This document shows, in pieces, positions 1-64,000 of a DNA stretch of 64,000 bases. The first letter of the stretch is position 1. The number at the start of each line of letters is the position of its first letter. The stretch is from Dehalococcoidia bacterium. GTDB lineage: Bacteria; Chloroflexota; Dehalococcoidia; Lucifugimonadales; VXLM01. Location: contig OZ244816.1 in assembly GCA_965220255.1 (NCBI GenBank), positions 369,124 through 433,123 of the forward strand, in the 5' to 3' direction. The notes beneath the pieces were generated by a model. The model saw only the letters and a list, made by a program, of their open reading frames with translations, was not told the DNA's origin and made no database searches. Both the position numbers and the translations under genes were made by a program.

Positions 1-537
1 CAGCTGACCAAGCTGCTGAACGCAAACCCCGACGCCATTCACATTGCGGCACAAGGGGAATTCAGCGGGGGCACCATCGTCAAGCAGATCCGCGAACTGG
101 GTTATGAAGGACCCATGTACTCCGAGGTCGTTCCTATCGGGTCCGAGGCCCTCGGAATCGCCGGGGACGCCGCCACCGGTTTGAAGGCCATCACCGCTGA
201 CCTCGATCCTGCAAACGACAAGGCGCAAGAGGTCTTGGGAAGCTATAGGGATCGCTACGGACAGGTTACGCTGCCGTGGTACCTCGGCTCGGCATACGAT
301 GATGTCTACATCACCGCCGAGTGTCTCAAGAGGACGGACGATGACCAAGACGCAGACGGATTCCGTGACTGTCTCTACGATATCACCTGGAGCGGGTCTA
401 TCGGGACCGACTACAGCTTTGACGATAAGGGCGAGGTCGTAGGCCTTTCCAACGTCGTCGTGGAGGTTCTCCCGGCGAGCGAAAGGACTGAAGACAATAA
501 CGGATACAAGGTCCTGGGAGGCGCTCCTACCGAATAG
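1..537 (+). CDS. ABC-transporter substrate-binding protein, branched-chain amino-acid (LivJ/K-like) family; C-terminal fragment, 5' end outside window
   Basis: Frame 1 is open from nt 1 (QLTKLLNANPDAIHIAAQGEF...) and joins listed ORF 115..537, stop TAG 535-537. It lies directly upstream of livH/M/G/F-like genes on the same strand. Confidence 0.65.
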   Translation, partial: QLTKLLNANPDAIHIAAQGEFSGGTIVKQIRELGYEGPMYSEVVPIGSEALGIAGDAATGLKAITADLDPANDKAQEVLGSYRDRYGQVTLPWYLGSAYDDVYITAECLKRTDDDQDADGFRDCLYDITWSGSIGTDYSFDDKGEVVGLSNVVVEVLPASERTEDNNGYKVLGGAPTE

Positions 538-643
538 CTCAACCCTTCCTGCCCTTGATCCCGATTGTCACAGCTTCACATCGTGGACGACCGATGAAGT
601 ATCGTCCATCCGAATGCAAGGACTCCCACGCCTTCATATTTGA

Positions 644-2065
644 ATGGCGTGGGAGTCTTCACAGAGGTCCTATACGCAGATGAGTCTCGAGAGACTGAGG
701 TTCGCCTGGTGGAGCCGTCTGCTTCCGAGCGGTAATGGCCACGGCAGAATCCTGGCGACGGTGCTGGCAGTTGCCATAGTTGCGTATCTCGCATGGAAGA
801 TCACCGAATCTCCCGATCAGGCCGTGCAGTTCGCCTTCAATGGTCTGGCCGTGGGAGCCGTGTACGCCCTGCTCGCGATGGGCTTCACCATCGTCTACAG
901 CACCGTATGGTTCTTCGATCTCTACTACGGGGCGGCCGCCGCCATAGGCGCTTACGGCGTCTTCTATCTCAGGTCGCAGGACGGCTTCGGCGGGCAGGAC
1001 TACACGAACCCATACGTGAACGCCATGCTCGCCGCCGTGACCGCCGGGGTAGTAGCTTGGGCGCTCTACGAAGCCTTCTATCACCGGCTCAGGCCACGTT
1101 TCGGTCCCCGGGTGCTGTACGTGGCCGGAGGTCTCGCCGCCTTTAGCGCGGGCGCATACATGGGAATCGTCCTGAACTATACGGACTCCACCAATACTAT
1201 CCTGAGTCCCGCCATAGGCGTCGCCGTAGCGCTGATTGCGGGTTGGGCTGTCCACAGGGGCGTTCGCAGCGTGCTGCCGTCAATGAGCCCCAATCCTCTC
1301 CTGGTTGCAGCGGGGATCATTGGGGTGGCGCTGGGAGGGTACTGCGCATTCTTTATCGCCAACACCCCAGGTGCGAATCTCTATTTGAGTTGGGGAGTGT
1401 CGTGCCTGATGGCGGGTATCGTCGCCGTAGCATTCTACCGAGGACTCTACGTGTACATGCGCGAGCGATCGAGATCGCCCCTCATAATGCTGGTGGCGAC
1501 TTTGGGTATCCTCCTGGCGATCACAGCCGCAACCTCTATCGTCTTCGAGAGCAATCCGCGGCCACTGCCCGCAGCCTTCGGCAGCGCGCCGTGGATGATC
1601 CTTGGGGGAAACATCAAGGGTTTCAACGTCTTCGCCATCGGCGTTTCCATCGTCGGGTTCGCGTTTCTTCTGTATCTCCTCAAATGGACGGCATTTGGAA
1701 AGGCCGTGCGGGCCATCGGCGACGACGAAGAGGTGTCGAAGGTGGTAGGGATAAACACCACGGTCATCATTGCTATCGTATTCTTCATCGGAGCGATATT
1801 CGCGGCGATGGCAGGGCTGCTGAGCGGACACGACACGGCCATACAGCCCAGGATGGGACTCCTGCTCTTGCTGAAGGGATGGATAGCCTCAGTGGTCGGG
1901 GGAATTGGGAATCTCTACGGAGCAATCGTTGGCGGGTTCGCACTCGGCATGATCGAGCAGTTTGGCATCTGGGACCTCGCCGGGGAGTGGAAGGACGTCA
2001 TATCATTCATGGTTCTCATTCTCTTCCTATCGTTCTGGCCCAAGGGCCTCCTTCCGAGGAAGTAG
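644..2065 (+). CDS. livH: Branched-chain amino-acid ABC transporter permease (LivH family) with a long internal insertion; start uncertain (ATG 644 or ATG 680)
   Basis: 473-aa polytopic ORF. N-terminal LivH-like block FNGLAVGAVYALLAMGFTIVYS; C-terminal block GKAVRAIGDDEEVSKVVGINT...KGWIASVVGGIGNLYGAIVGG. Operon context supports the call. Confidence 0.75.
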   Translation: MAWESSQRSYTQMSLERLRFAWWSRLLPSGNGHGRILATVLAVAIVAYLAWKITESPDQAVQFAFNGLAVGAVYALLAMGFTIVYSTVWFFDLYYGAAAAIGAYGVFYLRSQDGFGGQDYTNPYVNAMLAAVTAGVVAWALYEAFYHRLRPRFGPRVLYVAGGLAAFSAGAYMGIVLNYTDSTNTILSPAIGVAVALIAGWAVHRGVRSVLPSMSPNPLLVAAGIIGVALGGYCAFFIANTPGANLYLSWGVSCLMAGIVAVAFYRGLYVYMRERSRSPLIMLVATLGILLAITAATSIVFESNPRPLPAAFGSAPWMILGGNIKGFNVFAIGVSIVGFAFLLYLLKWTAFGKAVRAIGDDEEVSKVVGINTTVIIAIVFFIGAIFAAMAGLLSGHDTAIQPRMGLLLLLKGWIASVVGGIGNLYGAIVGGFALGMIEQFGIWDLAGEWKDVISFMVLILFLSFWPKGLLPRK

Positions 2066-2070
2066 AACCC

Positions 2071-3126
2071 ATGCAGATAAACGTTACCGCATTGGTCGAT
2101 ACGTTTAGGCTCGTAAGATCTCCCCGCGAGTTCATACGTTACGCCAGGGGCAACATCGAGCTTTGGGCAAACCTGTTCATCATCGGCTGGGCGGTCGTGT
2201 TCATAGTATCGCAGGGCACCGGATTCGCCATATCCCTGGGCACGGTATTCGCCATCTGGGCGATTCTGGCCGTAAGTCTGAACTTGGTGATCGGGTTCAC
2301 GGGACTGCTGTCTGTCGGTCACGTGGGCTTCTTCGGAATCGGCGCATACACCGTAGCAATACTGACATCTGACGCGGCATACGAGCAACTGCGCACGGAG
2401 GCCATTCCCACGTTCGGATGGCCCTTCTTCGTCGCCCTGCCCCTAGCGGTGATTATCACGGGGGTAGTCGCCATCGCAGTGGGCATCGTGTTCAACCGGT
2501 TCAGGGACGATATCTACGTACTCGTCTCCTTCGGGTTCGCCATTATTGCCTTCAATCTTTTCTTGAATCTCAGAAGCGTTACGAGGGGAGCTTTCGGCAT
2601 TCACGAAATAGCCCGCCCCGAGATCGGCGGGTGGGTATTCGACGGAGAACTGCAGTTCCTCGCCCTCGTCTTTGCATTCCTGGCTCTTGTCGTCCTTATC
2701 TCATGGTTCATAGTTACTTCCTCCTTCGGACGGGTGCTGACGGCTATACGAGAAGATGAGCAGGCAACGGAAGTGTTCGGGTACCAGGTCACCCACTTCA
2801 AGCTTGCAATTTGGGTAATATCGGCCATGATGGCCGGCCTTGCCGGAGGGCTGTTCGCGAGTTGGACCACCTTTATCGATCCCAACTCCTTCATCCTCTT
2901 GGAGTCGATGCTGCTGGTGTCCATAGTCATCCTGGGCGGACTGGCTACGATCTGGGGTTCCATTCTGGGGGCCATGGTATTCGTTCTGCTGGAAGAAGGT
3001 ATGCGCTTCATAGGGTTCCTGCCGGCTGAGTACGTCGGTCAGGCCCGGCAGGTTGTGCTCGGTATCCTGTTGGTGGTTCTTATGCTGTTCAGGCCACAAG
3101 GCCTTGTGGGGAGGTTCAAGTTGTGA
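2071..3126 (+). CDS. livM: Branched-chain amino-acid ABC transporter permease (LivM family)
   Basis: ATG 2071 lies 5 nt after the livH stop and is in frame with listed ORF 1243..3126. The first 276 codons of that ORF overlap livH out of frame and look non-coding. Motifs GFTGLLSVGHVGFFGIGAY and RVLTAIREDEQATEVFGY. Confidence 0.8.
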   Translation: MQINVTALVDTFRLVRSPREFIRYARGNIELWANLFIIGWAVVFIVSQGTGFAISLGTVFAIWAILAVSLNLVIGFTGLLSVGHVGFFGIGAYTVAILTSDAAYEQLRTEAIPTFGWPFFVALPLAVIITGVVAIAVGIVFNRFRDDIYVLVSFGFAIIAFNLFLNLRSVTRGAFGIHEIARPEIGGWVFDGELQFLALVFAFLALVVLISWFIVTSSFGRVLTAIREDEQATEVFGYQVTHFKLAIWVISAMMAGLAGGLFASWTTFIDPNSFILLESMLLVSIVILGGLATIWGSILGAMVFVLLEEGMRFIGFLPAEYVGQARQVVLGILLVVLMLFRPQGLVGRFKL

Positions 3127-3893
3127 CCTCAGTACACGTAGACAATATCGACCTCGACGCCCTCTTCGCCCTGAGGACCAAGGAGGTCTCGAAGCATTTC
3201 GGCGCGGTCAAGGCCGTCGACGAGCTCAGCATCTCCATCTTTCGGGAATGGATTACCTGCATTGTCGGCCCGAATGGATCGGGAAAGTCGAGCCTCATCA
3301 ATATCCTGAGCGGTATTCTCCCCATTGACCGCGGGTTAGTGATAATCGACGGCGTGGGACTCCGCGTCGTGAAGGTCCACGAGACGCCGGATCACGGCAT
3401 CACGAGGACCTTTCAGGAGGTTAGGCTCTTCGACCAGATCAGCGTGTGGGACAACATCATGGTAGCGCTGACCGACAGGCGTCTCTTGCCCTCGCTGTTC
3501 GAGCGGGCCGGCCCCGCCCACAAGGAGAAGGCGCAGAGCATTCTGCAGAGCGTCGGCATGTGGGAAAAGAGGGACTCGCTGGCGATGGACCTTTCCTATG
3601 GCCAGCGGAAGCTACTGGAGATCGGACGCGCCATGGCTATGGACGTGAGCATATATCTCTTCGACGAACCATTTGCCGGCCTCTTCCCGCAAATGTTGGA
3701 GAGAGTCAAGACCCTGTTGAAGGACATGAGGGAACGGGGGAACACCATCATTTTCGTCTCCCACAACATGGACATCGTCAGAGAGCTGTCGGACCATCTC
3801 TTCGTATTGGACAGCGGCACGCTCCTCGCCGTAGGAGAGGTGGATGAAGTGCTGAGCAGACCGGATGTTATCGACGCCTACTTGGGTGCCTAG
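3123..3893 (+). CDS. livG: Branched-chain amino-acid ABC transporter ATP-binding protein (LivG-like)
   Basis: Walker A GPNGSGKSS, signature LSYGQRKLLEIGRA, Walker B IYLFDEP. The GTG start overlaps the livM stop (GTGA). Confidence 0.85.
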   Translation: MTSVHVDNIDLDALFALRTKEVSKHFGAVKAVDELSISIFREWITCIVGPNGSGKSSLINILSGILPIDRGLVIIDGVGLRVVKVHETPDHGITRTFQEVRLFDQISVWDNIMVALTDRRLLPSLFERAGPAHKEKAQSILQSVGMWEKRDSLAMDLSYGQRKLLEIGRAMAMDVSIYLFDEPFAGLFPQMLERVKTLLKDMRERGNTIIFVSHNMDIVRELSDHLFVLDSGTLLAVGEVDEVLSRPDVIDAYLGA

Positions 3894-3911
3894 TATCGGC
3901 GAGAGATTGGA

Positions 3912-4649
3912 ATGATGCTTCTTGAGCTTCTCAACATATCCGTGCGATACGGGGCCGTATCAGCCCTGACCGACGTGTCACTTGGCGTCCGGAAGGGTGA
4001 GGTCGTTGCCGTGATGGGTCCCAACGGCGCCGGCAAGTCCACGGTTCTGAAGGCCATCATGGGACTCGCGCCCGTGGTCGAGGGCAAGGTCCACTGGCAG
4101 AGCCAACCTCTGTCGGCGGCCACCCACGAGATAGTGAAGGAGGGCATCTCTTTCGTCCCGCAGGGCAGGCGGGTGTTCACCCACCTGTCGATAGAAGAGA
4201 ACCTCGAAATGGGTTGTCTCTACCTAAACGACAAACAGGAGAAGGCCCGCCGCCTGGACTCGGTCCTTGAGCTTTTCCCGATCCTCTACGAAAAGCGCAA
4301 AGACTTCGCCAGCCAGATGTCGGGGGGACAGCAGCAGATGCTGGCGCTCGGAAGAGGGCTCATGTCCGATCCGCAGGTGCTGCTTCTCGACGAGCCCACA
4401 CTTGGCCTCGCTCCCAGGGTCGTGAGTGAGGTGTTCGAGAAGGTCGCCCAGATCAGCGAGAGGTTCAGCACCACTATCATGGTCGTTGAGCACAACATCA
4501 AGGGTGTGTTGGACATCGTGAACCGGGCCTACGTTCTGGACATGGGGCGAGTGGTGTTCGAGGGCACACCGCAATCAGTGCGAGAGACCGATATCCTGAC
4601 CGAGGTCTTCCTGGGCAAGGTCAGCTACGACAACGAAGACGAGGCGTAG
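3912..4649 (+). CDS. livF: Branched-chain amino-acid ABC transporter ATP-binding protein (LivF-like)
   Basis: Walker A GPNGAGKST, signature MSGGQQQMLALGRG, Walker B LLLDEPTLGLAP. Confidence 0.85.
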   Translation: MMLLELLNISVRYGAVSALTDVSLGVRKGEVVAVMGPNGAGKSTVLKAIMGLAPVVEGKVHWQSQPLSAATHEIVKEGISFVPQGRRVFTHLSIEENLEMGCLYLNDKQEKARRLDSVLELFPILYEKRKDFASQMSGGQQQMLALGRGLMSDPQVLLLDEPTLGLAPRVVSEVFEKVAQISERFSTTIMVVEHNIKGVLDIVNRAYVLDMGRVVFEGTPQSVRETDILTEVFLGKVSYDNEDEA

Positions 4650-4810
4650 TGTCGGACCGCGAGCAGACTGCGATTATCGTTCAACAGCAGCCCGACCCTC
4701 TCGACTGACCGAACGCTCCCGATTCTTAGGCCAATAGACGGACGCGTAACCTGAAAGCGTTTGGTCGCCCACCCTGCAGCCTGCCGGCTTTCATGCTGGG
4801 ACGGTCTCCA

Positions 4811-6175
4811 CTACTCCCCCATCCTCAATCTTGATGAGCGATTGCCCGCCCGCAGCAGTACCAGGTATCCGATGATCCCTGAGATTGCGGAGCCGATGAG
4901 AATACCGATCTTCGCCTCGATGGTGAGCGCTTCGTGCGTGAAGGCAAGCTTTGTGATGAATAGGGACATGGTGAATCCGATTCCACCCAGTAGGGCAACG
5001 CCGTAGAACTGAGTCCACGTAACCCCGTACGGCAGAGCCGCAATGCCAAACCGCACGGCAGCAAAAGAGAACAGTGTAACTCCGACCTGCTTCCCAATGA
5101 CCAAGCCAAGAACTATGCCCAAGGTTACAGGGTGGGAAAGAGCGGCCAAGAAGTCGCCTTCGATCTTGACTCCGGCATTAGACAGGGCGAACAGCGGCAT
5201 GATGATGAAGGCCACCCAGGGGTGCAGCGCGGTCTCGAACCGCTGCAACGGAGACTGCAGCTTGTGAGCGGTGTCCTCCACTTCTTTGAGGATTGCCCTT
5301 TGTTCGCTCGACGTCTCGTCCTCGTGTCCATACTCTCCTGAGCGTTCAAACACCAGGAGCAGGTCGCGACTGCGGGCAACAAACCCCGCTGGGTTGACGC
5401 GCACGCGGATGGGAATCGTTGCCGCAACCAGTACACCGGCAACGGTCGCGTGTACCCCGGACTTGAGGAATGCCAGCCATACGATCACTCCGAGCACCGT
5501 GTATACCAAGGGATGCCTGATGCCCAGACGTGCTACGACCACGAGCAAGGCTAGGAATATCGCCCCGATTCCCAGGTTGTCCCACGCGATGTCTCCGGTG
5601 TAGAAGACGGCAATGACAATAACCGCTCCGATGTCGTCTATTATTGCGAAGGCCGCCAAGAAGATCTTCAACGGCAGTGGCGCTCTCGACCGCAATAGGG
5701 AGAGTACGCCGAGACTAAAGGCGATGTCGGTGGCCATCGGCACTCCCCAACCCCTGAACGCCTCGCCGCTCGAGTTGAACGAAACATATATCAGCGCGGG
5801 GACGATCATTCCGCCCAACGCCGCGAAAATGGGCAGTGCCGCCCTGCGCACCGAACTCAGTTCGCCAACTACAATCGCCCGCTTGATCTCGAGGCCGACG
5901 ACGAAGAAGAAGATTGCCATGAGACCGTCGTCGATCCAATGATGCAGGGTCTCGTTAATGACCCAGTCTCCGAACCCGATCGAAAGGTGCATTTCGAAGA
6001 GTTCTTCGTACGTGTGATACCAAGGGGAGTTCGCCCAGACCAGCGCCACGACCGCGGCCACGAACAGCATGATGCCGCTCGACGCCTCCTCGTGCATGAA
6101 CCTCTGCACGGGACGCATGAGCTGAGATATCGGAGTCTGCGAAGATCCGTGAAACGTGTCGGTTAGTCTATCCAT
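4811..6175 (-). CDS. nhaA: Na+/H+ antiporter NhaA (long form)
   Basis: 454-aa polytopic ORF. Motifs FFFVVGLEIKRA and the NhaA-type aspartate pair in AFAIIDDIGAV. Confidence 0.85.
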   Translation of the reverse strand: MDRLTDTFHGSSQTPISQLMRPVQRFMHEEASSGIMLFVAAVVALVWANSPWYHTYEELFEMHLSIGFGDWVINETLHHWIDDGLMAIFFFVVGLEIKRAIVVGELSSVRRAALPIFAALGGMIVPALIYVSFNSSGEAFRGWGVPMATDIAFSLGVLSLLRSRAPLPLKIFLAAFAIIDDIGAVIVIAVFYTGDIAWDNLGIGAIFLALLVVVARLGIRHPLVYTVLGVIVWLAFLKSGVHATVAGVLVAATIPIRVRVNPAGFVARSRDLLLVFERSGEYGHEDETSSEQRAILKEVEDTAHKLQSPLQRFETALHPWVAFIIMPLFALSNAGVKIEGDFLAALSHPVTLGIVLGLVIGKQVGVTLFSFAAVRFGIAALPYGVTWTQFYGVALLGGIGFTMSLFITKLAFTHEALTIEAKIGILIGSAISGIIGYLVLLRAGNRSSRLRMGE

Positions 6176-6281
6176 ACGTTGTGCAAGACCGTAACAGGTA
6201 CGACAAGAATATATCCCAGCTTATAAGTTAGATGCCAAGAAATAAGCAGGCGGTTTATCACTTAATTTTGGCCGGTGGCAT

Positions 6282-6698
6282 TCATCGGGTGAGGAGAAAT
6301 ATCGCCCCACCCGCCAGAATCACTCCAACGACTCTGGTCAGCTTGACTTCTTCGCCAAGGAAGGCGAGCCCTATGAATGTCGCGACGAGAACGTACATGG
6401 CGAAGATTGGAACGACCACCGAGGCGGGGCCACGGCTGAGGGCGATGTAGTATCCGATTATGCTGAGGCTCAATGTAAGTCCGGCAAGGATCGTCAAGAG
6501 CATCGGTCGCGACAGCGAAAGGTGGGCGGCTACCTGCTCGCCTCGATACAGGACCAGACCGACGCCCGCAAGAACGAGGACCGCATTGGTAATGACGATT
6601 GCAACTCCCGGTGGAATGTCTCTGAGGGCCAGCTTGAGTATTACGGCAGTTACGCCGTAACCCGTCATTGCCACAATTGCCCAGCCGACATAGCTCAT
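6282..6698 (-). CDS. Small EamA/DMT-superfamily membrane transporter (single EamA domain); start chosen at internal ATG (the listed ORF extends to 6791)
   Basis: From MSYVGWAIVAMTGYGV... there are 4-5 hydrophobic helices. The 31 residues upstream in the ORF are basic and non-hydrophobic. Family call rests on general pattern only. Confidence 0.45.
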   Translation of the reverse strand: MSYVGWAIVAMTGYGVTAVILKLALRDIPPGVAIVITNAVLVLAGVGLVLYRGEQVAAHLSLSRPMLLTILAGLTLSLSIIGYYIALSRGPASVVVPIFAMYVLVATFIGLAFLGEEVKLTRVVGVILAGGAIFLLTR

Positions 6699-6847
6699 GC
6701 CCTTGTTTCCCTTCACGCGGATACCGCCTACCGCGCATTCACCGAGAGTATACCATCGCGGCAACATCTTACGTTTGATGGCTGGAAGCACGAGGCGAGA
6801 GTGACAAGGATAGACCGGCGACGAGAACGGCGGGGAAGAGCGGGACC

Positions 6848-7150
6848 TTACCGGTCGCCCTCCGAGACCTTGCGTTCAAGGAAGCGGCCGATGTAGTCCC
6901 GCTCGGCGACGGGCCCGCCGAAGAGAGACCGACGTATCTGCTGGTAGAGAAAGTACCCGAAGAGGGTGAGCCCTGTCCCCGCGGGAAGTAGGGCCAACAG
7001 CAGTATGAATGCGATAAGGCTTCCGTCCAATGTCCCGCTGAACAGGACCAGGCGAATGAGCCGAATGCCAGTAATGACTACGATTGGAGCCATCACGATG
7101 ACGACCAACATCCCGGCGACATACAGGGCGATCGTTATCGGCTTTGACAT
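6848..7150 (-). CDS. Hypothetical small membrane protein (about 3 TM helices)
   Basis: 100-aa ORF with hydrophobic segments ITIALYVAGMLVVIVMAPIVVITG and LIAFILLLALLPAGTGLTLFGYFL. No recognisable motif. Confidence 0.35.
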   Translation of the reverse strand: MSKPITIALYVAGMLVVIVMAPIVVITGIRLIRLVLFSGTLDGSLIAFILLLALLPAGTGLTLFGYFLYQQIRRSLFGGPVAERDYIGRFLERKVSEGDR

Positions 7151-7177
7151 GTGAGTACCTATGCTGCGGCAGGGCGA

Positions 7178-8146
7178 CTATTCAAGCACGGCCATCAGGG
7201 CGGCTCTCAGCTCTTCTTTTGTCACGAACGCCTCGAACTTGGCGGCTACCTTGCCCTCGCCATCCATGACAAACGTCCACGGCTCCGTGGGCAGTTCCCA
7301 GTCGATCATGGCCTGTGAGAGGGGCGCGTTCTGCAGATCGCCCTCGATCTCTACCGGCTTGTCATAGACCTCGACGTGGATGAAGTTGACGTCCCTGTAG
7401 TAGTAGTCCTTCAGTTCCTTGATGACGTCGAGTTGAGGACCGCACGTTGCGGTACGGCAGAAAGCGGGCGTGGAGAAGACGACAACCAGGGGCTTCCCCG
7501 CGTCCAGAGCCTCGGCCACTGTGATGGCGTACAGGTCCTCATCAGGCTCGGGATCAGATGTCATTTCGTTGAGATCCGAGAATTCAGCTGCAAGTTTCGT
7601 AAGGCTTGCGGGAGGTCGTTCTCCAACGCTGGGGGTATAGCTTTTGGGCTTCACTTCGAGCCCTGCGGACGTGGTGACATTTGACCCCAAATGATCGACA
7701 TAGTTCGCCACGACGCCCCAAGCACCCGCTCGGTCGAAGTCGAAGTTGGCCGTGTACAGCCCCGTTTGCCCAATGGGCCAGTCGCGCCAAACGGCGCGGG
7801 CCGTCTGAATCGGCCCCTCCTGTCGACCGTCACCGAGATAAAACGTCGAGATGAGGACGTCGGCTTCGCGGATGGGACCGGACTCTACGTCGACGAGTCC
7901 GAATGCAAGGCGGTTTCGGCCCACTCCGAGATCGGTCGATGCAAGGGTGATTCGCACAGAGGAAGTTTCGGTTGTGGTCTCACCGGCGTCCGTGACCGGA
8001 CTCGGGGCGTCGAGGGCAACTCCAGCCGACTCGTCGATCTCACATGCCGCCACAGAAATGAGGAGAACAATTGTCAATGCCAGTAAAGGCGCTAGACCAA
8101 GGATGGCCTTCCTACGTACCTCGTGCGCGACGTATTGCGTGCGCAT
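7178..8146 (-). CDS. Putative lipoprotein with a C-terminal thioredoxin-fold-like domain (C-x4-C)
   Basis: N-terminal signal with lipobox-like VAAC. C-terminal block KPLVVVFSTPAFCRTATCGPQLDVIKELK resembles redoxin/TlpA/SCO-type folds. Confidence 0.45.
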   Translation of the reverse strand: MRTQYVAHEVRRKAILGLAPLLALTIVLLISVAACEIDESAGVALDAPSPVTDAGETTTETSSVRITLASTDLGVGRNRLAFGLVDVESGPIREADVLISTFYLGDGRQEGPIQTARAVWRDWPIGQTGLYTANFDFDRAGAWGVVANYVDHLGSNVTTSAGLEVKPKSYTPSVGERPPASLTKLAAEFSDLNEMTSDPEPDEDLYAITVAEALDAGKPLVVVFSTPAFCRTATCGPQLDVIKELKDYYYRDVNFIHVEVYDKPVEIEGDLQNAPLSQAMIDWELPTEPWTFVMDGEGKVAAKFEAFVTKEELRAALMAVLE

Positions 8147-8161
8147 GTCTTACCTGTCGCC

Positions 8162-8569
8162 CTATCCCTCTCGCTCATCACGCGCCGCATGGATGAACTC
8201 AACGATCTCCGTGGTCGAGGTGCCCGGTCCGAACACACCCTGCACTCCCATCTCCAAGAGCGCGGCCCTGTCCTCTTCGGGAATGATCCCGCCGGCAACG
8301 ACCACCACGTCCTCCATCTCGTTGATCTTCATCCGCTCGAATATCAGGGGAAAGAGGTCCATGTGCGCGCCTGACAGAATGCTCAGGGCGACAACGTCCA
8401 CGTCCTCCTCCAAGGCCGTGTCGGCGATCATTTCCGGGGTCTGACGGATGCCGGTGTATCTAACATCCATGCCCGCGTCCCTTAGCGCCCGAGCGATGAT
8501 CTTCGCCCCACGGTCGTGACCGTCCAGCCCCGGCTTGGCCACCAGTACCTTGATTGCCCTGCTCACCAT
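8162..8569 (-). CDS. Methylmalonyl-CoA mutase, small cobalamin-binding subunit (B12-binding domain protein)
   Basis: 135 aa. [33 protein letters not shown]...[11 protein letters not shown] contains the DxHxxG-type B12-binding signature. Confidence 0.8.
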
Positions 8570-8578
8570 GGTCGACCG

Positions 8579-9001
8579 CTACCTCCTGGCATCGTCCTGA
8601 TCGACCAACTCGATCAAGACGCCTCTCGTAGACTTCGGGTGCAGGAATCCTATCGTGCCTGACAGGCCTTCACGCGGCTCATGGTCGATGACGGCAACGC
8701 CCTGCTCGTCGAGACGTTGCAGGGTGCCAGCGAGGTCCTCGACCTCGAAGCAGATGTGATGGACACCCTCGCCGCGACGATCGATGAACTTCGCCACGCC
8801 GCCGTTGGGGTCGGTGGGCTCGATGAACTCCAACTGAGAACCACCCACTCGAATCAACGTCGCCCGAACGGCCTGGTCCTCGATGTCGACGACTTCGCTA
8901 TCAGTCGCTCCAAATACGTCGCGGTAGAACTGAGTCGTCTCATCGATGTCCTTCACCGCGATGCAGACATGATTAATATGCCTCGCCGTGCAAATGCTCA
9001 T
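8579..9001 (-). CDS. mce: Methylmalonyl-CoA epimerase (VOC/glyoxalase-fold)
   Basis: 140 aa. INHVCIAVKDIDETTQFY...GEGVHHICFEVEDL...GFLHPKSTRGVLIEL. Adjacent to the mutase B12 subunit. Confidence 0.75.
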   Translation of the reverse strand: MSICTARHINHVCIAVKDIDETTQFYRDVFGATDSEVVDIEDQAVRATLIRVGGSQLEFIEPTDPNGGVAKFIDRRGEGVHHICFEVEDLAGTLQRLDEQGVAVIDHEPREGLSGTIGFLHPKSTRGVLIELVDQDDARR

Positions 9002-9124
9002 TCCCTACTCCGAAGTGTGCTCTAGGGAGGCCGCAACCGGTTACGACCCCGCGAGTCAAGTATACCCGATTAGTCCGGTCGACCCTTAGATTTACGATAG
9101 TTCAGTGATTTGCGATTCAGCCTA

Positions 9125-9165
9125 CTTGATACGTCTTGACTCAACTATCATTCAACATATATAGT
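9125..9165 (+). promoter_or_regulatory. Candidate sigma70-type promoter of clpC overlapped by a HAIR-like (HspR-operator-like) imperfect inverted repeat
   Basis: -35 TTGACT at 9136-9141, 18-nt spacer, -10 TATAGT at 9160-9165. CTTGATA-N7-ACTCAAC at 9125-9145 matches 11/14 positions of the HAIR consensus CTTGAGT-N7-ACTCAAG. It lies in an AT-rich island 110 nt upstream of clpC. Confidence 0.35.
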
Positions 9166-9275
9166 TAACTAGACTAACACATGAAGTGATTGGCATTCAT
9201 TCCCGGTGAATGTGCTTGGACTCATCATACTCTGGGAGTCGATAGTACATCAGGGTTAGAGAAAACACACGGCAG

Positions 9276-11729
9276 GTGATCAACATGGTTCTGAAGCCGG
9301 ACGATTTCACGGAGCAGGCGCAGGAGATTCTTGGGAAGTCCCAAGAGGTGGTGCGTCGCTATCGGCACAGCCAGTGGGACGTTGAGCACGTCCTGATGGC
9401 GATCCTCGAACAGCAGGAGGGGGCGGCAGGACAGATACTGTCCGAGCTTGGTGTGAACATCGACGAGATGCGAGAGCGGCTTGACCAATCGTTGGAGATG
9501 AGCCCCAAGCTGGAGTATGAGTCGAACCAGATCTTCATGACGCCGCGCGCCCGCGACATGCTCGCAGCCGCAACGGAGGAAGCCAAGCGCCTCAACGACG
9601 ACTTCATCAGTTCCGAGCACCTGCTTATTGCAGTCGCGAAGGATGACAAGGGCGCGTCCGCTCCCCTGCTGAAGGAGTTCAAGGTCGATGTCGAGGGCAT
9701 CTACAAGGCGTTGCAGCACGTGCGGGGCAGCCGACGGGTGAGCGACCAGAAGGCGGAGAGCCGGTACAAGTCGCTGGAGAGGTTCAGCGTGGACCTGACC
9801 GATCTGGCCCGTCAGGGGAAACTCGACCCGGTCATCGGACGCGACAACGAGATCCGCCGGGTGATGCAGACGCTCATCAGGCGGACGAAGAACAACCCAG
9901 TCCTCATCGGCGGCGCAGGCGTGGGCAAGACGGCCATCGCGGAGGGCCTTGCCCAGGCCATCGCGGCGGGCGACGTGCCCGAGGAGCTGGGGGGTCGCAG
10001 CGTGCTCGCGCTGGACATCGGCGGTATGGTGGCGGGGAGCAAGTTCCGGGGCGAGTTCGAGGAACGGCTGAAGGGCGTCATGGACGAGATACGCGAGGCG
10101 CAGGGTGAGATCGTGCTGTTCATCGACGAACTGCACACCGTCGTCGGCGCGGGAGCGGCAGAGGGAGCAATCGACGCGAGCAACATGATGAAGCCCGCCC
10201 TCGCGAGGGGCGAACTTCAGACCATAGGCGCGACGACAGAACCGGAGTATCGCAAGCACATTGAGAAGGACGCCGCCCTGGAACGCCGCTTCCAGCCGAT
10301 ACTGGTGGAGGAGCCAGATGAGGAGGTGGCCATCGAGATGATCCGTGGGCTCCGCCCGAAGTACGAGAGCCACCACATGGTGTCGTTCACGGACGAGGCC
10401 GTCGAGGCCGCCGTCAAGCTGAGCCGCCGGTACATCACGGACCGCCTGCTGCCCGACAAGGCGGTCGATCTCATCGACGAGGCGGCGAGCAAGCTTCGTA
10501 TCGACGCGCAGAGTCTGCCAGGTGACCTGAAGAGCAAGGGAAAGCGGATTCGTGAGCTACTGAATGAAGAGGATGCAATGTCCGGACGCGGCGAGTTCGA
10601 AGCCGCCATGCAGATCAAGGCCGAGCGGGTGCGTCTACAGGAGGAGTTCGACTCAGAACAGGCGGCGATGGACATTCCTGTCCACCGCGACATGACGGTG
10701 ACGGCAGAGCAGATCGGGAGCCTGATCGCAAGCTGGACGGGAATTCCCGTAGACCGCCTCCTGGAGAGCGAGGCGGAAAAGCTGCTCCACATGGAGGAAC
10801 GGCTTCACGAGCGTGTGCGCGGCCAGGACTCGGCAGTGTCGGCAGTCTCCGACGCCGTTCGTCGCGCAAGGTCGGGACTGAAGGACCCGAAGCGGCCCAT
10901 CGGGAGCTTCATCTTTCTAGGGCCGACAGGAGTGGGCAAGACCGAACTGGCACGCGCCCTCGCCGAGTACCTGTTCGACGACGAGCAGAATATGGTCCGA
11001 GTCGACATGTCGGAGTACTCCGAGCGGCACTCCGTGTCACGTCTTGTCGGAGCGCCGCCGGGATACATCGGCTTTGACGAGGGCGGTCAACTGACTGAGG
11101 CCGTTCGGAGGCGTCCGTTCCGGGTGGTGTTGTTCGACGAGATAGAGAAGGCGCACCCGGAGGTGTTCAACATCATGCTCCAGATACTGGAGGACGGGCG
11201 TCTCACCGACGGACACGGTCGCACCGTGGACTTCACGAACACCGTGCTCATCATGACCAGCAACCTGGGCACCGGAGACACCGAGGGTTCCGCGCTCGGC
11301 TTTCTTTCGAGCGCCTCCAGTGGTGTGGACAACCGTCACGCCGCAGTGGAAGACGCGCTCAAGCGGGCGTTCAGACCGGAGTTCCTGAACCGCATCGACG
11401 AGATCATCATCTTCGACCGGCTGTCGAAGGAGCAGATCAAGGAGATCGTGGACATCCAGGTCGGGGAGGTTAAGGAGCGGATGGCGGAGCACGGCATCAC
11501 GATGAGCCTCACGGACGTGGCGAGGGAGTGGCTTGCAAAAGAGGGCTTCGATGAGAAGTTCGGGGCTCGCCCCATACGCAGGGCCGTGCAGCGACACGTC
11601 GAGAACGCACTGTCCAAGCGCATCCTGTCACAGGAGTTGGCCGACGGAGATCACGTGGTGGTCGATGCGGACGAGGCTGGGCTGTTGTTTCAGAAGGCGG
11701 CGGAGCCGGTAGAGGCGGTCTTGGTCTGA
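9276..11729 (+). CDS. clpC: ATP-dependent Clp protease ATP-binding subunit ClpC (class I AAA+ unfoldase)
   Basis: 817 aa. N-terminal Clp_N repeats. Two Walker A motifs ([16 protein letters not shown]). Short UVR-like middle domain rather than the long ClpB coiled coil. LGF tripeptide (GSALGFLSS) typical of ClpP-docking loops. Confidence 0.85.
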
Positions 11730-11773
11730 GGAAGAAAAAGTCGCGGTTCGCGCCTACGTGTGGGCAACACCCT

Positions 11774-12874
11774 CTACGACGGGAACTTGATGATGCCGCG
11801 GCCTTCGCCGCCGCTGACGAGATCGTGGAACCCTTCGTTGATCTGGTCGAGGGAGTAGCTTCTCGTGATGATGGTATCGACGTCGAGAGTTCCCTTAAGA
11901 TATGCGTCGACAATCTTGCGGAAGGACTCGTGGGGGCTGGTGGAACCGTAGTAGCTGCCCATGACGGTCTTCTGCGCGCGGACCATGTCGGACATATTGA
12001 TGGGAGCGTCCTCTCCGACAGCGCCGAGTCCGATGAGGACGGCAGTACCGGTTGGACGCACGCTATCGAAGGCGGAAGAGATTACCTCGGCCTTTCCGAT
12101 GCTGTCGAAGGCCATGTCTACTCCGCCGCCGGTCATCTCCTTGATCGTCTCGGCGACATCGTCCACCTCACGGATGTTTATGGTGTCGGTCGCGCCGAAC
12201 CTGTAGGTGAACTCCAGCTTGTGATCGAGGACATCGACGGCGATGATCCTGCTTGCGTTCATGAGCTTGGCGCCCTGGATGACGTTGAGGCCCACACCGC
12301 CGCAGCCGAATACGGCTACGCTCATTCCGACCTTTGCGTTCGGGTTGTTTATGACGCCTCCGACCCCGGTGGTCACCGAGCACCCAATGAGGGCTGCCAC
12401 CTCGATGGGGACCTCGTCGGGAATGGGCTGGCAGGCCTGCTGCGGGCAAATGATGATCTCAGAGAAGACACCGACCTTGCCGAGCTGGTACACGTCGTCA
12501 CCGTTGTCGTGCAGACGGGCGGTACCGTCGTACTGTCGCGGGCCGAGCTTGACGTGCGTCTCGCAGACGTTCGGGAATCCGTCAGCACAGTTGCGACACA
12601 TTCCGCACGGCGAGACGAACGAAATGATGCACCGGTCGCCGGGCTTGACCCGCGTCACTCCCTCGCCGACCTCGATGACCGTTCCCGCTCCCTCATGTCC
12701 CAGAACTGCGGGAAGATCGATCCTGGAGGTACCCTGCATCAGGTGGTGATCACTCAAGCAGAGGCCGGCCGCGCCCATTTTGAGGCGCACCTCTCCTGCC
12801 TTGGGCGGGTCCTGCCGCAATTCCTTTATCTGGAGCGGCGTCTTCGTCTCGTAGAGTACGGCTGCCTTTACCAT
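11774..12874 (-). CDS. Zinc-dependent alcohol dehydrogenase (class III / MDR family)
   Basis: 366 aa. Catalytic Zn signature GHEGAGTVIEVGEGV, structural Zn cysteines CGMCRNCADG, Rossmann VFGCGGVGLNV. Confidence 0.8.
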   Translation of the reverse strand: MVKAAVLYETKTPLQIKELRQDPPKAGEVRLKMGAAGLCLSDHHLMQGTSRIDLPAVLGHEGAGTVIEVGEGVTRVKPGDRCIISFVSPCGMCRNCADGFPNVCETHVKLGPRQYDGTARLHDNGDDVYQLGKVGVFSEIIICPQQACQPIPDEVPIEVAALIGCSVTTGVGGVINNPNAKVGMSVAVFGCGGVGLNVIQGAKLMNASRIIAVDVLDHKLEFTYRFGATDTINIREVDDVAETIKEMTGGGVDMAFDSIGKAEVISSAFDSVRPTGTAVLIGLGAVGEDAPINMSDMVRAQKTVMGSYYGSTSPHESFRKIVDAYLKGTLDVDTIITRSYSLDQINEGFHDLVSGGEGRGIIKFPS

Positions 12875-13056
12875 CTGTTTCCTCCCACACGAGTCTCTCG
12901 TATAGGGTAATGGCTTGCCGCTGCGCGGTCAAAGACGCGGTAGCAGAGCCAGGCGGTGTCTGGTACATTTTGCCGAAGGGTGGGTGTCCTGCGTCCATGC
13001 ACAGCCGGGCGGCCCCCCACGAGTCAATGGAAATCGAATTGGTGTGAGGAGCTAGC

Positions 13057-13392
13057 ATGATTGCCATCTTTGTGACCATCAAGGTGAAACCGGGAATGAT
13101 GGAGGAGTTCGTCGAGGCCAGCCTGGGAGACGCCCGGGGGTCGGTCGGCGACGAGCCGGGCTGTTTCAGGTTCGACGTGCTGCAGGACAGGGAGGACCCC
13201 AACATGGCCTACCTGTACGAGATATACGAGGACGACGCGGCGAGGGAGACCCACCGCACGATGCCTCACTACCTGAAGTGGCGGGAAGCCGTCGCAGACA
13301 TGGTCGAGGGCAGCTACGAGATTGTGGAGATGACGACGGCGTATCCGACCGCTTCCGCGCTGCACGCCCAGAAACCTCACCTGCTCGACTAG
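13057..13392 (+). CDS. Antibiotic-biosynthesis-monooxygenase (ABM) domain protein
   Basis: 111 aa. MIAIFVTIKVKPG...EPGCFRFDVLQD...YLYEIYEDDAA...H has the ferredoxin-like ABM pattern. Confidence 0.6.
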   Translation: MIAIFVTIKVKPGMMEEFVEASLGDARGSVGDEPGCFRFDVLQDREDPNMAYLYEIYEDDAARETHRTMPHYLKWREAVADMVEGSYEIVEMTTAYPTASALHAQKPHLLD

Positions 13393-13398
13393 AGTGCC

Positions 13399-14988
13399 GT
13401 GAAGATCGTAACGGCCCGGCAGATGCGCGAGATCGAGGACCGTGCCGAGGCGGGCGGCGTCTCCAAGGCGGCGCTCATGGAGAACGCCGGTCTTGAAGTC
13501 GCGGACTATATTCGTGGCCACGTGAAGAACCTCGTGGGGATGACGGTCGTCGTTCTCGTTGGGCCGGGCAACAACGGTGGCGACGGACTCGTTGCGGCAC
13601 GACATCTGGACGCTTGGGGAGCGCGTGTCACCGTCTGCCTGTGCCGAGATAACCCCGAGCATGTGGGCAAGGTCGACTACCTGCGGGGCAAGCGGGTGAC
13701 CATCATCCGGCTCGACGACGATGACGGGGCGGCACAGCTAGGGGAAGCGCTGCAGCTCGCGCAGATCGTTGTCGATGCGGTACTGGGAACTGGGCGGTCG
13801 CGGCCAATAACAGGGCCGACGGCGGGGGCGCTCGACCTGCTCCGTGAAGCGCGCGGGGCTAACGGGACGATCCGACTCTTGGCGCTTGACGTCCCGACCG
13901 GCCTCGATGCCGACACGGGGGCCGTCGATCCCAAGGCCGTCCCATCGGACGTGACGCTGACGCTGGGCAACCCGAAGGCCGGGTTGTACCGGTTCCCTGG
14001 CGCGGAGTACGCGGGCGAAATCGAGGTGCTCGACATCGGGATGCCGAATGGCTTGGACAGTGATATCGAGTTCGAGCTGATGACGGACGAGTGGGCGAGG
14101 TCCGCCCTGCTCGACCGGCCGTTGTCCGGGCACAAGGGCACTTTCGGCAAAGCGCTCATCGTCGGGGGATCCAGGAATTACGTTGGGGCGCCGTATCTGG
14201 CCGCGACGGCAGCAGGGAGGGTCGGCGCAGGGCTTGTGACGCTGGCCGTACCTGAAAGCCTCCAGATGGCGGTGGCCGCGAAGGCGGTCGAGCCGACGTA
14301 CCTGCCACTGCCGGAAGTGTCGCAGGGCGTACCAAGCGTCGAGGCGGCGGACCTCATCGCGCAGCAGGCGGATGGTTATCAAGCGCTCCTCATGGGTCCG
14401 GGCATTGGTCAGGCCGACTCGACAGGCAACATGGTCAAGAGACTTCTGCTCGACGGTGGTAGGCTTCCGCCGGTGGTCGTCGATGCGGATGGGCTGAACG
14501 TCCTAGCCTCGTGGCCTGAATGGTGGAACCACTTTTCGCAGGAGGCCGTACTTACACCGCATCCGGGCGAGATGGCCCGACTGACAGGCAGGTCTACGAA
14601 GGAAATCCAGGAGCACAGAGTCGAGATCGCGGTCGAATCGGCGATGAGCTGGCGAAAGACCGTCGTGCTCAAGGGGGCGTTCACGGTTGTTGCGTCCCCT
14701 GATGGGAGCACGAGGCTCAGTCCCTTCGCCAACAGCGCCATGGCGACGGCTGGAACGGGGGACGTGCTCGCCGGGACTATCGCGGGGCTGCTGGCACAGG
14801 GAGTCGCTACTGAGGATGCCGCGGCGTTGGGGGTGTATCTGCACGGTCTGGCAGGAGAGCGGGCCGGAGCGGAGTTCGGTGACGCCGGGATGCTGGCGGG
14901 CGACCTGCTGCCGGAACTCCCGAAGGCGATTCGCGACATCCGGCAGCATTCCGTGACGGGTGAAAGGCGGACGCCCTGGCACATCTGA
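13399..14988 (+). CDS. nnr: Bifunctional NAD(P)H-hydrate repair enzyme Nnr (epimerase + ADP-dependent dehydratase)
   Basis: 529 aa, GTG start. YjeF_N block GPGNNGGDGLVAARHL; C-terminal carbohydrate-kinase block GTGDVLAGTIAGLLAQG. Confidence 0.85.
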   Translation: MKIVTARQMREIEDRAEAGGVSKAALMENAGLEVADYIRGHVKNLVGMTVVVLVGPGNNGGDGLVAARHLDAWGARVTVCLCRDNPEHVGKVDYLRGKRVTIIRLDDDDGAAQLGEALQLAQIVVDAVLGTGRSRPITGPTAGALDLLREARGANGTIRLLALDVPTGLDADTGAVDPKAVPSDVTLTLGNPKAGLYRFPGAEYAGEIEVLDIGMPNGLDSDIEFELMTDEWARSALLDRPLSGHKGTFGKALIVGGSRNYVGAPYLAATAAGRVGAGLVTLAVPESLQMAVAAKAVEPTYLPLPEVSQGVPSVEAADLIAQQADGYQALLMGPGIGQADSTGNMVKRLLLDGGRLPPVVVDADGLNVLASWPEWWNHFSQEAVLTPHPGEMARLTGRSTKEIQEHRVEIAVESAMSWRKTVVLKGAFTVVASPDGSTRLSPFANSAMATAGTGDVLAGTIAGLLAQGVATEDAAALGVYLHGLAGERAGAEFGDAGMLAGDLLPELPKAIRDIRQHSVTGERRTPWHI

Positions 14989-15020
14989 GAGGCAGCGAGC
15001 GTGCGCGATACGTCGGCGAG

Positions 15021-15701
15021 ATGTTCGCCCGGATATCGCGACGCTACGACCGGCTTAACACCATCATGTCGGGAGGCAGGCACTATGCTTGGAGGCGAAG
15101 GGCGGCAGGCATGGCCGTCGGCGAACTGAGCGGGCAAGCCCTCGACGTTGCCACGGGAACAGGGGACTTCACGTTCGACCTGCTGGCACATTCACAGGTC
15201 GGCAATGTCGTGGGGCTCGACTTCACGCGCGCGATGCTCCCGTTCGCCATCGAAAAGGCGAAAGAACGTGGGGCCGGCGACCGCATAGAGTTCGTGGCGG
15301 GTGATGCCCACGCCCTACCCTTCCCGGACGATACGTTCATCTGCGCAACGGTGGGGTTTGGCGTGCGAAACTTCATCGACGTTCCCCTTGCGTTGCGTGA
15401 GATGCGGCGGGTGGTGAGGCAGGGTGGGCGCGTGGTCATCCTGGAGATAGTCCGTCAGGACGGAATCAATCCCGTCGGCAAGCTGTTTCCGCTCTATTTC
15501 CGGAGGGTTACGCCATGGATGGGAGCGCTCTTCGCGGGCGACCGAGAGGCGTATACGTACTTGCCGGAATCGGTGCAGGGGTTCCTCAGCGCCGATGAAC
15601 TCGCGGAACTGATGCAAGAGGCGGGGTTGGTGAATGTTCAGTACCAACAGCTGGCCCTGGGGACGGTCGCGATTCACGTCGGGGAGAAGGCGGGGGGATA
15701 G
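15021..15701 (+). CDS. ubiE: Demethylmenaquinone/ubiquinone C-methyltransferase (UbiE/MenG family)
   Basis: RYDRLNTIMSGGRHYAWRR and the SAM motif LDVATGTGD. No in-frame alternative start exists between the nnr stop and ATG 15021. Confidence 0.8.
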   Translation: MFARISRRYDRLNTIMSGGRHYAWRRRAAGMAVGELSGQALDVATGTGDFTFDLLAHSQVGNVVGLDFTRAMLPFAIEKAKERGAGDRIEFVAGDAHALPFPDDTFICATVGFGVRNFIDVPLALREMRRVVRQGGRVVILEIVRQDGINPVGKLFPLYFRRVTPWMGALFAGDREAYTYLPESVQGFLSADELAELMQEAGLVNVQYQQLALGTVAIHVGEKAGG

Positions 15702-15786
15702 GTGCTGGAAATGTCAAAGCGAGGACTGGGCGGGTTTGAAACCCCCTCATAGTATCGCTACCCTTCAATACTAAGGTCTTGAACCA

Positions 15787-17919
15787 CTACATTATCTTGA
15801 GGGCGCGGATGCGGTGTCCGTAGTGTTCGGCGATGAGAAGGATGTCATCACCGTAGAAGCGGAGGCCGTAGGGAGTGTTCAGGCTCGCCTCTATGGCGGG
15901 GCCACCGTCTCCGCGTGAGCCGGGGCGTTCGGAGCCTGCGACCGTCTCGACGGTTCCGGCCGGGGTGATCCGGCGGACGCGATGGTTGTTAGAGTCTGAG
16001 AAATAGACCGTACCGTCGGTCGAGATGGCAACGCCGGAGGGGGTATCCAGCTTGGCGTCGGTCGCGTTCGTGCCGTCGGGGGAGAAGCCGCTTTCGCCTG
16101 TCCCGACGAGGGTGATAATGATGCCGTCGGTATCGACCTTGCGGATTGAGTGTGTGGCACTGTCGGCGAAGTACAGATTGCCGTCGGCGTCGAAGTCCAG
16201 TGCGATGGGACTGCCTATCTTTGCGCTGACCGCGGGGCCGCCGTCTCCGGAGTATCCGGCGATGCCTGTGCCCGCAACGGTGGATATCCGCCAAGTGCGG
16301 GCGTCGATCCTGCGAATGCGTCCGACCCGATCTCCGACGTAGAGGTTGTCGTCGGAATCGTGGGCTACGGAGAGGGTCTGAACGAAGCAGGCGCCCATGG
16401 CGGGGCCGCCGTCGCCGCGATCGTAGGAGTACGAGGAGCCCGCGATGGTTCGGATGATGCCATCGGCGTCGACACGGCGGATGAACTGGTGCTGCTTCTC
16501 GGCGATGACTGCGCGCCCTTTCGAGTCTACGGAGACATCGTAGGGGTTTCCGAGCCAGGCGTCTGTAGCGGGGCCTTTGCTGCCGCCGACGGCCTTGGCC
16601 CCAGTGCCGGCAAAGGTGTGTATATGGCCTGTCTGGGGGTCGATGGAGCGAACACGCTGTCGCCACTCGTCGACGAGGTAGATGGTGCCGTCGGGGCCGA
16701 CATCGATATTCCTGGGGCAGGTCAGGAAACCTTCGGTAGCGGGCTCGCCGTCGTGGACGTGCGTTCCTCCGAGAACGGTGGTAACGATTCCGGTCTCACC
16801 ATCGTACTTGCGGAGACGACAGGAGGAGTCGCTAAAGAAAACGGTGCCGTCGGGGTCTGCCCAGATGCCTGCCTCGCAGGCGTTGGAGTGGGTCTCATCC
16901 CCCGGCAGGCCCTCCTCGCCGAAGCCGGGGACACCGTTTCCCACGAGGGTGGTGACTATCCCGGACTCTGCGTCGATCTTGCGGACGCGATAGCCGAATT
17001 TCTCTCCGACGTAAATGTTGTCGTTGGCGTCGATGCAGAGTGAATCCGGCCAATTGGTGCTGGCCTCGACGGCGGGGCCTCCGTCTCCGTTGGAGGCAAT
17101 TTGGCCCGTGCCAAGGACGGTGGTAACTATTCCAGTCTCAGCGTCGATCTTTCGGACGCGAAAGTTCTGATTGTCGCAAACGTAGAGGTTGCCCTTGGAG
17201 TCGAATGCGAGGTGCTCGGGACCCAGAAAGGCGGCTTCCTCCCTGGGGCCGCCGTCGCCGGAGTATCCTCCGAGGCTCAGGCCGGAGTCCGAGAGCGGAG
17301 GAGCGTAGCCGAGGGCTTGCGTGTTGTGTCCGGCATTGAGTCCGGCGAAGGTATCGATGACGCCGGTTCGAGAGTCTACGCGGCGGATGTTGTTTGCCCA
17401 CTCGCTGGCGAGGAAGACATTGCCGTCGTCGTCCACGGCGATACCGCAGGTTGTGTCAAACTCGGCCTCGACAGCGGGACCACCGTCACCGCCGCGTCCG
17501 ATTCTGCCGGAGCCGGCTACGGTTGTGATGATTCCGGTGCGGTAGTCGATGCGGCGGGCGGTGTTGTTCCACAGGTCGGTGAAATAGAGATTCCCTTGTC
17601 GGTCGCGGTAGAGGTCATGGGGACCGTTGACCCGCGCGTCTTTGGCGGGGCCGCCGTCACCACTGTTTCCCGGCACGCCGTCACCCGCGAGGGTGTGGAG
17701 AATGCCGTGGGCGTCGATTCGCCAGATGCGGTGACCATGATGATCGTTGACGATGATGTCACCGTCGATCTGCCGGACGACCCCCATTGGCCAGCCGCAC
17801 CTGGCTTCTCCGGCGGGGACGCCTTCTCTAACGGGTGCGCCGGCTATCGTCGTTATGTGACCCGGCTGGAGTTCGTTGAGGAGGTCGTGCAGGACTCCCT
17901 GCGGGCGAGGACTCGTCAT
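15787..17919 (-). CDS. NHL-repeat beta-propeller protein, about 12 blades (paralogue A), no signal peptide seen
   Basis: 710 aa. About 12 repeats of the unit G.G..G.SGDGGPA..A....P..v.vD..GN.Y..D....R.R.ID..TG.I.T.AG (for example VRKIDAETGIVTTVLGTG). Confidence 0.75.
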   Translation of the reverse strand: MTSPRPQGVLHDLLNELQPGHITTIAGAPVREGVPAGEARCGWPMGVVRQIDGDIIVNDHHGHRIWRIDAHGILHTLAGDGVPGNSGDGGPAKDARVNGPHDLYRDRQGNLYFTDLWNNTARRIDYRTGIITTVAGSGRIGRGGDGGPAVEAEFDTTCGIAVDDDGNVFLASEWANNIRRVDSRTGVIDTFAGLNAGHNTQALGYAPPLSDSGLSLGGYSGDGGPREEAAFLGPEHLAFDSKGNLYVCDNQNFRVRKIDAETGIVTTVLGTGQIASNGDGGPAVEASTNWPDSLCIDANDNIYVGEKFGYRVRKIDAESGIVTTLVGNGVPGFGEEGLPGDETHSNACEAGIWADPDGTVFFSDSSCRLRKYDGETGIVTTVLGGTHVHDGEPATEGFLTCPRNIDVGPDGTIYLVDEWRQRVRSIDPQTGHIHTFAGTGAKAVGGSKGPATDAWLGNPYDVSVDSKGRAVIAEKQHQFIRRVDADGIIRTIAGSSYSYDRGDGGPAMGACFVQTLSVAHDSDDNLYVGDRVGRIRRIDARTWRISTVAGTGIAGYSGDGGPAVSAKIGSPIALDFDADGNLYFADSATHSIRKVDTDGIIITLVGTGESGFSPDGTNATDAKLDTPSGVAISTDGTVYFSDSNNHRVRRITPAGTVETVAGSERPGSRGDGGPAIEASLNTPYGLRFYGDDILLIAEHYGHRIRALKIM

Positions 17920-17925
17920 GGGGCT

Positions 17926-20019
17926 CTACTCCAGCTTGAGGGCACGGATGCGGTGTCCGTATTGCTCGGAGATGAGGAGGATGTCCTCGCCGTAGAAGGT
18001 GAGGCCGAACGGGGTGTTAAGTCCCGTCTCAGCGTAGGGGCCCTCTGAACCGGCTACCGTTTCGATGGTGCCGCCGGAAGTCACGCGCCGGACGAGGTGG
18101 TTGGCCGAGTCGGTGAAGTAGACGGTACCGTCGGAAGAGACCGCGACACCCTGCGGGCCATCGAGACTGGCCTCGGCGGCCAGTGTGCCGTCAGGCGAGA
18201 AGCCCTGCTCGCCGGAACCGACAATCGTGGTGATTATGCCGTCGATGTCCACCCGGCGGATGACGTGGCAGTTGTGGTCGACAAAGTACATGTTGCCAGC
18301 CGTGTCGAAGGTGACCGAGGATACGCCGCTGATCTGGGCCTCCTTGGCTGGCCCGCCGTCGCAGGAGTATCCGGGGATCCCCGTGCCCACGACGGTGGCG
18401 ATGATGCCGGTCTGTGCGTCGACCCTGCGAATGCGGCCCACGCCTGTGTCGGCGATGTAGAGGTTGTCGTCGGCATCGTGGGCGACGGACGAGACATTGA
18501 CAAGGTTAGCGTTGAGGGCCGGCCCGCCGTCACCCTTGTCCCACTGGAACGCCGCGCCGGCAACGTTGTGGATTATGCCGTCCGAGTCTACCCTGCGCAC
18601 GTGTCCGTGCCTGGTGTCGGCGATGACGACGGTGCCTTGAGAGTCGACCGAAACGTCGTTCGGGTTGCCGAGGTAGGCCTCGGTAGCGGGGCCGCCGTCC
18701 CCGCCGTAGGCGCGCGCTCCGTTTCCGGCGAAGGTGCGGATGATTCCCGTCGATGGATCGATGGCGCGTATCCGCTGGCTCCAGATGTCGGCGATGTAGA
18801 TTTGACCGTCGGGGCCGATGCTCATGCCGTCGGGGCCGCCAAGGTAGGCGTTTGTGGCCACTTCCCCGTCGTGGTTGGTGATGCCGCCGAGGAGGGTCGT
18901 GACGATGCCCGTCTCGCCGTCGATGCGGCGCGTGCGACCGCCGCAGTCTGAGTAGAAGACGGTGCCGTCGGGGTCGGCCCAGACGCCGACCTCGACGGAG
19001 TTGACCTCGGTCTCGGTGGCCTTGACGCCCTCCTCGCCCATGCCGGGGACGCCGGTTCCGGCGATGGTGGTGACGATGCCGGTCTCAGCATCAACCCTGC
19101 GGACGCGGAAGCCGTACTTCTCACCAACGTACAGGTTGCCGTGAACGTCTACGTTGATGGCGTCGGGCATGAGGGTGGATGCCTCGGTTGCAGGGCCACC
19201 ATCGCCGTTCGAGGCGCGCTGGCCGTTTCCGAGGACGGTGGTGACGATGCCGGTCTTCCCGTCGATCTTGCGGACGCGGTCGTTGGAGTTGTCGCATACG
19301 TAGAGGTCGCCCTCGGGGCCGAAGGCGAGATGTTCGGGGTGGTAGAATCCTGCGGCCTCCTTCGGTCCGCCGTCCCCGCTGTATCCGCCGAGGCTGAGGC
19401 CGGGACCGATATAAGGCCTGCTGTCGCCCATCTCGGAGGGGTGGTGCCGGGCCTCCTGTCCGGCGAAGAGCTCGATGATGCCGGTCTCGGCGTCGACACG
19501 GCTGATGTTATTCGTCCACTCGCTGGAGACGTAGATATCGCCGTTGTCGGCGACAGCGACGCCGCAGTGGGTATCCGTCTCGGCTTCGGTGGCGGGGCCG
19601 CCGTGGCCTCCGCGTCCCCTCTTGCCCGACCCGACGACGGTCTCGACGATGCCGGTCTCGGCGTCGATGCGGCGGTAGACGTAGTTGTTGATGTCGTTGA
19701 TGACGATGTTGCCGTGCACGTCCTGGGCGATGTCGTGCGGGGCGTAGAACTCCGCTTCGAGAGCGGGACCTCCGTCGCCGGAGTAGCCCGGGACGCCGGT
19801 ACCGGCAAAGCGATGAAGGATGCCGTCGTGGTCGATGCGCCAGACGACGTGCATGTGGTAGTCGTTGATGATGAGCTCGCCGGTCTTGTTCCAGCGCAGA
19901 ATGCCCATGGGCCAGCCGGCGTCGGCCTCATTGGCGGGGATTCCCTCCCGGATTCCCACGCCGGCGATGGTGACCAAGTCGCCGGGCTGCATGTCGTTGA
20001 AGAGTTTGGGGAGATTCAT
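17926..20019 (-). CDS. NHL-repeat beta-propeller protein, about 12 blades (paralogue B), no signal peptide seen
   Basis: 697 aa, collinear with paralogue A from N-terminus (..QPGDLVTIAG..) to C-terminus (..EQYGHRIRALKLE). Only 6 nt separate the two genes. Confidence 0.75.
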   Translation of the reverse strand: MNLPKLFNDMQPGDLVTIAGVGIREGIPANEADAGWPMGILRWNKTGELIINDYHMHVVWRIDHDGILHRFAGTGVPGYSGDGGPALEAEFYAPHDIAQDVHGNIVINDINNYVYRRIDAETGIVETVVGSGKRGRGGHGGPATEAETDTHCGVAVADNGDIYVSSEWTNNISRVDAETGIIELFAGQEARHHPSEMGDSRPYIGPGLSLGGYSGDGGPKEAAGFYHPEHLAFGPEGDLYVCDNSNDRVRKIDGKTGIVTTVLGNGQRASNGDGGPATEASTLMPDAINVDVHGNLYVGEKYGFRVRRVDAETGIVTTIAGTGVPGMGEEGVKATETEVNSVEVGVWADPDGTVFYSDCGGRTRRIDGETGIVTTLLGGITNHDGEVATNAYLGGPDGMSIGPDGQIYIADIWSQRIRAIDPSTGIIRTFAGNGARAYGGDGGPATEAYLGNPNDVSVDSQGTVVIADTRHGHVRRVDSDGIIHNVAGAAFQWDKGDGGPALNANLVNVSSVAHDADDNLYIADTGVGRIRRVDAQTGIIATVVGTGIPGYSCDGGPAKEAQISGVSSVTFDTAGNMYFVDHNCHVIRRVDIDGIITTIVGSGEQGFSPDGTLAAEASLDGPQGVAVSSDGTVYFTDSANHLVRRVTSGGTIETVAGSEGPYAETGLNTPFGLTFYGEDILLISEQYGHRIRALKLE

Positions 20020-20126
20020 GCTTGCCTCCTATAACCCCCTTCCTCGGTCTTTCCCTTGAGGGGGAAGGATGGGGGCATTCCTCGTCTTACTGCCAACAAG
20101 GAAGGTTGGGGAATTCGTGGATAGGG

Positions 20127-21104
20127 TTACATTGTCAATACCGCTTTGACGATCTCGTCGGAGCGGTTCTCGTACATGTCGTAGGCGGACTGCACGTCGT
20201 CGAACGAGAGGTGGTGGGTTATCAGGTCTGCGGGGTCCCACCATCCGCGTTGTCGCAGGCCGACCATGGTCTCGATGTGCCTGGTGACGCTGCCGCTGGC
20301 CGACCCCGCGGTGGACAGGAGCTTGACGTTGCGATAGAGGAGGTTGCGGGCTTCAATTGGAATGGTCGGGTTGGGGTCTCCCGTGTTCTGGTGTCCGCCG
20401 AACATGATGATGGTGCCCTCGGAGCGAACGAGCCGACAGGCGGCGGCCAGGGTGTCGGTGTACCCGGCGGCCTCGACGGAAATGTCGGCGAGGTTGCCGC
20501 CCGTGATCTCCTCTACTGCCTCGTCCAGCAACTCTTTTGACGCGTTGATCGTGTGGGTTGCACCAAGCTTCCGGGAGTGTTCGAGGCGGTAGTCGAAGAG
20601 ATCGGCGGCGATGATGCGGCGCGCTCCGGCCCTGGCGGCCATCGCTGTGAATGAGAGGCCGATGGCGCCCTGCCCCATAATCAAGATGGTGCGGCCGAGG
20701 AGGGTCTCAGCACGTTGGAGGGCGAACAAGACAGTGCCGGAAGGCTGGCACATGAGCCACTCGCCGAGATCGCCTTCGTCCGGCAGGGCGATGATGCGTT
20801 CGGGGCGTGACTCGTAGTATTCGACGAGGCCCTGGTGGGTATCGGGGATGATGATGACCCGCTGGCCCTCGCGCCATTGGTCGGAGCGGCTCTCGACGAT
20901 GGTGCCCGCGAGCTCGTGGCAGGGCGTACCGACATCGACGGGGTAGTGCTCCTCCGGAAAGACGGTGCCGTATTCGTAGCGAATGTCGCTGCCGCATACG
21001 GACCATCGTTCCAGATTGACGAGGCAGTTGCCGTCTCGTACCTCTGGGACATCCGCGTCAACGATTTCAAAATGCTTCGGTCCGACCAGGTGCGCGGCCT
21101 TCAT
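20127..21104 (-). CDS. Zinc-dependent MDR-family dehydrogenase (sorbitol/threonine dehydrogenase-like)
   Basis: 325 aa. CGSDIRYEYG, PCHELAGTIVE, nucleotide-binding IMGQGAIGLS. Confidence 0.75.
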   Translation of the reverse strand: MKAAHLVGPKHFEIVDADVPEVRDGNCLVNLERWSVCGSDIRYEYGTVFPEEHYPVDVGTPCHELAGTIVESRSDQWREGQRVIIIPDTHQGLVEYYESRPERIIALPDEGDLGEWLMCQPSGTVLFALQRAETLLGRTILIMGQGAIGLSFTAMAARAGARRIIAADLFDYRLEHSRKLGATHTINASKELLDEAVEEITGGNLADISVEAAGYTDTLAAACRLVRSEGTIIMFGGHQNTGDPNPTIPIEARNLLYRNVKLLSTAGSASGSVTRHIETMVGLRQRGWWDPADLITHHLSFDDVQSAYDMYENRSDEIVKAVLTM

Positions 21105-21255
21105 TCAAGCGTCTCCGTTCCGGCTGAAAAAGTACGCGAGAGTTATACCTGACTGGACTGGTTTCGTAAAGCGGGAGGAGGGAGGAGGAAGGATCTGGGT
21201 GCTAGGTTCTGGGTGCTGGTCTCCTCTCTGTGCCTCTCCCGCGGTGGGCTGACAG

Positions 21256-21345
21256 GGGTAGGCATTTGACCATCAATCCGCTCCCAAGAATGAGAAAACA
21301 CCCCCCACTGTCATTCTGAGCGCAGCGCAGCGGAGTCGAAGAATC
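21256..21345 (+). repeat. Composite intergenic repeat unit of about 90 nt: gggtaggcatttg, spacer, then a family-B module gtcattctgagcgcagcgcagcggagtcgaagaatc
   Basis: The same two-part organisation recurs inverted at 53366-53447. The module termini gtcattcYga...gaatc are shared by 4 copies in the window. Confidence 0.8.
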
Positions 21346-21448
21346 TAAGGTGTCCGTTCGAAGGTAAAGTCGGCTGAGAGAACTATTACGTTGCTTGCTG
21401 CGTAACAAACGTAGTACTGACTATCCGGTCTTGCGAATAGGGACTTTA

Positions 21449-21473
21449 GATTCCTCCCTGCGCTCGGAATGAC
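21449..21473 (-). repeat. Family-B palindromic repeat module (reverse complement: gtcattccgagcgcagggaggaatc)
   Basis: Inverted partner of the 21310-21345 copy, 103 nt away. Confidence 0.8.
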
Positions 21474-21647
21474 AAGTAGATGAGGGCTGGATCACAGCTG
21501 CAATTCGGGTGTGCCTACCCCTGTAAGCCCGACGGGAGAGATCGAGGCTTTCTCTCAAGGCTGGGCATGGAGGGGTCTGCTGAATTGACAGTCGGAATTA
21601 GCGGCTGGTAGGCTGACCGGCACCGCAACGACCGGGAGGCGGCCGCC

Positions 21648-22835
21648 ATGAGGATCACGGACGTTAGGGTCGTCTCGAAGGGTCTGGGCAGCAGTGCGCC
21701 GGTACTCGTCCAAGTCGATACGGACGAGGGCATCGTCGGTGTAGGCGCTACATCAGCTACCGCTTCGGTCATAGCCGCGCTCATCGAGGATGAGTCCGAT
21801 GGGCTTCGCAGTCTCCTCATTGGTACCGATCCCACAGACCCGAATATGGCGTGGCGTCTCATGTTTGCGAGCGGCAAGCGAGGGCGCAGCGGCGAGGGTG
21901 GCGTGGCGGTCAACGCGATGGGTGCCATCGACATGGCCCTGTGGGACATTGCCGGCAAGGCGGCGGGACTGCCCATCCACAAGCTGCGCGGCGGGGCCGT
22001 CCAGGACAGGATCATGGTCTATGCGAGCGCGACGGCTTTCGATAGGGGGGCCATCGAGCGAACGGGCGAGTGGAGACATAAGCCGACTGAGGTGCTGGTT
22101 GAGGAGGCACTGGAGAACAAGTCGCTGGGGTTCAAGGCGATGAAGTTCGGCTGGGGCAACTGCTTCAGCGAGAGGGACTATGAGGACATCGGAGCCGTCC
22201 GGGATGCCATCGGCCCGGACATGAAGCTGATGCTCGATTTGGGCCCTTCCGCCTATCTCGACGGGACGTGGACGGTGAAGGATGCGGTACAGGTGGCGGA
22301 GAGACTGGCGGAGTATGACATCTACTTTCTCGAAGAGGCGCTTCATCCATACGACGTGGACGGATTCGAGGAGCTCACGCGGCAGTCGCCGATACGCATC
22401 GCGACGGGTGAAAGCCTGACGACGGTACGGGACTTCCAGGCCTTCATCGAGCGTCGCGCTCTGGACATCGTTCAGCCTGACGCTCAGCAGATGGGGTTGA
22501 GCCAGTTCGCCCGCGTAGCAGAGCGGGCGGAAGAGGCGGGGATCTTGTGCATACCTCACGGGCCGTGGTCGGCGTTCCTGATCGCGGCGCATCTGCAGGT
22601 CCTCTGCACGCTTACCAACTGTCCCATGATCGAATACCCGGCCCCGGCTGTGGTCCGTGGCTCGGACTTGGAGGTGCTCGTGGAGGCCATGCACGAGAAG
22701 ATCGTCGAGAGTCCCATGGTTGTAAAGGACGGATACTTGGAGTTGCCGGAGGGGTCTGGACTCGGTCTTGGCAATTTCGTGCCTGAGGCGATTGCCGATT
22801 TGGAAGCACGATACGGTGGAGACAACGGCAGATGA
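21648..22835 (+). CDS. Enolase-superfamily enzyme (mandelate racemase / muconate-lactonizing family; probable acid-sugar dehydratase)
   Basis: 395 aa. MRITDVR N-terminal capping domain. Metal-ligand contexts LMLDLG, FLEEAL, ATGES. QPDAQQMG and IPHG. Confidence 0.8.
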   Translation: MRITDVRVVSKGLGSSAPVLVQVDTDEGIVGVGATSATASVIAALIEDESDGLRSLLIGTDPTDPNMAWRLMFASGKRGRSGEGGVAVNAMGAIDMALWDIAGKAAGLPIHKLRGGAVQDRIMVYASATAFDRGAIERTGEWRHKPTEVLVEEALENKSLGFKAMKFGWGNCFSERDYEDIGAVRDAIGPDMKLMLDLGPSAYLDGTWTVKDAVQVAERLAEYDIYFLEEALHPYDVDGFEELTRQSPIRIATGESLTTVRDFQAFIERRALDIVQPDAQQMGLSQFARVAERAEEAGILCIPHGPWSAFLIAAHLQVLCTLTNCPMIEYPAPAVVRGSDLEVLVEAMHEKIVESPMVVKDGYLELPEGSGLGLGNFVPEAIADLEARYGGDNGR

Positions 22836-23815
22836 CCGAGAGCATCCGCAAGGTCGTGGTGACGTGGACAGGGTACAGGGACCGAATACTGGAGCGGGCC
22901 GAGCGCGAGGGGTACAGTGATCTCAAATTTCTCATCGCGGACGATAAGGATGCGATCCTGTCCGGCCTGGAGGACGCCGACGCGGCGTTCATCGCGCCGT
23001 GGGACCCGGATATGCTCAGGGCCGGACGCAGGCTGCGTTGGATTCACGCGATCGGCGGAGGGGTGAGGCCATACCTGTTCCCAGAGATGGTCGAGAGCGA
23101 TATCCCGTTCACGTGCGGCAAACCGGCGTTTGCAGTACCCGGAGCGGAGTTTGCGCTTGGGGCGATGCTGATGTTCTCCCGTCGCAACCACGTGACGGTG
23201 GGCACGCCGAAACTGACGCAGCGCAGTCCCTCTTGGGAGGCTGCGCTGAGACCGGTCGATCTCCAGGGGAAGACGCTGGGGGTGATGGGCATGGGTGGCA
23301 TTGGTCAAGCACTAGCACCAAGGGCGAAGGCCTTGGGAATACGGGTGCTGGGGACATCCCGCCGGTCGCGTAAGGCACCGGAAGGGGTCGCGCGCATGTA
23401 TGGCATGGACGAGGCGGACGAGATGGTGGCCGAGTCGGACTTCGTGGCCGTCGCGGTGCCGGAGACGCCGGAGACGGAGGGCATCGTATCGGAAGGACTG
23501 GTAGCCAGGATGAAGCGCGGGGCCGTCATACTTGACTGCTCAGGAAGACCAGGGTTGTACGACTACGGAGCGTTGGAGGGGGCACTGGAGACGGGAAAAT
23601 TGGGAGGGGTCTGCCTTCAGCCCTCAGGAGACTCCCCGGGAATGCCGCCGGACGACGCAGAGTTTTGGACACGAGACAACGTGGTGGTTTCAACCTGCCG
23701 GGGCACGTCTTCGGAGCAAGAGGATTCTTGTATAGGCTTGTTCTTCGAAAATCTGTGGAGGTTCGAGACGGGTCAGCCCTTGTTGGGAGTGGTGGACAAA
23801 AGGGCGGGGTATTAG
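22832..23815 (+). CDS. D-isomer-specific 2-hydroxyacid dehydrogenase family protein
   Basis: NAD-binding GKTLGVMGMGGIGQALAPRAKALGIRVLG. The ATG overlaps the upstream stop (ATGA). Confidence 0.8.
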   Translation: MTESIRKVVVTWTGYRDRILERAEREGYSDLKFLIADDKDAILSGLEDADAAFIAPWDPDMLRAGRRLRWIHAIGGGVRPYLFPEMVESDIPFTCGKPAFAVPGAEFALGAMLMFSRRNHVTVGTPKLTQRSPSWEAALRPVDLQGKTLGVMGMGGIGQALAPRAKALGIRVLGTSRRSRKAPEGVARMYGMDEADEMVAESDFVAVAVPETPETEGIVSEGLVARMKRGAVILDCSGRPGLYDYGALEGALETGKLGGVCLQPSGDSPGMPPDDAEFWTRDNVVVSTCRGTSSEQEDSCIGLFFENLWRFETGQPLLGVVDKRAGY

Positions 23816-23820
23816 GTTCT

Positions 23821-23959
23821 GTTGACATTCTTAAGATTCTCTTTGTTATCCCAACTCAAATCGTCATTCCCGCGAAAGCGGGAATCTATTCCCTGTAGGG
23901 AGTATATGTGTGCCCGACTCTGGATTCCCGCTTTCGCGGGAATGACGGAAAATGTCAAC
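23821..23959. repeat. 139-bp composite palindromic (MITE-like) element
   Basis: Perfect 9-bp terminal inverted repeats gttgacatt (23821-23829) and aatgtcaac (23951-23959). They enclose two identical, inverted family-A hairpins gtcattcccgcgaaagcgggaatc (23863-23886 and 23923-23946). Confidence 0.85.
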
Positions 23960-24008
23960 ACAACCTAGGCAATAACAAGCTCAGGATAATCAGCATTGGT
24001 CTTGAGTT

Positions 24009-24034
24009 GCCCTTCGACAGGCTCAGGGCGAACG
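24009..24034 (+). repeat. Family-D repeat (core cttcgacaggctcag..cgaacg)
   Basis: gcccttcgacaggctcagggcgaacg shares a 15-nt identical core plus cgaacg with 51964-51990. Confidence 0.7.
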
Positions 24035-24144
24035 TGTTTTTCGATTCCGTCTCTTTGTAAACAATTCGTCGATGCGCGTATTGAGATAGTTTCTGAGGGT
24101 ATACTAGGGGCAACAACACAGAGGCTATTCTGCAGGAGGCAGCG

Positions 24145-24510
24145 ATGAAGGTTATCAAAGTCGTTGATCGGGGCGAGGTGGACAATACTCACCGGGATAT
24201 CTTCGAAGGCGGGCAGGTAGTGATGAACCCGCTGGTGGACGGCGATGATTCGGAGAGCTACCGGTTCAACGTGGTGAACTTCAAGGGAGGCGCGCGAACG
24301 AAGTTCCACACTCACTCGTGCGACCAGATCCTGTACGCGACGACCGGCAAGGGCTTCGTGGGGACGCGCGATGAGGAGATCGACATCACGGAGGGTGACA
24401 CGGCGCTGATTCCGGCGGGAGAGGTGCATCGTCACGGTGCGAACGACGGCGAGGACTTTTCGCATATCTCCCTGCAGACGGCGCAGTGTACGACCGAGGT
24501 CCTTGAGTAG
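24145..24510 (+). CDS. Cupin-domain protein
   Basis: 121 aa. G.RTKFHTHSCDQILY ... IPAGEVHRHGA has the two-motif cupin signature. Confidence 0.7.
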   Translation: MKVIKVVDRGEVDNTHRDIFEGGQVVMNPLVDGDDSESYRFNVVNFKGGARTKFHTHSCDQILYATTGKGFVGTRDEEIDITEGDTALIPAGEVHRHGANDGEDFSHISLQTAQCTTEVLE

Positions 24511-24520
24511 AAAATTGGCA

Positions 24521-25243
24521 GTGTTGCATAAAGACTTGCCGGATACGTTGCTGGAGCGGTACCGGGGTGTGAGTGTACCCACGGTGTGGAGCGCGCTCGA
24601 CGAGCTGCACGGCTATCACCAGTCGTTTATGCAGGGCGTAATCGCTCAGACTCCGGGGGAGATGTTGGTAGCACGGGCGAGGACGCTAAGGTTCATTCCG
24701 CCTCGTCCGGATATCTTTGACGAGACGCCTGTGGGCGAGGACGCCCCGGAGGCCAGGGCCATGGCTCGGTGCGGTCCCGGGGACGCGCTGGTCTGCGATG
24801 TGGCAGGCTCGCGTTACTCGTCGAGCGGCGGCGAGATGAAGCTGCTTCAGCTAAGCATGAACCGCGCGGAGGGAATCGTCACGGACGGGGCGATCCGCGA
24901 CCTGACGGGCGTTAGGAAGCTGGGGTTCAAGATATTCGCCGCCGGGGGGACGGTGGCGGCGGGCAAGGCGCCGTTCATGTTCTCGTATGAGGAGAACGTG
25001 GTGATCCAGTGCGGGGGAATCACCGTGCGTCCGGGCGACCTGATCGTAGGAAGCGACGACGGGGTGGTGTGCGTTCCGAGTCAGTGGGCCGAGGAGGTCA
25101 TCGACTGGGTGGAGGAGCACGACTACCTCGAGGATGTTATTCGCGAGATGGTGTTGAGGGACAACGTTCGTCCGACGACGTACTACAACGCAGCAATGTT
25201 CGAGAAGCTGCGGGCGGAGCGGGAGGAAGAACGTGGAAAGTAG
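24521..25243 (+). CDS. RraA-family protein (RNase E regulator-like / 4-hydroxy-4-methyl-2-oxoglutarate aldolase-like); start uncertain (TTG 24515, GTG 24521 or TTG 24524)
   Basis: GGEMKLLQLSMNRAEGIVTDGAIRD...FAAG motif. The listed ORF start 24437 overlaps the cupin gene and is unlikely. Confidence 0.7.
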   Translation: MLHKDLPDTLLERYRGVSVPTVWSALDELHGYHQSFMQGVIAQTPGEMLVARARTLRFIPPRPDIFDETPVGEDAPEARAMARCGPGDALVCDVAGSRYSSSGGEMKLLQLSMNRAEGIVTDGAIRDLTGVRKLGFKIFAAGGTVAAGKAPFMFSYEENVVIQCGGITVRPGDLIVGSDDGVVCVPSQWAEEVIDWVEEHDYLEDVIREMVLRDNVRPTTYYNAAMFEKLRAEREEERGK

Positions 25244-25380
25244 TGCGTATAGGGAATGATAATAGTTGGCGCCCCACTCCCAGACTTGGGAGAGGGGAAT
25301 TTGGTTGAAAGGCTCATCGACCCTATTTTCAAAGGAATCTTTCATGCCGGTTCCCACCGACACTACGAAACATGAAAATC

Positions 25381-25407
25381 GTAGGGGCGATTCGCGAATC
25401 GCCCTAC
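25381..25407. repeat. Family-C GC-rich palindrome gtaggggcgattcgcgaatcgccctac; likely doubles as the rplL terminator on the minus strand
   Basis: Near-perfect 13-bp stem with one bulged g. On the minus strand it is followed by GATTTTC. It lies 100 nt downstream of the rplL stop. Confidence 0.6.
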
Positions 25408-25507
25408 TCGCGAACCGGTTGAGTACGCGAGACTTGTGGTTCGACCCGCCGTGTTAGGCAGGCCGAACCAAGTGTTTCAGGCGTGTTGAGTCGTTGATGA
25501 CCGAAGA

Positions 25508-25903
25508 CTAGGTGATGTCGACGGTGGCGCCGGCCTCTTCGAGGGCGGACTTGGCCTCGTCGGCCTCTTCCTTGCTCACACCCTCCTTGATGTTGGAGGG
25601 AGCGCCCTCGACGACTTCCTTGGCCTCCTTGAGGCCGAGGGAGGTGACGCTGCGGACGGCCTTGATGACGTTGATCTTCTGGCTGCCGAAGTCCTTGAGG
25701 ACGACGGTGAACTCCGTCTTCTCCTCTTCCTCGGCGGCAGGAGCGGCGCCATTGCCGCCGTCACCGGCGACCGGCATGGCGGCCATGGCCATGGGGGCCG
25801 CGGCGCTCACGCCGAACGTGTCTTCGAGCTCCTTGACCAGCTCGGCGAGCTCAACGACGTTCATTCCCTTGATTGCTTCCAGTACTTCTTCTTTCGTTGC
25901 CAT
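25508..25903 (-). CDS. rplL: 50S ribosomal protein L7/L12
   Basis: 131 aa. [22 protein letters not shown]...[26 protein letters not shown]. Confidence 0.95.
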
Positions 25904-25979
25904 CGGTTCTCTCCTTTTTGTTTGCCTTAGTTGTGTTGTGACCTATTGTCCGATTGGGTCTGCGGATCGGGCGCGTTGG

Positions 25980-26552
25980 CTATTCCGAGCCGCCTTCCTT
26001 CTGCTCGGCGATGGCCTTCAGGGCCGTGACAAGTCCGACCTGCTGGGAATTGAGAACGTATGCCAGGTTTCGCAAGGGCGCCTGGAGGGTTCCCACAAGA
26101 CCGGCGATCGGCGATTGGAGCTGACCGAGCACCTGCGCCACAAGGACTTCCTTGGGCGGGAGATTTGCGAGGTCGTCCACCTGCTCGGGCGTCAATGCCC
26201 TGCCGCTCAGGTATCCGCCGATGATGGTCATGGGGATCCTGGAGGACGACAGGTGCTCCGTGAGCACCTTGGCGGCCACGGCGGGATCATCGAATCCGAA
26301 GGCGATGCCGGTGGGTCCGGTGACGATCTCCTTCACCGCGGGAGCGCCCGCCTCGTCTGCGGCGATGTGTGCGAGGGTGTTCTTGACGACGCGCAGACGC
26401 ACGCCTCCTTCTCGCAGGACACGCCGGAGTTCGGTCATGTCGGCGACGGACAAGCCGTTGTTGTTCGTCGCGATGGCGACGGTCGACGTCTCGATCAACT
26501 CGCGGATCTGACGTACCTGATCTTCCTTCTCAGGAGTTGGCACTGCATTCAC
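25980..26552 (-). CDS. rplJ: 50S ribosomal protein L10
   Basis: 190 aa. Position between rplA and rplL. LRRVLREGGVRLRVVKNTLA motif. Confidence 0.9.
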   Translation of the reverse strand: MNAVPTPEKEDQVRQIRELIETSTVAIATNNNGLSVADMTELRRVLREGGVRLRVVKNTLAHIAADEAGAPAVKEIVTGPTGIAFGFDDPAVAAKVLTEHLSSSRIPMTIIGGYLSGRALTPEQVDDLANLPPKEVLVAQVLGQLQSPIAGLVGTLQAPLRNLAYVLNSQQVGLVTALKAIAEQKEGGSE

Positions 26553-26741
26553 CTTCCATTCTGTTCGTGCTTATTTCGGGGGTAGCAGAAAGAAAAATCC
26601 CCGAGCCGCAGACTCGGGGCAACAGGCGCCGGGACATGCCACTGCTCGGCGGCATCGGTCCCGATCGCTAGCAACCTCGGCGGGCCTCGTTGAGTTTACT
26701 CCGCCCTACGGCGGAACCCGCTGTCTACGGCAACAGCTATT
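26553..26741 (-). promoter_or_regulatory. Structured rplJ 5' leader (candidate L10(L12)4 autoregulatory leader)
   Basis: 189-nt non-coding gap between rplA and rplJ. It contains several GC hairpins, for example ccccgagccgcagactcgggg and ccgccctacggcgg. Assignment rests on position only. Confidence 0.35.
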
Positions 26742-27455
26742 CTATTGTACGGTCGTCGTCGTCAGGGCCGCAACGTCCAGCGGGATGCTCGGCCCCATGG
26801 TGCTCGTGAGATATGCGGCGATGATGAACTGGCCCTTGACGCCGCTCGGGCGCGCTCGGACGACGTTGTCGATCATCGTCACCAGGTTGTCGTGAATCTG
26901 GTTCTCTTCGAAGCTCGCCTTGCCGATTGCGAGGTGCATGAGCCCGGTGCGGTCGAGGCGGTACTCGACGCGGCCCTTCTTGGACTCTTCGATGACGCGG
27001 GGGAGATCGTCGGCCTGGACGACGGTGCCGGTCCTAGGGTTCGGCATGAGGCCGCGGCGACCGAGGTAACGTCCGAGACGTCCGATCTTGCCCATCATGT
27101 CAGGTGTGGCGATGGCGACGTCGAAGTCGACCCATCCACCCTCGACGCGCTGGATGAGGTCGTCGTTGCCGACGAAGTCCGCGCCCGCCTGCTCGGCGAT
27201 GGCGACGGCCTCACCGTCGGTGAATACGGTCACGCGAAGGGGCTTGCCGACGCCGTGAGGGAGCACGGTCACTCCACGGACGATCTGATCGGCATGGCGG
27301 GGATCGGCGCCGGTCCGAATGTGAAGCTCAATGGTCTCATCGAACTTGGCGGTCGCCGTCCTCTTGACCAGTCCCGCCGCTTCGGCGGGCGAGTAGAGCC
27401 TTCCCGGCTCGACGAGTTCCCTTGCGGTCGTGTATCGCTTGGTTGCTGTTGTCAC
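26742..27455 (-). CDS. rplA: 50S ribosomal protein L1
   Basis: 237 aa. FDETIELHIRTGADPRHADQIVRG...LPHG.GK. Confidence 0.95.
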   Translation of the reverse strand: MTTATKRYTTARELVEPGRLYSPAEAAGLVKRTATAKFDETIELHIRTGADPRHADQIVRGVTVLPHGVGKPLRVTVFTDGEAVAIAEQAGADFVGNDDLIQRVEGGWVDFDVAIATPDMMGKIGRLGRYLGRRGLMPNPRTGTVVQADDLPRVIEESKKGRVEYRLDRTGLMHLAIGKASFEENQIHDNLVTMIDNVVRARPSGVKGQFIIAAYLTSTMGPSIPLDVAALTTTTVQ

Positions 27456-27488
27456 GATTGCTTACCCTTAGCTCGACGTATGTCGCTC

Positions 27489-27914
27489 TTATCGCTGTAC
27501 CTGAATACCTATGCTGCGGGCGGTGCCCTCGATGATTCTCATCGCGCCCTCGATGTCGGCGGCGTTGAGGTCCTGCATCTTTGTCTGGGCGATCTCCCGG
27601 ACCTGGTCGGATGTTACCGTTCCGACCTTTTCCGCCAGGGGGTTGCCGCTGCCCTTCTCAATCCTGGCGGCCTGAAGGAGCAAGGACGCCGCGGGCGGAG
27701 ACTTCAGAATGAATGTGAACGACCTGTCCTCGAACACCGTCAACTCGACGGGTACGATGCTGCCCATCTGCTGGGCGGTGCGGGCGTTGTACTCCTTGAC
27801 GAACGCCATGATGTTCAGGCCGTGCTGACCCAGCGCCGGACCTACGGGCGGCGCCGGCGTGGCCTTGCCACCCTCGATTTGCAGCTTGATGACTGCCCTT
27901 ACCTTCTTAGCCAA
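27489..27914 (-). CDS. rplK: 50S ribosomal protein L11
   Basis: 141 aa. [35 protein letters not shown]. Confidence 0.95.
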
Positions 27915-27971
27915 CTTGTTCTCCTAAGGTTCGGAATGTTTGTGTATTAAATTCGGCAGGCTCCGCGAGAT

Positions 27972-27996
27972 GGGCGACCACAAGGGTCGCCCCTAC
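27972..27996. repeat. Family-C-like GC hairpin gggcgaccacaagggtcgcccctac in the nusG-rplK spacer
   Basis: 8-bp stem GGGCGACC/GGTCGCCC. A related gagggcgaccacaagg occurs at 32917. Confidence 0.65.
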
Positions 27997-28034
27997 GTGG
28001 GGATGGGCGAACAGCTTGGAGAACGTCGCCATAT

Positions 28035-28595
28035 CTAGCCCTTTTCCACCTGGAGGAAGTCCAGCTCGACGGGTGTCTCGCGTCCGAAGAAGGAGACGAG
28101 CACCTTGAGCTTGGAACGCTCCGCATAGACCTCGTCGACGGAGCCCATGAAGTCCATGAACGGGCCGTCGACGATGCGGACCATCTGGCCCTTCTCGAAC
28201 CCCACACGCACGCGCGGCTCGGCCGACTTCATGTGGTTGAGGATCGCGTCGACCTCGCTCTGCTCCAGCGGGACGGGCTTCTGTCGCTGTTCCCGTTCGT
28301 CCTCGGCGGAGACGAACCCCGTTACGCCGGGGGTATTTCGCACGACGAACCAACTCTGGTCGTCCATCTCCATCTCTATGAGGATGTATCCGGGGAAGAC
28401 GCGGCGGGACACGGAGGTCCTTTTGCCTTCCTTGATCTCGATCTCGTCCTCCGTGGGTACGACGACCTGGAAGATCTTGTCGCCGACGTCCATGGACTCA
28501 ATCCGCAGGTTGAGGTTCTTCTGAACGCGTTCTTCCTGTCCGGAATAGGTATGGACGATGTACCAGCGTCGTTCGGCTTGTTCGGTGGAAGTCAT
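28035..28595 (-). CDS. nusG: Transcription termination/antitermination factor NusG
   Basis: 186 aa. RWYIVHTYSGQEERV...VFPGYILIEM...; C-terminal KOW GQMVRIVDGPF. Confidence 0.95.
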   Translation of the reverse strand: MTSTEQAERRWYIVHTYSGQEERVQKNLNLRIESMDVGDKIFQVVVPTEDEIEIKEGKRTSVSRRVFPGYILIEMEMDDQSWFVVRNTPGVTGFVSAEDEREQRQKPVPLEQSEVDAILNHMKSAEPRVRVGFEKGQMVRIVDGPFMDFMGSVDEVYAERSKLKVLVSFFGRETPVELDFLQVEKG

Positions 28596-28599
28596 GAGT

Positions 28600-28833
28600 T
28601 CACCCCAAGATCACGTCCATCAACCGTGCGAAGACCAGATCCACGGCGAAGAGGAACGCGCCGACGGCGGCCGCAACCGCGATGACCATAAGGGTTAGCC
28701 GCATGGTCTCTTCGCGGGTGGGCCAGGTAACGCGCTGCAGCTCGCGGTATGCTTCGGAGATGAAGCGCAGGCTGAATCCTCGCCGTGCCTGTCCTGCGGC
28801 GGTGCGTCCCCCGGTTAGCGGGTCGCGTACCAT
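28600..28833 (-). CDS. secE: Preprotein translocase subunit SecE
   Basis: 77 aa. YRELQRVTWPTREET followed by a single TM helix. Located between rpmG and nusG. Confidence 0.8.
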   Translation of the reverse strand: MVRDPLTGGRTAAGQARRGFSLRFISEAYRELQRVTWPTREETMRLTLMVIAVAAAVGAFLFAVDLVFARLMDVILG

Positions 28834-28836
28834 CGA

Positions 28837-29004
28837 TTACCTCACTTCCCGGTGGGGTGTGTGCGTTCGGCAACGCGGACAGTACTTCTTAAGCTCCAGC
28901 CGGTCCGGGTCGTTGCGCCGGTTCTTGCTTGAATGGTATGTCCGCTCGCGACACTCGGTGCAAGCCAAGTTTACCAGGATACGGACATCTCCTCTGCGGG
29001 GCAT
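28837..29004 (-). CDS. rpmG: 50S ribosomal protein L33 (not in the ORF track because it is under 60 aa)
   Basis: My minus-strand translation gives [55 protein letters not shown]. It has the CxxC...CxxC zinc-ribbon form. The stop lies 3 nt before the secE ATG. Confidence 0.9.
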
Positions 29005-29012
29005 AGTTTCCT

Positions 29013-29051
29013 CGTCAAAACGAATTGAAGGGACGCCTCGGGCGTCCCTTC
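29013..29051 (-). terminator. Rho-independent-like terminator downstream of tuf
   Basis: 11-bp GC-rich stem gaagggacgcc/ggcgtcccttc (29027-29051) with a 3-nt loop. On the minus strand it is followed by AATTCGTTTTG. Confidence 0.55.
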
Positions 29052-29071
29052 ACCAGTATGTCGTTCGGTTG

Positions 29072-30271
29072 TTAGTTTGTAACCGCCGTGAATACGCCGG
29101 AGCCGACGGTGCGGCCACCCTCTCGGACGGCGAATCGGAGCTGGTCGGTCATAGCCACCGGGGTGGTGAGCTTGATGTCCATCTCGATGTTGTCGCCCGG
29201 CATGACCATTTCGACGCCGTCCGGCAGCTTGATCTCACCCGTCACGTCGGTCGTGCGGATGTAGAACTGCGGCTTGTACCCGCTAAAGAACGGGGTATGG
29301 CGGCCGCCCTCTTCCTTGGTGAGGACGTAGACCTGCGCGCTTGCATCGGAATGCGGGGTTACGCTGCCGGGAGCGGCGAGAACCTGGCCACGCTCGATCT
29401 CGTCGCGGTCGACGCCTCGAAGTAGGAGGCCGACGGCATCGCCGGGCTCGGCCTCGTCAAGCATCTTGTGGAACATCTCGACGCCGGTAACGACGGTCTG
29501 GCTGGTTTCCTTGATTCCAACAACGTCGACGGTATCGCCGACCTTGATGATGCCCTGCTCGACACGACCGGTGACCACGGTGCCTCGGCCTTTGATGCTG
29601 AATACGTCCTCGACGGGCATGAGGAAGGGCTGATCCTTGGGGCGCTCAGGAACGGGGATGTAGCTGTCAACGGCGTCCATGAGTTCCCAGATGCCCTTGC
29701 CCCACTCGGAGTCTCGCGACGTGTCGTCGGATTCGAGGGCGTTGAGGGCGCTGACGCGAACGATCGGCACGTCGTCACCCGGGAAGCCGTACTCGGTCAG
29801 AAGCTCGCGCATCTCCAACTCGACGAGCTCGAGGAGTTCCTCGTCGTCAAGCATGTCGACCTTGTTGAGGGCGACTACGATGGCGGGAACCTCGACCTGT
29901 CGGGCGAGGAGGATGTGCTCTCGCGTCTGCGGCATGGGGCCGTCAGGGGCGCTGACCACAAGGATGGCGCCGTCCATCTGGGCTGCGCCGGTAATCATAT
30001 TCTTGATGTAGTCGGCGTGTCCGGGGCAGTCGACGTGAGCGTAGTGGCGCCCTTCAGTCGCATACTCAACGTGCGTGATCGCGATGGTCACGCCGCGTTC
30101 CTTCTCTTCCGGGGCGTTATCGATGCTGTCGAATTCCCTGAAGTCCGCGAGCCCGGTGTTCGCCAGGGTCTTTGTGATCGCCGCGGTCAGCGTTGTCTTG
30201 CCGTGGTCGACGTGACCGATGGTCCCTACATTCAAATGCGGCTTGTCTCGTACGAATCGCTCCTTCGCCAT
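29072..30271 (-). CDS. tuf: Elongation factor Tu
   Basis: 399 aa. [27 protein letters not shown]. Confidence 0.97.
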
Positions 30272-30328
30272 TTCCTAGTCTCTCCTCCTCTAGAACTCTT
30301 TGTTGTTTGAGTTGCCTATGTAGTTTAG

Positions 30329-30404
30329 TGGAGCCCTCAAGCAGACTCGAACTGCTGACCTCGTTCTTACCAAGAACGCGCTCTGCCTCCTGAGCTATGA
30401 GGGC
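30329..30404 (-). tRNA. tRNA-Thr (anticodon GGT), CCA encoded
   Basis: The reverse complement folds by hand as a cloverleaf: acceptor GCCCTCA/TGAGGGC, D stem GCTC/GAGC, anticodon stem CGTTC/GAACG with loop TTGGTAA, T arm AGCAG-TTCGAGT-CTGCT. Confidence 0.85.
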
Positions 30405-30440
30405 ACGCACCTTCCTTTCGGAACGGGCCTGACGGCGCTT

Positions 30441-30527
30441 TGGTGCAGGGAGTAGGATTCGAACCTACGTAGCCCTTAGGGCGCCAGATTTACAGTCTGG
30501 TGGATTTAACCACTCTCCCATCCCTGC
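30441..30527 (-). tRNA. tRNA-Tyr (anticodon GTA), class II with long variable arm, CCA encoded
   Basis: Acceptor GCAGGGA/TCCCTGC, anticodon stem CCAGA/TCTGG with loop CTGTAAA, variable stem GCCC/GGGC, T arm GTAGG-TTCGAAT-CCTAC, discriminator A. Confidence 0.85.
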
Positions 30528-30618
30528 ACGTAGCCGACAGCCGATTATTTTAGCACAAGCGGCATTTCCAATCCAAGACGCGCCTACTCGAAGCGTCGTC
30601 CCGGTTGGGTTAGGTGAA

Positions 30619-30692
30619 AGCCCCAGGGGGGACTCGAACCCTCCAACCTGCCGATTACAAATCGGCTGCGCTGCCGATTGCGCCACTGGGGC
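30619..30692 (-). tRNA. tRNA-Thr (anticodon TGT), CCA not encoded
   Basis: Acceptor GCCCCAG/CTGGGGC, D stem GCGC/GCGC, anticodon stem GCCGA/TCGGC with loop TTTGTAA, T loop TTCGAGT. My hand fold has one A.C mismatch in the T stem and a 6-nt variable loop. Confidence 0.8.
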
Positions 30693-30710
30693 CCGGCGGA
30701 TTGTTTCAAC

Positions 30711-30736
30711 AAAAAGGGCTAGCGCCGAACTAGCCC
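30711..30736 (-). terminator. Hairpin plus T-run downstream of speB (terminator-like)
   Basis: On the minus strand: GGGCTAG-TTCGGCG-CTAGCCC followed by TTTTTG. It lies 80 nt after the speB stop and 19 nt before tRNA-Thr(TGT). Confidence 0.45.
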
Positions 30737-30743
30737 AATTTGT

Positions 30744-30772
30744 ATTGTAGTCAACTATAGGAGTGCGGTCAA
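30744..30772 (-). promoter_or_regulatory. Candidate sigma70-type promoter (minus strand) upstream of the tRNA-tuf cluster
   Basis: -35 TTGACC (reverse complement of 30767-30772), exact 17-nt spacer, -10 TACAAT (reverse complement of 30744-30749). Confidence 0.35.
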
Positions 30773-30815
30773 CAGTTTTTGACCTCACTGTATGTGCGTT
30801 TGGAGGCTGTTTCCT

Positions 30816-31721
30816 TCACCTGGTCTGCCGTTCTCGCATAGTTGCGTAGCCGATGAGCTTGTAGAAGAGTTTTGCGGCGGTGAAGGCGCAAGCCTCGGGG
30901 CCTTCGGTCGGGCTTAGCTCGACCACATCAAACCCGACGATATGCCGGTTTTCGCCGATCAGTCTGAGCAGTCTCGTAGCTTCGTGCCACGACATTCCGC
31001 CGGGTTCGGGCGTGCCGACGGCGGACATGATGGCAGGGTCGAGGACGTCGAGGTCGACGCTGACGTACACGTCCCTGCCCAACCGTTCGATTACGTTCGC
31101 GCCGAGTTCATCGATGCCGTCGGCTGACGGCCACGTGAAGACGGGGATGCCGTTCTCGTCAATGAACGTCGCCTCCTGTCGGCTCATGCTGCGAACACCG
31201 ACTTGTACTATCTGTGCTCGTTCGGACAGGCGGCGGGCCACGCAGGCGTGGCTCCATCGACTCCCCATGTATTCGTCGCGCAGGTCAGCGTGGGCATCGA
31301 GATAGAGGACTGTCAGGTCTGGGTGTCTTTCAAGTGCGGCAGATACTCCTCCGAGGGTGATGGTGTGCTCGCCGCCTAGGAGTGCAACCAGCTTGTCTTG
31401 TGACGTAAAGTGGCTTGCCACCCGGCGGACGCGCTCGATCATCTCCTCCGGGCCACCGGTATGCGGCTCAACTTCCTGTGTGGTGTAGATGCCGACGGTC
31501 GAGATATCCCGCTGCAGTTCGATGTCCCACTCCTCAAGCTGCTTGGAGGCGGTGATTGCCGCACGGGGCCCGTGTCGCGCACCGGACTTGAAGGACGTTG
31601 TGCTGTCGTAGGGAACGGGTATTGCGACGACGCTTGCGGCGTCAAGAGTCAATGACGGTGGGATATCCAGAAAGGTCTCCCACGTGCGGGGAACGTCCTC
31701 TGGCCAGTCGGAGCTAGGCAT
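30816..31721 (-). CDS. speB: Agmatinase (arginase/ureohydrolase family)
   Basis: 301 aa. Mn-ligand motifs [32 protein letters not shown]. Confidence 0.85.
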
Positions 31722-32211
31722 CGTCGCCGGCGGGGGCGGTCACGAGATGGAAACGTTCACGGACCATGCCGGCGTAGGCCTCTCGCGGTGTCGCGTGATC
31801 GAAGGCGCGTTCCATCGTCCATGTCTTGATCTCTCCCTCGACGCCGAAGGTGGTCTTCACATCATCGAGCGAAGCGGAGACGTCGAAGTCGTTGCAGGAG
31901 AAGATGTCGATATTGACGTAGCCCTTGTCGGGGAAGGTGTGGACGCTGATGTGGCTCTCGGCGATTATGACGAAACCCGAGACTCCCCAGTCTCGCGGCA
32001 CCTTGCCGGTATAGGCATAGACCTGCGGTGGGGCGACCTTGGTCATGCCGATGATGTCCGGATACTCGTCTAGGAATTGAAAGACGAGTCCCTCGTCGCT
32101 GAGCTTGGCGGGATCGGCCCCGTAGCCGTCGATGGCGAGATGCAAGGTGGCCTCGTATGTGATCGCGGAAGAATCAAGGCCTAGAATATCACCGTCCCAT
32201 TGTCGGGACAA
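31714..32211 (-). CDS. speH: S-adenosylmethionine decarboxylase proenzyme (pyruvoyl, SpeH/class 1 type)
   Basis: 165 aa. Self-cleavage context [25 protein letters not shown]. The 3' end overlaps speB by 8 nt. Confidence 0.8.
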
Positions 32212-32272
32212 TGCGAGGGGAGGGAGTGCCCCGAACTCGCGGGAGGCTTGCGCGAGTCCGGGGCTGAGGGGT

Positions 32273-32713
32273 TTAGTCCTTCACGTTGATGGTGAGGCTC
32301 TTGGCCTTCTTGGACTCCTGCTTGGGGAAAGAGATGCTGAGCACGCCATTCTCGTAGGTCGACTCGGCCCGCTCAGTGTCGACCGTATCGGGAAGGCGCA
32401 CGGAGCGCTGGAAGGCGCCGGCCCTACGCTCGCGCAGGTAGTAGCGCTCGTCCTTCTGTTCCGTCTCCTCTGTGGTCTGTCCCTTGATGGTGAGGACGCC
32501 GTCCTCCACGGTGGCATTGATCCGGGAGGGATCGACGCCGGGCAGGGAAGCATCAATCGTGATGCTGTCGCCCTCCTGCCGCACGTCGATGGGTACCGCC
32601 CACGCCGACGTTCGAGTGGGGCTGTCGGAGCCGGAGTAGTTCCTCCAAAACCTGTTCATCACGTTGTCCATTCGCCGAAACTCCGCGACTGGATGCAATC
32701 TCTGTAGTACCAT
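32273..32713 (-). CDS. Small heat-shock protein (Hsp20/alpha-crystallin family)
   Basis: 146 aa. [22 protein letters not shown]...F.RS.RLP..V....A.YENGVL.I..PK. Confidence 0.9.
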
Positions 32714-32776
32714 TGCCTACACCTCTCAATTTGGATTGTGATTCATGCTTGGTAGTCCCGAATCACTGCACGGTCT

Positions 32777-32806
32777 AGTATAATCATATTCATGTTTCTA
32801 TGTCAA
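32777..32806 (-). promoter_or_regulatory. Candidate sigma70-type promoter of hsp20
   Basis: Minus strand: -35 TTGACA (reverse complement of 32801-32806), 18-nt spacer, -10 TATACT (reverse complement of 32777-32782). It lies in an AT-rich island about 65 nt upstream of the start codon. Confidence 0.45.
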
Positions 32807-32916
32807 TAGACTTACAGTATTTACTACAATTACAGTTGAGCAACACCTATACATGTAGTAGTATTGCTGAAAGAGGTTGAGTCGAAGCCCTGCAGAGAAT
32901 TTCGCGCAACTCGGCC

Positions 32917-32946
32917 GAGGGCGACCACAAGGAGCCTGTCTCATAA
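32917..32946 (-). repeat. Family-E repeat (reverse complement: ttatgagacaggctccttgtggtcgccctc)
   Basis: Shares the 16-nt core ttatgagacaNNctcc with the forward copy at 33088-33117. Together they bracket about 200 bp. Confidence 0.6.
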
Positions 32947-33033
32947 CTCGGCAACATACATTTCTCTAACAAAAGGTGCTACGCTTATCGTCGTTGTAGG
33001 TATCATTCGCAACGAAACATAACCGCCCATATC

Positions 33034-33057
33034 GTCATTCCCGCGAAAGCGGGAATC
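33034..33057. repeat. Family-A hairpin gtcattcccgcgaaagcgggaatc
   Basis: Identical to the two copies at 23863 and 23923. 8-bp stem ATTCCCGC/GCGGGAAT with a GAAA tetraloop. Confidence 0.85.
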
Positions 33058-33087
33058 CACAACATCCTGATTAGAGAGGTAGTCTAC

Positions 33088-33117
33088 TTATGAGACAACC
33101 TCCAAGGGTAGCCTCTG
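33088..33117 (+). repeat. Family-E repeat ttatgagacaacctccaagggtagcctctg
   Basis: Inverted partner of 32917-32946. Confidence 0.6.
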
Positions 33118-33182
33118 CGAAAGCTCTAGTGACGAGAGGCTATAGAGGCGGGTTCGAGTAGGCCGACCGGAACTTAAAGGTA

Positions 33183-34073
33183 ATGACCACACGGAAATCA
33201 AAGAGCTACTACGATGTCTTGGGCGTACACAAGAGCGCCACTGACAAGGATATTCGCCAGGCGTTTCGGAGGCTTGCGCGCAAATACCATCCCGACTTGA
33301 ATCCGGACGACAAGCAGGCTGAGGCCAAGTTCAAGGAGATCAACGAGGCGAACGAGGTGTTGTCCGACGCGGAGAGTCGAAAGAAGTACGACAAGTACGG
33401 GGACGACTGGAGGAGGGCGGAGGAGTTCGAGTCGCGACACACCGGTCCGGGCGCAGGCAGGACGCATACGTGGACGGGCTACGACGGGTTTGAGTCCGAC
33501 GACCTGTTCGGCGGCTTCGAGGACCTCTTTCGGAAATCGCAGCGCAGCCGGAGGGAATCGACGCCGCGTCCTCAGCGCCTGGAGCTCGACATCGAGGTGA
33601 CCCTGGAGGAGGCGTACCTTGGGTCGAAGAGGACGGTGACGATCACTCAGAGCGGGAGGGAGCGCCGGATAGAGGTCGACATTCCTCCGGGAGTGGATAC
33701 CGGTTCGGTGGTGAAGGTGAGACCGGCGGAGAACCAGGACCTCCGACTGAAGATGGTCGTGGAGCCTCACCCCTATTTCCAGAGACTGGGCGACGATCTG
33801 TACTTGGACGTTCCGGTGCCGCTCGACGATGCGGCCCTGGGCGCGGAGGCCGAGATTTCCACCATTACCGGGAAGGTCCAACTGAAGGTACCCGCCGGGA
33901 GCCGAAACGGTCAGAGAATTCGTCTCAAGGGCAAGGGAATGCCGAAGCTTGGATCGCCTGATTCCAAGGGAGATCTGTTCGTGGTGGTCCGGCCGACGAT
34001 GCCCGAACCAATGCGTAACGAAGAGCGGGAGATCTTTGAGCGACTGCGGGCTCTACGTATGGGAAAGGGGTAG
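33183..34073 (+). CDS. cbpA: DnaJ-class co-chaperone without zinc-finger domain (CbpA-like)
   Basis: 296 aa. J domain YYDVLGV...KYHPDLNP with HPD. G/F-like linker and C-terminal substrate-binding domains. No CxxCxGxG repeats. Confidence 0.8.
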
Positions 34074-34076
34074 TCG

Positions 34077-34424
34077 ATGACCATTGAAGACATGGTCGGA
34101 TACGACGAGCCGTGTTTCGTCATCAGCGTGGCGGCGCGCATCGTGGGGGTCAGGACGCAGACCCTTCGCTACTACGAGCGCATCGGCCTCGTGCAGCCCC
34201 GGCGCACATCGGGCAATCAGCGGATGTACTCGCGGCGCGAGGTGGAGCGAGTGCAACGGATACGCGGACTCATCGACGACCTGGGTGTTAACCTCGCTGG
34301 AGTCGAGGTGGTCATCAAGCTGCTCGACCGGCTTGAGCAGGCCGAGGAAGAGAAGGACGAACTGCGCGGGATGATACGGGTGCTTGAGCAGCGTCTGCGG
34401 GCGGCGACGCGGCAAATAGTCTAG
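34077..34424 (+). CDS. hspR: MerR-family heat-shock regulator (HspR/CbpM-like)
   Basis: 115 aa. Helix-turn-helix FVISVAARIVGVRTQTLRYYERIGLVQPRRTSGNQRMYSRREVERVQRI. Starts 3 nt after the dnaJ-like gene. Confidence 0.75.
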   Translation: MTIEDMVGYDEPCFVISVAARIVGVRTQTLRYYERIGLVQPRRTSGNQRMYSRREVERVQRIRGLIDDLGVNLAGVEVVIKLLDRLEQAEEEKDELRGMIRVLEQRLRAATRQIV

Positions 34425-34512
34425 GTGAACAGTACGACTCTGGCCATGAGTTTCCAAAGTTGTGTGGATTCGACGTGCGTCAGCCCATATAATTGAACGA
34501 CTTATCGACCGA

Positions 34513-35553
34513 ATGGAGCGCGAAATGACTGCATCTATCCCCAGCCTCTTGCCCACAACCGTCATCGGGAGCCACGCCTACCCGGGCTGGATGTGGACGG
34601 CTTTGGACGAGATCGAGAAGGGCGGATACGGCGTCACCGATGAGCGCGAGCTGTACGACGACGCCGTGAATATGGCGATGCTCGACCAGGAGAAGGCGGG
34701 CGTCGACATCATCTCCGACGGGGAGATGCGCCGCTGGTACTTCGTGCAGAGCTTCTACAAGCGGATTGCGGGGATAGAGCAGGAGCCTGAGCTTCGGAAG
34801 GTTGGGCTGTACGGTTATGACTCTCCGCCTCGCTACAAGGCCATTGACAAGCTCGGCGTGCCGGGTGGTCTTGGTATCGTCGAGGAGTACCGGTATGCTC
34901 GGGCCAACACGACCAAACCCATCAAGATGACCTGTCCCGGGCCCCTGACGCTGACGATTCACATTCGTCCAGGCGACGTGTACAGGGACCGGGTCGAGAT
35001 GTCCTGGGAATTCGCGAAGGCGATCAACAGGGAACTCAAGGCATTGGTGGCCGAAGGCGTCGACTACATCCAACTCGACGAACCCTCCTTCGCCGTTATT
35101 CCGGGTCAGCTCGATGACTGGATCGACCTATACAACGCGGCGGTGGAGGGGGTGAATGCGAAGCTGGCACTGCACATCTGCTTTGGGAATCTCACCAGCA
35201 GGCCACGCGGCAAGCGCTCGTTCGCGTGGATGTTCCCGAAGGTGCAGGAGTGCCGGTACGACGAACTGGTGCTCGAATACGCAAACCGGGAGATGAGCGA
35301 GATCGAACACTGGAAGGACTGGGTCGGCGACAAGAAGCTTGGCATTGGGGTCATCGACGTGAAGTCGTTCTATGTCGAGAGCCCCGAGGACGTGGCGGAG
35401 CGTATCCGGCTCGCGATGCAGTACGGCCCGGCTGAACAACTGGTGGTGAACCCTGACTGCGGATTCTTCCAGCTTCCCCGGTGGATTACGCGGCTCAAGC
35501 TGGAGTCGATGGTGGCGGGAGCGAAGATCGTGCGCGGCGAGCTGGGACAGTAG
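34513..35553 (+). CDS. Cobalamin-independent methionine-synthase-like protein (MetE C-terminal catalytic-domain family); start ATG 34513 or 34525
   Basis: PTTVIGS..YP; zinc-ligand contexts LHICFGN and NPDCGF. About 345 aa, so only the catalytic half of a full MetE. Confidence 0.75.
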   Translation: MEREMTASIPSLLPTTVIGSHAYPGWMWTALDEIEKGGYGVTDERELYDDAVNMAMLDQEKAGVDIISDGEMRRWYFVQSFYKRIAGIEQEPELRKVGLYGYDSPPRYKAIDKLGVPGGLGIVEEYRYARANTTKPIKMTCPGPLTLTIHIRPGDVYRDRVEMSWEFAKAINRELKALVAEGVDYIQLDEPSFAVIPGQLDDWIDLYNAAVEGVNAKLALHICFGNLTSRPRGKRSFAWMFPKVQECRYDELVLEYANREMSEIEHWKDWVGDKKLGIGVIDVKSFYVESPEDVAERIRLAMQYGPAEQLVVNPDCGFFQLPRWITRLKLESMVAGAKIVRGELGQ

Positions 35554-35564
35554 AGTTCTTGCCG

Positions 35565-35849
35565 ATGCTACAGGTCACGGACGCGGCAAGGGACGAGCTC
35601 AAGACTATCCTGGACTCAAGGAGCCTCCCGGAGGGACGGTTCTTGAAACTGGCGGTCAAGCCGGAGTGGACGGGCCCAGGCGACTTCGGAGTGGTCATCG
35701 ATATGGAAAAGGGCGGCGAGATCTTCTTCGAGCACGAAGGAACGGTCGTCCTCGCGATCGATCCGGGACTCGCCGAGAATCTCGAAAGCTCAGTGTTCGA
35801 CTTCAAGCAGACGCCCCAGGGAGCGGGCTTCACGCTGGACGTATATTAG
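35565..35849 (+). CDS. HesB/IscA-like fold protein lacking the conserved cysteines
   Basis: 94 aa from ATG 35565. The pattern M.QVTDAA...L......FLKLAVK.....G.FG...D.......FE..G..V.ID......L..SV.DF......GF.L matches the IscA scaffold layout, but no Cys is present. Confidence 0.45.
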   Translation: MLQVTDAARDELKTILDSRSLPEGRFLKLAVKPEWTGPGDFGVVIDMEKGGEIFFEHEGTVVLAIDPGLAENLESSVFDFKQTPQGAGFTLDVY

Positions 35850-35948
35850 GCCGTTCGGGGAGTGGCAAGGATGACAAGCTCGTGCGGTAGTTTCAACGAT
35901 CCCCACACTGACGCAAGTTCCACTTTGCGTCACGCCCGGTATCGATAG

Positions 35949-36770
35949 TTGCGCAACTCCGATGTGACAGTCAGGTCGTCGGAAGCTCGGTTTCTATCCG
36001 GTGTGGACGACATCGTCCAGTCATTCGTCAGGACTCCGCTCTGGATTACCCTCGGTTGGTACGACTTCGAGCTGCAGTACCGTCGAGCATTCATTGGCCC
36101 TCTGTGGGAAGTCATTATTGTAGGAGTGTGGGTAGCCGGGCTGGGCCTTCTCTTTGGTCGCCTGCTTGGTCACGATCAGGGAGACTACCTGGTATACATG
36201 GCGGCCGGCGTGGTGCTTTGGCAGTACGTGTCAAATACGCTCACGACGGGGGCGAACGTATTCGTCGTGAATGCGCGGCAGATCGTTTCAATCAACAACC
36301 CACTCTATACCTACGTACTACGGAACGTCGTCGAGCACATGGTCAAGTTGGGTATCCATTCGCTGGTGTTCATTGCCGTCATGATTATCACGCAAACTCC
36401 TGTTAAGCCGATGATGCTTCTCGCGCTCCCGGGACTGGTGACCCTGGCTGTCACCACCTTATGGGCTGTACCGCTATTGGGATTCATCGGGACGAGGTTC
36501 CGTGACTTTACACATCTTCTCCGAGCGGTGATGAGGTTTCTCTTCTTTGCCACGCCGGTATTCTGGTACGCAGACGGCCTGAACGACCGGGCCTATCTGG
36601 CGAACTACAACCCATTCACGCACTTCCTCGAGATCGTGAGGGCGCCGCTGACCGGTGAGACGGCCTCCTTGACCTCGTGGGGAGTCGTCTTGGCAATTAA
36701 CGTCGTCGGCATCGCGATCATGTTCGCGACGTACAGTCGGCTGCGCAGATCACTCACGCTCTGGATCTGA
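35949..36770 (+). CDS. wzm: ABC-2-type polysaccharide/teichoic-acid export permease (Wzm/TagG/KpsM-like); start uncertain (TTG 35949 or GTG 35964)
   Basis: About 270 aa, 6 TM helices. ...LGWYDFELQYRRAFIGPLWEVI... has the N-terminal motif typical of ABC-2 exporters. It sits 3 nt upstream of the cognate ATPase gene. Confidence 0.75.
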   Translation: MRNSDVTVRSSEARFLSGVDDIVQSFVRTPLWITLGWYDFELQYRRAFIGPLWEVIIVGVWVAGLGLLFGRLLGHDQGDYLVYMAAGVVLWQYVSNTLTTGANVFVVNARQIVSINNPLYTYVLRNVVEHMVKLGIHSLVFIAVMIITQTPVKPMMLLALPGLVTLAVTTLWAVPLLGFIGTRFRDFTHLLRAVMRFLFFATPVFWYADGLNDRAYLANYNPFTHFLEIVRAPLTGETASLTSWGVVLAINVVGIAIMFATYSRLRRSLTLWI

Positions 36771-36773
36771 TTC

Positions 36774-38312
36774 ATGGATAGCGACTACGCCATCAGCTTG
36801 CAGGACGTGACGCTGGAGATTCCGGCGCGGCGCCGAATTCCGCATCGCGCAAGAAGGGGGACGAGCGCGTCCCAAGCTGCGCCTACGCAGATCGGTGGGA
36901 GGCTGAGCTTCGGTCGTGGATCCTCAACCACCGTCACGATCTTGGACGGCGTGAACATCGCCATTTCAAAGGGACAGCGCGTCGGTCTCATTGGGGCTAA
37001 CGGGGCCGGCAAGAGCACTCTCTTGAGGGTGATAGCAGGAATCTACCACCCTACACGCGGGGTTGCGGAGACCCGGGGAACGATATCCACCCTGTTCCCG
37101 GAACTCCTCGGCGTGCGACCTGACGCCACCGGGCTGGAGAACATTGTTCTCACCGGAGTCCTTCTTGGTCTGACGAAGAAGGAGATCAGTAGAAGGTTAC
37201 CGGAGATCATCGAGTTCACGGAGCTCGGCGATTACATCTACATGCCTATTCGGACGTACTCGACGGGAATGCGTACCCGGCTCGTGCTGTCGATAGCGAC
37301 GTGCATTCGCCCTGACATTCTCCTCGTTGACGAGGTGATCGGCGTCGGGGACAAGAGCTTTCGGCTCAAGGCCAAGGACCGTTTCAATGAGATGATGACC
37401 TCCGCGAATACTCTGATAGTCGTCTCACAGTCTCCCGAGATCATCCGCGAGTTCTGCACCGAGGCGATCTGGCTGGAGCGCGGCCAGGTGAGGAACATGG
37501 GGCAAGTGGACGACGTGCTGCGTGCGTATGCTGCCCATGCGGCAGGCACAAACGAGGGAATGGCCTCTGACTCCAAGACGCTGCTGGAGGCACGCGACAA
37601 CCTTGCCGGGGATGGGAACCTGAACTGGTCGCCGGACATACCAATCACAAGCTGGGATGGCGTCACGGTTGGGGGCAACCCAAGTCGGGTGACCCGGCTG
37701 ATTCTCCGCGAAAGCCAACTCAGGGGTTCAGTTCCGAAGGCGTTGGGGGATCTTGCGGAGCTTACTCACCTGGACCTTCGAAGCAATCAATTGAGCGGAG
37801 AGATTCCGTCGGGATTGGGACGACTTTCAAAATTGGTGATACTCGACCTCCATAGCAACAACTTGGAAGGTCCAATCCCTCCGGAATTGGGTAAACTCAC
37901 CGACCTGAAGGTCCTCAATCTACACAGCAACAGGTTGAGTGGCCCCATCACCAAGGAACTCAGTCAGATCACATCACTAGAAGGGCTATACCTTCACAAC
38001 AATCGATTGAGCGGTACAATACCGGTTGAGTTGGGCAATCTCAGGATTCTGGATAACCTGTGGCTCTCCACCAACCGGCTGAGCGGGGAAGTGCCCGCCG
38101 AGCTTGGCAATTTGACCGACCTTACCAAGCTCAGCCTCCACGGCAACCGGTTGAGTGGGACCATACCATCCGAGTTGGGAAACCTCGGCAAAAGCCTGCA
38201 GTTCTACCGCCTCAGCGGAAACAATTTCGTTGGGTGCATTCCGGCTGGGCTGGCAAACGTAGCTGACACGGACCAACACCAGCTCGGTCTGCAGGTATGC
38301 TCAGACAATTGA
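36774..38312 (+). CDS. wzt: Polysaccharide-export ABC ATPase (Wzt/TagH-like NBD) fused to a C-terminal plant-type leucine-rich-repeat domain
   Basis: 512 aa. Walker A GANGAGKST, YSTGMRTRL signature, Walker B ILLVDEVIGVGD. From aa 283 (nt 37620): LNWSPDIPITSWDGVTVGG..RVTRLIL cap, then eight 24-aa repeats L..L..L.L..N.LSG.IP..LG. Confidence 0.8.
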   Translation: MDSDYAISLQDVTLEIPARRRIPHRARRGTSASQAAPTQIGGRLSFGRGSSTTVTILDGVNIAISKGQRVGLIGANGAGKSTLLRVIAGIYHPTRGVAETRGTISTLFPELLGVRPDATGLENIVLTGVLLGLTKKEISRRLPEIIEFTELGDYIYMPIRTYSTGMRTRLVLSIATCIRPDILLVDEVIGVGDKSFRLKAKDRFNEMMTSANTLIVVSQSPEIIREFCTEAIWLERGQVRNMGQVDDVLRAYAAHAAGTNEGMASDSKTLLEARDNLAGDGNLNWSPDIPITSWDGVTVGGNPSRVTRLILRESQLRGSVPKALGDLAELTHLDLRSNQLSGEIPSGLGRLSKLVILDLHSNNLEGPIPPELGKLTDLKVLNLHSNRLSGPITKELSQITSLEGLYLHNNRLSGTIPVELGNLRILDNLWLSTNRLSGEVPAELGNLTDLTKLSLHGNRLSGTIPSELGNLGKSLQFYRLSGNNFVGCIPAGLANVADTDQHQLGLQVCSDN

Positions 38313-38334
38313 CCGGAATCAGCGTCAAGCAAGC

Positions 38335-41133
38335 ATGGTAGAAACACATAAGCCCGAATCAATGGAACACACGCATGTGAGAGATCGTGTCTCCCAGGTG
38401 TACCTTGGCATCATGGACTGGGGTCCCATGGGCGACGTTCTCCGTCGTCGAGTCGACTGGATGGCTGAGCAGGCCCAGGGGCCCAGAGTGTTGGACGTGG
38501 GCTGCAGTGAGGGGATCCTGGAGGTGCTGCTCGCACGCCGTGGAATGGACGTTACGGGTGTGGAGGTGAACCCCGACGCCCTTGAATTCGCTTACGAACT
38601 GCTTGCCGAAGAGCCGGACGAGGTACGCAGCCGCGCGAAGCTGATTCAAGGGGACTTCATCTCCGAGCGGCCGGTAACCGGTCATTTCGACACCGTTGTC
38701 CTGGGCGAGATTCTCGAACATCTCCACGATCCCGGTCCGCTGCTGGAGCGGAGCCTGGAGCACTTGCGCCCGGGTGGGCTGCTCGTCATTACGACCCCCT
38801 TTGGACTGCATCCACACGAAGACCATCATCAGACCTTCTACCTTACGGACATGATCGACGCGCTCAAACCGAGGCTTGCACTTGAGCACATGAGCGTGGA
38901 GGACAGCTATATACGCTTCGTTGGCAGCATGTCGGAGAACTGCGAGGCTTCCTGGCAGTGGCTCGATGCCGAGGCGGTCTTATCCATGACACAGACGGCG
39001 CTCGTCGCCTCAGACGCCAAGCTGGACGAAATGCTGACGAAGCGAGAGGACCGGATCCAGGAACTCACACGCCAGAGGAACTATCTGAGAGATGAGAACC
39101 AGGACCTCAAGCGACAGGTCAGGTTCGACAAGATGGCATTGGGCCGGTTTAAAAGAAACCTCGATGCCAGGACGGGAGAAGTACGGGTACTCAGGCACCG
39201 ACTGCAGTCAGCATATTCGAGTACATCCTTCCTAACCGGAGCAGCATTGGTGCGCGCCGTCAAGCAGCCGCACACTCTGTGGAAGCTTCCGTTACAGATG
39301 TTGCGCCTTTATGGAGCCGCTTCCAAACCTTCGGCAGAACTCACCCCGGATGAAGACCTGGCCAAGCGATACAAGTACATTCCCAAGAGTCTGAATCTAG
39401 ACATCACGGAATTCCTCACCTACCCGCCCATGGACTTGCCTGAGGCAAAGTCGGACGGTCCGCCTGTTGCAGCCATTCTCGACACATTCACTGAGCACTC
39501 TCTGCGATATGAGGCAAATCTCCTGCTGTTGTCCCTCGAGAATTGGCGCGATCAATTGGAGAAGACCCCGCCCGCCTTCCTCTTTGTCGAGTCAGCCTTC
39601 AGCGGCAACAACCGTGAGTGGCGACACAAGATAGTCGGCTACGAGAACCTTGAGGACAATCCGCTCCGAGAGTTGCTGCAATACTGCCGTTCGAAGGGGA
39701 TCCCAACGGTATTCTGGAACAAGGAAGACCCTCCACACTTTGATGACTTTATCGGAGCCGCCAGAGAGTTCGACTACGTATTCACGTCCGATGAGCACTG
39801 TGTCCCGATATATCGCGAGACCTTGGGTCACGACAGGGTCTACGTAATGCCTTTCGCCGCACAGCCGCGGCTCCACAATCCGTCTCAGGAGGAAGGTTGG
39901 CCCAACTATCCCGTGTGCTTTCCGGGAAGCTGGCAGCAGCACAGATATCCTGAACGCGCGGAGGCGCTTCAAAACATGCTGGACCCTGCCCTACCGCTCG
40001 GCCTTCATATATTTGATCGTAATCTCACGCGAAGGGACTTGGGTCCGTACTATCGCTTCCCGGATCAATACAAGGAAGCGATCAAGGGTTACCTCACGTA
40101 CCAAGAAATGCTGACGGTGTACCGGTGTTACGACGTGCTCCTGAACGTGAACACCGTGAGCGACTCTCCAACGATGTTCTCACGCCGAGTCTTCGAGAGT
40201 CTCGCATGTGGGACTCCCGTGATCTCCTCGGAGTCGGTGGGCATGAGCCGGATGCTCGGAGAGCACGTCAGAGTAGCGCACAGCAAGGAAGATACGATAG
40301 ACCACCTGTTGGAACTGATGGGGGATGAAGAAGCACGTATTCGAGAAGGGCACAAAGCTTACCGCTTCGTGCATGAGAACCACACCTACCGGCACCGGAT
40401 GAATGAGGTATTCCGGAACATAGGAATGGAATCGCTCGTTACCGAACAGCCGTCGGTGAGCGTCCTTATGCCCACCATGCGTCCCGAAAACGTGCTTCGA
40501 TGCATCGAGAATTTCACAAAGCAGGAATATGGGAATAAGGAACTGATCCTCATCCTGAACAATGCGGAGTTCGATCTCGATGACGTCCGAAAGCACACCG
40601 CCGGTATTCCCAACATCCAGGTGCTTCATGTCGAGGGGCGCACGACCTTGGGAGACTGTCTAAACAGGGGAGTGGCGGCGGCATCCGGCAGCTACGTTGC
40701 CAAGATGGACGATGACGATCATTACGGAGAACGGTTCTTGTCTGACAGTATTCTCGCAGCCTCGTTTTCGGATGCCGAGGTCGTTGGGAAGGCATCGTTC
40801 TTCATGTATTTCGAGGACGCGGACACAACGGCCCTTGCTGAAGTTGCGCGTGAGCACACATTCACCCATTTCGTAACTGGCGGGACGATGTTCATACGGT
40901 CCGACGTTGCCGGAGAAATACCATTCGATCCGATTTCGCTGAGGGAAGATACGAACTTCTTGCACGCCGCGACACAGGCCGGATGCCGTATCTACGCCGC
41001 CGACCGGTTCAACTTCATTCGGGTGCGGACAGACGATGTGTCCAATCACGCGGATCCGACGCCAGACATGGAGTTCCTCAGAAGGTGCAGGGCGAAGACG
41101 CCCGGCCTTGACCTGGACCGCGTGATGATATGA
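38335..41133 (+). CDS. Multidomain glycan-assembly protein: class I SAM methyltransferase, coiled coil, CgeB-like (GT1-fold) glycosyltransferase, GT2 glycosyltransferase
   Basis: 932 aa. Methyltransferase motif I VLDVGCSEGILEVLLARRG (aa about 45-165). Heptad-rich charged segment aa about 222-295 (KLDEMLTKREDRIQELTRQRNYLRDENQDLKRQV...). CgeB-like block aa about 375-695 (IPTVFWNKEDPPHFD..., LNVN...SPTMFSRRVFESLACGTPVIS). GT2 block aa about 705-900 (SVLMPTMRPENV..., AKMDDDDHY). Confidence 0.75.
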   Translation: MVETHKPESMEHTHVRDRVSQVYLGIMDWGPMGDVLRRRVDWMAEQAQGPRVLDVGCSEGILEVLLARRGMDVTGVEVNPDALEFAYELLAEEPDEVRSRAKLIQGDFISERPVTGHFDTVVLGEILEHLHDPGPLLERSLEHLRPGGLLVITTPFGLHPHEDHHQTFYLTDMIDALKPRLALEHMSVEDSYIRFVGSMSENCEASWQWLDAEAVLSMTQTALVASDAKLDEMLTKREDRIQELTRQRNYLRDENQDLKRQVRFDKMALGRFKRNLDARTGEVRVLRHRLQSAYSSTSFLTGAALVRAVKQPHTLWKLPLQMLRLYGAASKPSAELTPDEDLAKRYKYIPKSLNLDITEFLTYPPMDLPEAKSDGPPVAAILDTFTEHSLRYEANLLLLSLENWRDQLEKTPPAFLFVESAFSGNNREWRHKIVGYENLEDNPLRELLQYCRSKGIPTVFWNKEDPPHFDDFIGAAREFDYVFTSDEHCVPIYRETLGHDRVYVMPFAAQPRLHNPSQEEGWPNYPVCFPGSWQQHRYPERAEALQNMLDPALPLGLHIFDRNLTRRDLGPYYRFPDQYKEAIKGYLTYQEMLTVYRCYDVLLNVNTVSDSPTMFSRRVFESLACGTPVISSESVGMSRMLGEHVRVAHSKEDTIDHLLELMGDEEARIREGHKAYRFVHENHTYRHRMNEVFRNIGMESLVTEQPSVSVLMPTMRPENVLRCIENFTKQEYGNKELILILNNAEFDLDDVRKHTAGIPNIQVLHVEGRTTLGDCLNRGVAAASGSYVAKMDDDDHYGERFLSDSILAASFSDAEVVGKASFFMYFEDADTTALAEVAREHTFTHFVTGGTMFIRSDVAGEIPFDPISLREDTNFLHAATQAGCRIYAADRFNFIRVRTDDVSNHADPTPDMEFLRRCRAKTPGLDLDRVMI

Positions 41134-42854
41134 CGAAGGCGTTGCTCGCCACGCTCATCGTCCTGGCGCTGGGATGTGGAGGGGCTGATCCGGCGTCAAT
41201 TCGAAAAACCGAGCCGGCGAATAACGACAAGGTAACGAACCAAACACCAACCGCCAATTCACAAGACCCGATTCGCCCTCCGGCAAGCTGGCAGGTTCAG
41301 GCCGATGGCGGGCCGAGAGTGACCGAACTGACCCTGGGCCGCAAGCCGGACGGTCCGTGGAAGTTTCAACCACGTTACGACGACCCGGAATGGGATGCCT
41401 CTCTCCCAACCGATTGGTCCGCCGATCCCTTCGAAGACCTCAATTGGCAGCATCATCTCCATTCCTGGCGCTCAATGGAGTTTTGGCTGAATGAATTTCT
41501 CCGAACCAACGATGCTGATCTTCTCCGGCATCCTATAGATATAGTCCTTGACTGGCATCGATTCCACATTGAGGAGGGCAGGGTCAGCCACCTTCAGTGG
41601 TACGATGACGCGACCGGAGTACGCGCATCTCGGCTGGCCTTTCTCCTCGAGTTCATTCTGGAGGACGAAATCGAGGTCAGCGATGACAACCTCGCTCGGC
41701 TCATGACCTTGGCTGACCTGCATGTCGAGAAGCTCATGGACCCGGAGTTTCTCAGTTCCAACAATCACGGCCTCTTCCAAATGGTGGGGCTTGATGCGCT
41801 ATGCTCCGTCACGGGTTGGAGAGAGGCTTGTCGTGGAGCCGGAGAATACGCAAGGGATTCGTTCGTTAGATTGATAGGGACCTGGTATACCGAGGAGGGA
41901 GTAAACGTAGAGAGTTCGCCAACGTACCACTACTGGGTCACAGAGAAGATTCGCGAGTTGGGGGCCTCTGAGCGCTTCCGGCACCCTGATGTGCAGGAGA
42001 TACTTGAGGAGGCCGACGAAGTCTCCCCCTGGCTGACATATCCGGACGGGAGGTGGGTCCGCGTGGGGGACAGCCATGGCGAAGGCCCAAAGTTGACCGG
42101 CTCCGTCCCGTCTACGTGTCTTCCGGAAGGCGGAGGCTGTTGGGCGGTTCGAGACCTGAGCAAATCGGGCTATGCGCTTGTTCGATCATTGCCGGAGGTC
42201 GAGGCAAGCCGGTCGAGCATGTTGTTCGTCGGCGGGACTACGGCTCCAACGGGACACAAGCACGCCGATGACCTCGGATTCGTACTCATAGAGGGTGGTC
42301 AAGATATCTTCATCGACAGTGGAAGGTACGGTTACAACTATGATGCGGCCCGTAATTACGTGTTGAGTGCGCGGGCGCACAACATACCGAGCCTCGTGGA
42401 TAGGCGAATCGATCCCTACGTTATCGATCCCGAGAAGTCGCATCTGGGACCGCTCAGGGTGGAGGAAGGTCAATTCACCATCAGTGGCGTCGTCGACAGA
42501 CCGTGGCTGCTCGTCCACGAGCGAAAGCTGTCGTACATTCCAGGAGTGATGCTCAGGATAGAGGACAAGCTGGACAACCGAACCGAGTCCCGGTGGCAGT
42601 CCAACCTGCATCTTGCGCCTAGACTCATTCCCGAAATTAGCGAGGCGGGTTTCGTTGTCACTGCCGGTGAATTGACCGTGCAGGCGGAGTTTAGCGGTGA
42701 GGGCTGCAGTATATCCGCAGCCCGGGGAGAGACCGACCCATACCAGGGTTGGGTGTCGGTCGGATACTTGGAGCTTGCCCCGGCTTCGGTTGTCGTCGCG
42801 ACCTGTCCCGCCGACTTGGTAGAGAGCTCATGGCACATCACGTTCGAGCGCTGA
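41130..42854 (+). CDS. Secreted (possible lipoprotein) heparinase II/III-like / alginate-lyase-like protein
   Basis: 574 aa. Signal LLATLIVLALGCGG. C-terminal GHKHADDLGFVLIEGGQDIFIDSGRYGYNYD...ARAHN is typical of Hepar_II_III. The ATG overlaps the upstream stop (ATGA). Confidence 0.65.
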   Translation: MTKALLATLIVLALGCGGADPASIRKTEPANNDKVTNQTPTANSQDPIRPPASWQVQADGGPRVTELTLGRKPDGPWKFQPRYDDPEWDASLPTDWSADPFEDLNWQHHLHSWRSMEFWLNEFLRTNDADLLRHPIDIVLDWHRFHIEEGRVSHLQWYDDATGVRASRLAFLLEFILEDEIEVSDDNLARLMTLADLHVEKLMDPEFLSSNNHGLFQMVGLDALCSVTGWREACRGAGEYARDSFVRLIGTWYTEEGVNVESSPTYHYWVTEKIRELGASERFRHPDVQEILEEADEVSPWLTYPDGRWVRVGDSHGEGPKLTGSVPSTCLPEGGGCWAVRDLSKSGYALVRSLPEVEASRSSMLFVGGTTAPTGHKHADDLGFVLIEGGQDIFIDSGRYGYNYDAARNYVLSARAHNIPSLVDRRIDPYVIDPEKSHLGPLRVEEGQFTISGVVDRPWLLVHERKLSYIPGVMLRIEDKLDNRTESRWQSNLHLAPRLIPEISEAGFVVTAGELTVQAEFSGEGCSISAARGETDPYQGWVSVGYLELAPASVVVATCPADLVESSWHITFER

Positions 42855-42925
42855 CTTGCCAAACGTAGTAGGCTTACTCATAAGCTGGACTAATACCACG
42901 GAGTTGGCCGAGATAGCAGGCTGAT

Positions 42926-44041
42926 ATGCGCATATTGTCAGTCGTTGGGACACGTCCCGAAGCTGTGAAGATGGCAATGGTGGCGCGCACCCTCGCAGCA
43001 GCCGAGGGAATCGAGCATGAGCTGTGTGTCACAGCGCAGCATCGGGAAATGCTGGACTCGGTGCTGCGGCTGTTCGAGCTTGAACCTGACTATGACCTGA
43101 ATGTGATGACCCCTGGGCAGGACCTCACGGACGTCACAGGTGCGGTCTTGACCGGAATGCGAGACGTGCTCTCGGAGGTCAAGCCCGATCGAGTTCTCGT
43201 TCAGGGCGACACGACAACGGTCTTGGCAACCGCATTGGCCGCGTTCTACGCTAAGATTCCCGTCGGGCACGTGGAGGCAGGCCTGAGGACAGGCGACATG
43301 TCGGCCCCCTGGCCTGAGGAGATGAACCGTAGGCTGGCCGACGCACTCAGCGACCGCCACTACGCACCCACTGAGACGGCTCGCAAGAGACTACTGGAGG
43401 AAGGCCTGCCGGATTCCGGGATCGTGGTGACCGGCAATACGGTGATAGACGCGCTCCTGCACATCGTTGACCATCTGAAAAGCGACCCGGAGCTTGAACG
43501 TGAGGCGGAGGAACGCCTGCCCACACGGGACCGCGCGCATAAGCTCATTCTTGTTACCGGCCACAGACGTGAGAGCTTCGGCGTGGGCTTCGAGCAGATC
43601 TGCAGGGCAATCGCCCAGATTAGCAGACGAGACGACGTGGAGATAGTGTATCCGGTGCATCTGAATCCGAGAGTGCGTGAACCTGTGTTCCGCCATCTGG
43701 CCGATCTTCCCAATGTTCATCTGATAGAACCGCTAGACTATTTGGCATTCGTGCATCTGATGAATGAGGCGCACCTGATCGTGACGGACTCCGGAGGAAT
43801 TCAAGAGGAGGCCCCCTCGCTGGGGAAACCCGTGCTTGTGATGCGCGATACGACAGAGCGGCCGGAGGCAATTGCCGCAGGGACGGTGAAGTTGGTGGGT
43901 ACGGACGCTCAACGCATCACCTCGGAAGTTTCGCGGCTGTTGGATGAACCTGGCGTTTACACATCCATGGCGCGAATACACCATCCCTACGGCGACGGGC
44001 GAGCCAGTGAACGGATACTCAAGGACTTGACGGGTGGTTAA
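42926..44041 (+). CDS. wecB: UDP-N-acetylglucosamine 2-epimerase (non-hydrolysing)
   Basis: 371 aa. [17 protein letters not shown]..., [44 protein letters not shown]. Confidence 0.9.
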
Positions 44042-45290
44042 GGGCTTGGAGCGAGTTTGTGTGGTGGGTCTCGGCTATGTGGGACTGCCTACCGCGGCGG
44101 TCTTGGCAAGTCGTGGAGTCGACGTGATCGGAGTCGATATCGACGGCGACCGCGTCGATGAGATCAATTCAGGACGGTCTCCATTTGAAGAGCCGGGTCT
44201 AGACTCCCTTGTCGATGGTTCAGTGGCAAACGGGACTCTGACAGCGCGCACCAATCCTGTCCCGGCCGATGCGTTTGTCGTGGCAGTTCCGACCCCTGTC
44301 AGGGAGGACCGGAGCCCTGATGTCAGCTATGTGCGCGCGGCGGTCGAAAGTGTGGCACCCACTCTGCGGAAGGGCAACCTCGTGGTCGTGGAGTCGACGT
44401 GTCCCGTCGGGACGACGGAGAAGGTCTGCGAGTGGCTGGCGACGGCGCGACCTGACCTGACGTTCCCTCACACCGTAGGCGAGACGAGCGACATCCGTGT
44501 GGCATACTGCGCCGAGCGCATTCTGCCGGGGAACGCCTTGAAAGAGCTGATCGAGAACGATCGTGTCATCGGCGGAGTGAGTTCGTCATGCGCGGAGGCG
44601 GCGAAGCGGCTGTACGAAACGTTCGTCGAAGGGGTCTGCAGGGTTACGGACGTGCGCACGGCCGAACTGTCGAAGCTTACCGAGAACGCCTTCCGAGACG
44701 TCAATATTGCGTTCGCCAACGAGATGTCGATGGTCTGCGAGGCCCTGGGCATTGATCCATGGGAGATGATAGCGCTGGCAAACAGGCATCCCAGGGTTGA
44801 TATCCTCAACCCAGGACCCGGCGTCGGGGGACACTGCATACCGGTTGACCCCTGGTTCATCGCCAGCGCTGCGCCCGACCTCACGCCTATGATCCAAACC
44901 GCGCGACGGGTAAACGATGAAATGCCGAAGGTAATCGCGGACAGGGTGATTGCCGAGTGTGAAGGTCTTGGCAGTCCCATTGTCGTGTGCCTGGGACTGG
45001 CCTATAAGGCGGATGCGTCAGACATGCGGGAGAGTCCGTCCATTGAAGTCGTCAAACAATTGCAGGGGAATCTCAGGGGAAGACTACTGGTCGTCGAGCC
45101 GTTTGTTTCCGAGCTGCCTCAGGAGCTGCGAGGCGACGGGAAGACCGTGCTGGTCGGACTTGACGAAGGGATTGCGGAAGCGGACGTAGTGGTGCTGCTC
45201 ACGAATCACAGCGCCTTTTCGGACATAGACAGAGAGCTGCTTTCGTCGAAGGTGGTGGACTCGCGTGGACTTTGGAAGCGCATCGGCTGA
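44034..45290 (+). CDS. wecC: UDP-N-acetyl-D-mannosamine dehydrogenase (UDP-ManNAcA-forming)
   Basis: 418 aa, GTG start overlapping wecB by 8 nt. [12 protein letters not shown] Rossmann, catalytic-Cys context [28 protein letters not shown]. Confidence 0.85.
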
Positions 45291-45347
45291 AAACACCGGT
45301 CGGCGCCCACGATCAAGAGCCGGCGCCAGGGGTGGAACGCAAGTGAG

Positions 45348-46592
45348 ATGAAAATTCTCGTACTCACCCAGAACTTTCCGCCTGAGGTTGGAGCAACTGC
45401 CGCCCGCCTGCACAGAATGACGAAGAGTCTGGCCGAGCGGGGGCACCAAGTCACCGTCATCACGGCAATGCCGAACTACCCAACCGGACGGGTCTTCGAC
45501 GGATATCGCGGCAAGGTCAGGTCTGTTGAGGAGACCGATGGCGTCAGAGTAGTCCGTACGTGGTCGTTTCCGTCCAAGTCATCGAACTCACTCCTGAGAT
45601 TGATAGGCTACGCATCGTTCGCGCTGTCAAGTCTCCTGCTGGGAATGAGGGGCCTTGGACGTCAGGATATCGTCCTCTTCGACACTCCTCCCCTACCACT
45701 TGTTCCCACCGGACTTGTATTGGGACGTGTTACCGGCGCCCGGGTGGTCATGAACGTCTCCGATATCTGGCCTGAGATGGCAGTGCAGCTGGGATATCAA
45801 GTAGGAAGGCTCTCGATGTGGGCGCTGAAACGGCTGGAGCGTCTCGGCTACGAGAAGTCGGATGTCGTTACAACGACTACAAGTGCGGCCAAAGAGAAGA
45901 TCAGCCGGCGATTTCCCCATGTTCGCACTGCGGTTATCAGCAACGGCACAGACCTTAGGATGTTCAACCCTTCGCTCAGGAACCAAGAAGTCCGTGATTC
46001 GCTGGACGCTCAGGCGGAAGACTTTCTGGTCGGCTACATCGGCCTGCACGGACTGTTTCAGGGCCTGGAGGTCGTCGTGGAGGCGGCAGACAGGCTACGC
46101 GGGCACAAGGCGATCAAGTTCGTCATGATCGGAGACGGCCCCCGTAAAGATGCGCTCAGAGACCTCGCAGAGCGCAAGAACCTCGACAATCTTCAATTCC
46201 TTGACCTCGTGGACAGGGAGAGAATTCCTTCGATACTCGCCTCGTGTGATGCGGCACTTGTCCCGCTTGCGGCGGAGTTTCCCAGTACGATTCCCTCGAA
46301 GGTCTATGAGATTATGGCATCGGGAGTGCCGGTGGTTATCAGCACGGGTTGCGAGGGCGCCGGAATAGTGGAAGAAGGCAAGGCGGGGCTGACATTTCGT
46401 CCGGGTAATGCCATAGAACTTGCGGAGGCCCTAACTTATCTGGAGGCAAACAAGGAAGAGACTGCTCTCATGAGAAAGAATTGTCGAAAACTCGCCTCCC
46501 ATTTCGACTATGACCGAATTGCCGAGCAGACCGAGTCTTTCCTGCTGGCGATCGCGAACGGGACAGCCAGTCCCTTGAATAAGGGAAAGTAA
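45348..46592 (+). CDS. GT4-family glycosyltransferase (WcaI/WbuB-like)
   Basis: 414 aa. MKILVLTQNFPPEVGATAARL...; C-terminal E-x7-E-like context PSKVYEIMASGVPVV. Confidence 0.8.
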   Translation: MKILVLTQNFPPEVGATAARLHRMTKSLAERGHQVTVITAMPNYPTGRVFDGYRGKVRSVEETDGVRVVRTWSFPSKSSNSLLRLIGYASFALSSLLLGMRGLGRQDIVLFDTPPLPLVPTGLVLGRVTGARVVMNVSDIWPEMAVQLGYQVGRLSMWALKRLERLGYEKSDVVTTTTSAAKEKISRRFPHVRTAVISNGTDLRMFNPSLRNQEVRDSLDAQAEDFLVGYIGLHGLFQGLEVVVEAADRLRGHKAIKFVMIGDGPRKDALRDLAERKNLDNLQFLDLVDRERIPSILASCDAALVPLAAEFPSTIPSKVYEIMASGVPVVISTGCEGAGIVEEGKAGLTFRPGNAIELAEALTYLEANKEETALMRKNCRKLASHFDYDRIAEQTESFLLAIANGTASPLNKGK

Positions 46593-46731
46593 TCATCGGA
46601 GAAGCTGTGGGGGATTTCGGCCAAATTTCGGAAAATGGATAGACTTTGACACAACAAAAGGCATGTGCGATAGTATGGCCACTTGAGTGTGCGAAGGTAC
46701 GAAGCCAAGACACGTTAGGAGGCAGTTCAAA

Positions 46732-47295
46732 ATGGAATCTGTATTTCTGATTCTCATTGGGGCGGCGTTGTTTTCTCAGTCCTGGCACGTCATGGGGCTG
46801 TACCCGGACGGCAGGACTGTGGGGATCTTCGTTGGCGGACTTGGAGTCCTGTCGCTTGCGGCTGCCATCGTGCTTGATCCGATGCTGCTGACCGGTTCGG
46901 GCGACAAGGCGATTTCAGCGGCCAACCATATGGCCGAGGTCACGGCTACGAAGGTCCTTATCGCCGTGTGGGGGCTCTACTGCATAGGAGTTGCCGCGCA
47001 GTCGCTCTGGGATCTTGAGGAGCGGGCGGTGGGCTTTTTCAGCTTGATCGTAACGGTCGTGACTGCTGTCGTCTTCCTCTACTACGCCGGAGTCCTGGAA
47101 CCTCGGTACGGGGAGAACATTTGGCTCGGTCTCTCCGCTGCCTCGCTGCTTCTGACGATCATTTCCGCAGTGGTGTTCTTTGCGCTGGGGTTCACGTTCA
47201 ACGTCATGCGGGCCGTCGCGGGATGGACCCTGCTGCTATGCGGGGGAACCGTCGGGATTATTGGCTTGGCTGTCGCCGTTCGCGCGATTGCTTAG
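46732..47295 (+). CDS. AmiS/UreI-family-like channel protein (6 TM)
   Basis: 187 aa from ATG 46732, preceded by AGGAGG. The N-terminal pattern FLILIGAALFSQSWHVMGLYPDGRTVGIFVGGLGVL resembles the UreI/AmiS LLYVG..L..NG...L......A..NFFVGGL. This is recalled similarity only. Confidence 0.5.
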   Translation: MESVFLILIGAALFSQSWHVMGLYPDGRTVGIFVGGLGVLSLAAAIVLDPMLLTGSGDKAISAANHMAEVTATKVLIAVWGLYCIGVAAQSLWDLEERAVGFFSLIVTVVTAVVFLYYAGVLEPRYGENIWLGLSAASLLLTIISAVVFFALGFTFNVMRAVAGWTLLLCGGTVGIIGLAVAVRAIA

Positions 47296-47358
47296 AACAG
47301 CCGGGCGCCGGAGTGAGTATCTGAAGGTGGGGGAGCCCTTGGAGACGATCCCAAGGGG

Positions 47359-49365
47359 ATGATCGCTATGCCCGACAGCATCATGTCGATTGAGGAAATC
47401 CTGGCCGCGAGCGAGCGGGAGGCGTCTCTCTACGACTGGAAGGGAACCTTCGCCGACTACCTTGCCATGGTCGTGGAGAACCCTTCCTTAGTGAAGCTCT
47501 CTCATGCTCGCGTCCGCGACGCCATCCTCGCACAGAAGGTGGATACGTTACCTACGGGGGAGCCGGTCTATAGGCTGTTTGAACAGGACATCTTCGGCCT
47601 CGATGATGTGCTCAAACAAATTGTCGAGTACTTCGAGGCGGCGGCAAAGGGCGAGGAGACGAGGAAGCGTATTCTCCTGCTTCTCGGCCCCCCGGCTAGC
47701 GGCAAGTCGACTATCGTTGCCCTCATCAAGAAGGCGTTGGAGGACTACACCCGCACCGACGAAGGGGCCGTCTACGCCATCGCGGGCTGTCCCATGCAGG
47801 AGGAGCCGCTCCACCTGATACCGCACTCGCTGCGGCCCGTTCTAGAGGAGCAGTATGGTATCGAGATCGAGGGGGAACTGAACCCCAGAAACCGCTATTT
47901 GCTCAGGACGAAGCACAACGGGAACATCGCCGATGTGCCCGTGGAACGCGTCGTGTTTTCCGAGCATGAGGCGGTGGGAATCGGGTACTACGTGGCAACG
48001 AACCCGAACGCCGACTCTTCTCTCCTCGTCGGAAGCATCGACACCGATCGCCTTGACGGAGACCGCACCGAAGTAGCGGGAAAAGCGTTCCGCATGGACG
48101 GCGAGTTCAACGTGGCGAACCGCGGCATGATCGAGATGGTAGAGATATTCAAGGCCGACAAGCACCTGCTCACGACCCTGTTGGGACTGGCCCAAGAACA
48201 GGTCATAAAGATGGAGAAGTTCGGCTCGATCTACTCCGATCAGGCCATCATCGGCCACTCCAACGAGGGCGACTTCAACACGTTCGCCCTCGACGAGCAC
48301 TCGGAGGCGCTCAAGGACCGCATCATCGCCATTCACGTACCCTACAACTTGCGCGTCAGCGAGGAAGTGAAGATATATGGCAAGATCACCACGAGGAGCG
48401 AAGAGGCGGATGTCTGCATTGCGCCTCTCACATTGCAAGTCGCCAGCACGTTCGCCGTCCTCTCTCGGCTCGACCAGCCCACCCGCCAGGGTATGACGCT
48501 GCTGGACAAGATGCGTCTCTACGATGGGCGGATGGTGGGGTCGTACTCGCGCCAGGACGCGGTCGAGATGAGACGGCATCATGCCGACGAAGGGATGAAC
48601 GGAATATCGCCTCGATACGTTATGAACCGCATCGCCGCCGTCGCCAGCACTCCCGGCGTCAAGTGTGTGACTCCGCTGGCGGTACTCGAGAGCCTGTGGC
48701 AAGGCATGAGCGAGAACGTCAGTCTTGATCAGGCAGGCAGGACGGCCTTCATAGGTCTGGTAAGCGATACCGTCAGCGAGTACAACGAATTGGCCGTCAC
48801 CGACGTCCAGCGAGCGTTCGACGAGTCGTTCGACGAGACTGCGGCGATCCTGCTGGCCGGCTACCTCAAAAGCGCGCGGGCCTACTGCTCCGGTAAAGAA
48901 CCGGATGACGACGATGTGGGGTTCGACGAACGCGACATGCAGGAAATCGAGCGTCCCATCAACGTTCGAGAGAAAGATAAGAAGGCCTTCCGCAAGGAGA
49001 TTGACCGTCTGGCATTCTTGTTCGAAAAGCGTGGCCGCAGGTTCGACTACGCGACCGAGCCGAGGCTCAAGGCGGCAATCGAATCTCGCCTCTTCCCGTC
49101 GACCCGCGAACTGCAGCGAGGCCTCACCAGGCCTCGATTCGCTCGTCAACGCGCCGAGTGGTCGCAGCGGCGTATCTCCATCGTCAAGCGCCTGATCGAT
49201 AAATATGGCTACTGTGCCGTCTGCGCCGAAGACCTCCTACAATACGTGACCGAGTTGCTTCAGAAGAAGACAATGTTCAGGACACCCAAGAACGAGGGGG
49301 TCGAGTGGCAGTGGGACCTCTACCCGACGAGCGCGACCCTGGTCCCGCCGTCCGAGGAGAGCTAA
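47359..49365 (+). CDS. prkA: PrkA-family serine protein kinase / AAA+ ATPase (YeaG-like)
   Basis: 668 aa. WKGTFADYLAMVVENP (compare B. subtilis PrkA WEGTFADYLEIIKENP). Walker A LLLGPPASGKST. FGLDDVLKQIVEYF. Confidence 0.85.
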   Translation: MIAMPDSIMSIEEILAASEREASLYDWKGTFADYLAMVVENPSLVKLSHARVRDAILAQKVDTLPTGEPVYRLFEQDIFGLDDVLKQIVEYFEAAAKGEETRKRILLLLGPPASGKSTIVALIKKALEDYTRTDEGAVYAIAGCPMQEEPLHLIPHSLRPVLEEQYGIEIEGELNPRNRYLLRTKHNGNIADVPVERVVFSEHEAVGIGYYVATNPNADSSLLVGSIDTDRLDGDRTEVAGKAFRMDGEFNVANRGMIEMVEIFKADKHLLTTLLGLAQEQVIKMEKFGSIYSDQAIIGHSNEGDFNTFALDEHSEALKDRIIAIHVPYNLRVSEEVKIYGKITTRSEEADVCIAPLTLQVASTFAVLSRLDQPTRQGMTLLDKMRLYDGRMVGSYSRQDAVEMRRHHADEGMNGISPRYVMNRIAAVASTPGVKCVTPLAVLESLWQGMSENVSLDQAGRTAFIGLVSDTVSEYNELAVTDVQRAFDESFDETAAILLAGYLKSARAYCSGKEPDDDDVGFDERDMQEIERPINVREKDKKAFRKEIDRLAFLFEKRGRRFDYATEPRLKAAIESRLFPSTRELQRGLTRPRFARQRAEWSQRRISIVKRLIDKYGYCAVCAEDLLQYVTELLQKKTMFRTPKNEGVEWQWDLYPTSATLVPPSEES

Positions 49366-49460
49366 TCGCATCAAGTGACCGGACAGGCGCCCGCCCATTG
49401 GGCCGGGTGACCGGGACCGGGACATACCGAACAATCCGTTCTGCTTAGGAGAAGACATCC

Positions 49461-49934
49461 ATGAGCGTACATCTCGAATCCGGCGACAAGGCCCCATCCT
49501 TTTCCCTTCCCTCATCCAGTGGCGGAACCGTCTCGCTGGACGCGCTGCAGGGTAAGAAGGTGGTGCTGTATTTCTATCCCAAGGACGACACGCCGGGCTG
49601 TACCAAGGAGGCCTGCGGGTTCCGCGACAGCAAGGACGACCTGGACGCGGAGGACCTCGTCGTGTTGGGAGTCAGCGCCGACGACCTCGACTCTCACCAG
49701 CAGTTCATCGATAAGTTCCACCTGAATTTCCCACTTCTTGCCGATGTCGATCGAACGTGCATCGACGCTTATGGCGTGTGGGGAGAAAAGGAACTGCGCG
49801 GCCAACGTATGGTAGGCATAATCCGAAAGACCTTCCTCATCGACGAGGAGGGCACGATCATGAAGGCCTGGCACGAGGTCCAGCCTGAGGGCCACGCCCA
49901 GGAAATACTACAAGTCGTTCAAGGCGGAGCGTAG
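49461..49934 (+). CDS. bcp: Thiol peroxidase Bcp (peroxiredoxin Q type)
   Basis: 157 aa. VVLYFYPKDDTPGCTKEAC active-site motif. Confidence 0.9.
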   Translation: MSVHLESGDKAPSFSLPSSSGGTVSLDALQGKKVVLYFYPKDDTPGCTKEACGFRDSKDDLDAEDLVVLGVSADDLDSHQQFIDKFHLNFPLLADVDRTCIDAYGVWGEKELRGQRMVGIIRKTFLIDEEGTIMKAWHEVQPEGHAQEILQVVQGGA

Positions 49935-49971
49935 CCCGGCGGCCGGCCGCGCCGCAACTTTCGTCTGGACC

Positions 49972-51216
49972 ATGAGCGCCTCGGACAGACTCGAACAGCG
50001 CCTTGTCGGCGTTCGCCTATCTGTCCTCAGGGAGCTTTCACAGCTCGCCACCGAACAAGGCATCGAACTGTATCTTGTCGGAGGGGCGGTCAGGGACGTT
50101 CTCGCGGATGTTCCCCTCACCGACATCGACATCATGGCGTCGGGCAATGTCGAACGGCTGGTGGAGTCGATTCGCCGACGTGCAGACGCCAAGGTCCGCA
50201 AGGCATCGGCATTCGGAACGTGGTCATTGACCGTTCGAGGCGTCGATGTGGATCTTTCGACGGCCCGCAGAGAGTCCTACGAGCGCCCCGGCGCTCTGCC
50301 CACGGTATTTCCCGGCACGATTGAGGACGATCTGGCGCGACGGGACTTCACCATCAACGCGATGGCGATATCGCTCTGCGATGACTCATGGGGCGACCTG
50401 CTCGATCCGCACGGTGGGGTGAAAGACCTGGAGCGCGGGCTTATTCGCGTACTGCATGACCGCAGCTTCGCAGACGACGCCACACGAATGCTCCGCGCGA
50501 TCCGCTATGCTTGCCGCCAGGGTTTTCAGTTCGCGTCGCATACCGGAGAATTGCTGGAGCGTGCCCTCCCCTGCATGAGCACCATCAGCCCTGACCGTGT
50601 GCGGCACGAGTTCGAGCGCATATTCAATGAACCACGCGCCGCGAAGATGATCGAGTTGGCGGGCAGGCTGGGAGTACTCTCCGCAGTCCATCCCGCACTA
50701 CGGGCGGACGCGACATCGCTAAGGGCGATTGGTGCCGAGCCGGAGGCTGACGCTCGAAAGGCCGAACTGCTGCTGGGTTCCATTGTGCAGTCCATTGAGG
50801 ACGTGGACGTGGAATCAGTAGTCGAAAGGCTCAATCTGAGTGCTGAGTGGACTCGGGTCGTTCGCGACGTGGTGGAGGTACACGGACGTACGAAGGAGCT
50901 CATGGGCGAGAACATCGCGAAGAGTCGCGTGTACCGGCTGCTGCAGGGCCTTGATTGCAGCGCCATTGAGTCGTGTGCGATGGCTGAAACCGACCTGAAG
51001 GTGGCTGCCATGCTCCGGCTGTACCTCGACGAGTTGCGGCATGTTCGCACTTCACTGGACGGTAACATCCTGATGGCGATGGGAGTGCCGCAAGGTCCGA
51101 CGGTCGGGCGGACGCTTGATACGTTGTTGGACGCCAGGCTCGACGGGCTTGCGGGGTCGGCGGAGGACGAGAGGCGACTTGTGCGCCGACTGCATAAGGG
51201 TGAGCAGGGAAACTAG
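49972..51216 (+). CDS. cca: CCA-adding tRNA nucleotidyltransferase / poly(A) polymerase family protein
   Basis: 414 aa. LYLVGGAVRDVL, DIDIM, RRDFTINAMA head-domain motifs. Confidence 0.75.
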   Translation: MSASDRLEQRLVGVRLSVLRELSQLATEQGIELYLVGGAVRDVLADVPLTDIDIMASGNVERLVESIRRRADAKVRKASAFGTWSLTVRGVDVDLSTARRESYERPGALPTVFPGTIEDDLARRDFTINAMAISLCDDSWGDLLDPHGGVKDLERGLIRVLHDRSFADDATRMLRAIRYACRQGFQFASHTGELLERALPCMSTISPDRVRHEFERIFNEPRAAKMIELAGRLGVLSAVHPALRADATSLRAIGAEPEADARKAELLLGSIVQSIEDVDVESVVERLNLSAEWTRVVRDVVEVHGRTKELMGENIAKSRVYRLLQGLDCSAIESCAMAETDLKVAAMLRLYLDELRHVRTSLDGNILMAMGVPQGPTVGRTLDTLLDARLDGLAGSAEDERRLVRRLHKGEQGN

Positions 51217-51222
51217 GCAGCT

Positions 51223-51930
51223 TCAACTCATGCGCTGAAGGTCAGCCCCGCTCAAGTGTGGCCGGATGCTATCGACGAATCGCCCCAGAGTCTCTTGAGG
51301 TGTGGCGTCTGTCGTGTCGAGGGTGAACTTGCGCTCGATGAGGCTGGCCTCGTATTCCTCATGGAAGCGGTCGAGGACGAGGGGGACATCCTGCTCCTTG
51401 AGGATGCCTCGGACCCGGGGGCGCTCAGACAAACGCCGGGAGACGGTGGCGGGATCGGTGGTCAGGAGCGCCAGCACCATGTCCGGCGCGTAGGGGAGAA
51501 GCTCAGCGTCCCACTCGCGCGCCCTCGCCGTGCGGTCGGCGAAAGTTCCTGGTGCGCCGTAGCCGTAGTAGAGGGGCGCGTAGACGGCTTCCGCATAGTA
51601 GAAGTTGATGAACAGCACGTCGGAGGCGCCGAGCAGGCCCGGGTGCATGTGCCGCCAGATGTTGTGACGCTGAAGCTGCTCCAGGACGTTGGGGCGGAGG
51701 GACATGATCTGCTCTTCGTCCTCATCCGTGTTCAGGTCGTGCTCGTCCTTCCCGATGACGGCATCCGAATCCTCTGCGCGGATGATAGTGTGACCATCAA
51801 GTCGAGGAACGACGAAGTGGTCGTGCCATCGAACGAGGGAAACGCCCATCTTCTCGATCATCCAACGGGATATGTTGGCTGCAAGGGTCGTCTTGCCGGT
51901 GTACTCGCAGCCGATGAGGATGAGTCGCAT
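51223..51930 (-). CDS. P-loop NTPase (NadR/AAA_28-like kinase family), function unknown; start set at internal ATG
   Basis: MRLILIGCEYTGKTTLA Walker A lies at the proposed N-terminus. The 24 extra codons of the listed ORF (to 52002) translate a family-D repeat element (PFVLSLSKHE). Confidence 0.45.
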   Translation of the reverse strand: MRLILIGCEYTGKTTLAANISRWMIEKMGVSLVRWHDHFVVPRLDGHTIIRAEDSDAVIGKDEHDLNTDEDEEQIMSLRPNVLEQLQRHNIWRHMHPGLLGASDVLFINFYYAEAVYAPLYYGYGAPGTFADRTARAREWDAELLPYAPDMVLALLTTDPATVSRRLSERPRVRGILKEQDVPLVLDRFHEEYEASLIERKFTLDTTDATPQETLGRFVDSIRPHLSGADLQRMS

Positions 51931-51963
51931 GAGATTTCGTGTGCTAGTGATTGCTGTTCGTTC

Positions 51964-51990
51964 ATGCTTCGACAGGCTCAGCACGAACGG
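51964..51990 (+). repeat. Family-D repeat (atgcttcgacaggctcagcacgaacgg)
   Basis: 15-nt identical core with 24009-24034. Confidence 0.7.
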
Positions 51991-51998
51991 GGCTTTGA

Positions 51999-53102
51999 TC
52001 ACACAGGGACGGCGCCGACGGCCCTGTTGAGGGCGGGCATGAGCTCGTTGGCGAACAATTCGAGGCTGTGGACCCAGCGATCTTTATCGTCCCAGTCGTA
52101 GGCCATCGTGACTAGGGTGCCGAACTCTCCCGTCTCTTCGACCATTGCCAGGAGCCTGTCGAGAGCATAGTCGACGTCTCCGGCGATGATCTGGTCGCTC
52201 ATCCAGAAGTCCAAGTTGCAGTCGGCGTCGGACATGTCCTGATCACGCTTCATCATTCCCCGCCCCGCGCCTCCACGGCTCAGAAGATCGCCGATGTAGT
52301 TGAAGCCGCCGGCGAGTGAGTTTGTCCTCGCAATGGTTTGGGCCTCCTCCGTCGTGTCGGCGAGGAAGACGGCTCGCGCTATTTTGAAGTCGGACCGATC
52401 GGGCACGTGCCCCGCCTCATACGATGCGGTCTCGTACGTCTCCCAAATGTTGGCGACGACGTTTGTCGTGATGAGGCTGTGTGCGAAGGGTTGGAATCCC
52501 CGCTGTCCGGCAGCCTTGGCTGTGCCTGAGTTCCATGAGGTTATGGGCATGGAGATGGGAGGGTGTGGCTGTTGATAGGGCTTGTGGACGATGCCGAGTC
52601 CGACTTCGAGGTCGATGTGCTCCTGCATCCCGATGTTCCAAAACTCACCTTTCAGATCGATGGGGCCATCGGACGACCACAGGTTGAGGATCATGTCCAT
52701 CGACTCGGCGACCATTCGCGATGAGTCCTTTGGTTCAATACCCAGGATCTCCAAGTCGGTGGAGACGCTGCCGGGGCCGAAGCAGAGATCGAGCCGGCCC
52801 CTGCACAGGTTGTCGAGCATGGCAAGCCTGCTCGCCACTAGAAGCGGGTGGTGCTGCTGGAGACACACGGGGGCCGGGCCCATGTGGATGTTCTTCGTCT
52901 GCGGCATGGCGGCCGCGATGAAGAGCTCCGGCATCGTGATGTTCTCGTACGCCATCGTGTGGTGCTCACCGATCCAGAACTCATCGAAACCCAGTTCGTC
53001 CGCGCGGATGGCCAGTTCCAGGTCCTCGTCGTAGCACTGTGCCAGAGGCTTGGCAGGGTCGTGAAAGGGCATGATGAAGATTCCGGACTTGATCGGCGGC
53101 AT
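51999..53102 (-). CDS. Luciferase-like (LLM-class) flavin-dependent oxidoreductase
   Basis: 367 aa. GIFIMPFH...LELAIRADELGFDEFWIGEHHT, a TIM-barrel LLM pattern. Confidence 0.8.
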   Translation of the reverse strand: MPPIKSGIFIMPFHDPAKPLAQCYDEDLELAIRADELGFDEFWIGEHHTMAYENITMPELFIAAAMPQTKNIHMGPAPVCLQQHHPLLVASRLAMLDNLCRGRLDLCFGPGSVSTDLEILGIEPKDSSRMVAESMDMILNLWSSDGPIDLKGEFWNIGMQEHIDLEVGLGIVHKPYQQPHPPISMPITSWNSGTAKAAGQRGFQPFAHSLITTNVVANIWETYETASYEAGHVPDRSDFKIARAVFLADTTEEAQTIARTNSLAGGFNYIGDLLSRGGAGRGMMKRDQDMSDADCNLDFWMSDQIIAGDVDYALDRLLAMVEETGEFGTLVTMAYDWDDKDRWVHSLELFANELMPALNRAVGAVPV

Positions 53103-53273
53103 GGGTGTACCTCATCGAATTTGTTCGGGCATGTTGAAGGGCAATTGTCCTCCAGCGCTCCGAGCTTTGCAAGGTGCGGAAGAGGGCGTGTTGGTTGGCG
53201 GATACTTCCTCCCTGCCCTCTGACAGAGGTAGGCAAAATGTGATTACAGCCATGATCCATCCGACGCAACTCT

Positions 53274-53298
53274 GTCATTCCGAGCAGAGCGAAGAATC
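53274..53298 (+). repeat. Family-B repeat module gtcattccgagcagagcgaagaatc
   Basis: Shares termini with 21310, 21449 (reverse complement) and 53366 (reverse complement). Confidence 0.8.
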
Positions 53299-53365
53299 TA
53301 AAATGTTGGCCATCATCATGATATGTTTCCGGCTGCGGAGTTTGGCTCGGAGAACGTGTATTTGA

Positions 53366-53447
53366 GATTCCTCTCTCCACTTCGCTGCGTTCGGAATGAC
53401 ATGACCTCAACTGTGACTCGCAGGTAAGAAACGCCAAATGCCTACCC
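53366..53447 (-). repeat. Composite repeat unit, inverted relative to 21256-21345
   Basis: Reverse complement reads gggtaggcatttg, 34 nt, then gtcattccgaacgcagcgaagtggagagaggaatc. Confidence 0.75.
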
Positions 53448-53531
53448 TTATCATCTCTCCCCCTCATTAGGGGCACGACGTGGAGTAACTGTTCAGACTT
53501 CGTGAGATCCCTCGACGCATACACAGCCACC

Positions 53532-53555
53532 GTCATACCCGCCAAAGCGGGTATC
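53532..53555. repeat. Family-A hairpin variant gtcatacccgccaaagcgggtatc
   Basis: The stem ATACCCGC/GCGGGTAT differs from the canonical copy by a compensatory T:A to A:T pair change. The loop is CAAA. Confidence 0.8.
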
Positions 53556-53887
53556 CACAGGGGTGGAGTGTTCGCCTCAACAACTCTGAACACTTACGAC
53601 GTGGATGTTAAGGCATGATGATCCCTGCAGGCTTGAGACGATATGGGATTCCTAGCGGGAATGGAAAGTGGGATCCGGCCTCCGCCGGAATGCCGTGGGG
53701 CTCTTCGGCGAAATGACCGAGGCAGTAGGATCAGGGAGGCTTTCGCGGTCGTGACAAGTGCTGAGACAGAGGGGGGCGTATACTGGAACGTTGATTGACT
53801 TATCTTCCTATAAATGCTAAAAGTGAGGGAACGCAATTCGAACCGGCAACAAAGTGCGGAAATGAGATTCTCAATTCTGAGAGGAGA

Positions 53888-56338
53888 ATGACTATGCGAC
53901 GAACACTCTTGAATATGGGAGGGTTTGCGGCCCTGGTGGTTATCGTCACCATGGTTGGGGCCCTCGCGTGCGAGTCGTCGGAAGAGCCGGCACAGCCCAT
54001 ACCGGCAGCAAGGGCTGCTCCCGCGGCTCCTGCTGCAGATCCTGCCCCTGCCCAGGAATACGAAACTATGGCGCCGCAGGCGCAGCAGCAGCCGGCTCCT
54101 GCCGCACCTGCCAGGTCGGCAGACCAGCCTGACGCGCCGGTGAGTGCGGGAGTCGGTGCTGTTGTCGCTACGGCTCCGGGGCGTGAGGGCGAGGACCCAG
54201 CCGACGCGATGGCTAGCTTCGAGTACATGGCGCCGAAGCTGGAGCCGGGCGGCTATCCGTCTCATCAGTGGGACGGTCCGATTCCCACGAAATTCAGTGA
54301 GTCCCCGCAGTCGGCGGCGTTGGTCAGGTCGGGACAAATTCTTCCTGTGGAAGAGCGTCTGCCCGTGCACGAGGACATCTGGGTCATCGCGCCGTATGAC
54401 GAGATTGGCGTATACGGCGGAAACATGAGGATAACGACCCACCACGTCAAGACGCTGGACCACCTGGCGGTTACCAGCCTGGTTAATGGCGACCCGACGG
54501 GCACCAGCGAGCCTCGGCTCATCAAGGGCTGGGAAGTGAGCGATGACGGCAGGAAGTACACCTTCACGAACCGTCGGGGCGCTCGATGGTCGGACGGCTA
54601 CCCGATGACCATCGAGGACGTCAGGTTTGCAATGGAAGACCTGATGTACAACACTGAGCTCAACCCGAACCTGCCGGCCGAGTTGAAGTCGCAGATTACC
54701 GGAAACCCGGCGAGCTTCGCGGTCGTTGACGACGTGACCTGGACCATTGAGTTCGACGACCCGTACTACGACCTCGCAAGCTCCAGGCACATGTGGGGAT
54801 CGTCCAAGACACGAGGGTGCCCGCGCTGCTACTACGCTCCCTCGCACGTCTACAAGCGCTACCACCAAAAGTACAACCCTGACGAGATCGACGCCCTGAT
54901 GGCGCAGTACGAGCAGGAAAGCATCCGAGGCCTCCAGAACCGGATCGACAACATCCGCAACGGTCCCGGAAGTGACTGGCGGCAGACGGGACCGATACCG
55001 ACGGAGTTCGATCCGAACTTCATCTACAAGGGCGACATCTACACGCCGGCCATGTCCGAGCTGATCCAGACCCGGTGCTGTGAGGGTGGACGCGCAGCGG
55101 TGCGGAACCACTACTTCATGGGTGTAGACCCTGAGGGCAACCAGATGCCGTACATCGACGAGCAGATTCTCATCCTCACCGAGGACAGGACTGCCTCCGT
55201 CTTCCGCGCCATGAACGGCGAGAACGACTACTACGGCGGTTCGATGATCCTCAGCGAGCTGCCCCTCTACATGGCGAACATGGAGAAGGGCGACTACAGC
55301 GTCTACATCTTCCGCTCGCCGGCAGGAAACGACTCGGCGACAGCGGTACAGAACGAGTTCGTGCAGGACCCCGAAATGGGACAGCTCCTCCGCACGAAGG
55401 ACTTCCGCAAGGCGCTCTCGATAGCGACCGACCGGAACGAGATGAACGAAGTTGTGGCGAGCGGAATCGGCACTCCGCAGCAGTGGATCCCTCATGCGAG
55501 CACGCCGTACTTCCCGGGCAAGGAGTACGCCGACCTTGACGCCAGCATCGACCTCGACGGCGCCAAGGCAATCATGGCGAACCTGGGTTACTCGGACGCG
55601 AACGGCGACGGATACCTCGATCGCAAGGACGGGAGCGGACCGCTGTCGCTGCACTACATAGCCAGTTCCACCTACTTCCCTCACATCGAGATCCTGCAGG
55701 ACCACTGGGGCCAGTTGGGAATCAAGGTTGACATCGAGGAAGGCGGTTCCGGGGGAGTCCGGCAAGAAAACCCAACGCTCCCGTTCGAGCACCACATCTC
55801 GCTCTACTCGATGAACCAGTGGACCGTCCAATGGACCCGCGCCTTCGCAGGCACGAGCGGCAGTCCTCTCGGCGCCGCGATGGGCAACTACTGGGCATCG
55901 TTCGGTGAGCAGGGAATGGCCCCCACGGGCGGCGATCCGCTGTACACGGACGCCTACGGCAACCAAGCCCCGGTGGGCAACTACCCTGCTGACATCACCG
56001 GCAACATCATGAGGAAGCAGGACATCTGGCGGACGGGCATCCAGACCGGCCCGGTGCTCCATCCTGAGCGTGTCGAGATGGGCAAGGAGTTCTGGCGGAT
56101 CAGCGCCGAGGAGAAGTACAACATCGGCTACCTGGCCTTCATGGGCATCGTTCGCGGCATGACGATGAAGCGCAACAACCTCCGCAACGTGCCGAAGAAC
56201 CACGTGGCCCTCGAGGCGAAAGGTATCCTGGGCGCGTACTACTTCGAGGACGGTCTCGACAACATCAGCAATCCTGGCAACAGGTCGCAGAAGTACAAGA
56301 GCGTACACTTCCTCGATCCTGAGTACTGGACGCAATAG
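53888..56338 (+). CDS. ABC-transporter substrate-binding protein, family 5 (oligopeptide/nickel-type), lipoprotein-like, with Pro/Ala-rich tether
   Basis: ATG 53888 is preceded by GAGAGGAG. Signal FAALVVIVTMVGALAC, then about 60 aa of P/A/Q-rich linker, then SBP_bac_5-like blocks (KGWEVSDDGRKYTFTNRRGARWSDGYPMTIEDVRFA). Confidence 0.8.
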   Translation: MTMRRTLLNMGGFAALVVIVTMVGALACESSEEPAQPIPAARAAPAAPAADPAPAQEYETMAPQAQQQPAPAAPARSADQPDAPVSAGVGAVVATAPGREGEDPADAMASFEYMAPKLEPGGYPSHQWDGPIPTKFSESPQSAALVRSGQILPVEERLPVHEDIWVIAPYDEIGVYGGNMRITTHHVKTLDHLAVTSLVNGDPTGTSEPRLIKGWEVSDDGRKYTFTNRRGARWSDGYPMTIEDVRFAMEDLMYNTELNPNLPAELKSQITGNPASFAVVDDVTWTIEFDDPYYDLASSRHMWGSSKTRGCPRCYYAPSHVYKRYHQKYNPDEIDALMAQYEQESIRGLQNRIDNIRNGPGSDWRQTGPIPTEFDPNFIYKGDIYTPAMSELIQTRCCEGGRAAVRNHYFMGVDPEGNQMPYIDEQILILTEDRTASVFRAMNGENDYYGGSMILSELPLYMANMEKGDYSVYIFRSPAGNDSATAVQNEFVQDPEMGQLLRTKDFRKALSIATDRNEMNEVVASGIGTPQQWIPHASTPYFPGKEYADLDASIDLDGAKAIMANLGYSDANGDGYLDRKDGSGPLSLHYIASSTYFPHIEILQDHWGQLGIKVDIEEGGSGGVRQENPTLPFEHHISLYSMNQWTVQWTRAFAGTSGSPLGAAMGNYWASFGEQGMAPTGGDPLYTDAYGNQAPVGNYPADITGNIMRKQDIWRTGIQTGPVLHPERVEMGKEFWRISAEEKYNIGYLAFMGIVRGMTMKRNNLRNVPKNHVALEAKGILGAYYFEDGLDNISNPGNRSQKYKSVHFLDPEYWTQ

Positions 56339-56406
56339 ACCGACAGATTGAAACACACCATCCGTTCGCCCTCCGACAAGCGCGGGGTGAACGGATGGAA
56401 AAAGCC

Positions 56407-56450
56407 AAAAGCAAGAGGCCCGGGGCGAATGCCCCGGGCCTCTTTGTTTG
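56407..56450. terminator. Bidirectional rho-independent terminator between the SBP gene and rpsI
   Basis: Perfect 11-bp stem gaggcccgggg/ccccgggcctc (56415-56425 and 56432-56442), 6-nt loop. Flanked by AAAAGCAA upstream and TTTGTTTG downstream. Confidence 0.7.
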
Positions 56451-56475
56451 CTCTACTCCAACCGCTGATGTGAAG

Positions 56476-56871
56476 CTACCGCTTGGAGAACTGCTCCTTC
56501 TTGCGGGCTCGCTGGAGACCGTACTTCTTGCGCTCCTTCTCGCGAGCGTCTCGGGTGAGGAATCCACCTCGCTTCAGAGTCGACCGCAGTGAGGGGTCCA
56601 TCTCCAGCAGGGCGCGGGATATCCCATGCTTGAGCGCGCCGGACTGGCTGACGACGCCGCCGCCGGAAACCTTGGCGACGACTCGCACCTGGCCGAAGGT
56701 ATCCGTGGCCTCGAGCGGCGAGTTTATGATGTCCTGCCACGACTTCCATGGATAGGTCTCCTCCATGGGCTTGCCGTTGACGACGATCGGTCCACGCTCC
56801 ACGTAGAGCCGGACGCGCGCGACGGAGGACTTTCGACGCCCCGTCCCGTAATAATATTGCTGCGATACCAC
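56476..56871 (-). CDS. rpsI: 30S ribosomal protein S9
   Basis: 131 aa. YYGTGRRKSSVARVRL..., C-terminal KKYGLQRARKKEQFSKR. Confidence 0.95.
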   Translation of the reverse strand: MVSQQYYYGTGRRKSSVARVRLYVERGPIVVNGKPMEETYPWKSWQDIINSPLEATDTFGQVRVVAKVSGGGVVSQSGALKHGISRALLEMDPSLRSTLKRGGFLTRDAREKERKKYGLQRARKKEQFSKR

Positions 56872-56934
56872 CTGTATTGTCCTCCTGTGAGGGTTCTCCC
56901 CTTGCTTGGCGGGGAGATGTCGTTGTGTTCTTTC

Positions 56935-57357
56935 CTACTTGCCGACGCTGACCTGAGCTTCGTGGGGATGATCCGGACCCGCGTATACCTTGAGGCGGCG
57001 GATCATCTGCCGTCCGAGCCTGCTCTTGGGGAGCATTCCTTTCACGGCAAGCGTGACCGCGTCGCCCGGCTTCTTCTCCAACAGCGATCCGAGGTTCCGT
57101 TCCCTGAGACCGCCGTGGTAGCCGCTGTACCGGTAGTACATTTTCTGTTCCAACTTCCGGCCGGTGACCGATATCTTCTCGGCGTTCACGACGACCACGA
57201 AGTCGCCGCTGTGCAGGTAGGGCACATACGTCGGCTTGTGCTTACCCATGAGTAGGGTCGATATTTCCGAGCATACGCGTCCAAGGGTCTTTCCCTCCGC
57301 ATCGACGACGTGCCACTCGGGAGTTGCGTTCGGATTTGTTGCCGTTGCCATTGTCAA
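56935..57357 (-). CDS. rplM: 50S ribosomal protein L13
   Basis: 140 aa. WHVVDAEGKTLGR..S.I...L.GKHKPTY.P....GD.VVVVNAEKI. Confidence 0.95.
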   Translation of the reverse strand: MTMATATNPNATPEWHVVDAEGKTLGRVCSEISTLLMGKHKPTYVPYLHSGDFVVVVNAEKISVTGRKLEQKMYYRYSGYHGGLRERNLGSLLEKKPGDAVTLAVKGMLPKSRLGRQMIRRLKVYAGPDHPHEAQVSVGK

Positions 57358-58118
57358 TTTCCTTCAGATAGCTTATCAGACTGTTCGTATTTGACGCTAA
57401 CGAGACAGAGGCCCTGGGGCGGCAGCGCGCGGGCTGCGATCCCGTCGACGGGGCCGTTCAATAGTCGTCCCACCTCTTCTCCCGTCAACTTTCCCAGTCC
57501 TATGTCCACCAGCGCTCCCGACATTCGGCGTACCTGGTGCGGGAGAAAGGCGTTTCCGGTCACCTCGATTCGGACGGTCTCTTCGATTTCCCGTATGTCT
57601 ATTGAGAAAATCTCCCTGACGGTGCTCGCTTCGGGCCGTTCCAGCGGGCCTGAGAACTGCGCGAAGTCGTGTATTCCTTCGAGCATCCCGGCGGCCTGGG
57701 TCATTCGCTCCGCATCGACCGGTCGTCCCAGGTGGTAGGTAGTCCGTCTTCGAATCGGTGACCGCGTTTGTCCGCAATCGATGGTGTAGACGTACTTCCT
57801 CTCTGTGGCGCACCTTCTCGGATCGAAGGTGTCGGATACTTCTCGCGCATCCTTCACCGCAATGTCGTTCGGAAGGTGGCTGTTGAGCGCCCTGACGACG
57901 ACCTCGGCGGGATGGCCTGCATCCGAGTCGAAGGCGACCACTTGCCCGGTGGCATGGACGCCGGCGTCGGTGCGTCCGGCAGCCTTGATTCGCACGGCCT
58001 CGCCGGTGAAGCGGGCTATTGCCTTTTCAATTTCCTCCTGTACCGTTCGTGCGTTCTTCTGATACTGGAACCCGCTGTAGCGCGTTCCGTCATATTCGAT
58101 GATGAGTGCGTATCTCAA
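57354..58118 (-). CDS. truA: tRNA pseudouridine(38-40) synthase TruA
   Basis: 254 aa. MRYALIIEYDGTRYSGFQYQ, AAGRTDAGVHATGQVV with the catalytic Asp. The stop overlaps the rplM start by 4 nt. Confidence 0.9.
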   Translation of the reverse strand: MRYALIIEYDGTRYSGFQYQKNARTVQEEIEKAIARFTGEAVRIKAAGRTDAGVHATGQVVAFDSDAGHPAEVVVRALNSHLPNDIAVKDAREVSDTFDPRRCATERKYVYTIDCGQTRSPIRRRTTYHLGRPVDAERMTQAAGMLEGIHDFAQFSGPLERPEASTVREIFSIDIREIEETVRIEVTGNAFLPHQVRRMSGALVDIGLGKLTGEEVGRLLNGPVDGIAARALPPQGLCLVSVKYEQSDKLSEGN

Positions 58119-58154
58119 TGTTCTTCCTACGCACCGCCATTTGCCTGCCGCCCT

Positions 58155-58508
58155 CTACTCAACCAGTTCCAATTGCGCCATGGGGGATGCGTCGCCCTTT
58201 CGCGGGCCGATCTTGATGATTCGGGTGTACCCGCCGGGGCGCTCGTCAAAGCGCGGGCCGATCTCGTCGAAGAGTTTGGCGACCACTTTCTCATCCGTGA
58301 GGAACGAGGCAGCCATGCGCCTCTGGTGGAGGGTGCCCTTCTTCGCGCGGGTGATTACCTTTTCGGCGAGGCGCTTTACTTCTTTCGCCTTCGGTTCGGT
58401 CGTTCGTATGGTCTCGTGACGCAGCAGGTCGGTGACAAGGCCACGCAGCATCAGCATGCGGTGAGCCGTATCGCGACCGAGCTTGCGTCCTGCAACTTTG
58501 TGTCTCAC
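58155..58508 (-). CDS. rplQ: 50S ribosomal protein L17
   Basis: 117 aa. [24 protein letters not shown]...[12 protein letters not shown]. Confidence 0.95.
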
Positions 58509-58520
58509 GTTCGAATCTCC

Positions 58521-59579
58521 CTAGCTTTCCATGTCCTCGGTCTCGGACTCCTCGTCCTCGGCCGCTTCTTCCTGCGCCTGGGCCTCCTGAATATCGGGGT
58601 CGAGTTCCGGGGGCAGAAGGTCGTATGTGCGGAGCCTTTCGTATAGCTCACTCAGCGACTTCTCGCCGAAGTTCCTTATCTGCAGCAGCTCCGACTTGTT
58701 CATCTCGAGAACCTGGCCGACCTTATCGATGCTCGCGCGCTTGAGGCAGTTGAGCGTCCGTGACGAGAGATCGAGCTTCTCGACCGGAGTGTTGTACTGC
58801 TCAGGCGTGAGCGTTAGCACGACCGGGGTGGTGAGCTGTCCGTCGGGGGAGCCCTTCTGGGCGTTGGCGAACAGGAAGAACTTCTCAACGAGGACGTTTC
58901 CCGCGTCGCGGAGAGCTTCCAGAGGAGTGATCGACCCGTCCGTCCATATCTCGACAATGAGGCGTTCGAGGTTCGTGCGCTGTCCCACTCGCGTGTCCTC
59001 GACGCTGTAGTTCACCTTCCTTACGGGGGTGAATATGGCGTCGACGGGCAACACGCCGATGGGCACGCCGTCGCCCTCGGAGGCCTCGGCGTAGCCGATG
59101 CCGCGCTCGACGTTGAGCTCGATCGACAGCTTTGCCTCATCGGAATCGAGCGTGGCGATGTGCCACTCGGGGTTCACTACCTCAAAGTCGGAAGATGCCA
59201 TAATGTCGCCGGCGGATACTTCGCCCTGCCCTGCCACTTCCAGCCGGAGCTTGCCCGGTCGGTCTACCTGCGACCGCAGTCGTACTCCCTTGATGTTGAG
59301 CAGGATGTCCGACACCTGCTCCTTGACGTGGTCTATGGTCGCGTACTCGTGGAGGACGCCTTCAATCTTGACTGACGTGACGGCGGCGCCCTTCAGCGAG
59401 CTGTAGAGAACTCGTCGGAGGGGGTTGCCGAGCGTCATGCCGTAGCCCTGCGGCAGCGGTTCGATGACGAACTTGCCGTATCGCTCGTCCTCGAAATCGA
59501 CCGTGATCAGCGGGACGGGTTCCGGCTCCGGCTCTTCGATCATCGTTTCCGGCGCAGCAAAGGTGTGGAAGTCTATCAT
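58521..59579 (-). CDS. rpoA: DNA-directed RNA polymerase subunit alpha
   Basis: 352 aa. YGKFVIEPLPQGYGMTLGNPLRRVLYSSL; C-terminal-domain block LDLSSRTLNCLKRASIDKVGQVL. Acidic C-terminal tail. Confidence 0.95.
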   Translation of the reverse strand: MIDFHTFAAPETMIEEPEPEPVPLITVDFEDERYGKFVIEPLPQGYGMTLGNPLRRVLYSSLKGAAVTSVKIEGVLHEYATIDHVKEQVSDILLNIKGVRLRSQVDRPGKLRLEVAGQGEVSAGDIMASSDFEVVNPEWHIATLDSDEAKLSIELNVERGIGYAEASEGDGVPIGVLPVDAIFTPVRKVNYSVEDTRVGQRTNLERLIVEIWTDGSITPLEALRDAGNVLVEKFFLFANAQKGSPDGQLTTPVVLTLTPEQYNTPVEKLDLSSRTLNCLKRASIDKVGQVLEMNKSELLQIRNFGEKSLSELYERLRTYDLLPPELDPDIQEAQAQEEAAEDEESETEDMES

Positions 59580-59648
59580 ATGTCGCAGTTACTCCTCTCG
59601 ATCGTCACCGAGTGTTGGTTCTCGGTCCGGCAGGCGTCCTCAGTGGGA

Positions 59649-60284
59649 CTACCTGGAGTAGAACTCCACGATGAGCCTCGCGTCTATCCCAGTGTCGATT
59701 TCCGTCGGCTCAGGCATGGAGAGCATTTCGCCCGTGAGCGTGCCGGGTTCAAGCTTGAGCCAGGAAGGGACGGGGCGCTTCGGAAGACCGTCGGTCAGGG
59801 CCTCAACGAATCCGGGCACCGTGTCGTCGGTAACCCGGCGCCAAGTCACAACGTCGCCCGGTCGGACCCTGTAGGACGGAATGCTGACCTTGCGTCCGTT
59901 GACATTGAAATGGCCGTGATTGACTATTTGCCTGGCCTGTGGTCGCGAATCGACGAACGACAGGCGATAGACGACATTGTCGAGCCGCGATTCCAGGAGC
60001 TGTAGCAGCATGTCGCCGGTCACGCCCTGACTTTCCCGGGCGTCGGAGAAGTATCTCTTGAACTGTCGCTCAAGGACTCCATAGGTGAATCGCGCCTTCT
60101 GCTTCTCGCGCAGTTGGAGGGCCCACTCGGTGGGTCTTCTCGGACGGCGAGTCCCTTGGTCTCCCGGCGGGCGACGACGACGCTCTACTCCGCACTTTGG
60201 GGAGTAGCAGCGGTCACCCTTGAGGAAGAGCTTTTCCCCAATGCGACGGCATTGGCGGCATACTGCATCGGTTTTTCGTGCCAT
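59649..60284 (-). CDS. rpsD: 30S ribosomal protein S4
   Basis: 211 aa. CRQCRRIGEKLFLKGDRC; S4 RNA-binding domain LESRLDNVVYRL. Confidence 0.95.
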   Translation of the reverse strand: MARKTDAVCRQCRRIGEKLFLKGDRCYSPKCGVERRRRPPGDQGTRRPRRPTEWALQLREKQKARFTYGVLERQFKRYFSDARESQGVTGDMLLQLLESRLDNVVYRLSFVDSRPQARQIVNHGHFNVNGRKVSIPSYRVRPGDVVTWRRVTDDTVPGFVEALTDGLPKRPVPSWLKLEPGTLTGEMLSMPEPTEIDTGIDARLIVEFYSR

Positions 60285-60331
60285 GTGTGTCTGTCCGTTT
60301 CTCCTTGCTATTCAGGACCCTGAGGCAGTAC

Positions 60332-60721
60332 CTAGACTCGCCTACGCTTGCGGGGCCTGCACCCGTTATGGGGTATGGGGGTAACGTCTCGAATGCTCGT
60401 TACGAGGATGCCTGCGGCGTTCAGCGCGCGAACGGCGGCTTCACGACCGGCGCCGGGGCCTCGAATAAAGGCCTCGACCTGTCGCAGTCCATGCTCCGTG
60501 CCCTTTCGGGCCACATCCTCACCCGCCCTTTGAGCGGCGAACGCCGTGGACTTCCGGGAGCCGCGGAAGATCCCCAGGGACCCTGCGCTGCTCCAGGCAA
60601 TCACGTTGCCCTGCGGATCGGTGAGGGTGATGATGGTGTTGTTATAGGTCGATTGGATGTAGGCTCGACCCACGGGTACGGACTTTCGTTCCCTTCTTCG
60701 TGTTCTCGGCGCCCTTGGCAT
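60332..60721 (-). CDS. rpsK: 30S ribosomal protein S11
   Basis: 129 aa. [20 protein letters not shown]....SSAGS.GF.GSRKST.FAAQ. Confidence 0.95.
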
Positions 60722-60760
60722 GGTTCTCCTCTTTGAGTAGTTGAATGGTCGGTTGGACTA

Positions 60761-61141
60761 TTATTTCTTGGCCACCTGTCGCTTACCGGCCACCGGCACG
60801 CGACGACCGCGCTTGGAGCGCGCATTCGTATGGGTCCGCTGGCCTCGGACGGGAAGTCCTCGCCGGTGGCGGTTGCCTCGATACGTACCAATGTCGATCA
60901 GGCGGCGTATGTTGCTTGTGACCTCTCGGCGAAGGTCGCCTTCCACGAGCTTTTCCCGGTCTACGATCTCACGTATTCGTGTAAGCTCGGCCTCGGTCAG
61001 GTCGGCGACTCGGGGGTTCCCCTCGATGCCAGCCTTGGCGACGACATCCTTCGCCTGCCATCGTCCGATGCCGTAGATTCGCGTGAGGGAAATCTCGACG
61101 CGCTTGTTGTCGGGAATATTCACTCCGGATACTATTGCCAT
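60761..61141 (-). CDS. rpsM: 30S ribosomal protein S13
   Basis: 126 aa. [20 protein letters not shown]..., [22 protein letters not shown]. Confidence 0.95.
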
Positions 61142-61155
61142 GATCGTCTCCTAAC

Positions 61156-61269
61156 CTAGCCCTGCCGCTGTTTATGGCGCAGGTTGCTGCAAATGATCAT
61201 CACCCTGCCGCGCCGCCGGATGACCCGGCAGTTGGCGCATCTTTTCTTGACTGATGTCGATACTTTCAT
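61156..61269 (-). CDS. rpmJ: 50S ribosomal protein L36 (not in the ORF track because it is under 60 aa)
   Basis: My minus-strand translation gives [37 protein letters not shown]. Confidence 0.9.
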
Positions 61270-61373
61270 GATTGCCTTTCCTCGACCCGCGCGTCACGAT
61301 GCCCGGACACCCTGTCCTTAAGGCGACGGGCGCAGCTGCCGCGAACAGTGCGGCACTTCTCGCCGTTCAGGGT

Positions 61374-61616
61374 TCAATTGGCGAAGCGGTAGGTGATTCG
61401 TCCCCTCCCCAAGTCGTAGGGTGAGAGCTCCACCAGCACGCGGTCACCCGGCAGGACGCGGATGTAGTTCATCTTGATCTTGCCGGACAGGTAGGCCAGC
61501 ACCTCGTGCCCATTCGCAAGCTCGACGCGGAACGTCGCGTTGCGGAGCGACTCAGTGACGCGGCCTTCTACCGCAATCGCTTCCTTCTTCCCTCCACTCT
61601 GGCTTTTCTTCGGCAT
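61374..61616 (-). CDS. infA: Translation initiation factor IF-1
   Basis: 80 aa. [58 protein letters not shown]. Confidence 0.95.
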
Positions 61617-61623
61617 ATACCCT

Positions 61624-62382
61624 CTATGCTGTCAGGACTTCGGGTCCGCTCTCCGTTACTGCCACGGTATCTTCGAAATGGGCCGAGCGACTGCCATCGG
61701 CGGTCACAACGGTCCATCCGTCGTCCAAGACTCTCGTATCCCAAGTTCCCATGTTAAGCATCGGCTCGATAGCGACCGTCATTCCCACTCGCAGCTGTGC
61801 GCCGTGACCGGGCGTACCGTAATTCGGCACGCTCGGGTCCTCATGAAGCGACCGCCCGATGCCGTGACCGACGTATTGTCGTACGACCCCGTAGCCGAGA
61901 CCCTCGGCATACGTCTGCACCGCGGCGCCGATATCGCCGATTCGGCCTCCATCCCTCGTCTGTTCGACAGCCATGCGGAGCGATTCTTCAGTGGCGTCGA
62001 TCAACCGCTGCGATTCCTCGTCTATTTCGCCGACGCCGACCGTGAAGGCAGTGTCACTGTGGAAACCACCCACGACCGCTCCAAGGTCTATGCTTATGAT
62101 CTCGCCTTCTTCCAGCCTCCGTTTTGACGGAATTCCGTGTACGATTTCTTCGTTGAATGACGCGCAGATCGTCGCGGGGAATCCATAGAGCCCCTTGAAC
62201 GAAGGGATGGCCCCAAGTGAACGAATCTCTCGCTCGGCGAGGGCGTCCAATTCCCGGGAACTGACGCCCGGTCGAATGGCGTCCTTCAAGACCGCCTTCG
62301 TAAGGGACGCAACGTGACCGGCCTCACGCATCAGGTCCAATTCTCGATTGGACTTTATCGTGATGCCGTCCATTCGCGGCAT
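61624..62382 (-). CDS. map: Methionine aminopeptidase type I; start uncertain (ATG 62382, 62373, or the listed 62436)
   Basis: [16 protein letters not shown]...; metal-ligand contexts [24 protein letters not shown]. Confidence 0.85.
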
Positions 62383-62492
62383 TCCCACTGTCGTCGTCTG
62401 TTTGATGACTGCTCCTCTTCTCGACTTACGAACCAAACAACCTATCTATGATAGCACGGAGGACTGAGGTCTCCGTACGAAAGACGGGGGAC

Positions 62493-63140
62493 CTAGGCCG
62501 CCCCGTTTGTTTTCTCAATCAACTCTGCTCCGACTTCTTCGATGGACTGCTCACCGTCAACCTCTCGCAGAATGCCCGCTTCCCGGTAATAGTCGATCAG
62601 CGGGGCAGTTTGCGAGAAATACACTTCCAGGCGCTTGCCCACCGCTTCCGGTCTGTCATCCTCTCTCTGATACAGTTCGCCTTCGCACTCACCACAGGCC
62701 CCGTCCGTGGGAGGCGGATTGAAGACCTTGTGAAAGGTCACTCCGCAGCCACGGCAGACGAGTCGTCCGGTTAGCCGGCGCACGAGCTCGTCGGTGGATA
62801 CTCGTATGTACAGGACGCGGTCGAGACCTTCAGTGTTCGCGAGCCCTTCATCGAGAGCCTCGGCCTGAGCCAGCGTTCGGGGGAACCCGTCAAGCAGGAA
62901 TCCTCCGTCTCCGGCCTCCGTCTTGATCCACTCAGTGACCATAGCTATCGTCACCTCGTCGGGGACCAGGACGCCGCGGTCCATGTACGACCTCGCCAGC
63001 CGTCCCAACTCCGTGTCGCGCTTCTGGTGGTCTCTGAACAGGTCACCGGATGCTGCAGACGGCACCTCAAGATGTCTTGCGATCTGCGCTGCTTGCGTTC
63101 CCTTTCCGGCCCCGGGCGGACCCAGCAGTACGACCTTCAA
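62493..63140 (-). CDS. adk: Adenylate kinase (zinc-lid type)
   Basis: 215 aa, TTG start. GPPGAGKGTQA; lid CRGCGVTFH...CGECEGEL. Confidence 0.9.
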   Translation of the reverse strand: MKVVLLGPPGAGKGTQAAQIARHLEVPSAASGDLFRDHQKRDTELGRLARSYMDRGVLVPDEVTIAMVTEWIKTEAGDGGFLLDGFPRTLAQAEALDEGLANTEGLDRVLYIRVSTDELVRRLTGRLVCRGCGVTFHKVFNPPPTDGACGECEGELYQREDDRPEAVGKRLEVYFSQTAPLIDYYREAGILREVDGEQSIEEVGAELIEKTNGAA

Positions 63141-63227
63141 AGTCTCACTTTCAAACGTCGCGCGTACCGGGCCGATCGATTCGTCGAGCGCGTCTCTCCT
63201 GCGCAGTACGTCGTCCGTCTCTCCTCC

Positions 63228-64000
63228 CTATCTCAAGAATCCTTCGTAGTTGCGCATGAGAAGCTGTGCTTCGAGCTGGCGCATGGTATCGAGCGCCACG
63301 CCGACCATGATGAGCAGACTCGTGCTGCTCAGGGTGAGGGCGCGGACGTCGGTGATTATCTGGAATACGAATGGAAGAACCGCGACGGTTGCCAGGAACA
63401 GGGCGCCGCCCCACGTGATGCGTATGATCACGCGGTTTAGGTACTCCTGCGTGGGCTGGCCCGGCCTGATGCCGGGGATGAACCCGCCATTCTTCTGCAG
63501 GTTCTCGGCCAAGTTCTGCTGCTGGAAGATGACCAGCGTATAGAAGAACGTGAATCCAAGAGTGAGGAAGAACACCGCGACCCAGTACGGGATACGGGTG
63601 GGGTCCATCGCATCGGCGAAGGACTGAAGGCCCCGGACGATGATGCTGGTGCTGAGCGGGTCGCGGAAATAGCTCGCCACCGTTACGGGCAGGATGATAA
63701 TCGAGAACGAGAATATGAGCGGGATCATGCCCGCCGAGTTCACACGGAGGGGCAGGAAGGTCGAGCCGCTCTGCCGCTGCATCCGCCCACCGCGGAAGAC
63801 GCTTCGTCCGTACTGAACGGGAATCCGGCGCTGGGCCTCGTTGAACAGGACGATGGTGTATATCGTGGCGAATCCAAGGATTACCAGCATGAGGAGACCG
63901 GCACCCTCGTCGCTTTCGAGGAAGCCCTGGCCGATCTGCTGTGGGAACTGGGCGACGATTCCTCCGAAGATTATCAGCGACACGCCATTGCCGAGACCCT
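63228..64000 (-). CDS. secY: Preprotein translocase subunit SecY, C-terminal part (5' end beyond the window edge)
   Basis: The frame stays open to nt 64000. ...NLQKNGGFIPGIRPGQPT.EYL......IT..GA.FL...A..P... and C-terminal DTMRQLEAQLLMRNYEGFL. Confidence 0.9.
   Translation of the reverse strand, partial: GLGNGVSLIIFGGIVAQFPQQIGQGFLESDEGAGLLMLVILGFATIYTIVLFNEAQRRIPVQYGRSVFRGGRMQRQSGSTFLPLRVNSAGMIPLIFSFSIIILPVTVASYFRDPLSTSIIVRGLQSFADAMDPTRIPYWVAVFFLTLGFTFFYTLVIFQQQNLAENLQKNGGFIPGIRPGQPTQEYLNRVIIRITWGGALFLATVAVLPFVFQIITDVRALTLSSTSLLIMVGVALDTMRQLEAQLLMRNYEGFLR

Follow-up and report, generated by a model that had tools for sequence, protein, structure and literature searches.

What does a run of seven tightly spaced glycan genes do in an uncultured, sponge-associated Dehalococcoidia bacterium, and does it follow a known route of glycan assembly? 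The genes lie in a 64,000-nucleotide stretch of contig OZ244816.1 (the window), from a lineage that is itself sponge-associated.

Gene content of the locus

Inspection of positions 35949–46592 identified seven ORFs, all on the + strand. These, and the parts of the two multidomain products, are as follows:

35949–36770, +: wzm, ABC-2 type glycan-export permease (273 aa, TTG start)
36774–38312, +: wzt
36774–37568, +: wzt nucleotide-binding domain (NBD), aa 1–265 (Pfam ABC_tran)
37569–38312, +: wzt C-terminal LRR cassette, aa 266–512 (Pfam LRR_1/LRR_8/LRR_14)
38335–41133, +: fusion gene, 932 aa (MTase + Glyco_trans_1_2/DUF3880 + GT2)
38392–38964, +: fusion class I SAM-methyltransferase (MT) domain, aa about 20–210, proposed chain terminator (Pfam Methyltransf_23/12/25/11)
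38968–39210, +: fusion coiled coil, aa about 212–292, proposed molecular ruler (AF2 continuous helix 212–276)
39220–39312, +: fusion post-coiled-coil motif SSTSFLTGAALVRAVKQPHTLWKLPLQMLRLY, aa 296–326, candidate membrane/partner docking element
39457–40419, +: fusion first GT module, GT-B-like, CgeB type (Pfam PF13524 Glyco_trans_1_2, 2.4e-20; PF12996 DUF3880)
40450–41133, +: fusion second GT module, GT2, GT-A fold (Pfam Glycos_transf_2, 2.9e-10)
41130–42854, +: heparinase II/III-like lipoprotein, predicted PL12-type uronate polysaccharide lyase, accessory, extracytoplasmic (Pfam Hepar_II_III_C)
42926–44041, +: wecB, non-hydrolysing UDP-GlcNAc 2-epimerase (TIGR00236 equivalog, 500 bits against a cut-off of 210)
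44034–45290, +: wecC, UDP-ManNAc dehydrogenase yielding UDP-ManNAcA (NF008286 equivalog, 558 bits against a cut-off of 459)
45348–46592, +: GT4 glycosyltransferase, WcaI-like, proposed primer/adaptor or ManNAcA transferase (Pfam Glycos_transf_1 + Glyco_trans_4_4)

Gaps of 3 and 22 nt separate the first three genes; the fusion gene and the heparinase-like gene overlap by 4 nt (ATGA), wecB starts after a further 71 nt and overlaps wecC by 8 nt, and 57 nt lie between wecC and the GT4 gene. This is exactly the arrangement given in a preliminary description of this DNA, and the gene identities proposed there all hold, every assignment being backed by Pfam and NCBIfam domain scans. The overlap between the fusion gene and the heparinase-like gene reads GTG ATG ATA TGA / ATG ACG. 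In an independent run assembly, a contig of 18,264 nt spans positions 34729–49500 with zero differences, indicating that the locus is not a chimera. No plus-strand terminator-like site was found inside the locus, and a promoter-like site occurs only after the GT4 gene; the genes may be co-transcribed as a single operon. The absence from the window of an initiating transferase and of a ligase or LCP enzyme, also reported earlier, was confirmed at the Pfam level, at which no WecA/TagO/WbaP, LCP or oligosaccharyltransferase family was detected.

A conserved core with accessory genes

Of 23 related Dehalococcoidia loci, mostly from sponge material, 20 were of sufficient length for a judgement, and all of these kept the order wzm-wzt-[MT/coiled-coil/GT/GT]-wecB-wecC(-GT4), over a range of 56–98% protein identity; given this recurrence, the arrangement is far from chance. 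The locus is not, however, the seven-gene unit initially proposed. About 9 of 20 informative loci lack the heparinase-like gene, and in locus L003 a transposon disrupts it, so that it is dispensable. Further, the fusion gene is frequently tandem-duplicated, and the LRR on Wzt is confined to one sub-clade, where the fusion adjoins every Wzt-LRR. The case named beforehand as a refutation, homologous loci that never combine wzt-LRR with the coiled-coil GT, thus does not apply. The locus is a core of five genes (wzm, wzt, the fusion gene, wecB and wecC) joined by accessories, with the GT4 gene following wecC in every locus reaching that far.

Sugar supply and export

WecB (Pfam Epimerase_2, 4.6e-123) and WecC, in which all three UDPG_MGDP_dh domains were found, both scored above their equivalog cut-offs, so that the UDP-ManNAcA supply attributed to this pair is well grounded. 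ManNAcA is probably a constituent of the polymer; it could sit in the linkage unit only. The GT4 protein matched the WcaI family NF007640 with 204 bits, below the cut-off of 276.

Wzm contains multiple hydrophobic segments and gave zero Pfam matches. Its residues 12–273 aligned with NCBIfam NF050109, galactan Wzm/RfbD (272 profile positions, 7e-60, below the equivalog cut-off), and orthologues 81–98% identical occupy the same position in loci L001–L012. The Wzt NBD matched the NCBIfam models for Wzt/RfbE (1.2e-71, 240 bits) and TagH (4.5e-51), and the closest solved chains were mycobacterial RfbE 9qfx (1e-58), TagH 9cfl and Aquifex Wzt 6amx/8dku. The mycobacterial galactan exporter Wzm-Wzt (RfbD/RfbE), the source of the nearest solved NBD and of the best NCBIfam models for the two subunits, transports a polyprenyl-linked wall glycan in an organism without LPS. 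Its NBD, about 260 aa long, has no C-terminal domain, like the bare Wzt (254–262 aa) of the sister clade. The scores below the equivalog cut-offs indicate that the present pair is not its orthologue. To our knowledge, no terminator-ruler enzyme is known for the mycobacterial system.

The fusion protein and its relatives

The AF2 model of the fusion had an overall pLDDT of 58, the GT modules being poor, while the MTase domain reached 80–92; Foldseek and PDB matches of this domain were class I MTases, and its SAM motif, VLDVGCSEG, is nearly invariant. In 106 of 116 aligned sequences the first GT module is exactly 260 aa long. The second matched GalT1 (PDB 5hea, 7.7e-8), and its DxD corresponds to MDDDD (791–795), with D792 and D793 invariant. 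The coiled coil has a constant heptad register, 40–54% charged residues and no Pro. Length variation among 115 homologues was limited to this region and occurred in heptad steps (57...124 aa), with total lengths congruent mod 7 in 58 of them. Such exact steps are as expected of a molecular ruler, a function that the coiled coil may well have; the MTase would probably provide a methyl cap. The invariant motif SSTSFLTGAALVRAVKQPHTLWKLPLQMLRLY that follows the coil is the most conserved non-catalytic stretch of the fusion, and its amphipathic moment peaks at 0.46–0.56 at residues 304–310. Stand-alone MT-coiled-coil proteins found in loci L019 and L015 stop 11–17 residues past this motif.

For Klebsiella O7 and O12 and for Geobacillus WsaE, experiments have established the MT/coiled-coil/two-GT format as terminator, ruler and polymerase (PMC11231755, PMC2943079). 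Klebsiella pneumoniae O7 ORF6 (Kelly et al. 2024, PMC11231755) is likewise one polypeptide that begins with a methyltransferase terminator, continues with a coiled-coil ruler and ends in two GT modules, and the O7 cluster also includes an additional stand-alone GT and a Wzm/Wzt exporter. ORF6 is, however, about 1414 aa long, and its coiled coil is preceded by a kinase domain (methyl-phosphate cap) and by an Ig-like CBM (PMC11231755). The fusion has no room for these two, since its MT ends at about residue 210 and its coil starts at about 212. Further, both ORF6 GT modules are GT2 (GT-B-like plus GT2 here), O7 Wzt belongs to the CBM-bearing terminated class (LRR here), and the O7 sugars are Rha/Ribf, as opposed to a predicted ManNAcA-containing polymer. 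As summarized in PMC11231755, which cites Williams et al. 2017, Klebsiella O12/Raoultella WbbB unites terminator, coiled-coil ruler and two-GT polymerase in one protein, arranged in the same way from the N to the C terminus; in that summary the terminator is a beta-Kdo glycosyltransferase instead of a methyltransferase, and O12 Wzt has a Kdo-specific CBM where the present Wzt has the LRR.

The E. coli O9a/Klebsiella O3 WbdD-WbdA-Wzt system shares a methyl-containing cap (predicted in our case), a coiled-coil ruler and a C-terminal membrane/polymerase-recruitment element past the coil, a layout also seen in the stand-alone proteins of L019 and L015. WbdD has a kinase, and the polymerase WbdA is a protein of its own, whereas the fusion joins MT and GTs; O9a/O3 Wzt reads the cap with a beta-sandwich CBM, not an LRR. 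No sequence-level match to WbdD was present among the best PDB hits of the fusion. The slg cluster of Geobacillus stearothermophilus NRS 2004/3a (PMC2943079), a monoderm system with a 2-O-methyl cap, resembles the present locus in having wzm, wzt and then a trifunctional MT + two-GT enzyme gene, wsaE, and in its overlapping stop/start codons, downstream nucleotide-sugar genes and slightly low cluster G+C. The same review reports no coiled coil for WsaE and describes its in vitro methylation as chain-length independent. Genes for the initiator WsaP and for the O-OTase WsaB (Wzy_C), both absent from the window, also belong to the slg cluster. Its product is a poly-rhamnan where a uronic acid polymer is predicted here, and the cluster has neither LRR nor lyase (PMC2943079).

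The locus thus follows the known ABC-dependent terminated pathway, except that an LRR takes the place of the Wzt sugar-reading domain. ABC-2 export of a terminated, coiled-coil-ruled glycan had been the pathway class initially assigned, and it holds. The suggestion of an undescribed variant stands for the LRR tail and the embedded lyase, but not for the MT/coiled-coil/GT/GT format, which is known from O7 ORF6, O12 WbbB and WsaE.

An LRR cassette on Wzt

Wzt of all characterized terminated systems carries a beta-sandwich CBM (PMC11231755). In the present Wzt no Pfam match to Wzt_C was found; its tail consists of an N-cap (LNW..WDGV), eight 24-residue LxxLxLxxNxLSGxIPxxLGxL repeats and a Cys-containing C-cap, and its best PDB matches were the plant LRR receptor kinases GSO1 and FLS2. 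Judged from its sequence, it is a complete plant-type cassette in the usual CBM position, a new finding. No hydrophobic or TM segment was detected between NBD and LRR, which places the LRR in the cytoplasm. Wzt-LRR family lengths differ in 24-aa steps. Conservation is high at concave positions 5 and 7, with entropies of 0.54 and 0.36 as compared with 1.2–1.9 at convex variable positions, and the concave face bears a His/Arg ladder, Tyr and an invariant Trp.

Three sister-clade genomes encode a homologous LRR protein next to the locus. In these stand-alone homologues an N-terminal TM helix of positive-inside topology places the LRR outside the cell, in another compartment than the fused LRR; they rank 6, 45 and 125 of 198 against the Wzt tail, no closer than generic LRR cassettes. 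Since the sister clade combines the same terminator-ruler enzymes with a bare Wzt, such systems do not strictly need a cap reader, and the LRR may have another role.

The heparinase-like lipoprotein

A lipobox (LALGC) and a signal segment (residues 1–22) mark the heparinase-like protein as an extracytoplasmic lipoprotein, in agreement with its earlier placement outside the cell. The top Foldseek matches of its AF2 model (pLDDT 87) were heparinase III (5jmd/4mmi/4fnv, about 1e-20), followed by PL15/PL17/PL33 lyases. Residues N212-H213, Y266-H267 and H376 are invariant and align with heparinase III N240/H241, Y294/H295 and H424. The model points to a PL12-type lyase fold with an intact catalytic N/Y/H set, and lyase activity is predicted. 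The ATGA overlap with the fusion gene is kept in seven other loci (eight in total, both clades); its position at the polymerase stop codon implies translational coupling. The lyase may act on the polymer of the locus, processing it outside the cell. AlgL is a PL5 enzyme. In the Pseudomonas alginate operon it provides a precedent for an operon-encoded uronate lyase that clears or trims its own polymer outside the cytoplasm (PMC8829089), although AlgL is periplasmic, in a diderm synthase-dependent system, while the present enzyme is a PL12-like lipoprotein of an ABC-dependent system, dispensable across genomes.

Proposed assembly line and alternative explanations

We propose, with a probability of about 0.6, that the locus is an ABC-transporter-dependent, chain-terminated glycan assembly line for an acidic surface polymer, operating as follows. 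WecB and WecC would convert UDP-GlcNAc to UDP-ManNAcA, and GT4 would add an adaptor sugar to a polyprenyl-phosphate primer, the initiating transferase being encoded elsewhere. The two GT modules of the fusion, held at the membrane by the conserved post-coiled-coil motif, would polymerize a repeat including the uronic acid. With the methyltransferase at the far end of a coiled coil of about 9–11 nm, only chains grown that long would reach it; they would receive an O-methyl cap and stop growing. In the sub-clade that has it, the LRR solenoid would replace the cap-binding CBM, most likely engaging the finished glycan terminus or the terminator complex, and so couple chain completion to export of the finished lipid-linked chain by Wzm/Wzt. 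Outside the membrane, the lipoprotein lyase would trim or clear uronic-acid polymer, as AlgL does for alginate. For polymer composition, LRR ligand, initiating transferase and final acceptor, this scheme gives what we infer from the locus.

LRRs are usually, and classically, protein binders, and it is possible, if rather doubtful, that the Wzt cassette is a protein-protein docking module and not a glycan reader, linking the exporter to the coiled-coil polymerase-terminator or to a different partner and thereby coupling synthesis and export. The invariant post-coiled-coil motif could serve as the docking site, and the constrained concave face fits a protein ligand equally well; the motif is, however, equally conserved in the sister clade, with its LRR-free Wzt, so that there is no LRR-specific co-occurrence, and concave Tyr/Trp and His/Arg also suit an acidic sugar. 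An NTPase + LRR layout is also typical of NLR-type sensors, and weak PADLOC matches were obtained (Wzt: mad3, 62.7 bits, and AriA, 25.8 bits; MTase: mad2, 61.3 bits), which would make Wzt an immune sensor, of the NLR-like or ABC-ATPase kind, within a defence island. These matches reflect generic P-loop and SAM-MTase similarity; the NBD matches to Wzt/RfbE and the solved mycobacterial exporter, the start of wzt 3 nt after an ABC-2 permease gene, and the conservation of glycosyltransferase and nucleotide-sugar enzyme neighbours as a block effectively refute this explanation.

The heparinase-like protein might instead be a polymer-level C5-epimerase, converting ManNAcA in the exported chain to its C5 epimer, in the way AlgG acts on alginate, and sequence alone cannot separate this from a lyase. 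Uronic-polymer lyases and C5-epimerases have a proton-abstraction step in common, human dermatan-sulfate epimerase 1 has a lyase-like fold with a His/Tyr/His site, and the gene is embedded in a biosynthetic operon with an extracytoplasmic product. With all 37 of 37 top solved-structure matches being lyases and the N/Y/H set specifically matching heparinase III, we consider an epimerase distinctly improbable. A catabolic enzyme, degrading sponge glycosaminoglycans or environmental uronic polymers and present in the locus by chance or for co-regulation, is unlikely too. It would suit a sponge-associated lineage, as uronic-acid GAGs occur in the sponge matrix (PMC6306507); the nearest folds are GAG and alginate lyases, and the gene is patchy across loci, some of those in the sister clade having a second paralogue (27% identity) upstream. 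Uronate catabolism and uptake genes are not adjacent, however, and the family is distinct and appears restricted to the glycan-locus context. Where present, the gene always lies between the polymerase gene and wecB, with the ATGA overlap shared by both clades.

Organization of the glycan locus

All seven plus-strand ORFs reported in the preliminary description for positions 35949-46592 of the window were found there, with exactly the junctions it listed (gaps of 3, 22, 71 and 57 nt; overlaps of 4 nt, with the sequence ATGA, and of 8 nt), and Pfam and NCBIfam scans bore out each of its gene assignments. Wzm matched the NCBIfam galactan Wzm/RfbD model over its full length (7e-60), while the Pfam scan of Wzm gave no hit. 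Its gene lies 3 nt from wzt, the two forming an ABC-2 permease and nucleotide-binding domain (NBD) pair. Wzt (NCBIfam match 1.2e-71; NBD against the solved RfbE, 1e-58) consists of the NBD followed by leucine-rich repeats (LRRs). The 932-aa fusion protein contains, in this order, a SAM-methyltransferase, a Glyco_trans_1_2/DUF3880 module and a GT2 module, and the next gene encodes a Hepar_II_III_C protein. Both enzymes needed for UDP-ManNAcA synthesis scored above their equivalog thresholds, namely WecB (TIGR00236, 500 bits versus a cut-off of 210) and WecC (NF008286, 558 bits versus 459); their adjacent genes share the 8-nt overlap. The last gene codes for a WcaI-like GT4 glycosyltransferase.

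An independent assembly of a run contained an 18-kb contig that spanned positions 34729-49500 with zero differences. The G+C content of the locus was slightly lower than that of the rest of the window (0.577 versus 0.604). No plus-strand terminator-like sites were found within the locus, and the only well-placed promoter-like site lay after the GT4 gene. A single transcription unit is compatible with this layout, which however does not count as evidence for one. A search for RNA runs returned only four runs of unstated kind, with flat depth, that behaved like DNA assemblies.

Conservation and variation among related loci

A tblastn comparison covered 23 related loci. The close relatives were all metagenome-assembled genomes of uncultured Dehalococcoidia (Chloroflexota), and partial k-mer matches came mainly from sponge (nine runs) and marine (two runs) metagenomes. 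The wzm-wzt-fusion-wecB-wecC order was kept in all 20 loci that extend far enough, with protein identities of 56-98%, and GT4 came after wecC wherever the DNA reached that far. The clade closest to the window also had constant flanks: dnaJ and a metE-like gene precede the locus, and a gene for a 202-aa membrane protein and prkA follow it. The conserved order and flanks indicate that the locus is a core chromosomal feature rather than an island. The preliminary description had made its case depend on homologous loci keeping wzt-LRR together with the coiled-coil glycosyltransferase (GT) gene, and the two genes were always adjacent.

The gene coding for the fusion protein was single in six loci and in the window, and present as a tandem duplicate in 14. 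The tandem paralogues were about 75% identical in their GT modules and only about 40% identical in the coiled coil. In three duplicated loci (L009, L010 and L017) the first copy started within the coiled coil and had no methyltransferase, so that a single terminator per locus may suffice. The heparinase-like gene was missing from about nine of the 20 loci. The LRR tail of Wzt was confined to the closer clade (loci L001-L012; L013 ends inside wzt), while the Wzt of the sister clade was a bare NBD of 254-262 aa with no C-terminal domain. In sister-clade loci, the stretch between flank and wzm also formed a variable slot, holding combinations of three genes that code for a second heparinase-like lipoprotein, a stand-alone LRR protein and a polytopic protein:

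Variable slot in sister-clade loci
L014, 6658-9031: slot upstream of wzm
L018, 4349-8821: slot upstream of wzm
L054, 5313-7618: slot upstream of wzm

In the 202-aa protein (window positions 46687-47295) five or six segments are hydrophobic, and the sole match, to AmiS/UreI, was weak. The gene comes with a promoter-like site of its own (TTGACA-17-GATAGT with TG, 46646-46674) and directly follows GT4 throughout the LRR clade; behind the GT4 gene of the sister clade it was not detected. It may belong to the flank or code for an accessory component in the membrane.

A predicted terminator, ruler and polymerase in one protein

The modules of the fusion protein were placed as follows:

Modules of the 932-aa fusion protein (residues)
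about 20-210: methyltransferase; confident model, conserved SAM motif
about 212-292: coiled coil; predicted helix 212-276, constant heptad register
296-326: invariant motif; amphipathic moment 0.46-0.56
C-terminal to the coil: GT-B-like module (Glyco_trans_1_2/DUF3880)
C-terminal to the GT-B-like module: GT2 module, invariant DxD

Among 115 full-length homologues, 58 shared a common length modulo 7, versus about 16 expected. The alignment showed length variation to be restricted to the coiled coil, the three catalytic modules being of fixed length. Coils of 57, 64, 68, 75, 82, 89, 96, 103, 110, 117 and 124 residues were present, a natural series that spans roughly 8 to 18 nm. This quantization by heptads is the behaviour of a continuous coiled coil, here a predicted one, with both ends held in register. 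The protein thus carries a methyltransferase domain followed by a heptad-quantized coil, the layout of a terminator on a ruler, with termination itself being predicted; the polymerizing GT modules, with their invariant DxD, are in the same chain. The AlphaFold2 (AF2) model of the whole protein had a mean pLDDT of 58, and only the methyltransferase and the long helix were confident. Foldseek searches with it returned generic class I methyltransferases only, a result that is neutral on structural kinship with WbdD or WbbB.

Some sister-clade loci also code for a stand-alone protein of 347-359 aa in which a methyltransferase is joined to a short coiled coil and the motif:

Stand-alone methyltransferase/coiled-coil/motif genes
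L019, 16645-17724: between the second fusion gene and the heparinase-like gene
L015, 16478-17521: between the second fusion gene and wecB

These proteins end 11-17 residues past the motif they share with the post-coil segment of the fusion protein, and align with fusion residues 48-326 at 25% identity (E 2e-15). Their layout is that of WbdD, and they look like separate, WbdD-style terminators added to loci that already had two fusions. Since they share this layout, the N-terminal third of the fusion protein can be viewed as a WbdD-like, predicted terminator-ruler module. The motif at 296-326 may serve to dock the protein to the membrane or to a partner.

A plant-type LRR cassette at the C-terminus of Wzt

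The C-terminal 247 aa of the window Wzt (residues 266-512) form one complete LRR cassette, with an N-cap (LNW..WDGV), eight in-register 24-residue repeats and a Cys-containing C-cap. The repeats match the consensus LxxLxLxxNxLSGxIPxxLGxLxx, which makes the cassette plant-specific in type by length, consensus and caps, and its best PDB matches were the GSO1 and FLS2 ectodomains. No Wzt_C beta-sandwich carbohydrate-binding module (CBM) was detectable on the Wzt C-terminus. As no hydrophobic segment separates the NBD from the LRR, the latter is predicted to be cytoplasmic.

The NBD-LRR architecture was common to about 70 clusters at ≥62% identity; the clusters with a named source (P0053 and P0067) and all twelve full-length genome loci belonged to Chloroflexota or Dehalococcoidia. 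Family lengths followed 24-residue steps (488, 512, 536, 560 and 584 aa). In a 50%-identity library, one NBD-plus-LRR representative (P0064) was present among the best 150 matches listed; the other matches among these 150 were all giant multi-LRR proteins in which the same cassette is reused cap to cap, which suggests that the Wzt tail was drawn from a widespread cassette pool. Since such proteins filled this list, more remote NBD-LRR fusions may exist elsewhere. An exact-match lookup of the window Wzt-LRR gave no record. A literature search for a Wzt with LRRs found no paper linking the two, which does not prove its absence from the literature.

Among the 512-aa orthologues, the exposed beta-strand positions 5 and 7 of the repeats were conserved (entropy 0.54 and 0.36) though different between repeats, while the variable positions of the convex side were free (entropy 1.2-1.9). 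The concave face has a His/Arg ladder, a Tyr and an invariant Trp430. Conservation of positions 5 and 7, with the convex positions free, points to the concave face as a selected, putative binding surface.

In every characterized terminated system a CBM occupies the same position in Wzt and reads the cap (Kelly et al. 2024, PMC11231755). The Wzt-fused LRR might therefore replace the CBM, acting as a new, non-lectin cytoplasmic reader of the glycan terminus that gates the ABC exporter, with the outward sister-clade cassette binding the same acidic capped glycan after export; we give this reading as a whole a probability of only about 0.22. If true, the bacterial plant-type LRR would be a carbohydrate-recognition module active on both sides of the membrane. 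The sister-clade cassettes are the stand-alone LRR proteins of L014, L018 and L054 (251-284 aa), which have the same caps and are encoded next to wzm on the opposite strand; each has an N-terminal transmembrane helix whose flanking charges predict an outward-facing LRR. Their similarity to the Wzt tail did not exceed that of generic cassettes. This generic level of similarity, together with the predicted outward orientation, weakens a Rosetta-stone argument built on these genes; the recurrent association between cassette and locus is suggestive of a shared ligand but does not prove it. A conserved binding face would also suit an LRR that docks a protein, a possible though doubtful explanation. 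An ATPase-LRR defence system, a reading that the NBD-LRR architecture might bring to mind, is scarcely credible and was rejected, given the Wzt/RfbE/TagH scores, the adjacent permease and PADLOC matches that were only generic. Whether or not the LRR reads a glycan, a cap reader does not seem obligatory in this lineage, since the sister clade has orthologous terminator enzymes and no C-terminal domain on Wzt.

A heparinase-like lipoprotein embedded in the locus

Behind a lipobox (LALGC) and a disordered linker, the heparinase-like protein was confidently modelled as a two-domain fold (AF2 pLDDT 87) with the (alpha/alpha) toroid and beta-sandwich of heparinase III. Foldseek matched it to the PL12 heparinase III structures 5jmd, 4mmi and 4fnv (about 1e-20, TM 0.56-0.66), and further to PL15/PL17 alginate lyases and PL33-type GAG lyases; the best matches were all uronate polysaccharide lyases. 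A single-sequence PDB search found no relative, a family profile being needed, and this profile reached heparinase III at only 4e-10 and 14-15% identity; membership of a CAZy PL family and lyase activity are putative. Aligned with Pedobacter heparinase III (4mmh, residue numbers being chain numbering plus 24), N212-H213, Y266-H267 and H376 fell on N240/H241, Y294/H295 and H424. In the family, N212 and H213 were conserved in at least 90% of sequences, and Y266, H267 and H376 were invariant. The Asn, Tyr and His residues matched by N212, Y266 and H376 are those that we take to be the catalytic set of heparinase III. One homologue bears an SLH domain, which supports a surface location. The second heparinase II/III lipoprotein, in the sister-clade slot, has both the N and C domains and was 27% identical to the one within the locus.

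The similarity to GAG lyases might suggest a catabolic enzyme for host GAG. This is unlikely, because the ATGA overlap with the polymerase (fusion) gene was kept in seven other loci from both clades, which argues for co-translation with the biosynthetic enzymes and against an unrelated catabolic role. That the protein is a C5-epimerase and not a lyase appears improbable as well; its best structural matches are all to lyases. In one closer-clade locus the gene is interrupted:

L003 (OY759598.1), 17233-21536: about 3.4 kb inserted into the heparinase-like gene after about codon 168; gene resumes at 21246

Three genes lie on the insert, for an IS1595-like protein of transposase type (309 aa), an unknown protein of 319 aa and a DNA methyltransferase of 511 aa that has an HNH domain. 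The insert looks like a mobile, restriction-modification-like element that inactivated an accessory gene.

Proposed pathway and comparison with known systems

From these features we infer the following chemistry for the locus. WecB and WecC would supply UDP-ManNAcA, and the chain would start on a polyprenyl carrier, itself the product of an enzyme whose gene lies elsewhere. GT4 may then add an adaptor sugar, after which the two GT modules of the fusion protein would polymerize the repeat until the coiled coil is spanned and the chain is methyl-capped. Wzm/Wzt would export the chain, the LRR perhaps engaging either the finished chain or the terminator complex, and the lipoprotein lyase could optionally trim or clear it outside the membrane.

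The ABC-dependent terminated pathway is a textbook model for length measurement and quality control of bacterial glycans, and was worked out almost entirely in Enterobacteria. A coiled-coil ruler with a terminator at its distal end is an experimentally established arrangement; the polymerase GTs are part of the same chain in Klebsiella O12 WbbB and O7 ORF6, and are recruited to the terminator in O9a WbdD/WbdA (PMC11231755). Geobacillus WsaE combines a methyltransferase with two GTs and caps an S-layer glycan with 2-O-methyl (PMC2943079). The methyltransferase/coiled-coil/GT/GT format, part of the locus that the preliminary description had put forward as a candidate undescribed variant, thus follows a known logic (WbbB, ORF6, WsaE) and is not new. 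The locus would work like the O9a, O12 and O7 systems and Geobacillus slg. Of the features that define the pathway it has the Wzm/Wzt pair, the methyltransferase/coiled-coil layout and the polymerizing GT modules; as the cap-reading CBM was looked for and not found, the locus is best filed as a variant and not as a standard member. What is new is an LRR tail on Wzt, a terminator-ruler combined with a bare NBD in the sister clade, and a PL12-like lipoprotein embedded in the locus. The LRR substitution is surprising and testable, within a pathway that is familiar overall. With orthologous terminators, the LRR clade and its bare-NBD sister offer a natural comparison for the need for cap reading, and allow one to ask whether an LRR can read a glycan. 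Further, the more than 100 homologues whose coils differ by whole heptads (57 to 124 residues) provide a natural allelic series for the ruler model.

Missing functions and the host cell surface

As claimed earlier, Pfam scans of the 64 kb revealed no initiating transferase (WecA/TagO or WbaP type), no ligase and no LCP protein; they also revealed no Wzy_C/STT3 transferase or other oligosaccharyltransferase and no peptidoglycan gene. The window genes outside the locus were housekeeping genes. The polytopic protein of the sister-clade slot (446-490 aa) had a faint match to PMT_2 (GT-C; E 0.017), which makes it a weak candidate for an extracytoplasmic transferase; a single-sequence query with this GT-C-like protein retrieved no more than four close relatives, each from the sister clade.

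Through the locus, the surface chemistry of abundant sponge symbionts from an uncultured lineage can be viewed in concrete terms; this chemistry presumably matters for recognition by the sponge host. Sponge SAR202 genomes, relatives of this lineage, are reported to have no peptidoglycan synthesis genes (PMC6306507). If the bacterium that carries the locus resembles them, LCP-type attachment would not matter, and the acceptor would more likely be an S-layer protein or a lipid.

Two other regions of the window were noted. Two adjacent NHL/teneurin-type beta-propeller proteins (697 and 710 aa) are encoded at 15787-20019 on the minus strand; eukaryote-like repeat proteins of this kind are reported to be enriched in sponge symbionts. 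A 920-aa minus-strand ORF at 53594-56356, the longest there and with no Pfam hit, was dismissed as a spurious antisense frame rich in Arg, Val and Ala. The plus strand holds the actual gene (53795-56338), whose 847-aa product is a solute-binding protein of lipoprotein type; its lipobox Cys is followed by a long tether rich in Pro and Ala, which makes it the Pro/Ala-tethered protein of the preliminary description.

Follow-up and report, generated by a model that had tools for sequence, protein, structure and literature searches.

The window analysed here, a stretch of 64,000 nucleotides from contig OZ244816.1 of a Dehalococcoidia bacterium (Chloroflexota), contains a glycan gene cluster in which the nucleotide-binding domain (NBD) of a Wzt-type export ATPase is fused to a leucine-rich repeat (LRR) domain (Table 1). 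The fusion gene starts with an ATG at 36774 and the upstream permease ORF stops at 36770, which leaves the 3-nt gap reported in the first-pass annotation. Downstream, a gene encoding methyltransferase, coiled-coil and glycosyltransferase modules (MT-CC-GT) follows after 22 nt in every locus. Operon synteny is kept in about 20 loci, and the genes past 46592, encoding PrkA and a PolyA_pol-family nucleotidyltransferase, are unrelated. Rfam, promoter and terminator scans around the locus were uninformative. As judged from sequence matches, the exporter is almost certainly of the Wzm-Wzt ABC type for a lipid-linked cell-surface glycan. The UDP-GlcNAc 2-epimerase and the UDP-sugar dehydrogenase together predict an acidic ManNAcA-type sugar, and the exported polymer is likely to include ManNAc or ManNAcA and to be methyl-capped.

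Table 1. Features of the Wzt-LRR locus, with positions in the window; residue numbers refer to the fusion protein.
Feature	Position	Strand	Evidence and remarks
Wzm-like ABC-2 permease, 273 aa	35949..36770	+	NCBIfam galactan export Wzm/RfbD NF050109, 7.1e-60; syntenic in all related loci
Wzt-LRR fusion gene	36774..38312	+	One ORF, 512 aa plus stop; full-length homologs known
Predicted Wzt/TagH-type NBD, residues 1-258	36774..37547	+	Pfam ABC_tran, NCBIfam Wzt/RfbE, PDB matches
LRR N-terminal cap, residues 262-305: helix, then LNWSPDIPITSWDGVTVGGNPSR	37557..37688	+	AF2 helix 261-277
Seven canonical 24-residue LRRs of the plant-specific class, residues 306-473	37689..38192	+	Regex register, Pfam LRR_1, AF2
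Irregular eighth repeat and C-terminal cap, residues 474-512, with Cys488 and Cys509	38193..38309	+	NxF(T/V)GCIPxxL...L.LP.C motif
Methyltransferase–coiled coil–CgeB-like GT–GT2 protein (MT-CC-GT), 932 aa	38335..41133	+	Pfam, AF2
Heparinase II/III-like protein, lipoprotein signal, extracytoplasmic	41130..42854	+	Pfam Hepar_II_III_C 2.9e-18; N-terminus MTKALLATLIVLALGC
UDP-GlcNAc 2-epimerase	42926..44041	+	Pfam Epimerase_2 4.6e-123
UDP-sugar 6-dehydrogenase (UDP-ManNAc/Glc dehydrogenase family)	44034..45290	+	Pfam UDPG_MGDP_dh N, central and C domains
GT4-family glycosyltransferase, last gene of the cluster	45348..46592	+	Pfam Glycos_transf_1, Glyco_trans_4_4

Translation of the fusion gene yields an uninterrupted protein, as first annotated, and the assignment of its N-terminal part to a Wzt/TagH/KpsT-type NBD was likewise borne out. 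Pfam ABC_tran matches residues 57-188 (1.4e-19), and NCBIfam ranks the Wzt/RfbE family of galactan export first (residues 31-255, 1.2e-71; 240.7 bits, which is under the equivalog cutoff of 400), followed by TagH (4.5e-51). All three motifs quoted previously can be read in the translation, namely the Walker A motif GANGAGKST, the signature YSTGMRTRL and the Walker B motif ILLVDEVIGVGD. Matches in the PDB comprise Mycobacterium abscessus Wzt (9qfx, 1e-58), TagH (9cfl, 9e-47), TarH (6jbh) and Aquifex aeolicus Wzt. The nearest sequences and structures are those of mycobacterial galactan Wzt/RfbE and of TagH/TarH from Staphylococcus aureus and Bacillus subtilis, which, B. subtilis TagH apart, stop after the NBD, whereas the fusion continues into the LRR. 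By its motifs and best matches, the ORF encodes a predicted Wzt/TagH-type NBD of ABC-transporter-dependent glycan export, but its catalytic H-loop His is replaced by Gln219 (S218-Q219-S220) where proteobacterial relatives have A-S-H. The same Gln occurs in a sister clade with a short Wzt that lacks the LRR.

In the C-terminal half, which includes the region 37620-38309 highlighted by the first-pass annotation (residues 283-512), Pfam identified LRR_1 (4.5e-24), LRR_8, LRR_4 and LRR_14 and no Wzt_C. A regular-expression register places seven exact 24-residue repeats at residues 306, 330, 354, 378, 402, 426 and 450, so that the eight repeats counted originally hold only if the irregular C-cap repeat is included. 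The family profile of the repeat (L1, L4, L6, N9, L11, G13, I15, P16, L19, G20, L22) fits LxxLxLxxNxL(t/s)GxIPxxLGxLxx, the consensus given in the literature for the plant-specific class with its repeats of 23-25 residues (PMC2946307). The best PDB sequence match is the ectodomain of the plant LRR receptor kinase GSO1 (phmmer, 2.9e-136), the best fold matches are MIK2, FLS2, PSKR and PGIP, and the plant-class assignment made earlier stands. Foldseek searches with the LRR part returned LRR ectodomains only and no beta-sandwich fold, and AF2 folds residues 306-500 into an LRR solenoid (pLDDT >90). A DNA-level tandem repeat was not found, and the repeats are therefore old rather than recently amplified.

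Both ends of the solenoid are capped. The N-cap (LNWSPDIPITSWDGVTV...RVTRLIL) is free of Cys and had been likened to the plant LRRNT_2 cap. It shares with that type only the W..W.GV...RV..L.L pattern and the preceding helix, and Pfam LRRNT_2 did not score against it even at E<=10; of the Pfam profile predicted for this protein, ABC_tran, LRR_8, LRR_4 and the absence of Wzt_C were recovered, but not LRRNT_2. In the phmmer alignment, residues 265-490 pair with GSO1 from its residue 12 onwards. The same N-cap is found in free LRR proteins, with up to 16 copies in giant ones, and the C-cap motif is common to secreted homologs, its two Cys being retained in 54 of the 65 fusions. The statement that typical bacterial LRRs span 20-22 residues proved too simple, as these bacteria encode many 24-residue plant-class cassettes that have the same caps at both ends, most of them preceded by a signal peptide.

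Past its NBD, B. subtilis TagH has a transmembrane segment and then an extracellular domain. In the Wzt-LRR fusion no transmembrane segment was found; the highest 19-residue Kyte-Doolittle mean is only 1.48 and lies within the NBD. A hydrophobic segment that could serve as signal peptide or anchor is also absent, unlike in the secreted LRR proteins of sponge symbionts. With no transmembrane segment between NBD and LRR, the solenoid is almost certainly cytoplasmic, as proposed initially, and predicted to be suspended beneath the transporter. In the AF2 model, the NBD part of which is poor, the LRR starts about three residues past the last NBD helix.

The fusion is genuine and conserved. Full-length homologs form >60 protein clusters, and the same operon is present in 12 independent Dehalococcoidia MAGs that include complete chromosomes and sponge-derived bins from Aplysina (APA_bin) and Ircinia (SB0661). 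Although the window is a single sequence, the probability that a chimeric join, a missed stop or a frameshift separates NBD and LRR is negligible, since the frame is unbroken in these 12 assemblies (63-90% identity; several are complete long-read chromosomes), the junction is conserved and in frame in the alignment of homologs, and a query spanning the junction (residues 150-305) found an end-to-end match among 1.84 billion representatives. That match was the only one and belonged to the same family, and the query thus revealed no Wzt-LRR fusion elsewhere, other cap types being outside its reach. The only NBD-only close relatives of the fusion derive from frameshifted low-coverage contigs. Two such apparent LRR-less variants within the fusion clade (P0075 and P0084) were discarded because the LRR coding sequence survives in other frames; frameshifts break neighbouring genes on these contigs too. 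Genuine truncations of the LRR were absent from the >60 clusters. NCBI names the homologs merely 'ATP-binding cassette domain-containing protein', and a literature search returned no Wzt-LRR fusion. In line with the original remark that none was known to be characterised, this fusion has so far gone undescribed.

Evolution is faster in the LRR than in the NBD. The dN/dS values are 0.04-0.23 for the LRR and 0.03-0.10 for the NBD. Whole repeats are gained or lost at one site, giving 7-11 repeats among homologs, and repeat number is unstable even inside one 90% cluster. Variable positions on the concave face are better conserved than those on the convex face (0.90 vs 1.34 bits), and this conservation is repeat-specific. 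Near-invariant concave residues are D334, N382, H408, W430, S432 and R479, and H456 also belongs to the conserved strip. The low dN/dS and the concave conservation indicate that the LRR is under purifying selection and functional.

In a sister Dehalococcoidia clade, the same MT-CC-GT operon contains a short Wzt that ends directly after the NBD, and the nearest proteobacterial Wzt proteins are short as well. As these nearest relatives are all short, the LRR is almost certainly a single lineage-specific addition to a short Wzt in sponge-associated Dehalococcoidia, and the earlier suggestion that it replaces a cap reader does not hold in this lineage. We considered whether the sister-clade operons encode a carbohydrate-binding module (CBM) or LRR separately, but what the gaps contain is a separate methyltransferase that ends in a helical tail. 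The closest relatives of the fused LRR are not plant proteins; they are secreted or membrane-anchored N-cap–LRR–C-cap cassettes of the same bacteria. Many of the LRR-only homologs have a signal peptide or anchor, including free membrane-anchored LRR genes that adjoin the operon at three loci (L014, L017 and L028). These operon-adjacent LRRs were considered as a possible source of the fused LRR, but its identity to them, at 42-48%, does not exceed that to unlinked LRR proteins, which reaches 54%. LRR genes have been reported from sponge SAR202 and Caldilineae (Bayer et al. 2018, PMC6306507). The eukaryotic-like LRR proteins of sponge symbionts share host lineage and cassette family with the fusion and have a proposed role in acting on the host once secreted (PMC6306507), whereas the fused LRR lacks a signal peptide and is joined to a cytoplasmic ATPase within a glycan operon. 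Its composition differs as well: His occupies repeat position 7 in 42% of fused repeats compared with <9% in secreted homologs, Arg occupies position 10 in 66% compared with 16%, and fused LRRs are less acidic. These differences point to a surface that was remodelled after capture.

MT-CC-GT contains the Pfam domains Methyltransf_23 (37-159), Glyco_trans_1_2 (570-692) and GT2 (709-817), and one of its two GT modules is CgeB-like (DUF3880 plus Glyco_trans_1_2). [quoted passage not shown] A methyltransferase domain at about residues 37-160, the long helix and two GT modules form a chain-terminator-on-ruler layout with predicted activity, and MT-CC-GT is presumed from its domains to be a terminator-ruler-polymerase. 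This layout resembles that of Klebsiella pneumoniae O7 ORF6 and O12 WbbB and of Escherichia coli O9a WbdD (PMC11231755, PMC3482155), but MT-CC-GT differs in lacking a kinase module and in its CgeB-like GT, and no sequence relationship to these proteins was detected beyond generic methyltransferase and GT2 domains. The best 120 matches listed for MT-CC-GT all fall within the same Dehalococcoidia group. Among 13 loci, LRR number showed no correlation with the number of MT-CC-GT copies or with whether a heparinase gene is present. When proteins are paired by contigs of equal length, there is a loose trend for 10-repeat Wzt proteins to accompany longer MT-CC-GT proteins, which is confounded by phylogeny.

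The fusion can be compared with the Wzt proteins of E. coli O9a, K. pneumoniae O12/R. terrigena and A. aeolicus WzmWzt, which bear a carbohydrate-binding domain (CBD; PMC9445017). Common to both are a Wzt NBD adjoining a Wzm permease, an extra cytoplasmic domain fused straight to the NBD C-terminus (with binding predicted in the fusion) and an operon encoding a terminator on a coiled-coil ruler, predicted in the case of the fusion. The CBD is a dimeric jelly-roll beta-sandwich, whereas the fusion has an LRR solenoid, no detectable Wzt_C and an ancestry in which the LRR joined a short-Wzt lineage. The fused LRR occupies the site at which capped-O-antigen Wzt proteins bear their CBD. Compared with the ectodomains of plant LRR receptor kinases and PGIP, the fusion shares the 24-residue consensus repeats and the W..W.GV N-cap pattern, but it is bacterial and cytoplasmic, its N-cap has no Cys pairs and its C-cap is the one seen in the bacterial cassettes.

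The LRR probably helps the exporter to recognise either its cargo or a partner enzyme. We tentatively favour, at somewhat less than an even chance, a role as cytoplasmic recogniser of the finished glycan. The concave face of LRRs 4-8 would bind the finished polymer either at the methylated non-reducing end or along the acidic backbone, through the strip N382–H408–W430–S432–H456–R479 and the Arg stripe at repeat position 10, and would thereby raise the local concentration of completed undecaprenyl-linked chains at the cytoplasmic entrance of Wzm-Wzt. The relation between the LRR and the Wzt CBD would then be one of analogy rather than homology. Trp, His, Arg and Asn are usual sugar-contact residues. 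In A. aeolicus, the methyl cap is read by Trp362 and His350 of the Wzt CBD (PMC9445017), and terminator-ruler-polymerase layouts elsewhere are always paired with a cap-reading module on Wzt (PMC11231755). PGIP provides a precedent for acidic-polysaccharide binding by a plant-class LRR, in which four clustered Arg/Lys bind the polyuronide pectin (Spadoni 2006, as cited in PMC4367531). Other C-terminal modules of related Wzt proteins are Wzt_C, F5/8 type C (discoidin) and Golvesin_C, of which the first two belong to Pfam families that are usually regarded as carbohydrate-binding. Against glycan recognition, most characterised LRRs bind proteins or peptides rather than glycans, and the sister-clade operon, with the same terminator, has neither CBM nor LRR and a Wzt without reader domain in cis, so that a cap reader is not obligatory for the pathway. 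W430, in the penultimate repeat, also occurs in free extracytoplasmic LRR relatives and may for this reason be structural or ancestral and not specific to a cytoplasmic ligand.

A close rival, possible though on the unlikely side, is that the LRR is a docking adaptor that binds MT-CC-GT, the presumed polymerase-terminator, or another pathway protein, tethering synthesis to the exporter for direct hand-over. LRRs are chiefly scaffolds for protein-protein interaction, and related Wzt NBDs are fused to an APH-family kinase, an FkbM methyltransferase or a heparinase II/III domain; read as Rosetta-stone fusions with terminator- or modifier-type enzymes, these suggest that Wzt and such enzymes act side by side. 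The invariable proximity of the MT-CC-GT gene suits docking too, as does the sister clade, where the pathway runs without a glycan reader and an LRR would be an optional coupling device. However, MT-CC-GT varies among LRR-bearing loci in copy number (one or two) and domain content (the MT domain is missing from the first copy at L009 and L010) while the LRR does not change in step, a clade-specific docking element in MT-CC-GT was not identified, and a concave strip rich in His, Arg and Trp is atypical for a hydrophobic protein interface. Distinctly less probable is a regulatory domain that would adjust ATPase activity in response to a regulator or metabolite bound in the cytoplasm, recognising neither cargo nor polymerase. 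C-terminal regulatory domains are common on ABC NBDs, those of MalK, MetN and ModC being the obvious comparison, and both the short distance between NBD and LRR and the H-loop substitution, a hint of a modified catalytic cycle, could be accommodated. Since the LRR-less sister clade has the same Gln, this substitution is not linked to the LRR; furthermore, no candidate regulator is encoded nearby and the searches made found no precedent for an LRR in such a role. That the LRR is a tolerated passenger, a secreted cassette fused by accident and persisting with little or no function, is very improbable: these genomes contain very large numbers of highly mobile LRR cassettes (L020, L021 and L029), the domain evolves at a higher rate than the NBD with unstable repeat number and one or both cap Cys are gone in 11/65 fusions, but its dN/dS, the lack of genuine truncations, the repeat-specific concave conservation and the systematic His/Arg enrichment relative to secreted relatives all argue otherwise.

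To our knowledge, the beta-sandwich CBD is the only characterised accessory domain on Wzt in ABC-transporter-dependent glycan assembly. The fusion family indicates that a wholly different binding-type scaffold can sit at the same position. Together with the kinase, methyltransferase, heparinase-like, discoidin and Golvesin_C fusions of its NBD relatives, it makes the Wzt C-terminus look like an under-explored hotspot of domain innovation. The sister clade, in which the same operon encodes a short Wzt, represents a natural control for what an accessory domain adds to export, and opens possible roles in quality control, coupling to synthesis or regulation to comparison. It is doubtful, but would be of particular interest, that the LRR is a true carbohydrate reader which gates an ABC polysaccharide exporter, independent of the jelly-roll CBD and derived from a captured extracellular cassette. 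If so, it would be the first LRR shown to gate such an exporter through cytoplasmic recognition of a finished methyl-capped or acidic glycan, and changes in repeat number (7-11) would tune specificity or reach. The fusion is a rare instance of a plant-class LRR inside the bacterial cytoplasm, and suggests that sponge symbionts co-opt their expanded 'eukaryotic-like' repeats for housekeeping functions of the cell envelope, beyond host manipulation.

Wzt-LRR, the ATPase subunit of a Wzm-Wzt glycan exporter, belongs, judged by motifs, similarity and genomic context, to the Wzt/TagH NBD family. A gap of 3 nt separates its gene from the preceding 273-aa ORF, which is of the Wzm/RfbD permease family (NCBIfam, 7e-60). 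Residues 57-188 match ABC_tran (Pfam) and residues 31-255 the Wzt/RfbE galactan-export ATPase family (NCBIfam, 1.2e-71; TagH second), and the best solved relatives of the NBD by sequence are mycobacterial Wzt, TagH/TarH and A. aeolicus Wzt. The H-loop 'switch' His is replaced by Gln (S-Q-S, residues 218-220), which is invariant across the fusion family and shared with a sister clade of Dehalococcoidia that has the same operon and a short Wzt; proteobacterial relatives have A-S-H. The Gln may alter the ATPase cycle in Dehalococcoidia Wzt proteins.

The C-terminal half contains seven LRRs of exactly 24 residues (starts 306, 330, 354, 378, 402, 426 and 450), followed by an irregular cap repeat (residues 474-512) carrying Cys488 and Cys509. 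Pfam assigns LRR_1 (4.5e-24), LRR_8, LRR_4 and LRR_14 to this half, and no Wzt_C was found in the 512-aa protein. The repeats agree with the plant-specific consensus LxxLxLxxNxL(t/s)GxIPxxLGxLxx (PMC2946307), and among solved structures residues 265-494 are closest in sequence to plant LRR-RK ectodomains, namely GSO1 (2.9e-136), then FLS2, MIK2, PEPR1 and BRI1. The cap ahead of the first repeat shows a W..W.GV...RV..L.L pattern without Cys and is not scored by the LRRNT_2 profile. Judged by repeat consensus, the LRR thus belongs to the plant-specific class, yet lacks the Cys-bearing LRRNT_2 cap. The AF2 model is poor for the NBD and exceeds pLDDT 90 for the LRR, and Foldseek retrieved plant LRR-RK ectodomains for the LRR and Wzt/TagH-type structures for the NBD, with no match to a beta-sandwich fold. 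No 19-residue window anywhere in the protein is sufficiently hydrophobic for a TM helix, which places the LRR on the NBD side, i.e. in the cytoplasm. Since the defining CBD is absent, Wzt-LRR falls outside the CBD-bearing Wzt group. The ORF, Pfam, NCBIfam, AF2 and Foldseek results bear out the first-pass annotation, which had described a Wzt-type ATPase with a 24-residue plant-class LRR and no TM helix, 3 nt after Wzm; the AlphaFold and Foldseek check that it proposed agreed, and its Pfam forecast held for ABC_tran, LRR_8, LRR_4 and the missing Wzt_C, but not for LRRNT_2.

The fusion is real, and an artefact is exceedingly improbable. Matches over the full length of the query, with an identical Pfam set, come from more than 60 protein clusters (62-88% identity), and 12 Dehalococcoidia or Chloroflexota MAG loci, several of them on complete chromosomes, encode the fusion as a single collinear frame. 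No DNA-level tandem repeat was found in the region. Two apparently NBD-only close relatives were rejected as LRR-less forms; both lie on low-coverage frameshifted contigs where the LRR coding sequence persists and neighbouring genes are broken too. A junction-spanning query against 1.84 billion representatives matched end to end only one, from the same family. Among cluster members, MYB49885.1 alone bears an accession and a name ('ATP-binding cassette domain-containing protein'). None of the papers in the library searched connects Wzt, or a polysaccharide-export NBD, with an LRR. At least two carriers are sponge-derived, APA_bin (Aplysina aerophoba) and SB0661 (Ircinia ramosa), and 'eukaryotic-like' LRR genes are known from sponge-associated SAR202 and Caldilineae (PMC6306507).

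In an NJ tree of NBDs, all LRR-bearing proteins form one clade. Its sister clade (56-60% identity) shares the operon, including the MT-coiled-coil-GT genes, and has Wzt proteins ending at 254-262 residues; the next relatives (Legionellaceae, Burkholderiales) have a short Wzt as well. The LRR was thus gained once, onto a short Wzt, and displaced no CBM in this lineage, contrary to the earlier proposal that it replaces a cap-reading module. The cassette of N-cap, LRRs and two-Cys C-cap is common to hundreds of LRR-only proteins of these bacteria, most with signal peptides or anchors. Giant proteins of 1,200-3,250 aa (P0121-P0142) consist of strings of complete cassettes, with 4-16 N-caps each. 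Three LRR-less sister loci encode a small plant-class LRR protein (about 260-290 aa) divergently beside a gene for a 446-aa polytopic membrane protein without Pfam match, followed by Wzm and short Wzt. This LRR protein has a conserved N-terminal TM anchor and is predicted by the positive-inside rule to expose its LRR extracellularly; unlinked homologs resemble the fused LRR in sequence at least as closely as it does. It is possible that LRR cassettes are functionally tied to the glycan pathway from the opposite membrane side at these loci. Other long NBD relatives carry a C-terminal APH-family kinase, Golvesin_C, FkbM methyltransferase, heparinase II/III, F5/8 type C or Wzt_C domain (P0189, P0198, P0202, P0204, P0250, P0226). 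The C-terminus of Wzt proteins is a general hotspot for fusions, the LRR being one further outcome, and it appears far more varied than the characterised CBD would suggest.

The closely packed operon encodes Wzm, Wzt-LRR, a 932-aa methyltransferase/GT/GT protein, a heparinase II/III-like lipoprotein, UDP-GlcNAc 2-epimerase, UDP-sugar dehydrogenase and GT4, an order kept in all related loci, some of which carry the 932-aa gene in two paralogous copies. A simple terminator scan found none from Wzm-Wzt through the start of the 932-aa gene. The product probably includes an acidic ManNAcA-type sugar. AF2 models the methyltransferase domain of the 932-aa protein well, followed by a single helix (212-294). 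Among its aligned homologs, the segment between methyltransferase and GT modules measures 86, 93, 100, 107, 114, 121, 128 or 135 residues, and these mostly 7-residue steps are as expected for a coiled coil. This heptad-indel signature would fit a tunable chain-length ruler made of a coiled coil, in a terminator–molecular-ruler–polymerase layout like that of WbdD, WbbB and K. pneumoniae O7 ORF6. The earlier expectation of a CBM on this Wzt is therefore grounded in the paradigm. Some sister-clade operons contain an extra stand-alone methyltransferase, whose helical amphipathic C-terminal tail resembles the post-coiled-coil segment of the 932-aa protein and which resembles a WbdD-like free terminator. 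The lipoprotein signal of the heparinase-like protein suggests an extracellular action on the polymer; in P0204 (893 aa, another lineage), the same heparinase domain pair is fused straight onto a Wzt NBD.

The exporter carries a cytoplasmic LRR about 3 residues past the last NBD helix, with a conserved, remodelled concave patch. At variable positions of 22 same-length orthologs, the concave face is better conserved than the convex (0.90 vs 1.34 bits). Near-invariant in 48 family members are D334, N382, H408, W430, S432 and R479, and repeat position 10 is mostly Arg in repeats 4-7. Compared with secreted homologs, fused LRRs are less acidic and enriched in His at repeat position 7 (42% vs <9%) and Arg at position 10 (66% vs 16%). 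We tentatively propose, with confidence somewhat short of even, that this patch would bind the finished polymer and recruit it to the transporter, analogous to the Wzt CBD. Precedents support this reading: Trp and His act on the methyl cap in the A. aeolicus CBD pocket (PMC9445017), and PGIP, a plant-class LRR, binds polyuronide via clustered Arg/Lys (Spadoni 2006, cited in PMC4367531). Docking of the 932-aa polymerase-terminator is a close rival, though rather unlikely, and is favoured by the general tendency of LRRs to bind proteins, the enzyme fusions of related Wzt proteins and a sister clade that manages without a reader. A regulatory domain is distinctly less probable. The LRR evolves at dN/dS 0.04-0.23 (NBD 0.03-0.10), and a tolerated passenger is very improbable. 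Repeat number changes in whole units and at one site only, following residue 371, leaving repeats 1-2 and 4-8 untouched, and one 90%-identity cluster holds both 560-aa and 584-aa forms. Of 65 fusions, 11 have lost one or both cap cysteines, from which we infer a relaxed disulfide need in the cytoplasm.

Coordinates of features in the window and in related operon loci (L0xx)
Feature	Location	Strand	Remarks
Wzt-LRR ORF	36774-38312	+	uninterrupted, 512 aa
H-loop S-Q-S	37425-37433		within Wzt-LRR
932-aa protein gene	38335-41133	+
Heparinase II/III-like gene	41130-42854		in operon; lipoprotein signal (MTKALLATLIVLALGC)
Tandem ORFs, about 700 aa	15787-17919; 17926-20019	-; -	NHL-repeat-rich (Teneurin NHL domain, 2.5e-56 and 6.5e-52)
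Three-tRNA cluster	30329-30693	-	Thr-GGT, Tyr-GTA, Thr-TGT (ARAGORN); two of three in Rfam
920-aa ORF	53594-56356	-	no Pfam match at E<=0.001; overlapped by opposite-strand 847-aa ORF
Small LRR gene	L014 6661-7452; L017 6388-7242; L028 5307-6128	-; -; -
Stand-alone methyltransferase	L015 16478-17521; L018 16645-17724; L019 about 16630-17703

The NHL repeats constitute a further repeat family in the window besides the LRR. Wzt-LRR would surprise glycan-export specialists, with the LRR-less sister clade as a built-in natural control, and is one among several unexplored C-terminal fusions of Wzt.

Follow-up and report, generated by a model that had tools for sequence, protein, structure and literature searches.

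The locus considered here raises the question of whether a single polypeptide can polymerize a cell-surface glycan, terminate it and measure its length. The window, i.e., the whole stretch of 64,000 nucleotides analyzed, comes from a Dehalococcoidia (Chloroflexota) bacterium and contains a single ATG-initiated ORF of 932 aa (38335..41133, + strand, as for all features below) in which a methyltransferase, a coiled coil, a GT-B and a GT-A glycosyltransferase (GT) follow one another. The start codon is uncertain by ~10–15 aa (a second ATG corresponds to M10), there is no clear Shine-Dalgarno sequence at the start of this ORF, and the N-terminal ~15 residues differ between homologues. Interpretation as a pseudogene or a fused mis-call was dropped, the ORF being intact and its full-length homologues conserved at 62–92% identity. 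The first-pass annotation had already divided the protein into these four modules, and its nucleotide ranges agree within a few codons with those given by Pfam, a heptad scan and AF2; the VLDVGCSEG and MDDDD (aa 791–795) motifs it had pointed out are both present. Because 1091 homologues were found, the best 120 of which are all full-length with the same layout, the fusion architecture, as judged by sequence comparison, is not due to chance. At E<1e-30 the family comprises 2509 clusters at 50% identity. Among the best 149 of these 2509 cluster representatives, 108 have an N-terminal methyltransferase and 122 a heptad-rich segment before the GT cassette, and related architectures occur in Actinomycetota and Bacillota.

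The fusion gene belongs to an apparent operon with the order Wzm, Wzt, fusion gene, heparinase II/III-like lipoprotein, WecB, WecC and GT4, whose genes overlap or are closely spaced. A promoter and terminator scan of the cluster gave results at or under chance expectation, and the + strand has no terminator-like site. Pfam and NCBIfam place Wzm and Wzt directly upstream, in agreement with the neighboring Wzt of the first-pass annotation. Wzm (35949..36770) is the ABC-2 permease of a glycan exporter (NCBIfam galactan export permease Wzm/RfbD, 7e-60) and lies directly 5′ of the fusion-gene region in all related loci compared; Wzt (36774..38312; Pfam ABC_tran and LRR_1/LRR_8/LRR_4) matches NCBIfam Wzt/RfbE at 1e-71 and is likewise conserved in all of these loci. 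Both NCBIfam scores are under the equivalog cut-offs, so that membership holds at the family level only. Downstream, the start of the heparinase II/III-like gene (41130..42854; Pfam Hepar_II_III_C, 2.9e-18; lipoprotein signal LALGC) overlaps the stop of the fusion gene; it is present in some related loci and missing from others. WecB, a UDP-GlcNAc 2-epimerase (42926..44041; NCBIfam TIGR00236, 3.8e-150, above cut-off), accompanies the fusion gene in every complete locus, and the WecB/WecC linkage holds even in a gammaproteobacterial relative (locus L024). WecC, the UDP-ManNAc dehydrogenase that supplies UDP-ManNAcA, occupies 44034..45290 (NCBIfam NF008286, 1e-167, 558 bits vs. a cut-off of 459). 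The glycan probably contains N-acetylmannosaminuronic acid (ManNAcA). The last gene, which is kept in related loci, encodes a WcaI-like GT4 (45348..46592; Pfam Glycos_transf_1 and Glyco_trans_4_4; NCBIfam WcaI family, 3e-60), a candidate primer or adaptor transferase, and the only other glycosyltransferases of the cluster are the two fused modules. Among the ORFs scanned in the window there is no initiating phosphoglycosyl transferase, ligase or LCP gene. Synteny of the locus extends across more than 20 Dehalococcoidia loci (MAGs). Several relatives come from sponge metagenome bins, which is why the glycan may matter for symbiont-host interaction.

The N-terminal domain (aa ~15–207, 38377..38955) is predicted to be a class I SAM-dependent methyltransferase with intact SAM motifs. 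Pfam Methyltransf_23/12/25/11 all match at aa 37–159 over their curated cut-offs (E 2e-17 to 2e-12), and the Rossmann-type fold is modeled by AF2 with pLDDT 80–90. Motif I (VLDVGCSEG, aa 52–60), which the first annotation quoted for this domain, aligns to those of MitM (VLDLGCGVG) and PDB 3cc8 (VLDIGCSSG), the latter a solved methyltransferase with GCSSG at the same place; G56, C57 and G60 are invariant or nearly so in 82 homologues. At position 77, tested as the acidic residue ending β2, the protein has E and the consensus D. Sugar specificity and a capping role are hypothetical for this domain, because the methyltransferases nearest to it (UbiG, MitM, MtfA) methylate small molecules at O or N and the match to WbdD in a profile search is a generic class I match only (E 5e-5 to 9e-5, rank ~49–57, 83 profile positions).

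In the AF2 model, the methyltransferase fold extends to aa ~207 and the coiled coil begins at ~212, a gap of only ~5 residues that leaves no room for a kinase. The coil, the proposed spacer or ruler, consists of ~11 heptads (aa ~212–297, 38968..39225). The heptad score, the a/d pattern and AF2 bear out the coiled coil first suspected from the heptad-like sequence of this charged segment. A home-made heptad score, calculated over 28 residues at a time and compared with shuffled sequences, exceeds the 99.9th percentile of the shuffles only at centers between aa 233 and 285, and one unbroken heptad register extends from ~227 to ~297 (~70 aa) in the heptad scan. In the homologues, positions a and d are hydrophobic in 67–69% of cases vs. 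12–23% at b, e, f, and g, and no proline falls within the coil in any of 121 sequences. AF2 predicts a single helix of 83 residues (aa 212–294) with pLDDT ~55–73 in the monomer model, the mean for the whole protein being 76. The coil is followed by a conserved helical pair (aa 297–327, 39223..39315; SSTSFLxGxALVRAxKQP..LWKLP..LLRLY) in which S298, G302, V306, A308, and P319 are invariant in 82 sequences and AF2 places helices at 297–310 and 312–327. This pair is a candidate membrane-proximal or docking element; a hydrophobic-moment scan of the two helices was not decisive for membrane binding. A variable linker with arbitrary indels (aa 328–376, 39316..39462; pLDDT < 50 at aa 329–340) then leads to the glycosyltransferases.

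The first GT module (aa 377–695, 39463..40419) is predicted to be a CgeB-like GT-B. Together, DUF3880 and Glyco_trans_1_2 make up the CgeB-type pair; the latter matches at aa 570–692 (Pfam, E 2.4e-20, 73.4 bits vs. a cut-off of 25), although the DUF3880 half at aa 461–517 is sub-threshold (18.2 bits vs. 25.2). The module is modeled as two Rossmann-like halves (aa 377–510 and 525–695), and its Foldseek matches are MshA (GT4) and the GT-B half of EXT1/EXT2. The analysis found no CgeB-like member whose acceptor or donor is known. The second module (aa 706–~900, 40450..41034) is a predicted GT2 (GT-A): Glycos_transf_2 matches at aa 709–817 above its Pfam threshold (E 2.9e-10, 40.8 bits vs. 23.3), and the MDDDD sequence provides a DxD-type acidic motif in which D793 is invariant and D792, D794, and D795 nearly so in 82 homologues. 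PDB sequence matches of this module are 5hea, 3bcv, and 9jma, and its Foldseek matches are SpsA, TarP, WrtF, and 6p61.

Taken as a whole and by analogy, the fusion protein plausibly assembles a cell-surface glycan by means of three activities and would be polymerase, terminator and ruler in one, with a probability of roughly 0.6. Synthesis of the glycan would take place on a lipid carrier, on the cytoplasmic side of the membrane, and be followed by export via the adjacent Wzm/Wzt ABC transporter. The C-terminal CgeB-like GT-B and GT2 GT-A modules may alternate in chain extension, while a parallel coiled coil would hold the N-terminal methyltransferase ~10–12 nm off; helix and heptads are seen in the protein, and we infer the oligomeric state and the distance from ~0.15 nm per residue. 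A chain would have to grow to a sufficient length before its non-reducing end came within reach of the methyltransferase, and methylation would then stop extension, a capping step proposed because of the analogy with WbdD, WbbB, Klebsiella O7 ORF6, and WsaE. Modal chain length would thus be set by coil length, one heptad (~1 nm) corresponding to about one disaccharide repeat. Two features of the ruler class are found here, namely co-encoded wzm/wzt and an extended coil between terminator and polymerase; a third, the C-terminal cap-binding module of Wzt, is missing. Searches of the literature found neither biochemical data on any family member nor an earlier description under CgeB with a coiled coil and an ABC transporter, or under DUF3880.

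The first-pass annotation had proposed examining the homologues for variation in coil length, and a survey based on segment lengths between anchor columns of a MAFFT alignment revealed wide variation, almost solely in heptad units. Among the best 120 homologues the coil segment spans 68–135 aa, and it reaches 156 aa in locus L023, while the methyltransferase (176 aa), GT-B (331 aa in 112 of 121 sequences) and GT-A (226 aa) segments are invariant in length. On a minimum spanning tree of 116 full-length homologues, coil length changes on 60 edges: 54 changes are multiples of 7, the other 6 equal 3 or 4 mod 7, and none falls in another mod-7 class (binomial P 5e-39). Such changes occur even between proteins that are 4–8% divergent elsewhere. 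The adjoining linker serves as an internal control, with indels of 1, 2, 3, 4, and 5 residues, not multiples of 7. Coil length is gained and lost quickly in 21-bp units, with the catalytic modules and the heptad phase preserved. This heptad-quantized variation proves a coiled coil under phase constraint and is no proof of a ruler; the pattern agrees with a spacer for which both length and phase are important. In a long-coil homologue (P0073), AF2 gives helices at 201–285 and 306–332, separated by a stretch of low confidence where the repeat insert lies, and the heptad scan spans the whole longer segment.

Long alleles carry tandem repeats at the DNA level, either 21-bp (six copies, 93% match) or 42-bp. 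These repeats would also suit a genuine coil whose length is neutral, the 21-bp units expanding and contracting and out-of-phase products breaking the coil and being lost, since purifying selection on heptad phase alone could yield the mod-7 pattern. This explanation is rather unlikely in view of the paralogues, which keep distinct coil ranges across many genomes (type A, 68–107 aa; type B, 100–156 aa), with the longer coil in the downstream copy in 12 of 12 loci having two full copies. Moreover, coil length does not simply drift on a repeat tract, because short alleles have no DNA repeat; Tandem Repeats Finder detected none within the window's own ORF, which is such an allele.

The export side bears on termination. 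The Wzt of established terminator systems has a cap-binding C-terminal module, and in the established paradigm a Wzt that lacks a binding module goes with terminator-less systems. In the window, the Wzt ATPase (aa 1–~260) carries no Wzt_C-type carbohydrate-binding module and ends in a plant-type LRR domain (aa ~261–512, nt ~37554–38309). What had been called an unusual recognition domain of this Wzt is this LRR, whose carbohydrate binding would be speculative and which is confined to one clade; in many loci with the same fusion protein, Wzt consists of the nucleotide-binding domain only, without a C-terminal domain, the remaining loci having the LRR, and therefore cap recognition by Wzt is not general to the fusion-protein family. 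The clade restriction emerged with full-length Wzt as query, the LRR half alone returning generic LRR proteins only. No earlier account of a Wzt with leucine-rich repeats was found in the searchable literature, and the fusion raises the question of how exporters without a carbohydrate-binding module recognize finished chains.

The many Wzt proteins reduced to the nucleotide-binding domain, the paradigm of terminator-less systems, would be expected if the GTs polymerize while the methyltransferase decorates internal residues or another substrate, the coil only oligomerizes or scaffolds, and length is set by export coupling, as in systems whose Wzt has no binding module. The methyltransferase does not specifically resemble any known capping enzyme, which agrees with this scenario, as does a paralogue in loci L020 and L021 that lacks the methyltransferase and retains part of the coil. 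Decoration is nevertheless unlikely: a methyltransferase placed far from the GTs on a long rigid spacer is hard to explain if every repeat is modified, the coil varies greatly in length but strictly keeps its phase, beyond the needs of a dimerization element, and all characterized proteins of such layout are terminators (PMC11231755). Quite improbable is a non-polymerizing multi-step enzyme, in which each GT adds one sugar to a defined oligosaccharide (e.g., a linkage unit, glycolipid or protein glycan), the methyltransferase finishes it and the coil organizes the complex: most GT2 and GT-B (GT4-like) modules add a single sugar, as do the best PDB sequence and fold matches (5hea, 9jma, SpsA, TarP, MshA), but the cluster has a polymer-export-type Wzm/Wzt and just one further GT, the GT-B and GT-A tandem is a conserved cassette behind variable-length coils in thousands of proteins, and the bifunctional EXT1/2 co-polymerases have the same domain order, the model also matching K4CP.

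If the polymerase-terminator-ruler reading is true, the coiled-coil ruler strategy reaches beyond enterobacterial O antigens to Chloroflexota. The natural allele series (coils of 68, 75, 86, 93 … 156 residues, with otherwise near-identical enzymes) offers a ready-made test of the ruler without engineered insertions. A wider, tentative possibility is that the family sets chain length at about one repeat unit per heptad and retunes it by 21-bp gain or loss; many genomes would then run short and long rulers in tandem, giving two chain-length classes or two polymers, and in one clade a cytoplasmic LRR would replace the Wzt cap-binding module and link export either to the completed chain or to the coiled-coil protein itself.

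Among the closest known systems is Klebsiella pneumoniae O7 ORF6 (Kelly et al., 2024, PMC11231755), in which a methyltransferase terminator at the N terminus, a coil in the middle that acts as a molecular ruler and two C-terminal GTs share one polypeptide, encoded beside wzm/wzt. Unlike in the window protein, an extra 223-aa kinase domain and an Ig-like CBM precede the coil of ORF6 (~1414 aa), which adds methyl-phosphate; its two GTs belong to GT2 and transfer rhamnose, a separate ribofuranosyltransferase also being required, whereas here a CgeB-like GT-B is combined with a GT2. Membership in the ORF6 family was ruled out by the lack of room for a kinase and by the GT-B nature of the first GT, features that set the protein apart from ORF6 as described. 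In WbbB of K. pneumoniae O12 and Raoultella, an N-terminal terminator, a coil ruler and two C-terminal polymerase GTs are likewise joined in one protein (PMC11231755). [quoted passage not shown] However, the WbbB terminator is a GT99 β-Kdo transferase and its polymerase modules are GT102 and GT103; the terminator candidate here is a methyltransferase and no WbbB chain is among the PDB sequence or fold matches listed, which ruled out membership in that family.

WbdD, from Escherichia coli O9a/O8 and Klebsiella O3/O5, likewise has its methyltransferase, in some cases accompanied by a kinase, distal on a coil that determines chain length; WbdD of the O8/O5 type caps with methyl only, and the loci hold GT4 adaptor transferases and Wzm/Wzt (PMC11231755). 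In contrast to the fused GTs of the window protein, WbdD is devoid of GT modules and uses a C-terminal membrane helix to recruit the polymerase WbdA as a distinct protein, and the Wzt of WbdD systems has a cap-binding β-sandwich module that the window Wzt lacks. With a match to the methyltransferase core only, no kinase and fused GTs, the protein was excluded from the WbdD family. WsaE of Geobacillus stearothermophilus, which acts on an S-layer glycan in a host that is monoderm, as here, combines an N-terminal O-methyltransferase cap with two polymerizing GTs, as is established, and has wzm and wzt directly upstream with overlapping genes (PMC2943079). Its GTs are both rhamnosyltransferases, the product being a poly-rhamnan and not a uronic-acid glycan; WsaE is not described as having a coiled-coil ruler, and in vitro it methylated independently of chain length. 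EXT1/EXT2 and the E. coli K4 chondroitin polymerase also place two GTs in one chain and make an alternating uronic acid/hexosamine polymer, but they have no methyltransferase or ruler and work in another cellular setting. The human EXT1/EXT2 heparan sulfate co-polymerase is the best whole-length Foldseek match (E 8e-11, 620 aligned columns, same GT-B to GT-A order), with a low TM-score (0.2–0.3) and ~11% identity that make this a resemblance of fold order only.

The design that unites polymerase, terminator and ruler is thus not new in concept, with O7 ORF6 and WsaE as precedents. The first-pass annotation saw the same logic built here from different parts; as a construction this is not new, since O7 ORF6 is already a methyltransferase(-kinase), a coil and two GTs (PMC11231755). 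What is new is the module families used, the large uncharacterized family they define, the tandem short- and long-coil paralogues of relatives and the clade-specific Wzt-LRR.

The fusion gene is a single + strand ORF (38335-41133) that begins with ATG and encodes 932 aa. Its product has the four-module layout proposed in the first-pass annotation: class I methyltransferase families match aa 37-159 (Pfam, E 2e-17 to 2e-12, all above curated cut-offs), a coiled coil follows, and the C-terminal half carries Glyco_trans_1_2 (aa 570-692, E 2.4e-20) and Glycos_transf_2 (aa 709-817, E 2.9e-10). Together with a sub-threshold DUF3880 match (aa 461-517), Glyco_trans_1_2 forms a CgeB-type pair. The nucleotide ranges first assigned to the modules lie within a few codons of those given by the tools, and the ORF contains both motifs singled out at that stage, VLDVGCSEG and MDDDD. 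The exact start is uncertain by ~10-15 residues: a second ATG would place the start at M10, no clear ribosome-binding site is seen at the ORF start, and the extreme N-terminus differs between aligned homologues.

The segment behind the methyltransferase shows the coiled-coil propensity expected of it. Scored over 28 residues at a time, heptad periodicity rises above the 99.9th percentile of shuffles only at centres between aa 233 and 285, within a single heptad register that runs from about aa 227 to about aa 297. In that register, 15 of the 22 a/d positions of the window protein are hydrophobic. Across 121 sequences the hydrophobic share is 69% at a and 66% at d, compared with 12-23% at b, e, f and g, and none of these sequences has a proline in the coil. 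An AlphaFold2 monomer model built from an 82-sequence alignment (mean pLDDT 76) predicts an unbroken single helix at aa 212-294, followed by two short conserved helices (297-310 and 312-327). Within the coil, pLDDT is just ~55-73, a level to be expected when only one chain is modelled.

Coil length, which the first reading had marked for comparison among homologues, varies widely. The best 120 of the 1091 homologues found all have the full architecture (62-92% identity). Segment lengths were taken between conserved anchor columns and are therefore independent of the alignment within each segment. The methyltransferase segment measures 176 aa in 116 of 121 sequences, the GT-B segment 331 aa in 112 and the GT-A segment 226 aa in 101; the coil segment is variable, measuring 68, 75, 79, 86, 93, 100, 107, 114, 121, 128 or 135 aa. 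On a minimum spanning tree of 116 full-length proteins, computed from non-coil columns, coil length differs on 60 of 115 edges. Multiples of 7 account for 54 of these changes (7 residues in 32, 14 in 19, 21 in two and 28 in one; binomial P 5e-39 against an expectation of 1/7). The other six are 3 or 4 mod 7, the classic stutter and stammer classes of coiled coils, and no other mod-7 class occurs among the 60. Many of the changes fall between proteins just 4-8% divergent outside the coil. The adjoining linker (aa 300-370), used as an internal control, has indels of 1, 2, 3, 4 and 5 residues. On this sequence evidence, the segment forms a genuine coiled coil of heptads, highly evolvable in length and conserved in phase.

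Long coil alleles contain tandem DNA repeats, for example a 21-bp unit at 10826-10950 of the related locus L023 (6 copies, 93% match) and a 42-bp unit in locus L020 (2.4 copies, 94% match); none was found in the coil allele of the window. L023 has a separate 21-bp tandem repeat in its post-coil linker as well (11239-11313; 3.6 copies, 88% match). Many relatives carry two tandem copies of the fusion gene, ~60% identical to each other, and clustering of the GT region splits these paralogues into two types. Upstream copies form type A, whose coil segments span 68-107 aa, and downstream copies type B, spanning 100-156 aa. Two full copies occur in 12 loci (L002, L003, L006, L007, L009-L012, L014, L016, L018 and L019; about 10001-15700 in each), and in every one of them the coil is longer in the downstream copy. 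The window's protein belongs to type A, the only type in its genome. In L020 (7749-9977) and L021 (7746-9977), the methyltransferase domain is missing from the type A copy, as it is from the upstream paralogue of L008 (6978-9047). In these three copies the query match starts at aa 244-257, leaving part of the coil and the two GT modules, and each adjoins a full-length downstream copy.

The fusion gene sits in a tight same-strand cluster without any terminator-like site on the + strand: Wzm (35949-36770), Wzt (36774-38312), the fusion gene, a heparinase II/III-like protein (41130-42854, its start overlapping the stop of the fusion gene), WecB (42926-44041), WecC (44034-45290, scoring above the NCBIfam equivalog cut-off) and a GT4 transferase (45348-46592). 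The close relatives are all Dehalococcoidia (Chloroflexota) MAGs, 3-4.4 Mb in genome size. They keep the order DnaJ, MetE-like, Wzm, Wzt, fusion gene (1-2 copies), heparinase-like, WecB, WecC, GT4, 202-aa membrane protein and PrkA. One related Dehalococcoidia bin, SB0661_bin_13, bears a sample code (SB0661) that occurs among sponge-symbiont bins in the literature. The heparinase-like gene is absent from some related loci; in L003 it is interrupted by a ~3.5 kb insertion (15672-16175 and 19685-20860). In the gammaproteobacterial MAG RHO1_bin_53 (L024, 5782-15435), a homologue with 39% identity, whose coil segment is much shorter at 40 aa, is grouped with Wzm, Wzt, WecB and WecC, which may reflect cassette transfer between phyla. 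The linkage to WecB and WecC, kept even there, and the lipoprotein signal peptide (LALGC) of the heparinase-like protein point to an exported polymer, probably containing uronic acid (ManNAcA), as the likely product of the cluster. The heparinase-like protein could act on this polymer as a lyase or C5-epimerase. Neither an initiating transferase nor a ligase turned up among the scanned ORFs of the window.

On the 3' side of the glycan cluster lie the 202-aa membrane protein (46687-47295), with a weak AmiS/UreI match, and beyond it PrkA (47359-49365), both syntenic in closer relatives. Elsewhere in the window, two adjoining - strand genes (15787-17919 and 17926-20019) encode proteins of ~700 aa each with NHL / teneurin-like beta-propeller repeats. 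A - strand tRNA cluster, Thr(GGT)-Tyr(GTA)-Thr(TGT), occupies 30329-30693, two of the three meeting the Rfam gathering threshold. A candidate 920-aa ORF without Pfam match (53594-56356, - strand) is overlapped by a candidate 847-aa ORF on the + strand.

In the window's Wzt, the ATPase is joined to a cytoplasmic LRR domain (~37554-38309, + strand) of the plant type, with 24-residue repeats and an LRRNT-like cap. About 70 clusters of such fusions were found, all at least 62% identical to the window's Wzt and limited to one Dehalococcoidia clade; their lengths rise by one 24-residue LRR unit (488, 512, 536, 560 and 584 aa). A literature search found no published description of a Wzt-LRR fusion. 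In more distant loci Wzt consists of the nucleotide-binding domain only, and no Wzt_C-type carbohydrate-binding module is present. The claim that the unusual Wzt domain fits a ruler model is therefore unsupported as stated, and the fit is weak. Type A coil segments measure 86-107 aa in LRR loci versus 68-75 aa in loci without LRR, a difference confounded by phylogeny. The LRR ligand could be the finished glycan or a protein partner, the latter being the more usual ligand of LRR domains.

The family extends well beyond these loci. Scanning all of 1.84 billion representative proteins with HMMER yields 22307 matches at E<=1e-3, of which 2509 reach E<=1e-30. Among the best 149 representatives, 108 have a homologous N-terminal methyltransferase and 122 show heptad-positive windows ahead of the GT-B module. 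The start of that module ranges from about residue 290 to about residue 1075. Named members, from Actinopolymorphaceae and Alkalihalobacterium, carry generic annotation only, and literature searches found no characterised member. Searched with the whole model, Foldseek ranks the human EXT1/EXT2 heparan sulfate co-polymerase first (E 8e-11, 620 aligned columns); it shares the order GT-B then GT-A, although the TM-score is just 0.2-0.3. The GT2 enzymes 5hea, WrtF, 6p61, SpsA, TarP and RmlT come next, and further matches include MshA, K4 chondroitin polymerase and small-molecule methyltransferases.

Apart from its appeal to Wzt, the view of the first-pass annotation that one polypeptide combines polymerase, terminator and molecular ruler stands as plausible, and the computational tests suggested there and run all came out in its favour. 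We give a probability of about 0.6 to the fusion protein being a polymerase-terminator, spaced by a coiled coil, for a surface glycan that contains ManNAcA and is exported by Wzm/Wzt; polymerisation, capping and measurement of chain length by the coil would be its plausible functions.

Membership of the WbbB, WbdD or ORF6 families was considered and rejected at the sequence level (for ORF6 on domain layout): in a profile search, the WbdD methyltransferase matches at just E about 5e-5, roughly 49th, and the WbbB chain is absent among the matches listed. Use of the coil as a ruler is established for E. coli O9a (WbdD) and Klebsiella O12 (WbbB), a strategy termed widespread, and in Klebsiella O7 ORF6 an N-terminal methyltransferase-kinase is followed by a CBM, a coiled coil and, at the C-terminus, two GT2 modules (Kelly et al., 2024, PMC11231755). 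In the monoderm Geobacillus stearothermophilus, WsaE fuses a methyltransferase to two polymerising rhamnosyltransferases beside wzm/wzt (PMC2943079). The design logic of the fusion protein is therefore known from earlier systems. Most useful among what is new are a natural series of coil alleles varying in heptad steps, tandem paralogues of which one has a short and one a long coil, the large size of a family without characterised member, and a Wzt-LRR fusion specific to one clade.
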